Part shown: piece after piece, positions 1 to 64,000 of the stretch
How the letters are laid out: each line of letters opens with the position of its first letter
Numbering within the stretch: position 1 is the stretch's first letter
Assembly (NCBI RefSeq): GCF_021869535.1
Contig: NW_026262690.1
Span: 82,770,001-82,834,000, forward strand
Length of the DNA stretch: 64,000 nucleotides
Reading direction: 5' to 3'
Source: Mytilus californianus
Lineage: Eukaryota
Program-made: the position numbers and the translations under genes
Notes under the pieces: generated by a model
Told to the model about the DNA's origin: nothing
Databases searched by the model: none
The model's input: the letters and a program-made list of their open reading frames with translations, nothing else

Positions 1-184
1 CATGATCGTTATCTCTGTCATTGTTGCAATTTTCATTGGATTTGCTACTCGTATGATGAATCATGATTACGCACATAAACAGTAACCACCTGATATAAAT
101 CACAAATTAATTAAAATACGATTTGTTGTATACATATGCAATATTAACGTTTATGTCTTGAAAATGTCTTTCATGTCTTTAACA

Positions 185-283
185 TTTTGAGTCTGTGTTG
201 GTCTTCGGCATTTCATACTTCGTATATCCAATGTTTTTGAGTCTATATGTTCTTCGACATTTCATACTTTCGTATATCCAAGT
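185..283. repeat. ~50-bp tandem duplication
   Basis: TTTTGAGTCT...CATTTCATACTT(T)CGTATATCCAA occurs twice. Confidence 0.85.
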
Positions 284-1661
284 TAAATAGATCTATATTC
301 AATAAACGAAATGAGAATTTCTCTGATGTATCCATTCATTGTCCAAATAATGATTCCTTTGATAATCAAAAAAATGTTTGCTAGGCACAATTTGATATAT
401 TGTACACTATTTACATTGTTACAGTAATAATTATACTTAAAGTAAATTGTCACTCAAAAATAGTATATGACATACATCTTTGTCAATGTTTACTTTCGCT
501 TATGAAATACAAGTATATAATAACAACTCTAAGGTTATTCTATCTTTAATATTACATTTCACCGTTAAACGTATTTGTTGCTATATACAATTTGTCGAAG
601 TTACCGAACCATCTTTAGGAGGGAAGAAGAAAAATGTAAATTCAGAGGTAAAAAAACACGACCGAGTCCAATCAGCTGCTTGCACAAGCAACCATAATCT
701 GAATGAATTTTGTTGTGTTATAATAAGTCCAGATATAAACTCAAAGGGGTAACTTTTAGTGCAAAATAAGAAAATTTCATTCTTCTTTTTTTTTAAACTA
801 AGGACCATGGGAGTCTTAATTTAGCAAAAGTAAAAGCAACGAAAATACAAACTGCCGTCCACAGAAAACTAAGATTGACCACCTAAAACCTCACCAAAAT
901 CCGGGGAACAGTACTCTGTACAGTAAGTAGTTGCTGATCTTCTAGTGACACGCTCTAGCTCATGAATTTAAAATTCGGTGACTAGTCGCTTTCGTTTATG
1001 GTACAATCGAAGAATATAGGAAAGGATTGGGCTACAACAAGTAAAACATATCTGCTGTTAGCTGTGGTACAGATATTCCATAATGGTGGATCCAATCATG
1101 ACGGCATCAATCTTTATCCTATTAATAGAATGTTTCAATACAGAACATGGGAGAAGAAAAGACTTTTTTTTTATTTTCGCTTTGGTAGTTTAGATTACAC
1201 AATACATCTTGTATACAAGAACTGATTATATTCAAACACTTTTACAGATAAGAAGAAGGATTCTTTTATAGTGATGTTTTGAAATGATCTGTCAAATGAC
1301 TTTATTGTCAAATCATACTAGGCCTCGAGCATCAATGAAGATACATTAATTGTCGAAATGCTCATTTGGTGAAGTACAATTGGCACTATTAATGTTATAA
1401 ATACCACTGGGTCGATACCTCTGTTGGTAGACTGTTAGTTCCAAGTATAGCATTACCCCAGTAGCCATTACTGCGGTATATGCATGAAAATACTGATATT
1501 GTTTTAATTAAAATTTGGTGTTAGAAAAATTTTGAAATCAATTTGAATATCTCTCATGTCATCTTATTTCTTGTCCGGGTTTGGCTTTATTTTTGATCCT
1601 TTTTAGCTTTATCAGCTCTTTAACGTTTATATCAGGTTTTTGATTTCCGAATATTTTAGAT

Positions 1662-2086
1662 AAAGGCAACAGTAGTATACCGCTGTTTAAAAGTCATAAA
1701 TCGATTAAGCGAAAACAAATCAGGGTTACAAACTAAAACCGAGGGAAACACATCAACTATAAGAGGAAAACAACGGAACAACAGAAACACTGAACTTCAA
1801 CAAAAAAAAAACGCCAACATACATAGAAACGGACTATTTGATAACAACTGCTATATTCCTGACTTGGTACAGGACATTTTAAGAAAAAATGGTGGGTTGA
1901 ACCTGGTTTTATGGCTAGCCAAACCTCCCGCTTATATGGCAATGTTAACAATACTGCTAAAGTGACAACACTACGTGACAGTAATACAGTACAAATAAAC
2001 GCAAGAACACTCAGGACAGAGAAATACATTAATAAATAATATAATAGTACATTACAACATGTAAACCGCAGAATAACAACGGACAC
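1662..2086 (+). mobile_element. Interspersed non-autonomous element (TATTCCTGACTTGGTACAGG family)
   Basis: Core ATATTCCTGACTTGGTACAGG..AAAATGGTGG.TT.AACCTG is shared with 21995-22330; a degenerate copy lies at 22490-22660. Confidence 0.7.
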
Positions 2087-5019
2087 CTCCCATGAATTTA
2101 TGACAGCCTAACCTCTAACATCACTAAAGAGACATTAATTGTCGAAATGCGCATCTGGTGCAGAAAAATAAGTACCGTTAATGTTCTTACCTTGATATGC
2201 TTGACATCTTTACGGTGTAAGCTCTGTATTTTCTGAAAACAAACAAATTAGTTAATAAAATGAGCTGCGACAGATAGAAATCGACCTCATGCAAATGCAC
2301 ATATACATGTACATGTAAAAGAAGTTGATTGATTTTGGAACATTGAAATACGACATAAAAGATGAATTTGGTCTGTTTTGTAGGGTTCTTATATTAACTT
2401 AATTTTAAACAGTTACAGACTTTGCATAGATATTTTGTCATATACAGTATACAGATGTATTTATATGCATTAGCATAAGGTCGATTCCTCAAATTATACA
2501 TATAAATACAACAAATACAGTGTGAAAGTACAGGTGTTTAATTCAAGGCCTTGAACGATTAACTTCACTTATATCTATCCAAGATCTCGGTTTAGTTTAC
2601 TACAGCCTTGATGTGTTGGTCGAAGATCAAAACTGTTTGTCCAAGATAATTTAATATTAATTCATTTATCCAAAATAGCAATCGGAATTTTTTTGTTAGA
2701 CGACTGAATAATGAAGTGAGTTGTGACCATTCAGGACTTGCTTACCAATGAGTTCATTTTATTGTTTGACTTTTGGTATACTTTAAAGTTGCATTTCACA
2801 GGACACAACTTATAATTTCGATAAGACTTATCCAAAAACCCAAAATCAGTAATAATGAGTAAATATTTATTTGACTATTGATTACTTCTGTCCAAAAAAC
2901 TTTAAAGAATTCAATGAGGAACTGAAAGACATACCATGTTTAGTAAAGGCAAATGAGGATCTTGATAATGTCAGTTTTAAAAAAGAATTGTAATAATCAG
3001 ACTGATTGTTGTATAAGGTATAATGTATCCTTTCCTAAATCAAGATATTTGTATTGAATTCGGTCATTATTTTTTATTATTTTTTTAAACCAATTTTGAC
3101 TAATTCAAATGATTCGATATTCTAGAGCTTGCAGTTACTATGGATATATCAAATAATGTCAAAGATTTAATACAAATAATTAAAGGGTGTGTGAGAGAGA
3201 AAACAAATACGGTACATTATTTCCCTAAAATTTCATTGATTGAAAAAAAAAATAGTGTCCTCTACTCAGATGTCAAGGAGAGCATTCTGTATGGTTAAGT
3301 TTACGCTCACAACTACTCATAGTTGAGTATAGTTAAAATGTAATATACCCGTAATACTGTTCTTACCAAAGAGTCCCAGCTCTTTAAAATGTTTAAGTAG
3401 GCAGCCACGTCCGGCATAATTATGATTTAGAGTACAAATACTTTTACAAAGGGGTTGCTTGGCATCTACCATTGACTTCAATGCAAACTTATGTCTTGAA
3501 TTAAAGTTATAACTGTTTTACCTTTAGCAATCAGGAGCTTTTATATATCATTTGTTGAATAACAAATGTAGCCCCATCTTTTGCAATAGTAAAAACATAG
3601 GGTCATGGGGCATTTTTGTGCCATTCACATGGCCCTGTTTACAAACACCGCAGATTCGCACTAAATTCCTATAATGACCCCCATTACTTTTCCACCCTGT
3701 AGTAAAAACATTAAGTGCATTCAGCATTCATTTTTTTATTTTTTCCCCCTAGTTTTGACCCATCTATCAAAAGATATTTATTACAAACATTATCTACCAA
3801 GCAGAAGAGCAGAAAGCTCTCCACCAAAAGTGCGGTCTTTGACAACGTATATTTATTTACTGAACTTACCCCCTACTACTCTTACCTAATGTGGTGACCG
3901 GCTGTTCGGGTTGTATATTGAATGAATCAATTACATACAACATATTTTTTGTGTCTTTTAATTATTATTATTTGTTTATTTGTGTTTAATGTTAATATTT
4001 TCTACAGATAATATAATGCTACTTTTCTTCTGTTTTATAATTGTGTGTATCTATAAGTGTTAGTGTGAACTAAGTATCCGTGTTCTGTCTTTTAATTACG
4101 GTGATATATATTTTAACGAAATCCGATTATAGTAAGCTTGTATGCATCATGCTTACGGTTTGTTCTGTAATGACGACTTAGGTTATAAAAAGTGTTTCAT
4201 TCCCCTTTACCGAATTTCGCGTAATTGTTCCCCTAGACTTCGAACAGGAATATTGCACTTGTCCGGACTGGGTTTTTTTTCTTGTTTATGTTAAAAGACC
4301 TGTTGATGATTTTGGTACAATAGAGTTTAGTAATGATCGACATACTGATCGAATTGCTTTTCGTTCTGGTTGGTCGACTTTTTTCGATAAGGAGCAATCG
4401 TGTCGCACAAACATATCTAGTCTTTAGAAGTCATCAATGTTTTCATTGAAACATTTTTCATGTCAATGCTAAAGAACTATGGTAAGTTCGATTCTTACAT
4501 AAAATATATATTTCGGTATCGGTACCATTACGTATTTTTGTGATGCAAATGAAGAATTAGTTATTGCCTTTAAGGTTCTATATTTCCATACAGCTCATGT
4601 AACGAATTTGACATTTCACTTTATTCTAGATACTTTTAAAACATTTTATGAACTAACAAATCCCCAAAAATATTTTTCTTTCATTTTTAATGGAAAATTT
4701 CTTTGGCAATTAATAAAGGGGAAAAGAGGATTTCTTCTAGTCAAATAGTAATTTTTTAACAAAATTTATGAAATATTATTACTACTGGCCTCGCCCTTTG
4801 CCATCAGTCTAAGAACCGTCCTTAATAAAACTCTATCTCTGTTAAAAAAAAAGCCTGAAATTAGTGAAAGGAACATTCTTTAAAAGGTCGACTTTACGGC
4901 TTTGTTTTCTTATTGAATATTAAAAGACTAAAACAAAAAAGATATAATATAATATAATGTATTCGAGATTTCTTTGATTATATAAATTATAAAAGGCAAC
5001 GAGCCGGATAAGTATAAAG

Positions 5020-5160
5020 AATACAAAGTTCTTGTTTTATTTGCACTAAGTAAACAGACTTTTGCCCTTCCATTAGCAGGATTTGAACGAATGTTTTTAT
5101 GATATTGTGGCATCTTTGCCTGAAATGTGTCCAACACCCTGGACCACTCAGCCAACTAGG
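5020..5160 (-). mobile_element. Possible tRNA-derived SINE head
   Basis: On the minus strand, A-box-like TGGCTGAGTGGTCC (5154-5141) and B-box-like GTTCAAATCC (5088-5079). No intact cloverleaf. Confidence 0.4.
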
Positions 5161-6799
5161 CTATAAATAGATATTTTCATTGAATCCGATTTTTCTGCAC
5201 TGGACACGTATCGTCGCTTTAAATATTCATACATAAAGCATTTAAAAATTACTTTGACATATTTAACATTACTCATAAAGTGGTTAACTTGCATTTTAAT
5301 TATGTTTTTCATTTTGAGATATCTCTTTCTATTATCATAACGATATCAGTATATAGAAAAATCTAAGGGAGCGTTTACATCTGTTAGAATCATAATAATA
5401 CATTTGTGAGACAAATGTTCCAAAACCAATTTAATATAAATTTCTTTTTATAACAAAAGACAATTTAAAAAGATAAACAAGATGACGTCAGTGGAATTTC
5501 TACACTCAGATGTGTAATGAATTGGTTTGTAACGTATATTAAACCTATTGAACGTTTATCTGTTATAACAAAATGCGTACCTTTAAAAACATAAAGCTGG
5601 TATTGTGTTCCTTTTCTTATCCGTTCCAAAATCAGAAGTTATGAAAATCTTTCGTATTTGACTAATTGTTTGCATGTAGGGACAGATCCATGGGTCCCCC
5701 CCCTTTTCACATACACACACTTATAACCGATTATTTGGTTGGTTCTTTTTAGTATTTAGTTTTACCACCGGCTTCCTTTTTTATTTTTTTATCCGCCCAA
5801 CCCCACTTCAGAAAAATCCTTAAGCAGCCATTACACATGGTACAATTTTGCAGTATAATTTTGTGTAAATCTGTATATATTGTTTCAATTTAACATTGTA
5901 AAATCATTGCTTTACTTGCCTCAATTAATCTGTTTGTCGAATTTGATCCTCTTCTCTATCACTATAATAACACGTCATCAGATCATGTATTGGAGTGCAT
6001 CAATGTGTTTGTCAGTTTAAGAAAATGTAAACCACTTGGTTTTTTAAATGTCCGATAGGAATTCCAAAATACAGAAGGAAAACGAAAGTAGGATTTTTAT
6101 CAAGTATAAGGAATTATATTATGATAAACGAGCAGATATCAAAATTCTATGTGTGTATATATTTGCAACTCTTTAGATAAAACTTTACTTTTTGTATCAA
6201 AACTAAATGAAACGTTCACATTCCCTCCCATCCAAAACTATAGGAGTTAAAGACCGTTTTGAATTATGCATAATATCAGGTAGGTAGGTACGCAGATAGC
6301 GATCAATATAACCTTGCTAAAATCCTTAATTAAAGTCTAATATATGTAAATGTTAAAATTAAATTTTAACCCAACAGATAATTATGCTGAAAAAATACAG
6401 CTTTTAAGTCAAACAAAATAATGTTTATATATTTTGTGCCGTAACAGTTGAACACAACATTAGATAACAAGATATAAAGAGAAACAGATGCCTTTAAGAT
6501 GACAAGTGAAAATAAAAATGAACAAAAGGAAATTTTAAGTAGATGTCAATAAGACAAAAACAACAAAAACGGTTTTCAACAATAGACAAATGACTATGAA
6601 AAGGTCATGACATAAATCAGAATCTGTAAAAGAAAAAGTTGCGATAAATCTGAAACATAGACCACAAGGATTTGAAATCTACTTCTAAATACCTGAAAGA
6701 ATTGAAAACAAGTGGCTGTCAAAGTGACAACAAACCGGATTTTCCTGCATGAAAATGATATTTGCAAATCTGGACCCCCAAACAGGATCAAGTAAAAAT

Positions 6800-7420
6800 A
6801 AAATGTTCCGCTAGGCGCAAGCTTGATACGACCGCAGAGGTCGAGCCCTGAACAGTTGAGACAAGTATGGACACAACATTTAAGCTTAAACAGCTCTGAA
6901 TTTGGATTGTGATCGAATATTTGACACAGCATAGGTTTGTGACACAAAATGAATGTGGTCGAAGAACTGAAAAATTTGAAATTGGACATTTACTTATTAT
7001 GGTCCAATATCCAAAATCTAATTACATGGTTAGAATCAGCATATCAAAGAACCCCAAGAGTTCAATTTTTGTTGAAATCAAACAAAAGTTTAATTTAGGA
7101 CCCTTTGAACCTCAATTTGATAAAGGAGCCCAAAATCCAAAGTCTCTAAATACATGGTTAGATTCAGCATTTCAAAGAACCCCATAAATTCATTTTATGT
7201 TGAAATCAAACACAGTTCAATTTTGGACCCTGATTTGGACCAACTTGAAAACTGGGCCCAAAAATCCAAAATTTAAATACAGGTTTAGATTCAGCATTTC
7301 AAAGAACCCTTTATATATTCAATTTATGTTGAAATCAAACACAGTTTAATTTTGGGCCCCGATTTGGACCAACTTGAAAACTGGGCCCAAAATCAAAAAT
7401 CTAAATACATGTTTATTAAT
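6800..7420 (+). mobile_element. Non-autonomous Helentron/HINE-like element fragment with internal ~128-bp tandem units
   Basis: Its 5' part (ACGACCGCAGAGGTC..CCCTGAACAGTTG..ATGGACACAA..TCTGAATTTGGATTGT) is shared with the element at 50230. About 3 internal units lie at 7013-7413. Confidence 0.65.
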
Positions 7421-8049
7421 AGACAATATAAGCTTAGTTTTTAAAGGAGTTCGCTTCATAAAATATATATATATATATATATAGCATTCAGAAAATTAGT
7501 TTATACAGAATAATAAACAAACCTACCACAAAATTCTTCAAACAATTTACCAAAGAAAAGAAAAAAAATGTTCCAAAATATCATTTATCATTAATACAAT
7601 GTTTTTTTTTAAATCTATAAAACTTATCTGTAATTATCTTCAAAATGTCTAATAATGAACAGTACATTTTAAACTATATTTATACAATCCTACAGAGCTT
7701 ATCATCAACAACACTAAGGAAACACAAAATTTTCAAATAAATTTGTCACTCCAATTATAACTTATCTATCAATGTCAACAACTTTATCTACACAATGTAA
7801 TGTAATGAAATATATCCTTAAATAAAAATAGATTATTATTTAATGAAAATGATATTTGCAAATCTGGACCCCCAAACAGGATCAAGTAAAAATTAAACAT
7901 TAACGCACACAACAAAAATAGAATACCACATAACAACTGTGACATCTACCTTCAAAACACACATGACTTAAAATAATAGTTATAAAGAAAGTTTTGACAA
8001 CTCCTGACTAAAATCAATTGAACAGATACAATCATTGATAGACTATCTA

Positions 8050-8350
8050 TCCATATACTTAATTACACCATTTCTGTTCAAAGGGAAAAAACTCAAAATA
8101 AAAACAAATCATATAATAAGTATCACTTTTCGCTACTGAAAGGTCTACAACTCAACAACGAGAAAAGCTAATATCGTGAAAATTATTACTTGACCTTCAT
8201 TTAGTCACAGGAAACAACATATCTAAATTTGAAAAGATTTCGTCGAAGCGTTTTCATGTTAATGAACGGACACTGTTTGTCAGCCGCCCGCCCGCCATCC
8301 GTACATCCCCAAATCAATAACCGATTTTTCCTTCGGAAATCCGGTTAAAA
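8050..8350 (+). mobile_element. HINE-like element 3' portion
   Basis: (CCGC)n microsatellite at 8284, then imperfect hairpin TAACCG...CGGTTA (8318-8347) and an A-run. Confidence 0.5.
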
Positions 8351-9992
8351 ATTTAAATATCAAGTGTGCGCTGTCAAGTTGTTGGACAGTATTTAAAAAT
8401 TTTCATAACTTGAAAAAAGAAATTGATCAAGTAATATTAAACATACGAGGCACATAAAACAGGTTTTTTACAATCGATAATTATTTCCGTGTGATAACTA
8501 AGGATTCTTAATGATAACGTTTTATTTGAGTCTGAGGAAATTATTACGAACGCCAACGTCAACACGATTTTGCTGACAAAACTGGATTATCTCTGTCACA
8601 CAGATGACACAGGCTCTACTTTATTTTTCGTATACGTCTTCATGACCTGATTTATGATCGGTTCTTCCTGTGACGTAAAAACATAAGCATTGTGACATAG
8701 GAAATGTTCAAGAAAGTGAAAGAATTCAAAAGACGTTTATGTAGCATGTACTTTTCAACCTGTATGTGCACCGGAAGTCATCACCAAATTTTTAATGGGT
8801 TCCTGTTGCTTATGATTATGTTTTTCTATGATATATTGTTCGATTTTATTTATTTATTTGTTGTCATAAAGTTTCATATCAAAAGTATTCATGCATCAAG
8901 CGTTAGAAAATGTATGTTACATTGCACAAAAATTGATTATTTACACATGTTACAATCATTTTTCAATTGATTTGTCTTTTTAATGGTCTGCCAAATCCAT
9001 GCATACGCTTACTGAAACGAAAGTGTCAGTAAGCCGACAAATAGATTTGGAATAGATATCTGTCACGATCACTTTGTAAAAATGTCTCTGATTGTGCGAC
9101 ACATGTTACATTTATGAAATATCAATAGATACTTTTGAAAAGATTGAAATGATCAAGGTGGTGCAGTTTCTACACACTGATATGTAATGGATATTTGCCC
9201 GATATAATAAAGAGTGTCTGTTTGCGTAATTTTCAAGTATTGTAGAATTTGTACATTCCTTTCCAAAATTGAAAGCTAAAAAATTATTTCGTAAGAAATT
9301 CTTCCGTATTTGGCAAAAAGCAATTGTATAAAAAGACGGGTCCAAGGGATGGTTCGAGGCGCTTCCCTTCTTTGGTCGATAATTTGAGTTTGTGGTACAT
9401 TTAACTGGTTTTGACTAGAGCCACCTTCTAAGGTGCCTCATTTAGAAATTCTAGATTCGCCATTCTGAACTTGTTTGGATATATATATCTTTTGAAAAAA
9501 TAAAACCTTGAAAAATATTGATTTACCTTTCTTATTTAGTTTTTTCAATCTTCCGTCTTTTATCCATTTATATTATCATATTATTATATGATCAAACTTT
9601 CATCAATACCAATCGAACATTTAAACTAATTAATTTACTTGACGTAAATCTATTTCTTTCCCACCGAGAGTATGTCATCAAATCATTTACAGAAGTGCAT
9701 TCTAACGGAAGTGCATTCTAATGTTTATTTGTCATCAAAACAAGAAATCGTTTACAATTATCTATTTGGATTTTTTATCAATTTTTGAAAAAAATCTATG
9801 AAATTGTACTCGAAGGAATAAGAGAAAATAACAGATGCTTACCTCATTTAGGAGACAGATAAAATTTATAGATTTTGAAATAAGCTGATAAAAGAGAGGT
9901 GGAGTATACCAAATGGACAGTCATAAGCCAAATACAAATTAGTTGGATTAATCGTAATCCACAATAACTGACAACTATTTATATAAGTCATT

Positions 9993-10400
9993 GATTATAT
10001 CATATCAAAGGATAACACCGTTTAATACACGGCGAAATGTTTTAAGCAAAGTTTTAAAACTTAGCAAAAATTAATAGCACAGCTTACGATCATCGTTTAA
10101 GGCATTTTAAGAAAAATCCAATTTGATAATAATACAGAACCTGTTCTGCAGTTTTTGTTTGGCATGCGCTCTGCAACTTTCGAAATGCTGACGGAGTTTA
10201 GATTACCGGGAAAATATGAAACAAATTCGTTTGTGTATTAAGATTATATCATATTAAAGATTAAGGATAACAACGTTTAATACATGGCGAAATTTTTTAA
10301 GCAAGGTTTTAAAACCTAGCAAAAATTAATAGCACAGCTTACGATCATTGTTTTAAGACATTTTTAGAAAAATCCAATTTGATAATAATACATAACCTGT
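9993..10400. repeat. ~150-bp dispersed direct duplication
   Basis: Copies at about 9993-10144 and 10243-10400. Confidence 0.9.
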
Positions 10401-12074
10401 CTCCACGCTTCCCTTAGAGAATCGTGGACAAATAATCTGTATTTTATTTCGATTGAGAACAATCATAGAAATGTCTAAAAGACATTATTCATGTGTATAA
10501 AAAAATATTCTTAGCTTTTTTTCTTCTAACAAACAACTTCTGTAACATATGTCATTATCGAAAGGGCTACAATAAACCCTGTTGAATTTGAAAAAAAACA
10601 TAAGAATTATTTATTTTGAATGATTGTTCTAAAAGATTTTTTTTTTTAAATTGACTATTCGATAATTTATATTTGAAATGGGAATAGAATTCATTGATAT
10701 TTTCAGAGAACTGCCCATCAAAGCAGTTACTCCGATATTAGATATTACTTTGTAGTAATAAAATATTATAAACTGTTGAATTACTCGAAATACTACGGTT
10801 ATTCTTCTTCCCCCTAACCCCACCCCCACCCCACCTTAGATTGCCTTAGCCGTGATTAGCATAACTTTCTGGAACTTTCTTTTTTTAATAATCTTCAACC
10901 TCGTTTTTGATCTGACCTTCCAGTTGTTTTGATTTGTGTGTCAATGATAAATCTTATGCAGACGAAACGCTCGTCTGTGTCTCCAAATTATAAGCCTGGT
11001 ATCTATGATGGGTTTTTTTTTTATAAAAGTTGGAAAAAAGATTTCCAGTGACTAAAACAGAAATTACCACATTCATTCACGGTAAAGTCAGTAAGATACA
11101 TACCAAAGTCCATGTCCTATGTATTATCCACTCAACAATTTTGCACAATTGCAAATAAAGAAAAAGCGATAGTGGATTGCTTAAACTGTGCCTTTGCTAC
11201 GTGTATCGCCTATCTAAATGGAAATATTTCAACTTTGAAATTTATGACCCATATGATTAACCCGTTATTAGAAAAGTATACATTTGGAAAACCCCTTAAT
11301 CAGTTTCTGTACTGTGTGAGGCAACAGTTATTGAAATAAATTGATTGGTATGGAATGAGAACTGTAATAGATCATACTTAAAAATGAAAACAACAGGATA
11401 TAAAATATAAACTCCGTTAGCAATCAATGGTTGCTTCGGTAAATTGGATAAGGTTCATTTAAAAGAGGAAACATAGTACTGGTATATTTTCCACTAGTCA
11501 TCCTGTGTTATATATTACTTAAGATAAAAACCCATTGACATGAACTTTCTTTCTATTAGAAAATATTGGATGGCTATATGTTGAATGTGGAGATGCAAAA
11601 GTATAGCTGCCAGTAGCAATTAAGGTGATCAAGCTACGATCTACGAAATTTTGTTACGGATACAAAAATAATTTGGCTGACTGCAATTGATTATCCGTGT
11701 CACATATCACTATCCATATGTTTCATATATGGTTTCAAAAATCCCGTCCTACTGAATTCATTTGTGACATAAACTATTCTGGCTTATCATGGGGATTAAA
11801 CTTGTCATGGGCTTCACGACGGGTGCCTCTAGAAAAGCAGTAGCGGACACCCCGTTTTCATTATGGATTCTTGTTCTTTTCATTTAGTTTTTATGTGATG
11901 AATTTTTTCAACTATATAACAATATCTGTTTGGTTTTTGTCAGTAACGATCTTTTATAACCTTGTGCATGAAAACTGTAAATACTCTTATGTATAAATTG
12001 TTAAAATATACTTTTTCACTCATTTGGTATTTTGGAAAATGTTGTTTGTGCTGTATTTAGACCCCTCTACCAAG

Positions 12075-12658
12075 AAAGGAGTAGGTCCGGTAAGGGCCTA
12101 TTTTGGCCTCAAATTTCAGGTTCATCTGATGTAAGATTTTGTACACTTTTTAAATACTTAAGTGTCTATTTCAGTCGATTCAATTAGTTTGTGTGAAAGA
12201 TTTGAACTGATTTAGTCATTTCAGACGCTCATATTCAAGCTTAAATATGAAAAATCTTTCAAATATGCCATAATATGTCACTTTTCAGATAGTTTTTGTC
12301 AAAAATGAAAGTGGCCGCATCCGTGTTCACCCTCAACCTTTATATATGTTATGTATTATCATCAAATACATCTTACATTTAAATATTAAGAATGAACACG
12401 TATGCGGCCACTTCTATTTAAGACGAAAACCGTCTAAAATTTAACTCAAATGCTAAAATTGTGAAGATTTCAGTAATTTAGCATGACTTAATGATGCTAG
12501 TACCCGATATATGTGCATTGTATTGTCAAAAACAGCCCATATTTATGTAGCAGAAGTATTCTACTTTCCAATAAATAGCTAAAAGTTTACATTATAACAA
12601 TTTTGTAAAACTGATATATTTTGGGGCGCAAAAGGGGTCTTACTGAACCTACTCCTTT
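12075..12658. mobile_element. MITE with ~38-bp imperfect TIRs
   Basis: Left AAAGGAGTAGGTCCGGTAAGGGCCTATTTTGGCCTCAAA; right (reverse complement) AAAGGAGTAGGTTCAGTAAGACCCCTTTTGCGCCCCAAA. Confidence 0.8.
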
Positions 12659-14075
12659 GTTTTGCATGCACATGTATAAAAGTTGCGGTTTTTATCCAAC
12701 GCAATCATAGGTTTGAGCGTTGTTTTCAATTTAGGCTTGGTTAATTTACATAATATATATATATATAAGTTCAAGGCGTACTGGTTCGTTTTCTGTTTAA
12801 AAATGTGTGTGCTGTTTACATACCATGGACATTTTAAACAATTGATTTCAATCTTTTATTTTTGAAAGTCAGTCATGTAAGAATGATATAATAATATATT
12901 ACAAACACTCTTAAAAGGAAAACTGGGCAGCGGAAAAATTACAGAATTGAAACAACATTGTATGGTAGGTATGGTATATCATTATAATTCTTCCGTTGTT
13001 TACAGATAATATCTTAAGTTGATACTGTACTCTTATTATATTTACTGATTAATAATACTTCCTGTTGGTTTAAAATTCTGTCTTTTAATCCATTACTTAA
13101 TCCTTGCAATATTACGATTAATTAAACTAAGGTAAAGCACTTTAGCCGGTAATTTGTTGATATAATCTATCGTAAGCGGTCTTAAACACATTTGTACCAT
13201 TAATAAACTCATTTGTACCATTATCCATCTTGTAAAGTTTTGCGCTCCTTCTTGTGCTGGGTCGACAATGGCATTGGCGTTAAGTGTGATGTTTTTTTCC
13301 GCGTTGAACTCTTTGTGACATTGCAATTCTCTGGGTTTTGTCAAGTGCATTTACAGATTTGGGAAAGCGAATAAATACAACATTCTCATCCATAACAATT
13401 ATCTTTCGTTTTTTATTGTTTTAAAAGCATTCTAAAACATTTGGCTAACAATTAAATTTAGCAGAAATAAAAACAAAATTACAAAATCTTGACCTTCAAG
13501 TAGATCAGATATCTCATTTACCATAACAAACTTGGACAATATATTTTAGAACAGAGAAGCATTGATCATAGTTTCACTCGTTTACACAACTACGTACGTG
13601 TCTGATTTCGAGGTGTACGAACCAGTAAAAGGCAATTTTAAGAGGTACTGTCAAAATGTAAATTTAGCATTTTGATTGTAAATTTAAATGTAAATGTTTC
13701 AATGTAAATATCGTTTAAAATTACGAAAACAAAAGTTGCAACTTTTAGACAAAGATGAATCTTGTTGTTTTTATGCTTTTTTGTGTTTAGATTCTACGAT
13801 GCGTTTATAGATTCCTTTCAGCATTCAACTTATATATTCCTATGTTGTGTTTGTTTTGTTAATTATTACTTTATACAGTTCATAACCGTTTAAACTATTT
13901 TTCGCATATTTTTTCTTTGACGTTTGTTTAATTGCAATTTCATGGTATCTTCTAAAATTTAAATTGCATATGTTTGTTACTCAATAACTTTAATCTAACT
14001 TTTCAGCTGACGACTTAAAAGTTCTTCTTTTGTCCTGTTTTTGTATTTCATATAGACAATCAAAGACATTGTTGC

Positions 14076-17000
14076 ATGATGGAGAAGGAAAGCGTTCTAC
14101 TGCAGCTAGTAAGTAAACACAATCGTTTTCCTTTTTATAATTTTGTATTTTCATCATTCTTATTTTTCTTTTTCTGTTTTTTAAAAGATGGGTTTACTCG
14201 GAGTCTACATATGTTTGTCCATTAAAGAGGAACCAGTGACCTTTTTAGTTTTTGTTTATGCTTTTTATATTGTTTCATATTACCGGATGTACGTATAAAG
14301 TGTATTTTCATTTTTAGCTTATAAGACATGATAATAACCTTGCGATTATTCAGTCATGTTTTGTGGTATATGTATTCAATTGTTACAAATGATTCATCTT
14401 CAGTGTTCTCTTGGTTGCATTCCTGTTTTAATCATATTAACTAATGAATATGCACAAATGATAATTGCTCGTTCTTACCAATTGTACCCAGTTCTCGTAT
14501 GCTTTAAAGAATACATTTTGTTTTTAGATTTTCAGTTTATAAAATATGTAGTGGTGATAACATTAAGTTTGCACCCCTGCATGCTAAGTTGACCTTAAAC
14601 GACTTTTGCAGTTATATTAAAATCATTGTAGTGTTTATATGTTCTCAAACGTTATTTGCTTTTGGCTTTCCAAATTGTTACTCATTAGTGAGCCTAAGAA
14701 GATTATTCCAGAAAAAAAATGTGATGTTCTCCCTGATATGTATCTGGTTTTATTTCAGAATATTGGAAGGCAACCCCTACACATTGCAGCATCAATCGGA
14801 AACACAGACACAATAACAAATCTAGTGGGCCGTGGTGCTGACATTAATTGTACAGATGAGGTAAACATATATGTTACTACTGGCCAAAGGAAAGATTTCA
14901 ATACCGATAAAACGGTGACTTTCGCTAGCGGATCAGCATCAGCTGACCTGGAGCCCCTGAATTCCTCCACGGTTTATAGTGAGTTGGTGTCAGTCAATTT
15001 AAAGTTGTCTGTGTCATGTATTGTGGATTTTTGTTAGTCTTTTCGTCGTTTATTATTCGTTGCTACATATTGCAAATGTCATAGCGGTTTATTTAGCTAA
15101 TGCAAATAACTGATATACACTGTTGTAACCTAAGGATAAGTAATCACTAATTCTAAAACAAATCAATAATGATATATACTGGGTGGTTTTGACGATATAC
15201 TGTCATAGTTTTGCCTCTGTCAAGACACCTTTAACTGAAAACTATGGGTTAAACAAGGTGTCACAGTGCGCAAAACCTACCATTTGTATGACAGTCTTAA
15301 TGGGCATAATGCATCTACATAGGTCAACTTAATCTGAATGAGATCCAGCCTTAGTTAAACAGCCATATCATACTTAGGGTAAAAATTGTAAATTCACAAC
15401 TAAAATGTATAAATTAAATCATGCAAGTAACAAAGAGCTAGAAAATGTGCGCATTTTTTTCATATTTTCTTTTATTCCTTTGCCAGCAGCATCGAACCAT
15501 CTACATTGATATAACAGATTTAGTATCTGGAATAATTTTCGGTATATATGATGAATTTATTTTCATACGTACGCTCGAGGCAAAAATGTTAGAAGCCAAT
15601 TACTTAAAACAATGCGGAGCATCAAAGCCAACAGAACAGACAAAATCGTTACTTAGACTTGCAATCTTATTTATGTAACTTCTCATGAAATTTACAACAG
15701 AAAAGTAATATTTAAATTATTAGCTACAAACGATGGTGCCCCTGTGAACTGAAAGGCATAAGTATAAAAATAAGAAGATGTGGTATGATTGCCAACGAGA
15801 CAACTCTCCACCAGAGACCAAATAATGTAGAATTCAGCAACTATAGGTCACATTACGGCCTTCAACACTGAGCAAAGCCCATGCCGCATATCAAGCTATA
15901 AAGGGCCCAGAAATGACAACATTACTGTAAAACAATTCAAACGAGAAAACGAACGGCCTGATTTATGTACAAAAGAATTGATCAAAAACAAATATGATAA
16001 CCAGCAACAAACGACAACCATTAAATAACAGGCTCCTGGCTTGGGACAAGCACATACCGAATTTGGCGGGATTAAACATGTTTGCGGGCGTCCAATCCTC
16101 CCCTTAACAGTGGTTTTACAGCACAACATAAGAACAAATAAAAACTTCAGTTGAAAAGGCTTAACTAATCAGCTCGACACACAGCAAAAAAAAAAAAAAA
16201 AATCACAAAAAACACAACTAGTTCAAAGCCAATAACAACAAATAACAACTAATAATGTTATATTTGGTCTAACAATTTTGAATACTTAAATATAGATAGC
16301 AGAATGGTGTCAGATTCGTCACTTCAGCATTTTACGGATTAAAAAGAAACTTCATTAACTGTTAAATAATTTGAAAAATATTTTTTGAATTATCATATCA
16401 ATTCCTTTACATTATTGCGAATTATTTGTAATTTAGTATGGGGACACGCCACTTCATTTAGCCGTGTCACGTGGACACGATCATGTTGCTGCATTGTTGA
16501 TAGCACTTGGTGCAAATTTAGAGGCCGAAAATAAGGTAGGATATAATCTGTTTTATACCAATTTGAAATAGGTTTGATATGTGGGAAACAAATGAAAATA
16601 GTATGTATTCAGAATATTACATTACTTCTATGAATAGTTTCAGTTGTTTTTGATGGTTTGTTGTACTATAACATACAATTCTTAGTTATCTGTAAAAAAA
16701 AAAGGAAAATTAGGGATGGCATTTTGGCATCTGAAGTTTGTCGTTATATCTATAAATGAAATATATATATGAAAGAATCATGATATCCTGAGATTTGCTT
16801 GGTATTTCAATGCGTGTTCTTCATAGGTAGTGTTACAGTATTAAATATGCCGATCGTGTCCACTCGTCTGATCTGAGTTTGTGCGATTCAGGCAGATCTT
16901 GATTTGTAAAAAAGATCGAAATTGATATTTCGTCTTGAGCTTCTAACAATTGTGTTTCTGCTACTTTTACTTTGACAATAAGAAGCATGTATGTATTTTT

Positions 17001-19115
17001 ACTTTGACAATATGGACATATATATACATATATTAATTTTATATCTTGGATCTGTTAAATGTTTATTATTTTATCAAAAGTATTAATAAAGCATACAAAA
17101 TCTATAATCGAGATATAGTTTTCAGATAACAAGAAAATGCTCTCATTATGACAATATACATATGAGAAAGTTCAGTTTGAAATATTATTATTTCTCTGTT
17201 TTAATAGGTGAAGTTACAAAATAATTTAAAGTATTAAGCGTTTCATTTGCATCTGCACTGTTAACAATTATATAGATATTTTAATTCCCAGTATTTAATA
17301 ATTTCTATGTTTATTTAAAGGAAGGCCATAAAGCATTATACATAGCTGTGATGGATAAAAGTCCTCGCATAGTGGACATATTACTCAAATTTGGTATCGA
17401 TCCTTGTGTAGTAGAATGGGTAACTTTTCTTCTAAACTTTATTAAGTGATAATTTTTTGGGAGCCAACAGTCTTGGTACAATGTAATCTCATGTAATTTT
17501 TTTCTTCATTATTTTACGATTCTATAGATGTTTTTATCCTTAAGTGTTAATTTCAAGTATTGGCTTTCTTTTTCCAACTATTTTAAGCGACATGTTTCGC
17601 GGTCTAAGATATTTTGATACCAGTGTGATCGCCTGATCTGTAGTATTACCAATTGTGTCTTGTTTCCGAATGTGACATTTTCTCAGTGGTAATTCGCATG
17701 GCGAGTGATGAATGCATAGCAGGAGACGCACCACGTCTCGCTTCTTTTGGCGTTCATGCAATTACTTCGGGTTTTAATTGTTGCCTTGATTTGTGTCTTA
17801 TTGGTCATTTGAGAGATTTGAACATCGGTAAACTACGCTGGCCTTAATTTAGTGTGTTACAAGTACCATAGAGTAATATAATTTCTTCAATATTTGTATT
17901 TTTTTATTTTTTACGTTTTTAAAATAACAAAAAAATGCAGTATTTTGAAAACGATAGATACATATATTATATAGCTGCTGACTATGCAATTGTGTCATTT
18001 AAGAGTTAAATTGGACTTTTAGGATTGGGCTACCAACAGTAATGGCTCCAAAGAGCATCAGATATTAGAGGCCTTTGACAGACAGTGTCAGCTAATTCCT
18101 GGATTCAGAAATGGGTATTTATAGGATTGTCTTTATACTTAAATCACCCTCAAAATTGAGTTATGATGATGTGTAGTAAAGCAAACATAGCTTAATCAAT
18201 CAATCAAAATTAATTTTAAATCCTTTTTTTCCTTATCATAATTTTTGTGTGATTTTCAATATCAGTGACAAGATGTCTTGGTACGTAAACTTGATTTGTA
18301 ATGTAATAAAATGTTGAATTATTCTAAACACTAAGGTTATATAATCCCCAGGCAGAGATTGCCTTCGTCGTATTTGGCATGGATATTCGGACTTCTCATT
18401 TGATTTAGCATTCCAACTGTTTAGATTCGAAAGTTACTGCTAAGTCTTTAGTAAACGTAACGCGTGTCTGGCGTATAAAATAATAAGCCTGGTATCTTTA
18501 GTGAATTGTTTTTTTTTTTCTTTTCTTTTCATACAACATTTCTAGAATATTTTTAATCTCTAATATATTTATAACGGGTTATTTGCTTAATGGTTATCTA
18601 TCTGTTTTGGGGATTGTGTTTTTATACGCTTCCTGGGAAACCTCTTTTGTGCATTTTCATATTTCAGGTTTGTCAGCAAGGAACTTGTTTCTATTCAACC
18701 ACACCAGGCATGTAACTGTAATTCTGTGCAAGTTGAAGTTGACACCACAAAGATCAGTAGACCGTTTGTTCTCCAGCTTTACAAAATGCAACCTGAATTT
18801 GTCAATACCCAATACCATCTACAAACTTCTGAACAGTATTTTAGTGACATATATGAATTAAGAGCATGGGACTGTAAAGAAAAAGAAATTCAACTAAAGG
18901 TTCAAGTAAATAGTCTAGTGAGACCCAATAGACAACTGAAATTTGTATCTTTAGAAAACTGTTTTGGACGTTTAGATGAGTCCGATAACACGTTCGTGAA
19001 TACAGAAGATTTGCAGGTAATTGTTATTGTTAACTCAAATACAAAATTATAGTACCATTTATTTTCCAGAGAATAGTAAAGATACTTTTCTGTCGACTGT
19101 ATCTCTGTTGCCTAC

Positions 19116-19150
<35 letters not shown>

Positions 19151-22100
19151 TCCGAAACTGTTTTTTTTTTCTGAATGCAGTAAAATGAATTTAATTCAAA
19201 AATTCAAAGTTCGTCTTTCTTTAGCTAGAAAAAGTAGAGGTAAAAGCCAGAAGACACTTTCTACTTTTAATTGGACTCACTAAAGTTCAAGATATATCAA
19301 AAGGTTACGAGTAACCAAATCATCGGTTTCCACAGTGTGTGAAAGAAACGTTTTTTTTAACACTTTCAGGTAATAAAGTTGGTGCCAAATAAAGTACACA
19401 TGATACGCGCACTTCTGAAATTAACTTTGCCCCGAGGGAGTAGAGATTTTGTTTTTAAAAAAAAGTATTCAAAGTTTATAATTCTACAATTAAGATATAT
19501 CCTTAAAACCATGTCAGTACCAGAGCACTGTTTCTCTGCAAAAAAATCAAAGAAATTAACACTCTCTAGAAACAATCCCTATCACTTTTATCAGTATCTT
19601 TGAGATTCACAGTATGTGAGAATGTTTAATGCTTTTAAATTAACTAATTATCTAATAATGTCATGAATTTAACTTATATAGAAATTGAATGCTAAAATAA
19701 ATGTCAAGCTGTGGCCGCCATTACGTATTGACAACCTCGTCTAATGAACCGTATCACTGAGCACCGAAATCTTTACAAGGACCCTTGTGGTTGTCCTACT
19801 GTTAAGATACATCGGCTTACTACTTAATTGATATAGTCATCGAATGCTAAAATAAATGTCAAGCTGTGGCCGCTATTACGTGTTGACAACGTCGTCTAAT
19901 GAACCGTTTCACTGAGCACCGAAATCCTTACTCATACACTTGCGGTTGTCCTACTGTTAATAGACTTCGGTTTACTACTTAATTGACTATAAAACTTTCG
20001 TCTGCGCTATGAATTCATGTAAATTAACTTTGTATCGAGTTTTGCTTTGACAAAAGGGAAATGTAGGGTATATGTCAGTAAGACTGCAACCAAACGATAT
20101 CCAGAAAGTGACATGCAGTTTTAGAAAAGACATGTGTATCAACCCGATGAAAGAACGGATACACTAAACAAAGCTTTATTCATTCAAATACTAATATACA
20201 CTTAACAGCGGTATGGTACAATATATTGTGTTTTTTCTTTCTCTTTTCAGACAACTGTGTCGCTCCATCTCAGAATTCAAGATGGCGTATACAACAAGTT
20301 TGTAATAATATCGGAAGAGAAGATTGAAAAAATAAAAATTTCGAATTCAGATACAATATTTCATCCAAACGTTATGCCTGGTGCAAAAGTATATATACCA
20401 ACAAATGCACTAAGAAATGACACAAGCGTCTCATTTAAAGTACGTTTACGTTATAATAAGCTGTCTTTGTTTGGTCATCGATATTACAAAAGTCAGCATC
20501 TTTTTCATAAGAAATCCGTTGACGGTTTTGAAGATATGATCTAACGCATAGTATAAAGATATTTAAAACGGCAGGGGTGTAAATAATATGGGGGTTTCTT
20601 TCTTGTTTTTCTTTTTGTGATTTTTCCCATTGGTTACAGTGCTTCCAGTGGGTGAGTTCTTTGTGTACCTGTTTGCATAGATTTTTAGCAACCGTGGCAT
20701 CTTAACACTAGAAAGATTATGCAAGTTGGTCAAGATTTCTGCGTAATTTTATCACAAAGGTTGGTTTCTATTGGGAAGTGTGGTTAAATTGTCAAGACTG
20801 ATATATTTAAGGCGGTCTTGTTTTGGTCGGCTTGTTTGTGATTTTTTAACAGGTGTCTTATTGATTTTCCGTTTTAGGGTTCTACGTTTTTATAAAAACA
20901 AAGAGAAGTGTCTTCTCGGAAGTGGTATGGCCTTTATTGACTGTGATGAGTCTGCTCGGAAGTGGCGTGAGTTTTAGTGACTGTGTGGAGTCTGCTCGGA
21001 AGTGTCATTACCTTTATTGACTGTGTGGAATCTGTTCCGGATTGGTCTGGCCTTTATTGGATTGTGAAATTTTAATTTAAAATGATAGATTAATGGTACA
21101 ACAAAGTAGTTTTACTCGTACTTATTTATTTTCTTTGCCGTGTAGTTGTCTGTCTTTCCTCGACATATCGTCCTGAATATGAATGAACTATTTGCCACTG
21201 GAAGTTAAGCAACCAACAATCAATTTTTGGTAGTTTCTTGTTTTAGTGCTTTTCATGAAGTGATTTTAGAATGCGTACTTACCTTTTTGTTTTCCATTGT
21301 TTGGTGATAAAAAAAAATCAAAGATAGAGAGTTGAGTTGCCTTAAGTTAAAAGTTTAATTTTTCAAAATACTTATACATCATATTTTTTGGTATCGACTG
21401 TTTTGTCATCATTCGTACTTTGTGTAACTTTCATATATTTTTTAAATCACTAAATGTGATAGCCCATGTCTGCCTCTGTTTTAGAAACTACATATTTTTA
21501 TCGAATGACCGGACTATTAATTGTTTAATGTATTTTATGTTTGGTTGTTTTTCAGGTAATTGATACAACAGAATTAAGCGATGAAGTTATAGCAGGAAGG
21601 ATATTTAGTGAAATTTTAGTTATCAATACATTTAAAAATATCCAGCCACAACAAGATGTAACAATAACCCTACCTCTCCGTTCCAAAACTGACTGTGATG
21701 AGTTAGTTGTACTCGCATCGAACAAGGTTCGTCCAGACTGCGTGGGTGACTGGCAGTTAACTGAGCCTACTGATATAACCAGTACAGGATCAGTATCTTT
21801 CAATACTGATATGTTCTCATTGTAAGTGATTGAACACTGATGTCTTTCATAATATGTTTTTCTCTTTTTATTAACCTTTTACGGATGTAATGAATGAATT
21901 CACATGCTTAATCAACCTAATCAAAGCGTTCCAAAGTTGCTTTCATATGGTCCCATATGTCTGTACTTTATGTGGGTTACTATGTATAGAGTATAATAAC
22001 AAAAATAACGAACTCCAAGGAAAATTCAAAACAGAAAGTTCTTTATCAAATGGCAAAATCAAAAGCTCAAACGCATCAAACGAATGGAAAACATCGGTCT

Positions 22101-25100
22101 TATTCCTGACTTGGTACAGGCATTTCCTTATATTGAAAATGGTGGATTAAACCTGTTTTTATAGCTAGCTGAACCCTTTCACTTGACAGTCGCATAGAAT
22201 TCCATTGTATTGACAACAACATGTGAGCAAAACAAACGGACGCAATAGGTAAAAATATCAAAAACTGGTGTACAACAGTCAACATTGTGTTATAATCTTA
22301 ATCGCTATAAAAACAAATACTTATTTCAACAAAGAAAAACAAAATGGCATATAGACACCCTATGGACAAATGGAGTATATTTGAGGCAATAGACTTTTAC
22401 CGATGTTTAAAATTTTTAAATTATTTTAAATATACAAAGAAAGAGGAAAAATACGAGAGATTCGCATGACGGAAAAAATTATCAACAAACATACCGAACT
22501 TCAAGGTAAATTCAAAAAGGGGGAAGTCCATAAAACCTGACAAAACCAAACGCTCGACTATATCAACCAACGTATCGAATGGAAAACAATTGTCAAATTC
22601 TGGTGGGTAAACCTGGTTCTATAGCTAAACAAGTGAGACCGATGTATTGACAGTGTAAACATCGTCAGTAATGCATGCGTCAACCATATAACTTGGTGCT
22701 ATCTGTTTGCTTGGCAATAAGCACTTAGCTATACAGTTCCATATACGAGATGACTGATTTATTGCCCGGACTAACTGACTATTTCAGCAGCATCACGCCT
22801 TATATGTATTGATTTCATAGAGAATCAAGGAAATCTTATTCAACCTAATCGTGGCTTTCTGAAAGTTGTTGGGTTTCTTTAAAATAATCCGAATACTACA
22901 ACATAAAGTTATATAAGCTGTAGATAGCTTGAAACTATTATACTAATATGTTTACATTCCCTTAGATACTTGTAATCTTCTAAACTCCGATCTACAAATT
23001 ATTCCTTATACAAAAAATCCCTATCTCTTGATTCGTGCAGATTGTTTCCAAACGTATTTACGTATGGTATTCAAACCTTTGAGAGCTTCATCTGTTTATC
23101 TGTATAACGATGCACGATTACTTTTCATCTTCATTTATTTTTTGATAGTTTTTAAATATGTAAATCAATTTGTTCGCAATTCTTTTTTCTAACGCTAGAC
23201 TATTTTTGGTAGTATGCAGGTTGAATGCTGAATCATAATGACATTTTTCACATCTAAATTGAAATTACTTCTTTCCATATTGAAATTTCTCAGTTCCAAC
23301 TTGAAAGTGGAAAATGCAAACTTAATACTCAGAAATGTCTAGTTGGAGGTGAGAAATTTCAAGTTTGAACAGGGTTGAGAAATTTTAACAACAGAATGTC
23401 CCTACAAGTATTGTAGATATCAGCTGTTATAGTAATAAACCCAATTCCTCCTTTGGATGCGACTTCTGGTGTATTGCATCGTGCTCTTATTCAACCAAAT
23501 CGTGGTTTTCTGAAGGTTGTTGGGTTTCATTAAAATAATCCGAATACTACAACATACAGTTATATAAGCTGCAGTTAGCTTGAAACTACCATACTACTAT
23601 GTAGCGATTCCACATTCCCTTAGAAACTTGTAATCTTCTGAACTTAAATGCATTCACTAATCACATATTTTAGATTTGTAGTTGTGTCTCGAACCTCAGT
23701 GTCCTCAGAATCTAGCTTCTCAGATATTCATGAAACACTATGTACTCTAATGGAATATAAAAGAAAAGTTGTGATAATGATTTTAACAAAGGAGGTACCA
23801 GAAACTGGTGGAGAGCTGTACATTGTTGTGCATTGTGTTTTGCATGAAAAATCGAATGACACACAAAAGTTGTGGGAAGAAAAAGGGTATAATCTAATAG
23901 GGGTTTCAGATCAACTGTTCTGTTTGGTGAACACTAAATTTCAGGTAAATTGAAAATAATATCTTATAGTTAAAACAATGACAACATAGCATAGTATAGT
24001 TCTAAAAAACACATGATATTCATGTTTTTGTCTGTGACACTTGTTTTGTAATGAACGTGTTCAGGTATAGTTGGTACAAAAAAATTAAATATTATGCACA
24101 TAATATAAGAACTAATATCGTTAGAAGCAACATAGGCAAGATGTGCATGCGGACGATAAATCCTTAAATTCCTATATGGAATACTGAATTTCTGAAAGCA
24201 GTTTATTGATCACCCCCGGTTTTTTGTGGGGTTTGTGTTGCTCAATCTCTAGTTTTCTATGTCGTGTTTTGTATACTGTTGTTTGTCTTTTGGTCTTTTT
24301 CTTTTCTTTTTTTTTGCCATGGCGTTGTCAGTTTTATTTCGGCTTATGAGTTTTAATGTACCTTTGGTATCTTTCGCCTCTCTTTCAGCAAAGTCAGCAA
24401 CGTAAAGTTTTCTTCTAGGTGTATATCTACTTGTAATTTTAATGCAAGGCAACGTTAGTTTACCGATGTTCAATTTCCATAAATCAGGTAAGCTATACAT
24501 CGAGGTAAAAAAAAATTTAAAAACGAGGGAATCGCATGAACTCCAAAAGGAGCGAGATTGGTGTGTCGACATGATAATCGTCTCTTGCTATGCATGCATC
24601 ACCAGCCTTTAATAAAGTTGATGAGTTTTCAGACATAATCCTATTCATGATGGGTTCTGTATATTCGGGGAATCTTTAGTATCTTATAGCATAGAAAATT
24701 GAAAGACTTTAAAATCAGTTGATAGGGTTTTACTAGAAGCTGAAAAAATATTATGTATACTTAAAATTTGTTAAATTTCAGATTTCATTATCAGGTAACA
24801 TTGTTGAAATATTTCATACGAAAAATATGGAATTATTATTTCAACTATGCAAAGAAAGTTACAGAATATTTAATGTAACAATCGCAGACAAAGAATGTAA
24901 ACCCGGAGGAACTATAAAGGTGCATCTCGCCACAGCTAGACAAAATATTGGAGATGTTAAAGAAGATGACGTTATTTGTATTTCTTGTGGTAGTAACAGA
25001 CCAAAAACCAAAAGGATGGATGATTTAACATCAGTGTTGTCCTGTCGTTTGTCCTTCAATATGGAAGCTTTGAAGGTCAACGAACAAACAAACATTGACA

Positions 25101-26218
25101 GTAATTATATTTGTAGAACTTTTTATCCTATTTGTAAATAATGTTATGCTTTACATACCGTATAATATAATTTTGAATCCATTTACCATATGTTAACTAA
25201 TGCAATCTTATATACGTTTAAAACATTATAACAATGTAATGCTTTTTTGTAATTATGTCCGTGTGTAAAAAGGTTAACAGAAGCACATACACTAAAATGT
25301 GCGCACGTTCAATGCTTTTACAACCCAACAAAATTTTAAAAAAAGAAGCATTGCAATTCTTATAATTACATGTGTATGCTACAACCATGAAATTACCGGA
25401 ATTGAACAGAGACATTCGTTTGTTTATTCTATGCAATGTTTTAAGTTGTTAAGGCGAGCACGTGCAGTCAAATTTTTTACATTTCATACGAAAAAAGATA
25501 TTATTGGCCAATTAAAATTACAGATTCGTATGCAACCTTTATGATATGTTATTATATAATATCCAATCCCTCATTGGATAACCTACATATATATTACACA
25601 AGGTAAACGCTTTAATTTCTACGCTAATGCTCAATGTCAATATTAACGTCTTTCAATTAACCAATTACAGTGTTCGAAATGTATTAAGCTGGCAAATAGT
25701 CGTTCCATAAGCAAATTTCACTGATCAGGAATTAAACGCATGCGGCTGGAACACTCATTGCAATACTGTTGCTTTAGGCTGCTAATTCGACCTTGTCACC
25801 TTGAAAATGTTAATCATGTGTCAAACATGTGCCAAATAACTAGAGAGGGGAATATATGCACGATACCTGATGTAGAAACTGCACAATTCTTTCGGGTTTT
25901 GTAGCCTGCAGTGGTATCAATCTATTACAAATCATGCTTCTGCGTAAAAAGTATTTGGTCAAATCGTATGCCATTATACCATGCATGCATTTTGGGTTAG
26001 AAGTATCTCGTTTAATATATTACAAGTTTACTTTACACATATTTTTCTTTCTCCTATGCGTTGGCATGTTTTTGTTTCAGGTCAAAAGGCAAAGCTCAGA
26101 AAAATGTAAGTTCAATCTAATAGTGAAACATGAAACTGTCAAATCGGGTAAGAGACGCCGAACAATACATGAAATACAAAATCGGATAACAGAAGAAAGA
26201 ACAGAATTCCGGGGGTAA
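14076..26218 (+). CDS. Ankyrin-repeat + ZU5-ZU5-UPA protein (ankyrin/DTHD1-like, no death domain seen). Exons: 14076-14108, 14759-14860, 16437-16535, 17321-17419, 18023-18114, 18668-19016, 20251-20439, 21556-21821, 23674-23944, 24782-25075, 26081-26218 (about 643 aa; first and last exons tentative)
   Basis: All junctions are GT-AG and phase-consistent. ANK motifs: GRQPLHIAASIG, GDTPLHLAVSRG, GHKALYIAVMDK. ZU5-like segments FVIISEEKIEKIKI...PGAKVYIPTNAL and SFNTDMFSLFVVVSR parallel ankyrin YFAVVSR..PQVQAVFPEGAL. UPA-like segment VVHCVLHEK...KFQISLSGNIV parallels ankyrin RCFCMTDDK...IYVDCFGNLV. Alignments were done by eye from memory. Confidence 0.85.
15770..16178 (+). mobile_element. High-copy non-autonomous interspersed element (AGATGTGGTATGATTGCCAATGAGACAACTCTCCAC family)
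   Basis: About 9 copies or fragments in the window: 15770(+), 27490-27760(-), 27985-28040(-), 29575-29790(-), 31990-32165(-), 38325-38372(-), 39270-39556(-), 51845-52190(+), 57420-57540(-). Confidence 0.85.
19687..19991. repeat. 155-bp tandem duplication
   Basis: GAATGCTAAAATAAATGTCAAGCTGTGGCCG at 19687 and 19842. Confidence 0.92.
20909..21060. repeat. ~39-bp tandem repeat, ~4 copies
   Basis: GTCTGCTCGGAAGTGG...CCTTTATTGACTGTG units. Confidence 0.85.
24215..24385 (+). mobile_element. Interspersed repeat (CACCCCCGGTTTTTTGTGGGG family)
   Basis: Fragments also at about 860-950(-), 11800-11950(+), 37990-38170(+), 39780-39975(-), 46420-46520(+) and 53835-53945(-). Confidence 0.7.
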
Positions 26219-26369
26219 AATTACATTGATAAACGAAAAAACAAGTATATTTTAAGAATAGCCAAATGAACTCAATTTTATCGATTAGCAACTGTATTGT
26301 TTGTGTGTGTAAAATTGAAGAGTTCGTGAGCTATAATGTAAACCCAAAGCATTATTTATTTTAATTTAC

Positions 26370-26800
26370 TGCGTCACTGATGAGTCTTTTGTAGACGAAA
26401 CGCACATTTAAATCCTGGTATATATGATGGGTTCACTTACAACCACTGTGTCGATGTCACTGCTGGTGGAGGTTTCTTCCTCGATGGCCACTAGCCCAGT
26501 GGTCATCACTTCTGTATTGACATGAATTATCATTGATATGGTCATAATGATAAATTACTGATTATAAAACTTGATTATAAAAAAATTTCAAAATACTAAT
26601 GATGTTCTACCTCAAGGATAGATGATCGTAGCTGTATTTGGCAAAACTTTTCGGAAGTTCGGTCCTCAATGCTCTTCAACTTCGTACTTAATTTGGTCTT
26701 TTAAACTTTTTTATTCGAACGTCACTGGTGGGCTTTTGTAGACGAAACGCGCGGTCTGGCGTACAAAATTTTAAATGTGGTTATCTATGATGAGTTTATT
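26370..26800 (+). mobile_element. Interspersed repeat related to the 46.7-kb family (GTAGACGAAACGC unit present twice)
   Basis: Direct internal repeat at about 26372 and 26720; shared core with other copies. Confidence 0.7.
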
Positions 26801-28701
26801 TGTTAACTTCTGAATTAGTGTTCGAAAGGTCAGTTAATTTCAAGAAAAAAAAAACACAAAACAATGATCTGCGGACAAACATATCCACAAAACAAAACAT
26901 GGAAACGCAAGTATGTTAAACATGGACAGGATAACAAATGTGCTTTGCATTGTTTTTCTCCATGATCTATTTCCGTTTACAAAGAGAAATAGGCCAGTTA
27001 TACCTGAATTTGTTTCATACTGGGGCCATTTAAAAAAAAAACAAATCAGAGCGCCATGAGTATTCTTCTAGCTTTTGACAAAATTATGCTTATTTTAAAA
27101 TAGTTACTTAAACTATACACGCCGGAAGATAGCCAAAAGCTGCAATTTTAGCATATTTTGACAAACTTTGAGTATTGATCCAAAACGTATAAGCCCATTC
27201 TTAACTTAAAGCAAAATTTCTTTTGAAAGTATAATAAATAGTGTCGTCCAGACACAACATTATTAATTTTGGAAAGCGAAGTCCATCGGTGTAAAACTTA
27301 ACAATACCATGTAAAATTTGCATTTTAACAAAATGCCTTCAACTGCAACTCTGAATGACATTTAAAATATGCAGATATGTAAAATGGTTGAAATTGTTCA
27401 ATAATATATGATATAGGCATCCTCTTTCATACTCAATTTTAAGTAAGATTTGAAGACTTTTAGTGTATGAGCCTGTGAGAAAGCCAATGCAGTCAGGAGC
27501 CTGAAATTCAGTGGTTCTCGTTTTTCTCTGTCTATTATATTTGTTTTTCGATTATTGATTTGCACATAAATGGGGCCGTTGTGTATCTCGTTTGAATTGT
27601 TTTACATTTTGTCCAATGGGAACCTATTATAGCTTACTATATGGTATGAGGTTTTTCTCATTGTTGAAGGCCGTACGATGACATATACATCGCTTAAATT
27701 TCCGTTATTTTGGTATTGATGGATAGTTGTCTCATTGGCAATCCTACCACATCTTCTTATTTTTTATACAGAGGAATTTAACCCGACATCTTTGTATTCA
27801 ACAAAAGTTTTTGAATAACCTTTTGCACACCAGAATGATGATTGACAGTAGCTTTTTTTTGTCCTTTTCACTTTTGAAAGTCTGTGTAAACTTGTTCAAC
27901 CACATAAAAAAAGGTGACAGCTAAATACACATATTTTACTTTGTTAGATCTAAGTAGTCATAGTTGCTTACTTCTGCGTCATTTGGTCTCTGGTGAGGAG
28001 TTGTCTCATTGGCAATCATACCACGTCTCCCTATTTTTATATAGAAGTAGGTTCTGTGGAAATATTGCAAATTTTGTCCATCCCATGAACGATTGAAACT
28101 TAAAAAATAAACCCACAGGGTTATTTGTTATCTATGTCAATTAAAAGTTTAATTAAAATATAATTTACATGGCACCAGCTTTTTATAGCATGCGTCAAGA
28201 TGTCTTGTAGGCAAAAATTTCTTCACGTTTGTTATATCATAACGACATAAATTCAGTTTCAAGGAAAATTTTCCATTTGAACCCCTCTTTATTGCGGAAT
28301 AATAATAGTCATAAATAAAATGGGGGGTCAAATTAATAAATTGTGATATTCTCCAATATTTAAAAACAACTGACTTATATAATAGGATATAGAAATAGAG
28401 TTGTCTTTTGGGAATATGACTAATATTGGTCGCCCAATATCTGTCTAATCAATATTAAATGGATATGATTAGACAGAAATGTGTCGTTACTTTAAACATT
28501 CCCCAAAAGTCGTCCCTAAAATCGTATTGATTTCGCTATTTTCAATTGTCAATGTAAACAAACAATGCAAAATGATAAATACAACCATCAATGCATTTAA
28601 ACATAGTTTTGCAAGTAATTTATGATTGAGCCTTGTTTTGAGCCACACCGTAGTAGTTCTGAAATATTTCTGCAATAATTAACTAATTTGATTTTTTTTA
28701 G

Positions 28702-28748
28702 CTTCAATGGATTCAGATTGGTACATACCAGACCCAGAAACAAAATAG
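28702..28748 (+). CDS. Candidate alternative terminal exon of the ANK-ZU5 gene (xSMDSDWYIPDPETK*)
   Basis: Strong ttttttttag acceptor at 28701. Phase-1 compatible with donors T|GTAAGT (26105) and G|GTAAGA (26147). No homology support. Confidence 0.35.
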
Positions 28749-31700
28749 TACCCATGGTTTAACCTTTGGTACAAAGAAATACTTTCTTGAGACATTTTAC
28801 ATGCTGTTAATTGTCAGGGTGAACTGGCGGATATTTATTACATGGGTAGAGATAGAAGGTAGACATCGGCAGTTCTCTTGTAATATCAAAGTGTTTTGTA
28901 TAATTTAATGAATTATATATTGATTGCTGATCTTTTGAATTCTCTATTTAATTTATTTGTAATTTTCTAGACTCATAGGGATTTAAATCTTGACATATTG
29001 TAAATACACTTACATCATGTTGCCATTAAATATAATTTGATATCACGCATTTATCTTGATGTATCATGAAATAAGGCCACCCCTCCTCCCCCTCTGAATT
29101 ATTGAACGCTGTCATTTTGCAATATTCATAACATCATGCAGTGTATATTAGATCCACCTTTTGTGTGTCCCATTGACTTATAACCCACATTGAATTTGAT
29201 TTATGTGCAATGAATTGTTAACGTCTTTAAAAAGGCGTTAACGTCCAGTCTCAACTATTTCATCCATATTCAGAACTACTTTAACTTCAAAGTTCACGGA
29301 GTCATCAAATGAAAATTACGCATATTACCAGGACATATGCCGTTTTCGTAATCACTTAGCAACTTTTGACTCCCCTCATTCGACGGAGTGAGCACAGGCA
29401 TACACACATGTATGGGAAGGGATATTCAAAAGGAAGTCTTTGCATGTGTTTTTTTTTACGCTGTCTCTGCAATTATTTTTGTCTGCGTAGAGCGTAGAAG
29501 TTTGTTTTGATGCTATATCAACGTGTTTTGATGTTGGGAGTAACATATATAACAGCAGTGGTTTTCTTTGATTGCGGTTTTTCATGGTTTGGTTTTTCTT
29601 TCATATAAATAGAAATTAGGTCGTTGGTTTTCACTTTGAAATCGTTTTACATTTTGGTATCCCGCTGCTTACTATACGGTACATGTTTTGGTCATTACAT
29701 GAGGCCATACGGTGACGTGTAATCCTTAATTTGTCTTTTGGTGTTAGGTGAAAAAATGTCTTATTACTAATGATACCAAATCTCCTTATTTTTTTACAAC
29801 TGTCCAAATATAATCAAGGCGATGCAGAGCTTGAAATATAATGAAGGTGCTTTGACGAATAGGTTTCTGAATAAATATGGCTTTTTCATATAAACTAGTT
29901 AAATCAACATTGCTGTGTCTGAACAACGATGCTTTCTGGACAAAACCAAATGTATTTACAGTTTAAGCATAAAAACCAGAAATACGACAAAACTGAACTG
30001 AATTATGAAGAATTTAATTGACCCAGGACAATTTAGAGCTTGACGCATTGTATAGACATCTGTCTGTTGTTGAACACAGCATTTTGAGCTCTATATGTTT
30101 TCTGGTTTATTTGTGTCGTTAAGCTGTTGTCACATAGACGTATATAAAACATCTCATTTTACACGTGACAATCGTAGTTGTGTATTCCATTTTAAAAAAA
30201 AACATTGGAGCACGTTTTAATCGAACGTGAGAATATATTGGTAAATCAAGTTCAACATCAACCATCCTGAACCCATATTTTTTGTTAAACAAATTACGTA
30301 ATTTGGTTTGCAGCAATTCATATTAAAAAGATATAACCTGCATTACTAAATAAATACATGACGAAAATTAAATTTTATAATTCAGTTTTAATACTAGACA
30401 CATGTAAGAGTGCATCTTATTGCACTTGAGCGTATGAATACAATGTAATACTGAAAGGTGTATATGAATTCATGTGCAAAAGCAAAGATGTAAAAACAAT
30501 ATATATATATCGCATAAAATGAGCAATAGCTTAAAGTATTTATAATACTGATAAATAATGAAATGTTTTCTTCTTTTGATTTTTAGATGTCATTCGTTTG
30601 TCTCTATCTCGTTCATTGTTCTCTATATCTGTAGCACACTTTTGTCTGAAATAAAGAAATTGAAAAAATTAGCATTAAAAAATATGCATTATGTGATAAT
30701 ATATCTGTACACAACATGTATAAGTAAATAGTGTTTTGTTCGCCATTATGTGTGTTACTGTTACATTGTATTTAAAAAACTTAAAATCTAAAAAAAAAAG
30801 CATAAGGGAGACGCCGATTTTAAATAATGTAACAAGACAGGGTGATTAAACAAAATTAAGATAGAAAATTGATACCGCTGTTGCATAGGTTTTACCATCT
30901 AAAATTTAAAATATAAATAAAAGCTTTATTTTAAGAAGTTTGAATGATTGTTTGTTGATTTACGTCCAGTGGCAAGACTAATCTGGAGAAATTATCGATT
31001 TAACGTTAAAAAAATAATGTACAAGAACTGATATTTTTTTTTTGAAACTGCGCATATAAACTCCTTCTCCCTTGTTTACTTTAAACTATCGCGACAAATT
31101 CCTTTTCTCGTCTGAACGAGATCTCTTCACGCGTGTATTCGTGCTGTTATTTACAATAAGAGTCATTACAAACATTAAACACGTACATTGCTATAGTATG
31201 TTATAGGTATGACATGAAGTTAAATGCTACATCGAAGCCAAACAAATAACGAAAAAATAAGCAGCTATATTTACATGCAATTAAGCCTGTTATCCTGAAT
31301 TTCAACAATGGTTAAAGCTAGCTTTACTTTAAGTTTTTTTTTTAAGTTTAAGCATATATATATTTGATATTCTTGATTTACTGCGATCAGAGAAAGACAG
31401 ATGATGGAGCAGAATGAAAGCTAACATTCAACGTATAAGCTAAAGATTTTAATTTATTAGTTACGTTGTGTATTGCAATTTCAAATTTACTTGTTTTCAT
31501 GTGACCTTGTTCTATGTATGTTTTATTATTATAATAATTAGTTTTAAATAAACTTATGACATAAATGTATTTTAAGTTGATCATTCTCTTGTTAGGTTAT
31601 TTAAAGCTATATTTACAAAATATTTAATTTGTAAGTCCTCTAAAAAAACTACACATATAAGCGTTTCTGAACAATTACATGGTAAACATATAAATAGGAG

Positions 31701-33288
31701 CAACTATTTTATTCTAACTAGTCTATCTGGGAATAACTATAATGTGTTTAATCTGTGAAAAAATATGCAATCTTGTTGGTTTCAATCAAGTCCTTTCGAA
31801 AATGTTTCGGATTAAAATGAAGTGCGACGCGAATGACGAAGACAGAAGTGGTCCATAAATGTCGTTACTGCTTCGTTTCTGGCATATTGACCTTCTCTTT
31901 ATAGAAAAGAAGGGAGATGCTGTATCAAATCCACACAGGCGTCAAAAACACAACGCAGAGTACTAGTGCCTAAGTTTAAGGCTTATGTAACTGTGGTCTC
32001 ATAAGTGAAGTTTTCGCTTGAATTGTTCTACTTTTTGTCTTACCTTACTGTTTGGGATTTGCTCATTGTTGACGACCGTGCGGTAACCTATAGATGCTTA
32101 CATCTACGTCATTTGGTCTTTTATGGATATTAGTCCCATTGGTAGTCATATCATATATTCTTATTTGTTTTATATTGTTTATGTTAGGTCGTATTGTGAC
32201 CACTGAATACTGATTTTTTTCTTTACTGTGTTGTTGACGCAAGGACTCTGTGTTTTCCTTCATTTATATATAATTCCTATAAAGGTGTATTCGCGATTCA
32301 ATTCGATTTTTGTCAACGGTAAATGTCATTCTTTATCCTGTATAACAAGTATGTGAAGAAACAATTGTTTAACTAAGTGACGTCAAGATTTTTCTGTTCG
32401 GATATCACGCTACTACAAATTTAAATTTATGAAACATAATTCTAGAAAATGACTATACTTAGGAATTGCATTATATCTACAAGGTTAGTTTCACTATAAG
32501 CTTAAAGACAATAGTTAATTATACATTTAAGCATTGGAAGCATCTTACCATGATACTACTAAATCAGAAAACCTAAAATTTCAAAAGTAATAATACAATA
32601 TACTGATATTGACAAAAAGTATAATAGTCAATATTTATATTTCACCTCAAGATAATCATAACGATTTAATAATTACATAATAAATCATTGAAATAAATTC
32701 TCCTTTTGTACGTGATAAATTTTATCTTAATTTTACCGAGAACTATTCAAAAAAAGGGCCGGGTGTTAAAAGTTGAAGAGGTACATGTAGGGCCAATTAA
32801 CTTGTTTCACATGGTGTCACAAGGGCAATTTTCAAAAAATCTTCTAATCATTACCAAAATAGTTAGCAACTTGTGTTTACCATGAGGTTCTAACAGCATA
32901 ATTGCACTTTTCTGAACGTGTAACAAAGACTGTTCTTAAATGAAAACTTTAACAAAACTTGTGACATGAGCAAAAAAAATTGCGAAATTGCATAAAACTG
33001 TCTTAAACAACATTTTTGGCACTCGGAATATCAATTTGATTGGATGGATAAATGTAACATTATTGTTAAATCAATTATCTTTAATGTGAAAATTTTAAAT
33101 CTACATGTACGCAAGTTTAAACACCTTTTGGATTTTTACACTGTGAGTGAAAGAAAATAGTTGGATTCGGACCTACATCTTCCTCAGATGGAACTCCGCC
33201 GGTAATTTAAGGTTATGTCGTCGCAATCAAACTGATTTACTTGACCATTTTGAAAAGCTATTGATACTATTATAATAGAATTAAAGGG

Positions 33289-33435
33289 CAGGGGCGGATC
33301 CAGCCTTTTTTAAAAGGGGGGTTTCCAACCCAGGATAAAGGGGGGGTTCCAACTATATGTCCCCATTCAAATTCATTTATCGTCCATAAAAGGGGGGTTC
33401 CAACTCCCGGACCCCCCTCCCTGGATCCGCCACTG
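33289..33435. mobile_element. 147-bp MITE
   Basis: TIRs CAG(G/T)GGCGGATCCAG; AAGGG present on both flanks (33284-33288 and 33436-33440). Confidence 0.85.
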
Positions 33436-34501
33436 AAGGGGTTGCCCGTAAATGGTTTCTTGTGTTATCCTTATTGTACATCAATTTAATACATATATTT
33501 AACTATAAGTATAACAATTCATTTTCAGCAATAACTGTCTGGTTATAATTTTAAAGTACAGTTTTTAATTAGACAATAATTCGTATTCTAAATTGTTATT
33601 TACACATTATGAATCTCAATTCTAAGAGATATATCTTAAAACTGGAATACTACGTCAAAAAATTATGTACGAAATGTACATGCATGCTGCATATTTAAGA
33701 ATAAGATCAAAAATATTTAAGATTTTTTCTACATTTCGAACAATGCTTATGCTTACCCGACACCATACTCAGCTGTTTAATAACGTTTAACAAAACAGCT
33801 CAATCTAATTATGATAAATGAAGAAATTCTAGCATATCAGTATTCAGATAATCTGCTTTCGACATATTTTTCTTAATTATAAATCGACCAGTCTGTGTAA
33901 AATTTCCAAATCAGAACACAGGACATATTCTATCAATCATATAGTATACATAGCAAATAAAATTATTGTACGGATGCCAGGTAAAACAAATTATGTCAAT
34001 AAATGATTTATTAAATAATTGATCAATAGATCAACCATTTACATGTGTTTAATCAATAAAACAGGGTTGATAAATTGTGGCATGTTCACACAATTCAAAT
34101 TTGGCAAACATTTAGGGTCTGCTATGTTTTCAACACCTTCTATGTTTAATCTTGTATCATTATCATATTTTTTAATTGTTTATTATATATGTAATATATA
34201 TGTGCAGTAAAATAATTAGTAGTATAGTGATTTAAGACTGTACTATATTCGTACTTTTTTTTATTGCTGAGACTATGATACATATGATATTTCAAGGCAT
34301 TCAATTAGGCTTTTGTCAAATATCATGGTTCTTTTTGGTGTAGGGTATAAATTTGTTTCAGAGATATTGCAATATGAATTCACTTCAACAACATTTATAA
34401 TATTAAGACCGGGAAGTGAAAATATGCACGCAAAGAAGTTATCAGACCTTACATTGACGATAAACATTGCCATACAACAATAATATATTTGAAAATCTTA
34501 C

Positions 34502-34730
34502 TTTGTTCCCTGTAATGTTTTCTTTCTCTATGTGTGGGAGCATTTATCTCAAATGTACAACGTGGCTGATATCCAGGTTTGTGTTCATCAAATGCCGTGC
34601 TTGTAAATTGATCCCCATGGTGTTTCCTTTCTGTTCGACACCAGCTCTGCTCTTTTTTCATTTCCACGGCACACCATGATTCCCTTGCTTCTCCAATAGC
34701 CCTAGCATCAGTTGGAGATAGTTTCGACAT
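34502..34730 (-). CDS. SPATA45: SPATA45-like (spermatogenesis-associated 45; sperm microtubule inner protein), main coding exon. Short last exon unresolved (candidate 31896-31865, KVNMPETKQ*)
   Basis: MSKLSPTDARAIGEARESWCAVEMKKEQSWCRTERKHH...APTHRERKHYREQ ends at donor A|GTAAGA (229 nt, phase 1). The motifs RESxCxVE, RxxK(R)H and C-terminal HxERKH(F/Y) match SPATA45 as I recall it. Confidence 0.65.
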
Positions 34731-34785
34731 TTTGCAACTAACACATGTAACCTAACAACGATCAATGACGCTATAACGTTCCGCT

Positions 34786-34798
34786 GTTGCCAAGTAAT
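34786..34798. promoter_or_regulatory. Near-consensus RFX X-box upstream of the SPATA45-like ATG
   Basis: GTTGCC-A-AGTAAT versus consensus GTNRCC(N0-3)RGYAAC (one mismatch), 56 bp upstream of the ATG at 34730. Confidence 0.5.
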
Positions 34799-34856
34799 AA
34801 ACAAAGGCAGAAACTAAAAGTAATTGATAATTTAACTCAATCGTACTTGAAAATAC

Positions 34857-35242
34857 GTATTGATTACTTATAAATGACAATTAATTTCATTTAACTATCA
34901 TTGTCCACTTAACTTATATCAAATTTAAATGGAACTATATAACAATGCGAATTAATTTCTGGTTTCGTTTAAAATCAAGTCCGGATCGAAGCTTATTTTC
35001 CGACTTTAAAATGTTATTTATCAGTAAAATTTTAAATGTCCGGTAATTTAAGTATTGATTACTTATAAATGACAATTAATTTCATTTAACTATCATTGTC
35101 TACTTAACTTAAATTAAATTTAAATGGAACTATATACAATTCGAATTAATTTCTGGTTTCGTTTTAAATCAAGTCCGGATCGAAGTTTTATTTTCCGAAT
35201 TTAGTATAATGTTATTTTTTTATTACATATGTCCGGTAATTT
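34857..35242. repeat. 195-bp tandem duplication upstream of the SPATA45-like gene
   Basis: GTATTGATTACTTATAAATGACAATTAATTTC at 34857 and 35052. Confidence 0.92.
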
Positions 35243-37321
35243 TTGTTTAAAGATTTGTTTACATTCCACGGAGCAGTATTTTATGTTGGCCTTGTCCAAT
35301 TTTAAAAAGGAAAAATATAGGACTTTAAAATTTATTCTGACTTTCATTATGATGAACCAATTGCAAGTTAAAATCAACATCACTTCGAATAAAATTTAAG
35401 ATAATATATGGAAATTCAAGTTAAGTTGCATATTTTTTTTTATTTTTGTGTTCATCCAGAACGTTATATATTGATCAGCGAAAAAGTTACTTATAATAAT
35501 GATTACAGATTATCTTCACTTAATCACGCTTTGCGGGTACGCGAGACTTTAAGGGAATGGCCAATCACCATCACCACCTTTCTCCTTGTTCCACGGCAGA
35601 TGAAACATCGAACTGTCTTGGAATTTCATTAATTATACGAATGATACTGACTTTTCTTGAATGCACGTATTTGGATTCGTTGCCGAATGAGAGCAGCGAA
35701 CCAGCAGTAAAATGCAAATCAGTGTGTTCAAGGGGCTGGTGTTTTACAATATCATTATTGATTATGAATGTTATTGATAAATAAAAGAGAAAAAAAGAAA
35801 GCCATTGCAAAGTTGGTGGAGTTGATTTCACGATGCCAGTCGGACGAAATTAAAAATTGTGAAGTCGTCAAACTAAAAAAAATTCAAGAAGTTATCAAAG
35901 CCGTTATGGGGATTTTCCTATGCAGATTAATAAAAAGAGATGTGGGATATGCGTTATTAAACCGACAGCAACCCAACAACGTTGAGTTACAGTCCTCAGT
36001 TAGGGTTCCCCACAAGAAATATATAGACCATCTTTTTTGTTACATATATGCCTTTGGTATGAATTAATTAAAGGCATGATTTGTAAAATGTTTTTCTCTA
36101 ATATCACGAAATGCCATGCAGTTTAAATTTTCTGACACTACAAAAAAAGGAAAAGAAAAAACCCAATATAATCGGTTATTCAATGGTTAAAATGCGATTT
36201 CTTCACAGAAATATCCAAATTTACATACAGATTTGAATGTTAAAAACAACATCATTATGTGATCTGCATCATTTTAAAGATGACAAATATTTGAAATAGA
36301 AATAACATATTCGAAGAGTGATTAACTAAGTTATCTTTGGCTACTTGTTTCTCTGGAGCCTTTGCCCTTACGGGGAAGTTTTAAATCAGATAGATTTTGG
36401 ACTTGTAAATATCTGGACCACAAATCAAACTGATCAAAACGGGAACTCTGATATCTATTTTATAGAGAGAGAAAAAACATATGCAATACCAATATATTTT
36501 ACTAGTATTCAAAGGTAAAACGCATTTATTTAACTGATATTGATTCTTTTCTTTTTAAGAATAGTTTGTAGGAAACTTTTCTGAGTGTACATTGAACGAG
36601 ATAACCATGCTTATAGTTTGGAGCACATTTGCGTGTGGACATGATATCCTTTGGGTCCCCCATGAGTGGGAGTACTCCGAATGACCCACCCCATCCGCTC
36701 CTCCCACCCCACCCAGCCCCCACTACATGTATAGTAAAATTATGATTTATTTTTTATCGAACTTTTATGTATATTGACAGACATCATTTGGTATATAAGC
36801 TTGACGACTGATATATACACGGGTTTAAGGGGTCATTCGGAGTACTCACACTAAGGTGCACATAAACGGTATCCTATCCACGTGTACTTTTGGTTTGCAC
36901 TGGATGAGCATAAGACATAAATCCCATGAAATACAGTTGGAAACCAACACGACGCCTTCGATGTTGATTTTTGTGTCTACTACTTGACAGCTACTTCAAC
37001 AATAAGGTAAAGAACCAATGTATGTCAGACAGACGGTCCCAAAAATGCACTTCGGTCAAATTTTAAATTTTAATTCATCGACATACCTTTGCGATTTTTT
37101 ACAACTGATCACACAGTTTCCTTCTGTATTTTATTCCAACAATGTTTTAAAGAGTTTATATCAAATGAATAAATAAACACTCTGAACACGAACAAAGACT
37201 TTTTTTATTTCATATTAGTCCCTTACCCGTGCTGCTCATATAGGAATTAATCAATTGGTTTGGCGTCTTCTGTTGCAGAATTAAACTTTTTTTAACCTAA
37301 TCCTAATTCGAATAGTCAGTG

Positions 37322-40300
37322 TTACAAATTTAATTCCATTTCACGCGGAACGGAGAACACGATTTTTTCTCTCCTGAAAATTACAGATGAAAGACTGTTA
37401 GTCTATATATGGCACTGATGACAATATAAGTTTATCACTTATGGCTTATGCCACTTAGGAAAGCTATAACATGATGTTAGAATATACAAATGAAAACCAC
37501 ATTCCTGATGAAAAATGGAACTTTTTTAAATTTTGTTAGGTCTAACACACCGAAGAATAAAATCCTCTGATAATACTGTCACATCGTGGATAACTCGAAA
37601 ATTGTCTCTGTTTTTCTTAATGTCTGTTGCAATTTCTAAACAGCTTTGCACGACTGGCACATCCTAAAATGAAAAAAAAAATGAGTAACGGTTCAAGTTA
37701 AAGTAAAATCTAACATAAGACTTTGAAAGCACTTATATGATAGTCATTCAAATCAGTATGGAAAGAAATAAAGTAAATCTAATAACATAATGAAAAAAGC
37801 AATAGGAAACGAATGGAAGAAATGAAAATAAACTAATACATTTAGTACACTAACTAGATTGCACTAAGAACAAATTATTTCATTTTCTCAATATTATCGC
37901 ATATTTTCCTTTAGATTTTTAAGGAGGAGCAATGCAACATCGTCTGAATCTATTTCATCCACAGGATTTAACTGGAGTAACAGACATTTGTTACCCTTTC
38001 GGAGCACCTGAGGGTAGTCAACCACGGTTTTTGGTTGAGGTTATAATTACTTGATATTTAGTTTTGTTGACTGTTGTTTGGTCGAATATTTTTATTTTGG
38101 TTAATGTGTTATATCCTGTATGTCTTTCTTCTGCATATTGTTTTGATATCTACCTTGGTGTCAACACGATCTATTATACCATATGATTTTATATATTAAA
38201 TTCAAATCTTCAAAATTTAAAAAAAAGATAGAAGCAATTTTTCCTGTACTGAATTCTTTAATTTATTTCTACGTCTTCAGAAGCGTCATATATATATGTT
38301 TACTTTTATAAATTTTGACTTAGATGGAGAGTTGTCTCATTGGCACTCATACCACATCTTCTTATATCTATATAGATATAATGCAGAGATGACATTTTAC
38401 CTGAAGTTCAAGGCGGTCTATGGCACTAGTATAGTTTTCTTTTATCGCGACAAGAAGTTCTAAAGCTCCACGTGTGGTAATCGAATTGTAATTCACCTGT
38501 AAATTGAAAAAAGATTACCAAATAAACATTTCGTAGTGTCGTCATTATCTTGTTGTGATGAACTGTCTTGGAGGTTTTTCGAGAAGCAACTTAACTGAAT
38601 ACTTTAAATGAGAATAACACTTCATGAATTTCGTGCGTCCGAAGCGTTTTCGTATTTTTCTGTATTTACCTTCATTAAGAACCCTCGGAACTTTTAAAAG
38701 TTTATAGAGATATGAAAATGAAGCACTATGAATTATAAAATTGGTCAAACTGATTTATTTGTTGTTGGTTGCTTAACGTCAAGTGACAAATATTTCACCA
38801 ATGTTCAGGACGAGAACACATTAATCAAATTCATTTTAGTAAAAACATAGTTGGTTTCTTTGCCCAGAGAGTATATTTGAAAATAGAAATAAATAGAGCT
38901 GCCTGCTATACAAAAGTAAGTGCAAGTTAATGATATCGGCCGTTTTGTTCTTAAATACCCGGTATTAATTACCAATTACCTTTAAGCATGTCAATGTATT
39001 ATTAAGAACTAAAGCTTTGGCAAGATTGTGGCATCCTTCATATCCAATTCTATTACTGGACAAATCTAAAGTCTCAAGACAAGAATTTGACGCTATTGCT
39101 CTCCCTACAGCTTCACAACCCAAGTCTGCAAAACCATTCCAGGACACATTCAGATGTTTTAATGATTCATTATTCTAGAAGAAAACAAAAAATAAAGAAG
39201 TGCCCGGCTGTATCTCAATCCAAAAAGCAAGAAAAAATGTTGTCACTACCGTAAATGTTTTACCCCGCCACATTCTGTATGTGCCTGTCCAAAGCTAAGA
39301 GCATGTAATTCAGTGATTGCCGTTTGTTGCTGTATATCATATTTGTTTTACGTTTATTGTTTTGTATATAAATCGGTCCGTTAGTTTCCTCGTTTGAATT
39401 GTTTTACATTTTTCATTTCGATGTCTTTTATAGCTTACTATGCGGTATGGGTTTTGCTCATTGTTGAAGGCCGTACGGTGACCTATAGTTGTTCTACGTC
39501 ATTTGGTCTCTGGTGGAGTGTTGTCACATGTCCAATCATACCACATGTTCTTATTTTTATATTTACAAAAAAAATCCTACCTGTAAACTATTTCCGATGG
39601 CAACAGCGCCATAGAGTCTCAGTTGGTTCCAACTTAAATCTAAATCTTGTAAATATTCGTTGTTTTCTAAATTATAAAACGAATTATAATGATTCAATGC
39701 TTCAAAATTACAAATTATACATTTGAAGGTTTACACATCGTATTTAAGTTAGAGTATCGGGAGAGAGAGAAAAAAGGAAGATACCATGTGACAATTAAAA
39801 AGCATAAGTCACAGAAAGGCCGATAATACCATGGTCAAAAAGAAAAACAAGACGATGAGACAAACAACAAAACACAAACACTACATAGACAACTAACGAT
39901 CAAGCTATACGAAACCAAGCACGGAAAGAACGCAAGTGCTCTGGAAACGTCAGACGTTCCCGCTCCACTAATGAAATCAATTAAAAAGTTGTGGCTAAGA
40001 TGCAATTGGGTTAGGCTTTAATAAAAATATCTTTTTATTTAAGACGTTTTTGTTTCATGTCTTAAACATTGGCCTTTTTTTTATCTTTTTTAAATTGTCT
40101 GTGTTCAAGCAACATACCTAATGCCTCTGCAAGCAGCGATCCTCCTTGCTCCTGGATATTGTTGTCACTTAAAATTAACTGACGTAGATTTGTATTTTGC
40201 TGTAAAAAAATAAGTCATAGAACAGCTGCTAGGTGAGTATTATGTCATTAAAAATATAAACCATCGTGAGAATACACGTACTTTGGGGACAGACATTTTG

Positions 40301-40472
40301 TGTTGCCCTCCCCCTATTTTTCTCAAATCCGTTATTTTTTAATTTCTATTATTTTCGTGTTTTTTGTTTGTGTTAAACTAACATACATATACTAGAATAT
40401 TTTTTTTAATTTGCTAGTTTACTATCCACAGCGGTCACTGACAATTAAATATAAAAGCCATGGAGTGACCTC

Positions 40473-40543
<71 letters not shown>

Positions 40544-43500
40544 TTTATTTAAAGAGGGTAACCCGGTTAGTTTTCATTAATCTTACTTGGGGCCCTCATT
40601 AAGTAAATGCAAACATGATATAGTATACATCTGTGGATAGTAAACTATCAATTGATATTAATATTACGGATTTTGGGGGTAGGTGGGGAGTGAGGGCGAA
40701 AAATCAGTGTCCTGGCCCAAGTACCTGTGCTGAGAGAAAGCAAAAGCATGGTAAGTGTTAATAACGTGCATTGTTGAACTCAAGACTGAATTTCAAATGA
40801 CATGTAAGCGATGTCTTGAAATGATACATTCATTTTGTTATGAATTATTCTTTTCGTCATACGTAACTTCGTTGTTAAACCTTTCTTTCTTTCTTAATCA
40901 AGATGTCTGGTATTATTATGACGTGTTGTTGCTGTCTCATTGTCGTATACCACACATCCTTTTGTTCATACTTTAACGTACATGTAGTACTATTTTGACA
41001 AGCTAGTAGTGATCTACTAAAATTTCGAAATTCACATAAGATATTTTTAATTGAGACGTATTATGGTTGCATTTCAACAACGAAAGGAACCATTGTATGT
41101 TGACAGAAACATCAAGCTAATAGCACTCATGCAAAGGTTTCACCAAAAAAAAACATACCCAGAAAATCAGTGATATCGAACATTTTTTTTTGTATTTGTT
41201 TTGTTTTAAGTATTTTGTTTAAAAAAAAATTGTTTTTTAAATACATTGACTTTATTATAAGTGTTCCTATCCACCCATTGCAGTTCAGCAATAACATTAT
41301 GGTACTTAAAACTTGTACTTAGATACAACAGAGTTGTCTTTTTTCTCACAAATACCGCGTGATACATACCAATCAGAATTTTAATGTATAAATAATTTTA
41401 ACAACACAAACACACTATTTAGTAGTATTATATAATAGTTTAACCGATTTGATTAAATTCCTATAAGTATAAGTTTAATATTATGTCATTATTTCATATC
41501 CAATAACAAATACATGAATACCTTTAGAGCTTCTGCAAAGCAGCGAGATTCTTCGTTTCCAAAACTGTTCCCTACATAACAATATAAAGGGTATAAGAAA
41601 AAAGAGTTGATATGTATAAGAAATCTGATAATGTCTTAGACATGTTTCAATGTGCGTTTCTTAAACATGCATCTTAAATAGTCAGTATGCGTGTGTGTAA
41701 ATTTCACATTCCACAATGTCTATATAAAAGTTTCTCTGGACTGTAAATGAGACGATAGAACCAAAAGTATGTTAGAAAAAAATGCAAGTAAATTGCTTAA
41801 ACTGAGACATCTTTCTAAAAAATAAATGAGATATGACAAATCTGAAGAACAAAATATAATATGGAAGATCAAAATATAATACTGAAGATCAAAATATAAT
41901 ACAGAAGATCAAAATATATTACGGAAGATCAAAATATAATACTGAAAATCAAAATATAATACGGAAGATCAAAATATAATACGGAAGATCAAAATATAAT
42001 ACGGAAGATCAAAATATAGTATCGAAGAACAAAATATAATTTTCCTACAGCATTAAGAGATTAAGAACAAAATATAGTTTACCTGTAGCATTAAGAGATT
42101 TCAGATTTGATTTGGAACTAAGTAACTGCTCAAGAAGTATGGCACCTTTACAACCTAGGTCGTTATAGGAAACATCCTGTGGAAAAAAATATAGAGCTCT
42201 GTGGTGTATTTTAAAAACAAAGCCATCGTTTGTCGTTCATTACGACACCTTATTATGGTGGTCGGATAAGGCCATTTTGCGTTTTCCCTTTCTCGCCTTT
42301 CATATTCTATAGGGCGAAAACGTGAAGTGGAAAACGCGAAAACGCGAAATGCCCTAATCCGGCCACCATACCTCATGGTAAAAGACTAACTACGGTGTTA
42401 TTTTAAATGAGTGACTTGCTTAATGACTTTTTACCTTACCACTGTGACAGATTAAGTTATAAAGCAGTACTAGTGTTTAAATAATTGCAAGGAATAATAT
42501 CAGGAATTTTCAAAGATAAAAAAATCTAAACTCTGCTGTTAATTAGAAACATAGATGATTTTTCTTCTGCTATTTTTTTTGCTTTGTACAATCTTTGTTT
42601 TGTAGTTGACAAATTTTGTAATGTCTAAAAAAAGACAAAGCATGTATGTAACCCCTTCAAACAAAGTCGACCGTACAATGTTTCGACTATTCCTTTTAGT
42701 CCCTTTTAATTATAGACCTTCATGTATTCATACGCCTTTGATTTTCAAAACGTTTGGATCCAAGCGTTCCTGAACGAGATAATTTAGATATGGACAATTT
42801 AGCACGTTTAACTTGCACACAGCAACTTACAATGTCAGTTCCTGAACGAGGCAAATCCATATGTGAACAATTTGGTATACGTTTTACTTGTACAACAACT
42901 TACAAGGTCAGTTATCGACACATTTTCCTCCAGCATTCTACTAAAATGCTTCAAGCCTTCTCCTCCAAGATTGTTCCCAGAAATATCTAATATAGTTATG
43001 GTGTTATTCATCTGAAAATTTAAAAAAAATGTTATGTAGAGTCTGATTTGTATTGCAGATGGTTTGGATTTTATACGTATAATTAAGACATGGCCCATGC
43101 CAAGCTTTAATAACATTAACGGTACCAATTTTTCTGCACCAGATGTGCATTTCGACAATAAATGTCTTTTCAGTGATGCTCGGGGCCAACATATATGAAA
43201 ATACAAAGTTTATCAAAAATATGAAGAGCTTATAAACCAAAAACGACAAAAAAAGTATAACCAAATTAGGGCAAGGAATCAGAGTTTTGCGCGAGGGAGA
43301 TATAAACCTACTATCAAACTATCTTATTTTGAAATTTATAAATACAGTTCAAGTAACAGTATTTTACAAATGTGTTATTATAATCTTGATGTATTCCTGT
43401 CCGGTTTATTTATTTGAATTATGCCCGCCTTTTGAAGTGACCACACAAAATAAAATAAACTATGCAATTTGTAAGAAATATTAAACATACCGTGAGAGAA

Positions 43501-43805
43501 TATGCTAAAGGTTGAATGTCGTGGCGTGTCAGTCTACCGTTGTTGATGGATAATTTGTCTGTTAGTAAATGTTTCAAAACACTATCACGTGGTGTGACTC
43601 CAAACTTTTTACAGGAATTATTGTACACCAGCACACTTGTTTCTGTTCCATCTTGAGTAGTTTCTGATGAAAACAAGAGAAACAATTATAGTTACATGTA
43701 GATTGTTATAGAGTAATGGTATGAAAAAAGTGTGGATTCTATTCAATATAACAATAAAAATTGTTATTAATTTTATTCTATAACATATTACTGTCGTTCC
43801 ATCCC

Positions 43806-43897
<92 letters not shown>

Positions 43898-44864
43898 GCC
43901 ATAGAAAAGAAAAATTACATTTCAGTTCACATTGTTTGTTACATATTATCTGGTTGAATTCATACTATGTACAACTGAAAAATAACTAAATAAACCTTGT
44001 TGCTCATCTTCGCTTTCTGACAAAGAAGCGTCCAAGTTAAAGTCTAGCCATAAGTCTGAGTTGGCTTTTGAAGCTTTACGGGTTATTCGTTCGTCGGTGG
44101 AATATTTGTGGTGGCGTCTGGTTGACTTAGGACTCTGTTGTCGTCGTTTTGTTCTTGCTCTTCCAATATGTTGTCTTTGGTGCGATCCTATCTTGTGGTG
44201 AATTGGCATACGTTCTCTATAATGAAAACTTTTTATGAAATATTCTGATGTTAGATGAGGTAGGAGGATTCTTCAAATAAATGACTCAAAATATATTTTG
44301 CAACTCGCAAAAATAAATAATCTTTCCGAAGAAAGCTTGCCAATAAATATCAAAACCCACAAAATGATTGAAATAGTAGTGCATGAAAACTTTAAATACA
44401 TATTCAAGCAATGAACGTCCAAATACATCCTATTTATGCACAATGATTGAAAAATCAAATGTTTGTGCCAAAAAAATATCTGCTGCCCTCCCCCTTTTAA
44501 ATGTTTTATGTCGCAATTAGTATACAACTTTTATTCTTTTTTACCTCTAACAAGTATGAACTTTTACCTTGTTTTGTTAGGTTGATATCTTCTTATGTAT
44601 CTTTTAATGGTCAAATCATTGTATTTGACACAAAACTGTTTTTGTAGGTGAACAATTACAAATATTTTAGTAACTTTGTAAGGTAAATCATAAACTAAAA
44701 GATAAAATACTTTAAGTACACGAAAGTGATATACTAAAGCAGATAGTCTTCTAATATAGAAATAAATCAATATCATAATTATTAACACTTTAGAACTATT
44801 AAAATACGTACAGATTTGGTATAAATTCAGGTTTTCTTAATAAGTTCCAGTCCTCATCAGCCAT
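37322..44864 (-). CDS. LRRC74: Leucine-rich repeat-containing protein 74-like (RI-type LRR), 12 exons, 440 aa. Exons: 44864-44812, 44216-43996, 43663-43491, 43011-42904, 42176-42083, 41571-41522, 40199-40118, 39666-39581, 39174-38980, 38496-38401, 37663-37551, 37373-37322
   Basis: All junctions are GT-AG, phases are consistent and the total is 1323 nt. LRR units: LDISGNNLGGEG, DVSYNDLGCKG, LILSDNNIQEQG, LDLSWNQLRLYG, LNVSWNGFADLG, LDLSSNRIGYEG, VNYNSITTRG. The N-terminal YNNSCKKFGVTP motif is typical of LRRC74. The last exon is the least certain. Confidence 0.88.
39270..39556 (-). mobile_element. Copy of the AGATGTGGTATGATTGCC family in an LRR gene intron
   Basis: Reverse complement is colinear with the 15770 copy. 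Confidence 0.8.
40474..40542. repeat. (AAT)23 microsatellite
   Basis: Perfect trinucleotide run. Confidence 0.99.
41842..42040. repeat. 20-bp minisatellite, ~10 copies
   Basis: Unit ACGGAAGATCAAAATATAAT. Confidence 0.95.
42254..42370. mobile_element. Palindromic mini-MITE (117 bp)
   Basis: TATGGTGGTCGGATAAGGCCATTTTGCGTTTTC pairs with GAAAACGCGAAATGCCCTAATCCGGCCACCATA; TA at both ends. Confidence 0.75.
43809..43894. repeat. (TC)43 microsatellite
   Basis: Perfect dinucleotide run in LRR intron 2. Confidence 0.99.
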
Positions 44865-45882
44865 TTTGTTTATATTTGTAGATTTCGAATACGATAGCTT
44901 AGATGTTTCATTGGTAGAACAATTTTAACATTTTTGTGTAATATTTATCCTATTTAAGAACGTCAATAGCGGGACTATGGCTATTGTAGAAGATTTTAGG
45001 AAGGTTTAAATTCAAATTATTTTGTCACATTGATATAAAGACATTTAAAATTTATCGAAGTAGAAAATTGTCATTCTCATAAAAAGAAAATTTGAAGGTT
45101 AAATTATTATTTTGATTGAAGGCATACAATTAAATCATATATGATATGATATTTTGATATAGTGAGACAATTTTTAATCATGAAATCATGAAAGCAAATC
45201 CATGAAATCGATACCATTACAATATGTTCCTGCAAGTTTATGTGCATTAATCTATAAATCCATTTTAATGCCTTTCTAAATGTACAAATAAGTGCATTTT
45301 GACGTTAATGAGTTAATTCAAAGTAAAGTCGTCTGCTTCTGTATTGAAAATAGATACGGAAATTAATACATCCGTAAACTGGTAAACCCTGCATGTGTTT
45401 TGTTTATTCGAATTTAATCCCTAAATTCTGTAATTTATAGTTTCAGGACATGCTAATCTTGATTTGATAATTAAAAAATGCAATTTCTCATGCCTAACCT
45501 AGAATGTTTACCCACTAATGGAGAGAGAGAGAGAGAAAGACTGAATGGGGCATATATTCCGTACTATTAGCTTTATTTACGTAACATGAAATTCTTTTCT
45601 GCCAACTCGGATATGTTATTGCGATTGTTGATTAAGGTATCAAGATGTGATATCGATAATCGTAAAATTGGAAGAAGTACCATAAACAAATACTAGTATG
45701 CTGTTAAATTGGAATGCGAGTTTTAATTATATCAATATTCATCCTATCGCATTTTTGTTCGCAATAATAAAGATACTGCATAATTTCTTAACATAACCTT
45801 GTGTTTCCTTGATTTTGACGGTTGTCTGTTGTCTTCATTGCTCTTCCATAGTGACTAGTGTACTATATGTACACATGCAAGT

Positions 45883-46235
45883 TTTGCTCACGTAAATTTC
45901 ACATTAATCTCAATTGAAATTCACGAGAAAAATTTCACGTGAAATTCACCTCAGACGAGCTTATACGTGAAACTTGTGTGAACATTTCACCGTTGGAATT
46001 TTGCGTGAATTGATGAATTGAAATTCACATGAATCACACGAAAAAATTTTCACGCGAATTTCACGTGAACTTTACCAAACAAATACGTATTTTTCATGAT
46101 TTTAATTACATTTGAAAATTAAGATGTAATTTGAATAACTTTATTTTGAAAATTCATGTGATTTTCGCGTGAAATTCCGACATGAGTTTCAGGTGAAATT
46201 CACGTGATTCACGCGAATCCCGATGAAATGTGTTT
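45883..46235. repeat. Self-similar TTCACGTGAA-type palindrome cluster (foldback-like element)
   Basis: Many TTCAC/GTGAA half-sites and three exact CACGTG. Confidence 0.6.
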
Positions 46236-46687
46236 ATGAAGGAGGAAGAGTACTTACTATACTAACTTTACACAGGGACATGTTTATGAGCTTGTCAATA
46301 GAAATGTTACTGTCTCTCTCAAATTTTGCTTTCCGCTTTCACTAGTTTAAAGTAGATATTTTGATTTTTCTAATTGATTATTTCACGATTTGTCCTAGAT
46401 ATGCACTTTTAAAGTGTTATTCATTCTTTGGTTTTCTGTGTTATGTGTTGCTATTGTTGTTCGTCTTATTTTTTACCATTGTGTTAGTCTTTTTTAATTG
46501 GATTTTTGATTTATTCTAGATCGCTCCCATAGTATCTTCCCTCTTTCTTTCTCTCTCCTTATATGAAGTTTTTTTTTTGTATCTATCTGTATTCATCCTA
46601 TTCATGCGAACTTTGCTGCTTTTGAATAATAATTATAAACAATAACTTATATTTTGACAAACTAAAATAAATAAATAAAAAACTAAA

Positions 46688-47391
46688 AACAACACGTTAT
46701 AAATTGTATGCGTTCGAAGCGCTTTTCTGGATTTGCTTTCATCAGGGACGCTCAAAGCCGAATATTTGACCATAAAGAACCTAAAAAAACCAAATCCATC
46801 TAAGGTCATCTTTGCCCGAGGGAGTTGAAACCTTAGTTTCGTTATAATTTCAAAATCTATAAACGGTCAATTTAAGAAAGGTTTGTTATAAATCATGTCA
46901 GTGCCGAAGTACTGACTTCTGAGCTGATGATACCCTCGGGGACTGATAGTCCACCAGCAGAGGTATCGACCCAGTGCTGTAATAAATAAAAACAACACGT
47001 TATAAATTGCATGCGTCCGAAGCACTTCTCTGGATTTTACTTCATCAGGAACGCTCAAAGCCAAATTTCTGAAAGCCAATGACGAATAAGAACCGAAACA
47101 ATTGAAGAGCTATATGAGCAACAAGGACATAAAAAAAAATAGACAAATCCATCTAAGGTCAGTTTTGCCTGAGGCAGTTGAAACCTTAGTTTCTTTATAA
47201 TTTCAAAATTTATTAACGGACAATTTTAGAAAGGTTTGTTAAAAATCATGTCAGTACCGAGGTACTGACTTCTGAGCTGATGATACCCTCGGGGACTGAT
47301 AGTCCACTAGCAGAAGTATCGACCCAGTGCTGTAAAAAACGGAAACAACACGCTATAAATTTCATGCGTCCGAAGCGCTTTTCTTGATTCA
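46688..47391 (-). repeat. Head-to-tail array (2.2 units, periods ~303 and ~353 bp) of an interspersed repeat family
   Basis: Units start AACAACACG at 46688, 46991 and 47344. Related sequence (CACTGGGTCGAT..CTGCTGGTGGA core and flanks) occurs at about 1320-1660, 2120-2190, 10950-11010, 18330-18505, 19400-19530, 26370-26800, 38560-38720 and 43095-43190. Confidence 0.85.
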
Positions 47392-48236
47392 TGTACATTT
47401 TTGTTCCTGGCACACGATTAAAACTGGCAATATATGTTTTAGCAAGACTGTATTTACATGCAATTCGCAGTTTGGTGTAAATGAAAGGTGATTTGGAATA
47501 TATTTTCAATGAGACAGCAATCAAACAATACATACAAATCAGGGAAGACGTCAAGGTGTTAGCTTTCATGTCAGAATCAAGTTGTGTTAGCTAATGCGCA
47601 TAAACAATAGGCTGTTTGGTCTTTAAAAGACGGTCTTCAAAAAAGACCAGTGTGTTTACCTTATGCCAAGCTCTAAACTGTCTCCAGTATAGACAAGTTT
47701 CAAAGGAATTGAAGAGACAACATAGATCATTATGCAACGTATTACGATCTGAATGATATGTCGGATTTGCATCGTGTAGTTATGTAACCGAAAAAGTCTC
47801 AAACTTGTATTGTGTTGTTATGTTCAGCAGTTCGTGTCGATCCGTCCTGTTCCATATGATTTTTTAAAAAAAGAACCGACTAATACCGTATTGTGTTGTA
47901 AAAACATATTGAAGACCTGTCAAGCTATTAAAAAGTATTATCCCTGTAGTGTCATATTATCTGATTTATTAACAGGGAAGTTGGATAATCGACTGCCCCA
48001 TCGTCTTTGATAACAGGAACAAACGGAAATAAAAATCCAATAAATAATAAGAAAACTTGTCTTAATTTCATTGTTAATCCATAACATGGGTTGTAAAGCG
48101 TCAAGAATTACTTCTGCTTTGTGTGTTTATATAGATTCACATGATGTTATTGTCTTCTATTAGAAATTTAACTGCTTCCCGCTCAAAAATTCATTCGTCT
48201 TTATAACAGACGACCAAGCAAGTTAACGCCAGAACA

Positions 48237-51200
48237 ATGTTGGTAGTGTTTGTATGGATTGCTTTATTTTCTGTAAGCCATGGTAAGGTTTCACGTTATT
48301 CCAAAAATCTTTATTTGCATATGAAGGAATTTATGTATTAGATATGTTCATATTTTTGATCATGCCCTTAAATCCATTCTATTATATACTTCAGAGGTAT
48401 GGGGAGGTTATAATGTTTCTTGTAATAAATTTCAATCCTCCTTATTCAATCTTGAATCTATTTATAAAAATCTTCACTGTGAGAAACTTCATCTCAAGTT
48501 CTCTAAATTTATACTTGTACACAAAAGGAGTGTAAATTTTGCTGTATTATCAGAACTGGGGAGTTTCCCCCTACATTATGATATTGTGAAGTCAATTGTT
48601 AAATACTGGTATAGATTTGAACATCTTCCGACTGAATTCAGTCTGTTGAAAGATGCTTATAAATGCTTATAAATGCAGACAAGAGCTTCACAAATCTAAC
48701 ATAACTTCTTCAATGTTCTCATTTGTTAAAAAAAATATTAGAAAGTTTTGAAATTAAACAAGAAGTAAAACATTTTGGACAATATAAATTTTTGAATATA
48801 TGTAGAAAATTAATTCACACTAAATATATTAAAATATCAAATATTCCACGAAATGAAAGAATTTGCAAAAAATACTCCTTTGGCTGTGGTGAAGATGAAA
48901 TTCATTTTTTAACTTCATGTGAAAATTTTAACTCTAATAGAGATATCTCGCTCTCTTTGACTTTGTTTGCCAAAAAAAATCCATTTTTTTCTATACTGGA
49001 AAATCAGCTTATATTCGTTTATTTATTAAGTTGTGAAAACAATCAGGTCCTTAATGTTGTTGTAAAGTTTATTAAAGTCAATATGAGTCAGATCTATTTA
49101 TTTTTCATGTAACTATATTATATACTATAGACCAAGGGCTTTATTACAGTTTAATTGTATTGTGATTGAGTATTTAAATTCTTTATACATGTATGCTCTA
49201 TATGCCCCTTATGGGCCCTTAATTGATAATAAAATATGTTCTTGTTCTTATACCACGGAAGGCATTGGCCCGATGGTATATATAAATCACACTATGATAT
49301 TATGGTAAATGCAAAATGATAGCTTTCAATAATTTCAAGTTAAGGGGGTCCATCAGGAATTTGACTTTATCTAAGGTAAAAGATGATCAATGCAGGATAC
49401 CCAACATCTTGGTGTAATAATTTTTTTTTTTTTTTGAGATCACGTAATTATGTGTCATATTTGTTTAATTAAGCTGAAATATTAATATTAAAGAGTAACA
49501 TTTTGCTAGAAGTCGGATATAATTGGAGGATTAACATAAATTATGTAATAAACCAACAATATTTTCTTTTCCGTACAACACATATTTTTTGAGACACACA
49601 TTACTATCTTGTTAACATGGAAATTTAACACTGATTAGACGAAATTGAAATGAAAAATGTTATCTCTTGTAAGCTTTGACACTCTCAGCTCCCTCTCCGT
49701 ATGAATAAATATAGAATAAGAATATTTGTTGTTCCAATTAAGGACCCTTGATGGGCAGTATGACATTTATACACACAAAAAAGTCACTATGATTTTGTAA
49801 ACAAAATATTTGTCTTTCGTTTGTTTTTAAGGAGGAACAAAAATACCCGAGACCACCAATCTCATTTTTAGTATGATAGAAGGGGGAATGAGCTGGAACG
49901 AGGCTTCAGTGGAATGCCAAACACGTGGTGGGCGTCTTCTTAATATATACGATGAAGTTCGAAAAATTGCAACCTCCGTTTATGTTAAATACATGAAAGA
50001 GGCCAGTGCTTTGTAAGTTTCTTGTACATATAATATATAGGATCAACAGTTTAATTATGGAGGTAATGGGCTTTCTTGTGAAGGTTATTAATTTTATATT
50101 GAAAGACTGGTAAAGGAAACTCTCTTTAAAGTCTGCTGATTTTTTAAAATTTATATAAATAAATATTTTTCATATTTTGATTACATTTGATAATCTGATG
50201 CCAAAACACCATGAAATTCAGAGCAAGAAACGACCGCAGAGGTCCAACCCTGAACAGTTGGGGGCGAAAATGGACACAATATTCGCGCTTGATACAGGTC
50301 TGAATTTGGATTGTAATTAAATATTTGACACATAATAGATTTCTGACACCGAATAACAGTAGTCAAAGAACTTAGAATTGGTTATATGATTTGAATTTAT
50401 ATTCAATTTTTTGCTTTTGTGCAATACATTATGCCGACAGCTGTTGCGAATTGACCCCCCCCCCCCCCCAAACAAACAAACAAAAAAATTACCCCCCCTT
50501 TTTTTTAGCTTTTGTGAAATATACTATGCTGTTGCGAATTGCCCCCCCCCCCCCCCCAAAAAAAAAAATAATATTTTTTTTACCCACCCCCTTTTTTTGC
50601 AAAAAAAAAAAATATTTGAAGAAATTTTCTTTTTAATTTCTGAAATCTGAAATGAAAAAAAAAAATGCACCCCACAATTTCTTTTTTACTCCACCCTCCC
50701 CCCCCCCCCCCCCCCCTTTTCCAAAAAAAAAATTCTTTCCCTCAAGATATGGTCATAATCTCAATTCAAATTTCCAATGGAGTTTGCAACCGTAATTACC
50801 AATTTAAATACATCATAAAAGTCTCAAATAAATATTTTAAAAGCAGTGTAAGGGAGGTAATCCAACATTGTACAATTTTGTTTTTGGATTACCTCCCTTA
50901 CACTGCTTTTAAATTGTCCATTAACCAGGAAACCTTTGTTTTTTCCCCTTTTTTGCCCCCAATTCCTTAACGGTTTGAGCCAAAACCCCCAAAGCCAATC
51001 CTAACCATCCCTTTGTGGTATGGAAACTTGTGGTATAATTTCAGAGAGATCCATACACTTTAACACAAGTTATTGTCTGGAAGTTACAAAAATGCTTATT
51101 TTTGGCCCCTAATTCCTTAACTGTTGGTACCATAACCCCCAAAATCAATCCCAACCTTTCTTTTGTTGTATTGAACCTTATGGTAAAATTTCATAGAGAT

Positions 51201-54200
51201 CCATTCACTTAAACTAAAGTTATTGTGCGAAAACCAATGTGTCTTCGGACGACGACGACGACGAAGACGCCAACGTCATACCAATATACGACCGCAAAAA
51301 TTTTTTGCGGTCGTATTAAAATTGCAAAATATCAAAGTTCAAATAAAAAAATGATACCAGTAATTTAATTCTATGTTCAAATAGTATCAGCTCGTTTCGC
51401 TAGGCATAATCAACCAGCCAGCTAGCAAACTCAGATCTCTAAACATATTCAGTTAAATCAGTGTATGTTATATGAATCAATGTATATTATATAAATCAAT
51501 GTATATTATATGAATCAAAAATAGTCTTTCATGAGAGAAAATCTATAATTCAGGACGTCTGCCTTCTGGGTAGGATTGCATGATGTAAACGGTAGCAATA
51601 CAGATGGTATATTCAAATGGTCAGACTGTAGCGCCATAACATCTTCATACTGGTCTACCACAACACAGGCGAACGGTGAATTCTGTGTATCTGCCAGTCA
51701 AGTTGATCTGTTATGGACAATTCGTCCTTGTACAGACAAACTGCCTGCTGTATGTGAAAATCGCGAACCATGTAAGTTAGTCTAGAAAATGCATAACCCG
51801 TAACCGAGAAAAAAAGATACATGGAGCAAGCCAATATAAAAATAAACATATGTGGTATGATTGCCAATGAGACAACTCTCCACCAAAGACCAAATGTTGT
51901 AGAATTTAACAATTATAGGTCACCGTACGGCCTTCAACAATGAGCAAAACCCATACCGCATAGTACTGTAAGCTATTAAAGGCCCCGAAATGACAAATGT
52001 AAAACAATCCAAACGAGGAAACTAACGGCCTGATTAATGTACAAAACAATGAACGAAAAACTGTCATGTTATACATCAACAAACGACAACCACGTCTGAA
52101 TTACAGGCTCCTGACTTGGGACAGGCACATACAGAATGTGACGTAGTTAAACATGTTTGATGGCGCAAAACCCTCCCCTAACCAAGTCTACATTTTAACA
52201 TATACATCCTACACCCATAATAGGGAAACAATAAATTGTGTCCATGGGACACAGATGATGCCCCTGCTTGCATATAACGTTATAAAGGGACATAACTCAA
52301 GAACGGTAAAAGTGACGCCACCCAAATTCGAACTTGATCAGAGTTTTGTAGTAATAAGCATTGTGTGTGAGTTTTGGTTCATAAAATTTGGTTGGGGCAA
52401 ACTTAAGTAAAAGTATAGAAATAAAAAAAAATGCATTTTTTTCTATTTGAAAAGGGACATAACTCTACGGAACGGTAAAAGTGACGCCACCCTGGGAACA
52501 GTATATCTAACATGAATATATATGTTCCTGCGCCACCCAAATTCAGACTTAATCTGTGTTGTTTTGTGGTTATAAGCATCATGTATAAGTTTCATAACAA
52601 ATGGTTAAGGCAAACTAAAGGAAGAGAACGTAAACAAATATTTTGAAGTACGGATGGACGTACAGACGGACAAGAGTAACACTTAATGCCCCCTCAGCTG
52701 CGGCGGGGGCATAATAATAACACTAGACATGCCGGACGCTATGCCAATAACAAGAAAACGTTATTTCGCCTTCAACAGTTTAAAAGAGAATAACTCACTG
52801 TTCTACAATACAAAATAATAACACCAACGACAGTTTAGAATAACACCTAAAATGACTACAATAAATTGGACGAAAAACACAGATTGAAGGCAATGACATC
52901 ACTACTCATTCCGTAAGTCTGAATCCCACAGACTGTATAGTGAAAACATCCAAACTTACAGACACTTACTAAAAAGAAAAGATCATATCTAACTAATACT
53001 GAAAGGTACAAGAAAACGTGTTTACCTACACCAGTCATACAAAGAACATAATTGTTGTTGGATTGTTTTTTGTTGAATGTCAAATGGCGAAAAAAACAAG
53101 GCTGTGGCTACTTTGCCGTCGTTAGCAAAATAGAAAATATGTTATTTTGCCGGCTCTGATTAAAATATTTTAATTAAAGCTGGTAAAATAGCATATTTTT
53201 ATAGAAATGGCTATTTTGCCGGTTCTTTGTAAAGAGTGAATTTTAATTTACTTTTGAAAAGTACTACGGAAATGTGCATTGTCAACATAAAAGAATCGAA
53301 TTATTACTCATATAATTAAATAAGATAACAGTAACAATATCTGAGATACGTATAATCGTTTTAAAAAAATAAGAATGTGTAAACAGAAATAAAATATAAA
53401 TATTGAGCATCCATTTGTAGCAATGAAATCATATCAAAACATATGTAGTTGAAATTACTTTTAAAATCAGTAACAGTCTAATGTTACATGTACGCGTAGA
53501 ATAAAATCTCAGATTTTTTAACTGTATGTTGTAAAAAAAAATATAAGTTAAAAATCTCACTACATATAAATTTCATAAAACTTTATTGACTCTAACTAAA
53601 TCAATCACATAGTTTCAAAATCAAAAATGTTTAAATCAAGTTTGCTATTGAATTAATAGTCAGTTCTTTGAATTGCATATTTAAACAAAATCGTTTTTAT
53701 TGGCATAATTGGCTTCTGCTTACCTAGAGCCGGAAAATAGCATATTTTCTATTTTGCCGGCACCGTCAAAATAGCCACTGCCAAAAACAGTCTACAAAAC
53801 CAAAATAGCCACTGCCTAAAAACAGTCTACAAAATACTACATAGAAAAATAACGACTGCAGAGCAACACGCACCCCACCAAAAACTTATGGCGATCGCAT
53901 ATGTCAGTCCGGTAGGGTAAACAGACCCTGCTCCACATTTGGCTCCCGGTTGAAAGATCGGATACCTGTATGGTGTTTACATGGTTCCGAGGACGGACGG
54001 ACAGACTTAGAAGGAACATATTTGTTAGGATGAGATAACAACGATACTTCTGCAATTTGTGTAATGAATACTTGAATTGGTCTGGAGAGAAATTTCTTCA
54101 ATTTCGTAGAGCTTAACCTGCAGCTCGATTAACAAAACATCTTTGGTAATAATTAATCGTATAAATTACGCTGATTTGTTTAAATTTAATAATAGTAAAA

Positions 54201-57200
54201 CAAACAAGAAAAAAAATACACATTAACTACAGGTTAACCTTAACTTAAACCTCAGGTATAAAGATGACAAATGTCATACCCTATAGCTACCGCGTAGGTA
54301 TGTTAAATGTGAGATGCCTGGCTGGGCACACCAAACACTTTTAAAACGTTAAACTCGTCTTTTTCCACCATGCACGCATTATTAATAAGTAAAATCAAAT
54401 ACTAGTACAGCATGTAACGTTTTGCCTCAAAATAATGTGTCTGTGAAGGGTTAACATCGGACTGCGGAAGATACCTGTAATATTTGCTGCTGGGCGTAAA
54501 ACGGTTTTTTTATCAGCGTCATATCATAGCCATATTGATAACACATATCAAAGTATTTGTATCTAAATTCAATGTTTTATTTAGTAGTGAACAATTATTA
54601 TCAATCTCCACGTCATTTGTAAATGGACTTGCCCTTATTTGGTAGGTAATTTGGAACAAATAAATTTCTTTCTTATACCAGATTCGCTTGATATGAAAAT
54701 ACATCGTAGTTCGTTTTTATATTCTAATTCGTAGACTCAAACGAACATAAAATATTTATCAAATAAACACAAACTTTCAAATGGGAGACGCCACTTGCAG
54801 AGATAAGTGCACATTCTATTATTCTTATTGGTAAATGAACAACTTTTATAAATACAGATTCTCTGCGCCTATATCACTGTACTGTTCAAAATAAAGATTG
54901 CTTGATCCGTGTTTAATGTCCAGTTGCAAATATTAGATTTACATTCAATATATCTTCATGTCATAGCAATACACTCTCTTTGTACAATACCAAAACAGAG
55001 TAATTTTTAACGTGCACTATTGTGTCTGAACAGTCTTTATGAAGATGTATCACTCTAAAACAAATACACATTATTAAGACTCCGAGCAATCCAATGTTGT
55101 TGTTTTTTCACCCACTACTTAACGTGGTGTTCTTAGCAGAATACCATTTACCCAACCAGGGAAAAGAAACTATGATCTCCGAAGCTAATAAATTTCAGCC
55201 TTGTTTAAAATACATAATATATATAATATTAACACTTTTATTTTTATATCCACAGGTTCTTGTAAAATTATTTTTGATTCCACACAGTGTGCTAATTTGG
55301 AAACCTCTGTAAGCTCAACAAAAATTGGACTATCAGAGGAGGACTGTCAGACTCAATGTCTCCTGCATGTCCGTTCTAATGAGCAGTGCTGGGGTCTATC
55401 TTATGATACTACCACATCAACTTGTATTCTACATGAAAGACTACAGGCAAAAACAACTTGCACCCTCCCTCACAGATATTATAGGAAAGTCTGTTTTTCT
55501 TATCGTAAGTTAATAATAGGAGTACTTTTATAATATTATAAGATTGGTGAGACATGTATGATACTTAGGACTATCGGGAATAGTGTGAAAAATATGTGCA
55601 TATGTGGGTATGGGTATTACAAGTAACAAGTCTTTATATATCATTGGCTTTAAAAAAAATGGTTTTGAGAGTTCTTGATACTAGTGAAGGTAAAATATGT
55701 TTCTTTCCATTTTCTTGCGCTGGGTCTATATTGATTCTGGTGTACTGTTAGTCATGGAGGGGATCATCATCTCAATAGTCAGTACTTTGTTACTGATTTG
55801 ATCTATAACATACTTTAATTAAATTCTCTTTTTGATAAATCTTGAAAATTATTAAGAAACTAAGGTTCAAACTGAATTTCTGTTTTCATTTTCGGTTTCT
55901 ATTAGATCATGTAGCTACTCTATTCAGGTATTCATACATCCTTTCACTTATTCAGGTATTCATACATCCTTTCACTTATTCAGGTAATCATACATCCTTT
56001 CACATATTCAGGTATTCATGCATCCTTTCACATATGCAGGTATTCATGCATCCTTTCACATATGCAGGTATTCATACATCCTTTCACTTATTCAGGTAAT
56101 CATACATCCTTTCACATATTCAGGTATTCATGCATCCTTTCACTTATTCAGGTAATCATACATCCTTTCACACATTTAGGTATTCATACATCCTTTCACA
56201 TATGCAGGTATTCATACATCCTTTCACATATGCAGGTATTCATACATCCATTCACCAATTCAGGTATTCATACATCCTTTCACATATGCAGATATTCATA
56301 CATCCTTTCACATATTCAGGTATTGATACATCCTTTCACATATTCAGGTATTCATACAACATATTCAGGTATTCATGCATTCTTTCACATATTCAGGTAT
56401 TCATGCATCCTTGTCTATCAAATATTTGGGTTTGAGCTTTCCTAATGAAGGTATATCCAGTAAGCACGTTGAAAGCACACAATTTATAAAGTGTTATTTC
56501 CATTCATTAACAAGAGAGGACAAAACATACAATGCCTGATGCAGTATCTAAATTACATTTTGTATTTCAAGATCAAGAAAGTCTAAAACTGAGGTCAAGG
56601 TCAGATAAAAATTGTCAACTGCACATGGACTTCTTTTACCGAGTTCACATACAAACTATTCTAAACCAATTTTGCATAAGTCCAATGTTACATCCAGATG
56701 CCTTTTCCAAGGGTTGTCATCGTAAAAAAATACATCTTGCTTCACTTTGATTGCATTTCTTATGACTGTAAGGTTGATAAGTATATGACTTCATAAAGAT
56801 CAATAAGCAACATTATGTTAAGAATGGCCAAAAATTCAGTTTCTAACGAAATAACAAGTCATTTGTAATCCAGGGTTCAAAATTGGATAAGACACCATTG
56901 GTACCTCCCCCATAAAACACCTGCCTTCTTGTTCACTCCATTTGGTAATACTGATTAATTCTTTGATCATTTTAAACCACTAAATTTTTCTATAGTACAA
57001 TCATACCTGTATATAAAGGGCACCTCTTGACCACAGAAAACTGACCTTATTATAAAGAGAAATGACTTTCGAATTTAGGTTCAAAATACATTGATAGGTA
57101 TTACTACAGTGGAAGAAGCAAATGGTGACCTGACAATACAAGTTTCCCTTAATAGAAATAACCTTTATAGCAGGTTTGAATGTACATGGCATTGTTTCTA

Positions 57201-58846
57201 CATTTATCCAATATTATAACTATTTTTATAGAATCTGATTGACTTCTGGCAATCACATTTAAAAGAGAACAATTTCCATTTTTTTTCACTCAATCAGTTT
57301 TAAGGGTCATCTAGGTCTTGTTTAATCAGAACTCATTCAAAAATGCCTATTTAATCAGGTCATTAGTTTCCTTCTTTGAACTTTTTCTCTTTTTTTCATG
57401 TCTTTTATAACTGAATATATGTTATGGGTTTTGATCAATGTTAAAGGATGTACAGTAACCCTTAGTTACGTATATCCACATCATTTGAATTTGGTGGAAA
57501 GTTATTTCATTGGCAAACATACCACATCTTTTTTTTTTATATACTAGATAATTTTTTTAGAAACTAAATTATTCATAAATACACATCTTTAATTATATAC
57601 CGTAGAGTGGTTTTTTTTTTGCGGGTGTAAAATTTTGCAATTTGGGGGCAACAAAGTATACGAAAAATTTTGGCTGTTTTTATTTTGGCGGATTCTTAAT
57701 TCCCAATTAAATATTTTGGCGGATACTGAATTGGTTGCTATTAAAAAGTTGAAAAAAGTGATAGGCAGAAAACAGTTAAACATATCTTTGCTGAATGACG
57801 TCTTGTTTATTGAATATATTCAGATACAGTTATTCAATAAAAAAACGGTAACTTAGATATTTGTCACGGATGTACAAACTTCTTGTAAATGTTACGGTTG
57901 ATTTGTTACGAAATTTACCGTACCATTGATATAGTAATTAGGTTATAAAATTATCATAAGTGACTTACAACTCTTAAATAATTTGACACTTATTAAGGGT
58001 AAAATACCCAACAGAGTACCTTACACTATTTTATTATTTGACACTAAATAAAAAGGGTATGCCTATATACTGTTTAATTAGCACTCATGACATCCTTTTA
58101 TAAAATACATGTATGTACAATGCCCTTTGGCATTAATATTGTTATTAAAACAAATGCATACCCTTATCGATCTGCCGACTGGAAAAAGATAAGATTGATA
58201 GATATTATCACAAAACGTTATATAACTATTAAAATGTACCGAAAGTATGCATAAATTTTCCCGTAATATAGTTTCAAGATTTTCATTTATCCGCCAAAAT
58301 AAGCACCCTGCAAAAATTACCCGCTATACAGTAATATCTGTTTTTTACTGAAAATTAAATTAAAGATACATATTTGTGATTCCAGGTGCCAATCCTTTCC
58401 CACGTATAAACACCACTTACACCAACACTGACGTGAACCCAGATTCTGTATGTACCACAGGTGATGATCCTATTGATTCTAACATTGATTGTAATTACAC
58501 ACTCTCAGTGGACATTTCACCTGCAACAACACCAGCATGTTCCTGTCCTTCATGTGGATCAGAGGTCTCTGGTTTACCTGATTTTTGGGGTAACAGTACA
58601 TTACAAGAACAAATTGACTGGCTTGTAACAAGCCTGAAAGTAGATAAATCTAATACTTCTATCATGCGCAGAAGGAAATACAGTGCTACCGATTCTCGTA
58701 TGACTGCAGCTAGTATTGGTTATGCAGGAGCTGCCATTTTAATACTGATTGTTAGTGGTATTGTTATTTTAGATTTGAACAGACTATGGAGAGATATTAA
58801 ACAGGCATTTAAAGGAGTACACATGTACATATTACAAAAAAAGTGA
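48237..58846 (+). CDS. Type I membrane C-type lectin + PAN/apple domain protein, 384 aa. Exons: 48237-48282, 49832-50012, 51554-51771, 55256-55504, 58386-58846
   Basis: Five phase-consistent GT-AG exons totalling 1155 nt. Signal peptide MLVVFVWIALFSVSHG. CTLD: MSWNEASVECQTRGGRLL...FWVGL...FKWSD...FCV...WTIRPC..LPAVCE. PAN-like: EEDCQTQC....QCWGLSYD....CILH. TM: IGYAGAAILILIVSGIVIL. Confidence 0.9.
48290..49250 (+). mobile_element. 5'-truncated non-LTR retrotransposon (LINE) 3' fragment, frameshifted
   Basis: Frame 48325-48672 reads HIFDHALKSILLYTSEVWG...CEKLHLKFSKFIL...NFAVLSELGSFPL...KYWYR (post-RT region of ORF2). Next is RNERICK..CGEDEIHFLTSC (Cys/His motif). A 10-bp duplication (ATGCTTATAA) shifts the frame. 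The 3' end has a GCCC/GGGC hairpin, AATAAA and a (TTCTTG) tail. Confidence 0.85.
50225..51320 (+). mobile_element. Non-autonomous Helentron/HINE-like element in lectin intron 2
   Basis: Shares its 5' end with the 6800 copy. Internal C/A homopolymer-rich repeats, a (GAC)n microsatellite at about 51248, and a 15-bp perfect terminal stem (51286-51300 / 51302-51316) followed by an A-run. Confidence 0.7.
51845..52190 (+). mobile_element. Second long copy of the AGATGTGGTATGATTGCC family
   Basis: Colinear with 15775-16110. Confidence 0.85.
52210..52720 (+). mobile_element. HINE-like element in lectin intron 3
   Basis: Internal duplicated unit AAAGGGACATAACTC..AACGGTAAAAGTGACGCCACC, GGAC-type microsatellite, and 3' hairpin ATGCCCCC / GGGGGCAT (52686-52712) followed by AATAATAA. 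Confidence 0.7.
53100..53782. mobile_element. MITE with ~57-bp TIRs and a duplicated right terminus
   Basis: GG(C/T)-GTGGCTA-TTTG...GCAAAATAGAAAATATG-TATTTT-CCGGCTCT at both ends in inverted orientation. AAAATAGCCACTGCC-AAAACAGTCTACAAAA is repeated at 53769-53832. Confidence 0.75.
55921..56412 (+). repeat. 28-bp minisatellite, ~17.5 copies, in lectin intron 4
   Basis: Unit TATTCAGGTATTCATACATCCTTTCAC(A/T); one truncated unit at about 56341. Confidence 0.97.
56510..56750 (+). mobile_element. Degenerate HINE-like fragment
   Basis: AACAAGAG start and TGAGGTCAAGGTCA motif. Heavily decayed. Confidence 0.35.
57598..58333. mobile_element. MITE with TAC(C/T)GTA...TACAGTA ends
   Basis: Imperfect TIR TACCGTAGAGTGGTTTTTTTTGCGGGTG vs TACTGTATAGCGGGTAATTTTTGCAGGGTG; internal TATTTTGGCGGAT repeats. 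Confidence 0.7.
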
Positions 58847-60577
58847 TTCCTTTCCACGAATTGCAAACCAGGGGTTATTCCAGAAATAAATGATGATGAT
58901 TTCCATTACAAATATATATAAATTTTGTATTAAAATTTCTTTAGTTTTATTGATTTGTGTCCTTTGTTCAAAAGTTGTGTAGTTGCACTTGATTTTCATC
59001 ATATATGCTTCCAAATACATAACTTTTTATATTCTAAAATTGTGAAGTTGACCTTTGCAAAGTGATATCTGTTTCAGTGATCAGATAAAAACTGAAGTAG
59101 TTGGATCAAGAGGAACTGCCCTCTAACTTCTTATACATTTATTTTTTGTAACAGCTGTAATGTTAAATGGATGTTTTTTATCCTCTCGGATGTTGAATGT
59201 TTATAAAAATTATATATGTAGATGAATTTAAAACAGAAAGCCTAATGTATCTTTCTCTTATATTTTTATTCCATAAAATTTGTATGTACCCGGTTTTTAA
59301 AAAGCCACATTTTGAATAATTTAATAGATATTCCACTATTAAATGTTATGAGATTTCTTAGCAATAAACCTTCTGTTGTACAAACAGTTCATTTTCTTCC
59401 AACAGATCATAATTTCTCCTGGTTTACATCTGTGTCTAAAGGATACTTGGAGAGTACACATCCCGTATGAGAGAACCTGGTAACACATAATTAAAAGTGG
59501 GCACCTATTAACAAAAGTGTTTTTAAACTCGGCAAAGTCTACATTCAAATCACTGTAAATTATCATTGGCATTTGTTGAAAAGTTTTGAAGCTGCTCTTG
59601 ACTTCAATGTTATCTCTCTCCTAAATAGAACTGGTACACCTCTGAGTTGTGCAGCTGGCCATTCCATGGTGGTTAGAATTAATATAGATATCATCAATCT
59701 GTAGTTAAGTTGTTGGCATCTTTACTGTGATTGGCTGTAAAAAAACAACTTTAAAATAAAAGAAACAACAAAACACATGCAAAATACACATCATTTATAT
59801 ATCTGTTTAATGTTAAAGGGAAATAACTCTTTTTATTAAAGTAAAAGATATTAAAAATAGTCTCCATGACTTAGTGGTCTAACTGGTTGGTAAAGAATAC
59901 TTGTGTCAACATTTATCTCTGACATGATACAGGTGCAAATCATACTGTCTATTGACATTAAAAATAAATGGGTAAGTTTACTTAAAGGATTTGTCAGTTA
60001 TTTTTCTCAGGTCTGTCTTTGTAGGTACATAAAATTTTGTGTATTTTTAGATAGTGGTTTATGATGGACACATTTTGACAAATAAATGATTTCCTACTCA
60101 CAGTCAACAAATGAATGTATTTACAACAGCAAATATTGTAAATTGGCATCATGTCTATAAAAAAAAACCAATAATTTACCTTGCTGCAATATGGGCATTC
60201 ACCAAAAACTGTATTAAAACTTTGTCTACAGCCAGATGACCTTAACCACTGAAAAGAAATTCAAAACATGTCAGGAACATGAAGTGTCCATATAAAATAG
60301 ACAGTATAAAAATACAATTTTTGAGAGTCTCATTAGCTACAGAAAATTTTGAGAAAACAAAATGACAAATAACTATTTCGAATGGTAAATTCAACAACAG
60401 AAAATATAAAACCACTGGTAAAAAAATTGATCTGAAAAACAAAATTTGTGGTCTCTGTATGCATTGAGGGCAAGCTGTTTATGCAGGCTACAGCAAGCTA
60501 CACTGGGACAAAATTTATTATTTTTTCATGAGATTTTTGGACCTGATTGATGACAAGACAAACGTAGGGGTCAAGAA

Positions 60578-62513
60578 CAGGGCTTCCAAAACGGTCATAT
60601 ATTCCGGACTTGACCGAAACTTTCATAAAAAGACCGGCTGCTCTCAGCCTCAAACGGTCAAATAGAATTGGTGTGCCACATTTTGTTATTCAAGGCATTT
60701 TCATGAAACGGTCATTTCAATTTTTACCAACTATCGATCGATAAAAATGTCCGTTTGGGGCTTTGTGCATGTCCGTTTGGGCATTTTAGTTTATAATTGT
60801 GGCAATCTATTTCACAAAGATATTTCGGTCATAATTGGGTTTAATAAAACAGAAGCAGCATATTTCAGATACTTTGAAGTGTCTCAGTTAGTCTAATCCT
60901 CTGGGTACATAAATGTACGGCTTGGTCTTTAGCTTGTGTACATCAATAAAAAGTAGAAAAAACACGTTTTCTTTTATTTAAATAACAACAAGCTGTCAAA
61001 CAATTATCCCTTCAATAAGTTATATTGAAGCCATAAATCATTCACTGATAACAGGTTTGTTACCTTTGATGAGGTGTCCTTAGCTTATCTTTATCAATAG
61101 AATTAATGATGCATAACAATGTACATAAAGGTAATCCGGTAAACGAGGTCAAACATGTAAGCGTGTATGGAACAACATCCTATTTAATTACGCTTTATAG
61201 ATATTATTTTAAATGAGCATTCAGTTTTAAAAGTATCCTGATATTTAAAAGTTATTCTTCAAATAAGGATATTTATAAATGAATAAGTATGATATATATT
61301 ATTTTATTTAACACTGTACATCGTGTTAAATACTGGGGTACTCTCAAGGGGAAAATTTACTAAAATATATAGGAAAAACCCATGGACAAATTTCAGTCAA
61401 TAAATGATTTAACTAAGTTAAATGGTGCCGTGATCACTTCTAAATTATATCAAGAGAACAATGCCTGCTCCGAATTTATTCAGACAATTTCCGATGTTAT
61501 AGAGAAAGAGGTGATGTCCGACGTAAAGTTAAGTCCCGCCGTGGGAATTATGATCGACTAAGGTGTAGTCTAGGTATTGACGCTTTAGATCAACTTATGA
61601 GGATAAGCTTAGTAGGTGTAGATGTTAAAGACTTTGACCCTGTTCCTGCTATCCGCAAATGGCAATCCGTTCGTAACCGCCATGTTTATCAGAACAATGC
61701 ATTTAGCAAGCTCATGAATGTAAAATCTTTAATTAGACTAAATGAACTCTAATCTTGTGCTGTGATCTGTGCTTCTTTTCAATGTGCTCATTGTAATATT
61801 TATTGCGTGTGTTTGTCAGCATTGTGCTCTCCTGACATTTTATTGTTGTTATATGCTTACATAAAATATCATGTTGTTATTCATTAAATTATTTATCAAC
61901 TGAGTATGTTTTTATTTATTCCTTATTTTCTAAATCAGGTTGGGAAATTGTACAAAGAAAAATGTTATCACTGATCAGTAGATTTTACACGGTTTAAAAC
62001 AATATCCTTCATCGGGCCTCCTCAATGTTATCTATAAATACCGCATCAGTTGTAAAAGTCACGTGGTCAGGTAATAAATACACAAAAAGAAAAGTATCAC
62101 GTGTATTGATGATCAAGTTGTACTGCAATTAAAGCCAACATCAACAGTTTCAAATAAGATGGCCTTAATTTACAAAGTGTTAAGTACTCACAGAGAGAAG
62201 ATAGATTATATAAACAGAAACAAAAACATGAGAACAGTCAGGTACTGAAGCTGATTGATGCAATGATGGTTACTGTATTACGATACACAGAAAAATGACA
62301 CAATACCGAGGATAATATTTTATTTATTTTTAGAATGAAGAAAACAAAACAGTTATAAATAATTTTATTGCATATAACACTACTAATTATTTAGACACAT
62401 ATATCAATTTATGCATCCTCTCAGTTACATTTAAGTATCCAGCTGATCATTGACCGTCATAAATAATTCTTTGAAAAATGTCCGGCTGTCGTCAGGAAAT
62501 TTTGGAAGCCCTG
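60578..62513 (+). mobile_element. Internally deleted hAT DNA transposon, 1936 bp
   Basis: Perfect 14-bp TIRs CAGGGCTTCCAAAA (60578-60591 and 62500-62513). Exact 8-bp TSD GTCAAGAA (60570-60577 and 62514-62521). Subterminal CGGTCA/TGACCG repeats and transposase remnants inside. Confidence 0.95.
61373..61752 (+). pseudogene. hAT transposase remnant: N-terminal/DUF4371-like piece fused out of frame to the C-terminal dimerization piece
   Basis: 61382-61561 reads MDKFQSINDLTKLNG...YQENNACSEFIQTISDVIE...SPAVGIMID*. 61555-61752 reads RLRCSLGIDALDQLMRISLVG...FDPVPAIRKW. The catalytic core is absent. Confidence 0.8.
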
Positions 62514-63542
62514 GTCAAGAACATGATATCCTGAACAACAGCAAGGTTTAAATATATTTTTTTTTAATTGCTTCCAATTTTAATATAAAATCTCTATAAC
62601 TTTATATAGTTTAACTGAAGTATGTTGCTCTATAACAATTTACTTATCAGTTTATAGTATTGGCCAGCATATTCGAGTGTTTGTTAGATATCTAGGGAAA
62701 AATATTAAGAATACATTGTCGAAACATTTTTCAAAATATAAAATATTACAGTATATGGTCAAAGTATTACTTTTCTTAACTAATTTTGTAATAAAAACAT
62801 ATATTACCTAGCAATCAATTAAATATTACCTCATACAAACAGGAATGATGGTAGGCCTGTCCACATCTACTGTCATTACATACTTCATTGGGTAATTCTG
62901 TGTCAAGTTTATACGAATAACAGATCCCACATTCCATACTGAACTCCTGAAAATATATAAACTAGATATAAAACCATAACCTAATTAGTATAGCCCAAGT
63001 AATAATTGTATAAAAATATGAACTGGAGGAGTCAGAAGTTTGTGGTTGGTGTGGTCTAATGTGCCCTCCAGTATTTTTGGTGATTGGTGATATACTGTTT
63101 ATATTTATTATTAGCTTGATGGTTGTTTTTGGTTGTATCTTAGTGTTATTATACTTTATGTTGATTGCAGATTTTTGGTAGTTTCTATTGAATTTATTCA
63201 AAACTTGTATAGACTCTGTGCTATTTAGAGTTTGACATGTCATATAGACATTGGTCTTTTAATAATCCCTTTTTTTAATTGTGGATGTCTTTTCTGGTTT
63301 GACTATGTTGTTGCAGTGATGTATACTAAACTTCTTAATTTATTTATAGCTTTCCCTCTTTATTATTTTCAACCCACTATATAAATCTAATTATTTCCAA
63401 GGAAACAAAGACTATAGAAGGAAGTTTTGTTAAATGTAATGAGATTGGACCATGCAAGATTCATAAATTAAATCTCACATAACAAGTTTCTCCTAATTCA
63501 TTGTCCAGTAAAAACAAAGACTGGCAAGTCTGGCATGTTAAG

Positions 63543-64000
63543 AAACTAGAGGCTCTAAAGAGCCTGTGTTGCTCACCTTGGTCTATGTGCATATTAAACA
63601 AAGGACACAGATGGATTCATGACAAAATTGTGTTTTGGTGATGGTGATGTGTTTGTAGATCTTACTTTACTGAACATTCTTGCTGCTTACAATTATCTCT
63701 ATCTATAATGAACTTTGCCCAGTAGTTACAGTGGAAAATATTTTGTAAAAATTTACAAAAATTTACAAAATTTATGAAAATTGTAAAAAATTGACTATAA
63801 AGGGCAATAACTCATTAAGGGGTCAATTGACAATTTTGGTCATGTTGACTTATTTGTAGATCTTACTTTGCTGTACATTATTGATGTTTACAGTTTATCT
63901 CTATCTATAATAATATTCAAGATAATAACCAAAAGCTGCAAAATTTTCTTAAAATTACCAAATCAGGGGCAGCAACCCAACAACGTGTTGCCTGATTGGT
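63543..64000 (+). mobile_element. HINE-like element truncated by the window end
   Basis: Starts AAACTAGAGGCTCTAAAGAGCCTGTG (small 5' hairpin). Internal repeated block TTTGTAGATCTTACTTT..TATCTCTATCTATAAT occurs at 63653 and 63854. Confidence 0.55.

Follow-up and report, generated by a model that had tools for sequence, protein, structure and literature searches.

ZU5-UPA modules scaffold the PIDDosome and the NLRP1/CARD8-type platforms, and to our knowledge they hand over to a death-fold domain in every well-studied case. Canonical ankyrins have 24 ANK repeats, ZU5-ZU5-UPA, and a death domain (DD). PIDD1 is an LRR-ZU5-ZU5-UPA-DD protein that cleaves itself at two HF/S sites, and its DD recruits RAIDD or RIP1. 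In NLRP1 and CARD8 the FIIND is a ZU5-UPA with a CARD after it, and cleavage of CARD8 needs distal His/Glu residues. UNC5 receptors have a cytoplasmic ZU5-UPA-DD. Apoptosis and immune adaptors are greatly expanded in bivalves.

We describe a gene in a 64-kb stretch of the Mytilus californianus genome (the window; coordinates are positions in it) and predict with good confidence that it encodes a DD-less ANK-ZU5-ZU5-UPA protein with a conserved tail, most likely a non-signalling adaptor or modulator. The domain order, ANK and then ZU5-ZU5-UPA, is that of the canonical ankyrins ANK1/2/3, and ankyrin-B (4d8o) is the best fold match. The window protein has three ANK repeats rather than 24 and lacks both a death domain and the C-terminal regulatory region. 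Identity to ankyrin is only 14-15%, and in the bivalve family to which the protein belongs the ZU5-2/UPA junction carries an HFS motif of the cleavage type. Like PIDD1, the protein places a repeat domain ahead of two ZU5 and a UPA, and the invariant HFS of the family, directly after ZU5-2, occupies the place of the second PIDD site. It differs from PIDD1 in having ANK repeats in place of LRRs (no LRR was found in the gene), no HFS after ZU5-1, MFS after ZU5-2, and no death domain for a RAIDD/caspase-2 type platform. It shares with the FIIND proteins the ZU5-UPA fold and an x-F-S at the junction; unlike them it has two ZU5 and no CARD or other death-fold effector after UPA. The UNC5 structure (3g5b) is also a ZU5-UPA fold match to the model of the M. 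galloprovincialis ortholog, but the window protein has one more ZU5 and lacks the ectodomain, the membrane span, and the death domain.

The gene extends from 14076 to 28762 on the + strand and has 12 exons; every intron is GT-AG and the ORF, of 634 aa, is intact. It encodes an 11-aa N-terminus, three ANK repeats, a linker, and then about 480 aa unrecognised by Pfam. The coding part of exon 1 (14076-14108, MMEKESVLLQL) starts ATG ATG and ends at a CTA/GTAAGT donor. The first-pass annotation had placed the start at ATG 14076, and we retain it: besides the ORF, the start codons and donor are conserved in the M. galloprovincialis locus (L002), and the peptide is similar to the MVEEAFLHAL start in paralog models. 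Three exons flanked by GT-AG introns follow, each an ANK repeat. The first (14759-14860, 102 nt, 34 aa, phase 0; Pfam Ank E 3.7e-6) and the second (16437-16535, 99 nt, 33 aa; Pfam Ank E 3.8e-9) are intact in L002, and the third (17321-17419, 99 nt, 33 aa; Pfam Ank_3 E 0.0022, Ank E 0.013) is also found by tblastn with the ortholog (P0003) and an M. californianus family member (P0004). A 92-nt linker exon with GT-AG borders (18023-18114, DWATNSNGSKEHQILEAFDRQCQLIPGFRNG), overlooked in the earlier exon set, was recovered by tblastn with P0003 at 91% identity.

The remaining exons encode the part unrecognised by Pfam. Exon D (18668-19016; tblastn with P0003 and P0004) is predicted to hold most of ZU5-1, and residues 18-167 of the ortholog model align to ankyrin ZU5A/ZU5N. 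Exon E (20251-20439) would hold the end of ZU5-1 and the start of ZU5-2, and exon F (21556-21821) the ZU5-2 core, both from tblastn and fold alignment; the ankyrin ZU5 entries 3kbt and 3f59 align to ortholog-model residues 168-305 with Z 10.7-11. At the end of exon F, comparison with the family motif places M407-F408-S409 (21811-21819). Exon G (23674-23944) appears to encode the first half of UPA, from tblastn and the CARD8/NLRP1 UPA alignment, and contig X2 record 15 begins at 23674. Exon H (24782-25100), the second half of UPA, is covered by spliced contigs (X1 record 2, X13 record 9, X2 record 17), which align from 24772 since the end of exon G recurs in the 10 nt just before 24782. A word search with the exon H frame returned only a fragmentary M. 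edulis model (P0002), which joins a short donor at 23885 to 24795 and so lacks 23 aa of UPA. Splicing from 23944 to 24782 is supported instead by the RNA contigs and by P0003. P0002 has no record as an encoded gene. Another sequence, P0001, lies on a 1.35-kb genomic Logan contig and is uninformative for splicing.

The gene had been ended at 26218; it runs 2.5 kb beyond that position, through a 25-nt exon and a terminal exon. The former (26081-26105, SQKAKLRK-, GT-AG) matches P0002 and P0003 and accounts for the 25 letters left unplaced where X1 record 2 and X13 record 9 each align in two pieces. The terminal coding exon (28702-28762, IFNGFRLVHTRPRNKIVPMV) has its TAA stop at 28760-28762 and is covered by X1 record 2 (to 28865), X13 record 9 (to 28980), and X2 record 22, so that the 3′ UTR extends to at least 28980. 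The convergent gene reported downstream is present, as an LRR gene on the minus strand from about 37.1 kb. We considered whether it was the NOXRED1-like neighbour of Mytilus paralog A, but tblastn with that neighbour was empty in the window.

Contigs from three runs (X1, X2, X13) splice exon H to the 25-nt exon and on to the terminal exon with the stop at 28760, and the gene is transcribed at least across its 3′ half. X1 and X2 are presumed, as a guess, to be RNA, and their intron-free contigs argue for this. The RNA evidence covers the 3′ end, while exon 1 and the ANK exons rest on ORF, homology, and splice sites. A raw-read RNA run (X21, about 6% sampled) gave no reads on the exons of the gene, so expression may be low. 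All 12 exons are intact in M. galloprovincialis as well, where the ortholog is 83% identical to the window protein (its RefSeq model begins within ANK3). Between the two species dS is 0.21 and dN/dS is 0.34 overall, 0.24 in the ANK part and 0.37 in the tail, with the highest values (0.40-0.41) in ZU5-2 and UPA. The gene is real, and purifying selection acts on it.

Three ANK repeats had been noted upstream of the module, and that count stands: three exons match Pfam Ank, and scanning the window for the motif in all six frames reveals no others. The protein thus does not have the 24-repeat membrane-binding domain of canonical ankyrins, and its paralogs likewise have three ANK repeats, with an N-terminal cap. 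Pfam and single-sequence searches did not recognise the region that follows. Pfam ZU5 (PF00791) and UPA had no match up to E 10 on the exon pieces or on the ortholog, paralog, or oyster proteins, in which ANK was the only hit, and ZU5, UPA, and Death reached the gathering threshold on no piece and no family member. A phmmer search of PDB sequences with exons D, F, and G returned nothing relevant, single-sequence PDB searches with the pieces and full-length relatives gave no support for ZU5-ZU5-UPA, and neither the exon D frame nor P0002 had a usable match by ESM Atlas features.

A profile of the family against the PDB has a single match, ankyrin-3 ZU5-UPA, at E 0.031 over two colinear stretches. 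An AF2 model was made on ortholog residues P0003:25-549, standing in for the window protein, from an alignment of only seven sequences; pLDDT is 63 overall and 70-90 in the core, with modest confidence in the first ZU5. In Foldseek this model matches the crystal structure of ankyrin-B ZU5-ZU5-UPA-DD (ZZUD, 4d8o) at E 1e-17, followed by 6m3q (1.9e-16), UNC5b (3g5b, 2.4e-8), ankyrin-R ZU5A-ZU5B (3ud1, 4.9e-8), and NLRP1 (7crw, 9.2e-7). VIA-align gives Z 15.3 across 395 residues to 4d8o, and aligns the NLRP1 and CARD8 UPA to ortholog-model residues 326-483 with Z 10.5-12.6. The model therefore strongly supports the predicted presence of a ZU5N-ZU5C-UPA supramodule. The first-pass annotation, which had seen this module in the letters, had also made it depend on profile support; for Pfam there is formally none, and this is outweighed by the fold matches (Foldseek E 1e-17 to 4d8o), with the family profile on the same side.

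The family, which we defined from P0003, P0004, and P0010-P0013, has so far been seen only in pteriomorph bivalves (mussels, oysters, and pearl oyster) and is recognised by Pfam only as ankyrin repeats. Members include M. californianus LOC127738681 (P0004), M. edulis XP_071162721 (P0010), C. virginica LOC111113267 (P0013) and LOC111113130 (P0143), Saccostrea (P0012), and Pinctada (P0011, whose model has a tandem second module). These homologs have a common layout of three ANK and ZU5-ZU5-UPA at 24-37% identity to the window protein. In hmmsearch the family profile finds the window protein at E 4.5e-200, full-length and colinear (profile 2-502 against residues 118-624). A word search with family alignment A1 gave no additional members. 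A broad search with P0002 gave seven matches, among them short UPA fragments (P0005-P0007 and P0009) and a WD40 protein (P0008, eight stretches) that is a repeat artefact; alignment A2, which included the fragments, was distorted and was replaced by A3.

The protein ends 28 residues past the last UPA exon and therefore has no death domain. Tblastn with both oyster DD-like regions gave chance-level matches only in the window, and no ORF resembling a death domain was found there. In L002 both the tail (KLRKIFNGFRLV) and its frame are preserved, with TGA at the same codon as the TAA of the window. Mytilus paralog A, 37% identical and also without a death domain, has the same kind of end and an LRK.F.GFRLV tail, kept in its models from four Mytilus species; the motif common to both paralog groups is (K/R)LRK(I/A)F.GFRLV and is probably helical. 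The RefSeq models of the ortholog and of paralog A terminate at this tail. Absence of a death domain from the window protein, as first claimed, is confirmed by the spliced contigs from three runs and by the conservation of the tail. The DD-less architecture holds for two Mytilus paralog groups; oyster homologs probably end in a death domain. Three weak lines point to it: the C-terminus of P0013 matches Pfam Death at E 0.15 (profile positions 2-82 of 86), Atlas feature neighbours of the oyster C-terminus are all Death clusters, and AF2 gives the oyster DD-like region six helices (pLDDT 49) whose top Foldseek rows are death domains, none below E 1. Since oysters probably keep the domain, it has probably been lost in both Mytilus paralog groups and a short conserved tail has taken its place.

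At the ZU5-2/UPA junction HFS is invariant in 10 family sequences, including paralog A and the oyster proteins, which also have a longer N-terminal cap than the window protein. The junction reads MFS in the window and RYP in the M. galloprovincialis ortholog, and no conserved nucleophile follows ZU5-1 in the family alignment. PIDD self-cleaves at HF/S after each ZU5; in its site the Ser is indispensable, the Phe has a structural role, and the first position tolerates change (PMC3210808). The PIDD-type motif is eroding in the window orthogroup, and from its sequence the RYP ortholog is predicted to be unable to use the site. In the window protein cleavage at F408/S409 is possible, because MFS retains the Phe-Ser of the self-cleavage site.

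Several other explanations bear on these observations. It is highly improbable that a death domain sits in an unseen exon or alternative isoform and that the gene encodes an ordinary ANK-ZU5-ZU5-UPA-DD adaptor. The probable oyster death domain and the fact that rare isoforms drop out of contigs would allow for it; against it are the same spliced 3′ end in three runs, whose terminal exon contains the stop and runs on into UTR, the tail, frame, and stop codon position kept in M. galloprovincialis, the motif in a 37%-identical paralog of four species, RefSeq models that stop at the same tail, and the chance-level tblastn with the oyster regions. We also think it quite improbable that the gene is a decaying duplicate becoming a pseudogene, with the missing death domain and the missing HFS histidine as products of degeneration. 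The change to MFS and RYP, the raised dN/dS of ZU5-2 and UPA, the sampled RNA run without exon reads, and an N-terminus about 33 aa shorter than that of paralog A are what decay would produce, but an ORF of 634/635 aa and all splice sites are intact in two species at dS 0.21, dN/dS is far under 1, spliced transcripts occur in several runs, and the tail is kept between paralogs.

A cytoskeletal role as a miniature ankyrin, binding spectrin through ZU5-1 and a membrane protein through the three ANK repeats and unconnected with death-fold signalling, is unlikely. The top structural matches are indeed ZU5-ZU5-UPA of ankyrin-B, -G, and -R, spectrin-bound complexes among them. That ranking is partly a sampling effect, because we know of no PIDD ZU5-UPA structure in the PDB; moreover identity to ankyrin is low, the family has the PIDD-type HFS, and the oysters have a probable death domain and no ankyrin-like long C-terminal region. 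There is a modest chance that FIIND/PIDD-type self-cleavage at F408/S409 operates, freeing a UPA-tail fragment when the ANK-ZU5 part is degraded or displaced, which would then act on other UPA proteins. Phe-Ser is kept in the loop right after ZU5-2 at the family HFS position, and the UPA part matches that of NLRP1/CARD8. The sites of CARD8 and NLRP1 are SF/S, so a first-position His is not required (PMC3210808). The RYP of the ortholog, without a nucleophile, argues that cleavage is not under constraint in the orthogroup, and the C-terminal fragment would carry no effector domain. Rather more doubtful is a specific version in which mussels turned a PIDD-like ANK-ZU5-ZU5-UPA-DD adaptor into a DD-less brake on ZU5-UPA death-fold platforms: UPA and the tail helix would dock on or co-assemble with UPA-DD fragments of signalling paralogs and cap them, paralog A would still cleave at HFS, and the window copy would be a fixed, uncleaved decoy.

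We favour the DD-less adaptor or modulator. The predicted protein would be cytosolic, with a short N-terminal helix, three ANK repeats, a linker, ZU5-ZU5-UPA of the ankyrin/PIDD/UNC5 type, and the 28-residue tail. Without a death domain it could not be expected to seed a PIDDosome-like death-domain assembly or to signal as its closest known relatives do, and it may regulate them. The ANK repeats and the ZU5-UPA surfaces could bind partners, sequestering them or competing with death-domain-bearing relatives. That it may act as a decoy or modulator in ZU5/death-domain signalling, as first suggested, is what we infer from this architecture.

Database entries for this family carry no label beyond uncharacterised ankyrin-repeat protein. 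A whole branch specific to one lineage thus escapes the Pfam ZU5 and UPA models, and domain censuses of molluscs are affected. Oysters, with a probable death domain, and two Mytilus paralogs, with none and a replacement tail, offer a natural comparison for ZU5-UPA acting alone, and a member that lacks the DD and may not cleave is a plausible regulator.

The plus strand of the window, AT-rich eukaryotic DNA with zero N runs, encodes a small ankyrin-like protein. Three exons of 102, 99 and 99 nt (14759-14860, 16437-16535 and 17321-17419) match Pfam Ank in stop-free plus-strand frames from 14-29 kb (E 3.7e-6, 3.8e-9 and 0.013), and a motif scan of six frames across the whole 64 kb found no further ANK-like repeats, in agreement with the three reported in the first-pass annotation. 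A beta-rich exon series follows downstream. By tblastn of database-found relatives onto the window, combined with a splice-site check, we obtained a 12-exon model in which every intron is GT-AG and the ORF is intact (634 aa). Coding begins at the ATG proposed previously (14076; exon 1, 14076-14108). After the ANK exons come a 92-nt linker exon (18023-18114), absent from the earlier reading, exons D (18668-19016), E (20251-20439) and F (21556-21821), and four exons that assembled contigs also support: G (23674-23944), H (24782-25100), a 25-nt exon (26081-26105) and a terminal exon (28702-28762). The last two had been overlooked, and the gene ends at 28762, not at 26218.

RNA mapping covered 23650-29600, the region that decides the death-domain question. 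Contig X1 record 2 (568 nt, 0 mismatches) runs from the end of exon G through exon H to 25100, then through 25 letters that are the exon at 26081-26105, and on to 28702-28865. Contig X13 record 9, whose library is recorded as RNA-Seq, shows an identical structure and extends to 28980; in X2, record 15 covers exon G from its first base (23674), record 17 exon H and record 22 the terminal exon. The stop codon (TAA, 28760-28762) lies inside the terminal exon, with UTR beyond it. Intron depth is zero except at repeats. The gene is thus transcribed, at least in its 3′ half; the 5′ end of the model rests on conservation between the window and the M. galloprovincialis locus L002. The intron before 24782 closes with a repeat of the final exon G bases, AAATTTCAG, which is why contig alignments begin 10 nt ahead of exon H. 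Contigs back the 23944 to 24782 junction, and none support the shorter junction of the fragmentary M. edulis model P0002. That junction (donor after 23885, acceptor 24795) keeps the frame and removes 23 aa of UPA; contig X1 record 1 terminates at 23883, as expected for a branch point, and minor alternative splicing here is possible. The raw-read RNA run X21 contained no exon reads for 23650-29600 (about 6% sampled), so expression in that sample is low or absent.

In each of the four runs, three intronic segments (24247-24445, 26237-26833 and 27630-28226) reach very high depth (summed word depth as high as about 21,000) and show back-joints and numerous variant letters. Copies match window 38.3-39.6 kb and L002, and the segments resemble interspersed repeats that are abundant and transcribed. 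A minus-strand gene (about 37100-44300), convergent as had been noted, lies about 8 kb beyond the UTR. It encodes leucine-rich repeats of the RNI type (Pfam LRR_6 at 42838-43209, E 4.6e-5) and has a homolog called at L002:26842-29643. A 1.8 kb block in between (33845-35626) is 79.6% identical to L002:24122-25854, above the surrounding intergenic DNA; its 100-aa minus-strand open frame (34452-34751) has no Pfam match.

P0002 came from a word search with the frame of exon H, and an exhaustive search with P0002 gave two useful proteins: the ortholog P0003 (XP_076099328.1, M. galloprovincialis LOC143068869, 549 aa, 83% identity to the window protein) and the M. californianus paralog P0004 (paralog A; XP_052105976.1, LOC127738681, 690 aa, 37% identity). 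A word search with P0004 added proteins from M. edulis (P0010), Saccostrea (P0012), Pinctada (P0011) and two Crassostrea virginica loci (P0013, 866 aa, and P0143). Each carries an uncharacterised annotation, and ANK repeats are all that Pfam detects in them. L002 aligns with the window end to end (intron identity 72-80%, exon identity 83-88%). All 12 exons are present there, their frames and splice sites unbroken, among them exon 1 and ANK repeats 1-2, which the RefSeq model leaves out. The M. galloprovincialis RefSeq models of both paralogs (P0003 and P0135) start at a Met within ANK repeat 3, either because the annotation is truncated or because an internal promoter gives rise to a genuine ANK-less isoform.

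In L002 the exon H region also occurs a second time (L002:5719-6067; 88% identity over 352 nt to window 24729-25079), inserted just upstream of exon 1 between the homologs of window 13959 and 13975; the window has no such copy. The Logan fragment P0001/L001 (84% identity to exon H) may be this copy or a similar one. The 90% cluster of paralog A, to which P0010 belongs, includes NOXRED1-like proteins because VDH94587.1 (M. galloprovincialis, 971 aa) fuses two adjacent genes; the window has no NOXRED1-like gene. In Pinctada imbricata P0011 (1132 aa), a ZU5-ZU5-UPA part is followed by ANK repeats and a second ZU5-ZU5-UPA, through either tandem duplication or a merger of two genes, and its low-complexity C-terminus lacks a death-domain signal.

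Even at E 10, Pfam ZU5 and UPA match no exon and none of the ortholog, paralog and oyster proteins, and single exons searched against PDB found nothing. The seven-sequence profile of the family alignment has a sole PDB match at E up to 10, ankyrin-3 ZU5-ZU5-UPA (6m3p, E 0.031), in two colinear stretches on ZU5C and UPA. We modeled residues 25-549 of the 83%-identical ortholog with AlphaFold2, as a stand-in for the window protein and from this shallow alignment (mean pLDDT 63; 70-90 across most of residues 150-400). In PDB, Foldseek matches the model to ankyrin-B ZU5-ZU5-UPA-DD (4d8o, 492 columns, E 1e-17), AnkB and AnkG spectrin complexes (E 1.9e-16 to 3.4e-13), UNC5b (3g5b, E 2.4e-8), ankyrin-R ZU5A-ZU5B (E 4.9e-8), the NLRP1 FIIND (E 9.2e-7) and CARD8 (E 1.5e-3); unrelated folds appear only from about E 1e-3, with probability <0.2. 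With VIA-align, 4d8o scores Z 15.3 across 395 residues (model residues 18-507), ZU5A-ZU5B 12.9-13.0, one ankyrin ZU5 10.7-11 on residues 168-305, and the NLRP1 and CARD8 UPA 10.5-12.6 on residues about 326-483. The ZU5-ZU5-UPA assignment made by eye is therefore right at the level of fold, as judged on the ortholog, though Pfam sequence profiles do not recover it. The predicted boundaries in the window protein are roughly 130-279 (ZU5-1), 280-416 (ZU5-2), 417-594 (UPA) and 595-634 (tail).

The window protein continues past the last UPA exon with SQKAKLRKIFNGFRLVHTRPRNKIVPMV and then stops; the tail of the ortholog is the same. In M. edulis, M. galloprovincialis and M. californianus (two isoforms), models of paralog A terminate in ...RERLRKAFQGFRLVYKAVQRKDG. 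Because the motif is common to 37%-identical paralogs, with a stop close behind in each, it argues for a real, selected C-terminus and for an absence of the death domain that predates the split of the two Mytilus paralogs. In the family alignment the motif falls on the helix KLTEFLDKV, which in C. virginica precedes about 90 more residues. This oyster region matches Pfam Death at E 0.15 in P0013 (over positions 2-82 of the 86-position profile), and every one of its ESM Atlas feature neighbours is a Death-domain cluster (score 0.88, a lead only). A low-confidence AlphaFold2 model of it (pLDDT 49) has six helices; its Foldseek list is headed by death domains of Fas, FADD, TNFR1, ankyrin, TRADD and PIDD/RAIDD, none with an E-value below 1.2. 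From these three weak lines, the oyster proteins probably have a death domain. P0013 and P0143 (LOC111113267 and LOC111113130) barely differ as far as the post-UPA helix, beyond which they diverge into death-domain-like tails of 27% identity.

The first-pass annotation did not mention an H-F-S motif directly after the last ZU5-2 strand and before a hydrophobic strand (...F[KR]xxHFS[IM][FY][AV]G...). It is invariant in ten family sequences: paralog A from several Mytilus species, three oyster proteins and both Pinctada modules. PIDD cleaves itself at HF/S behind each of its ZU5 domains, and the cleavage site of CARD8 and NLRP1 is SF/S, with Ser as the essential nucleophile, Phe as a buried anchor and a change-tolerant first position (D'Osualdo et al. 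2011, PMC3210808). The window protein reads M407-F408-S409 (21811-21819, at the extreme end of exon F), the ortholog reads R-Y-P, and the model places the position in a loop between strands 289-294 and 299-304. Thus, judged by sequence, the family looks PIDD-like at this site, and the window orthogroup appears to have lost constraint on it. The window copy could cleave itself at MFS; the ortholog could not, at least through RYP. We consider FIIND-like self-cleavage that releases a UPA-tail fragment unlikely.

We regard a role as a small spectrin-linking ankyrin as improbable. Decay of the copy is less probable still: dN/dS against M. galloprovincialis is 0.34 overall (dS 0.21, Nei-Gojobori), with 0.24 in the N-terminus and ANK repeats, 0.30 and 0.40 in the two ZU5 domains, 0.41 in UPA and 0.37 in the tail, which places the entire ORF, both ends included, under purifying selection. 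There is very little room for a hidden death-domain isoform, given that spliced contigs carry the TAA within the terminal exon, the tail is conserved, and tblastn of both oyster death-domain-like regions gave only chance-level matches in the whole window; the absence of a death domain reported earlier holds.

Full-text searches found no description of the bivalve ANK3-ZU5-ZU5-UPA family; ZU5 or FIIND fusions are reported generally in marine-invertebrate TRADD-N protein expansions (PMC8195603) and PIDD homologues in clams (PMC7836458). The window protein shares parts with ankyrins and PIDD but departs from defining features of each: it has 3 ANK repeats where ankyrins have 24, and ANK repeats in place of the LRR; it has neither a death domain nor a CARD and falls below Pfam thresholds for ZU5 and UPA. 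The gene encodes a constrained cytosolic-type protein that couples a small ANK module to a ZU5-ZU5-UPA frame and lacks any death-fold output. Because it lacks a death domain, it would be unable to seed a death-domain oligomer. A decoy or modulator is a reading that we hold tentatively; its likely role would be that of an adaptor or modulator, which may bind partners through its ANK repeats, ZU5-UPA surfaces and conserved tail helix.
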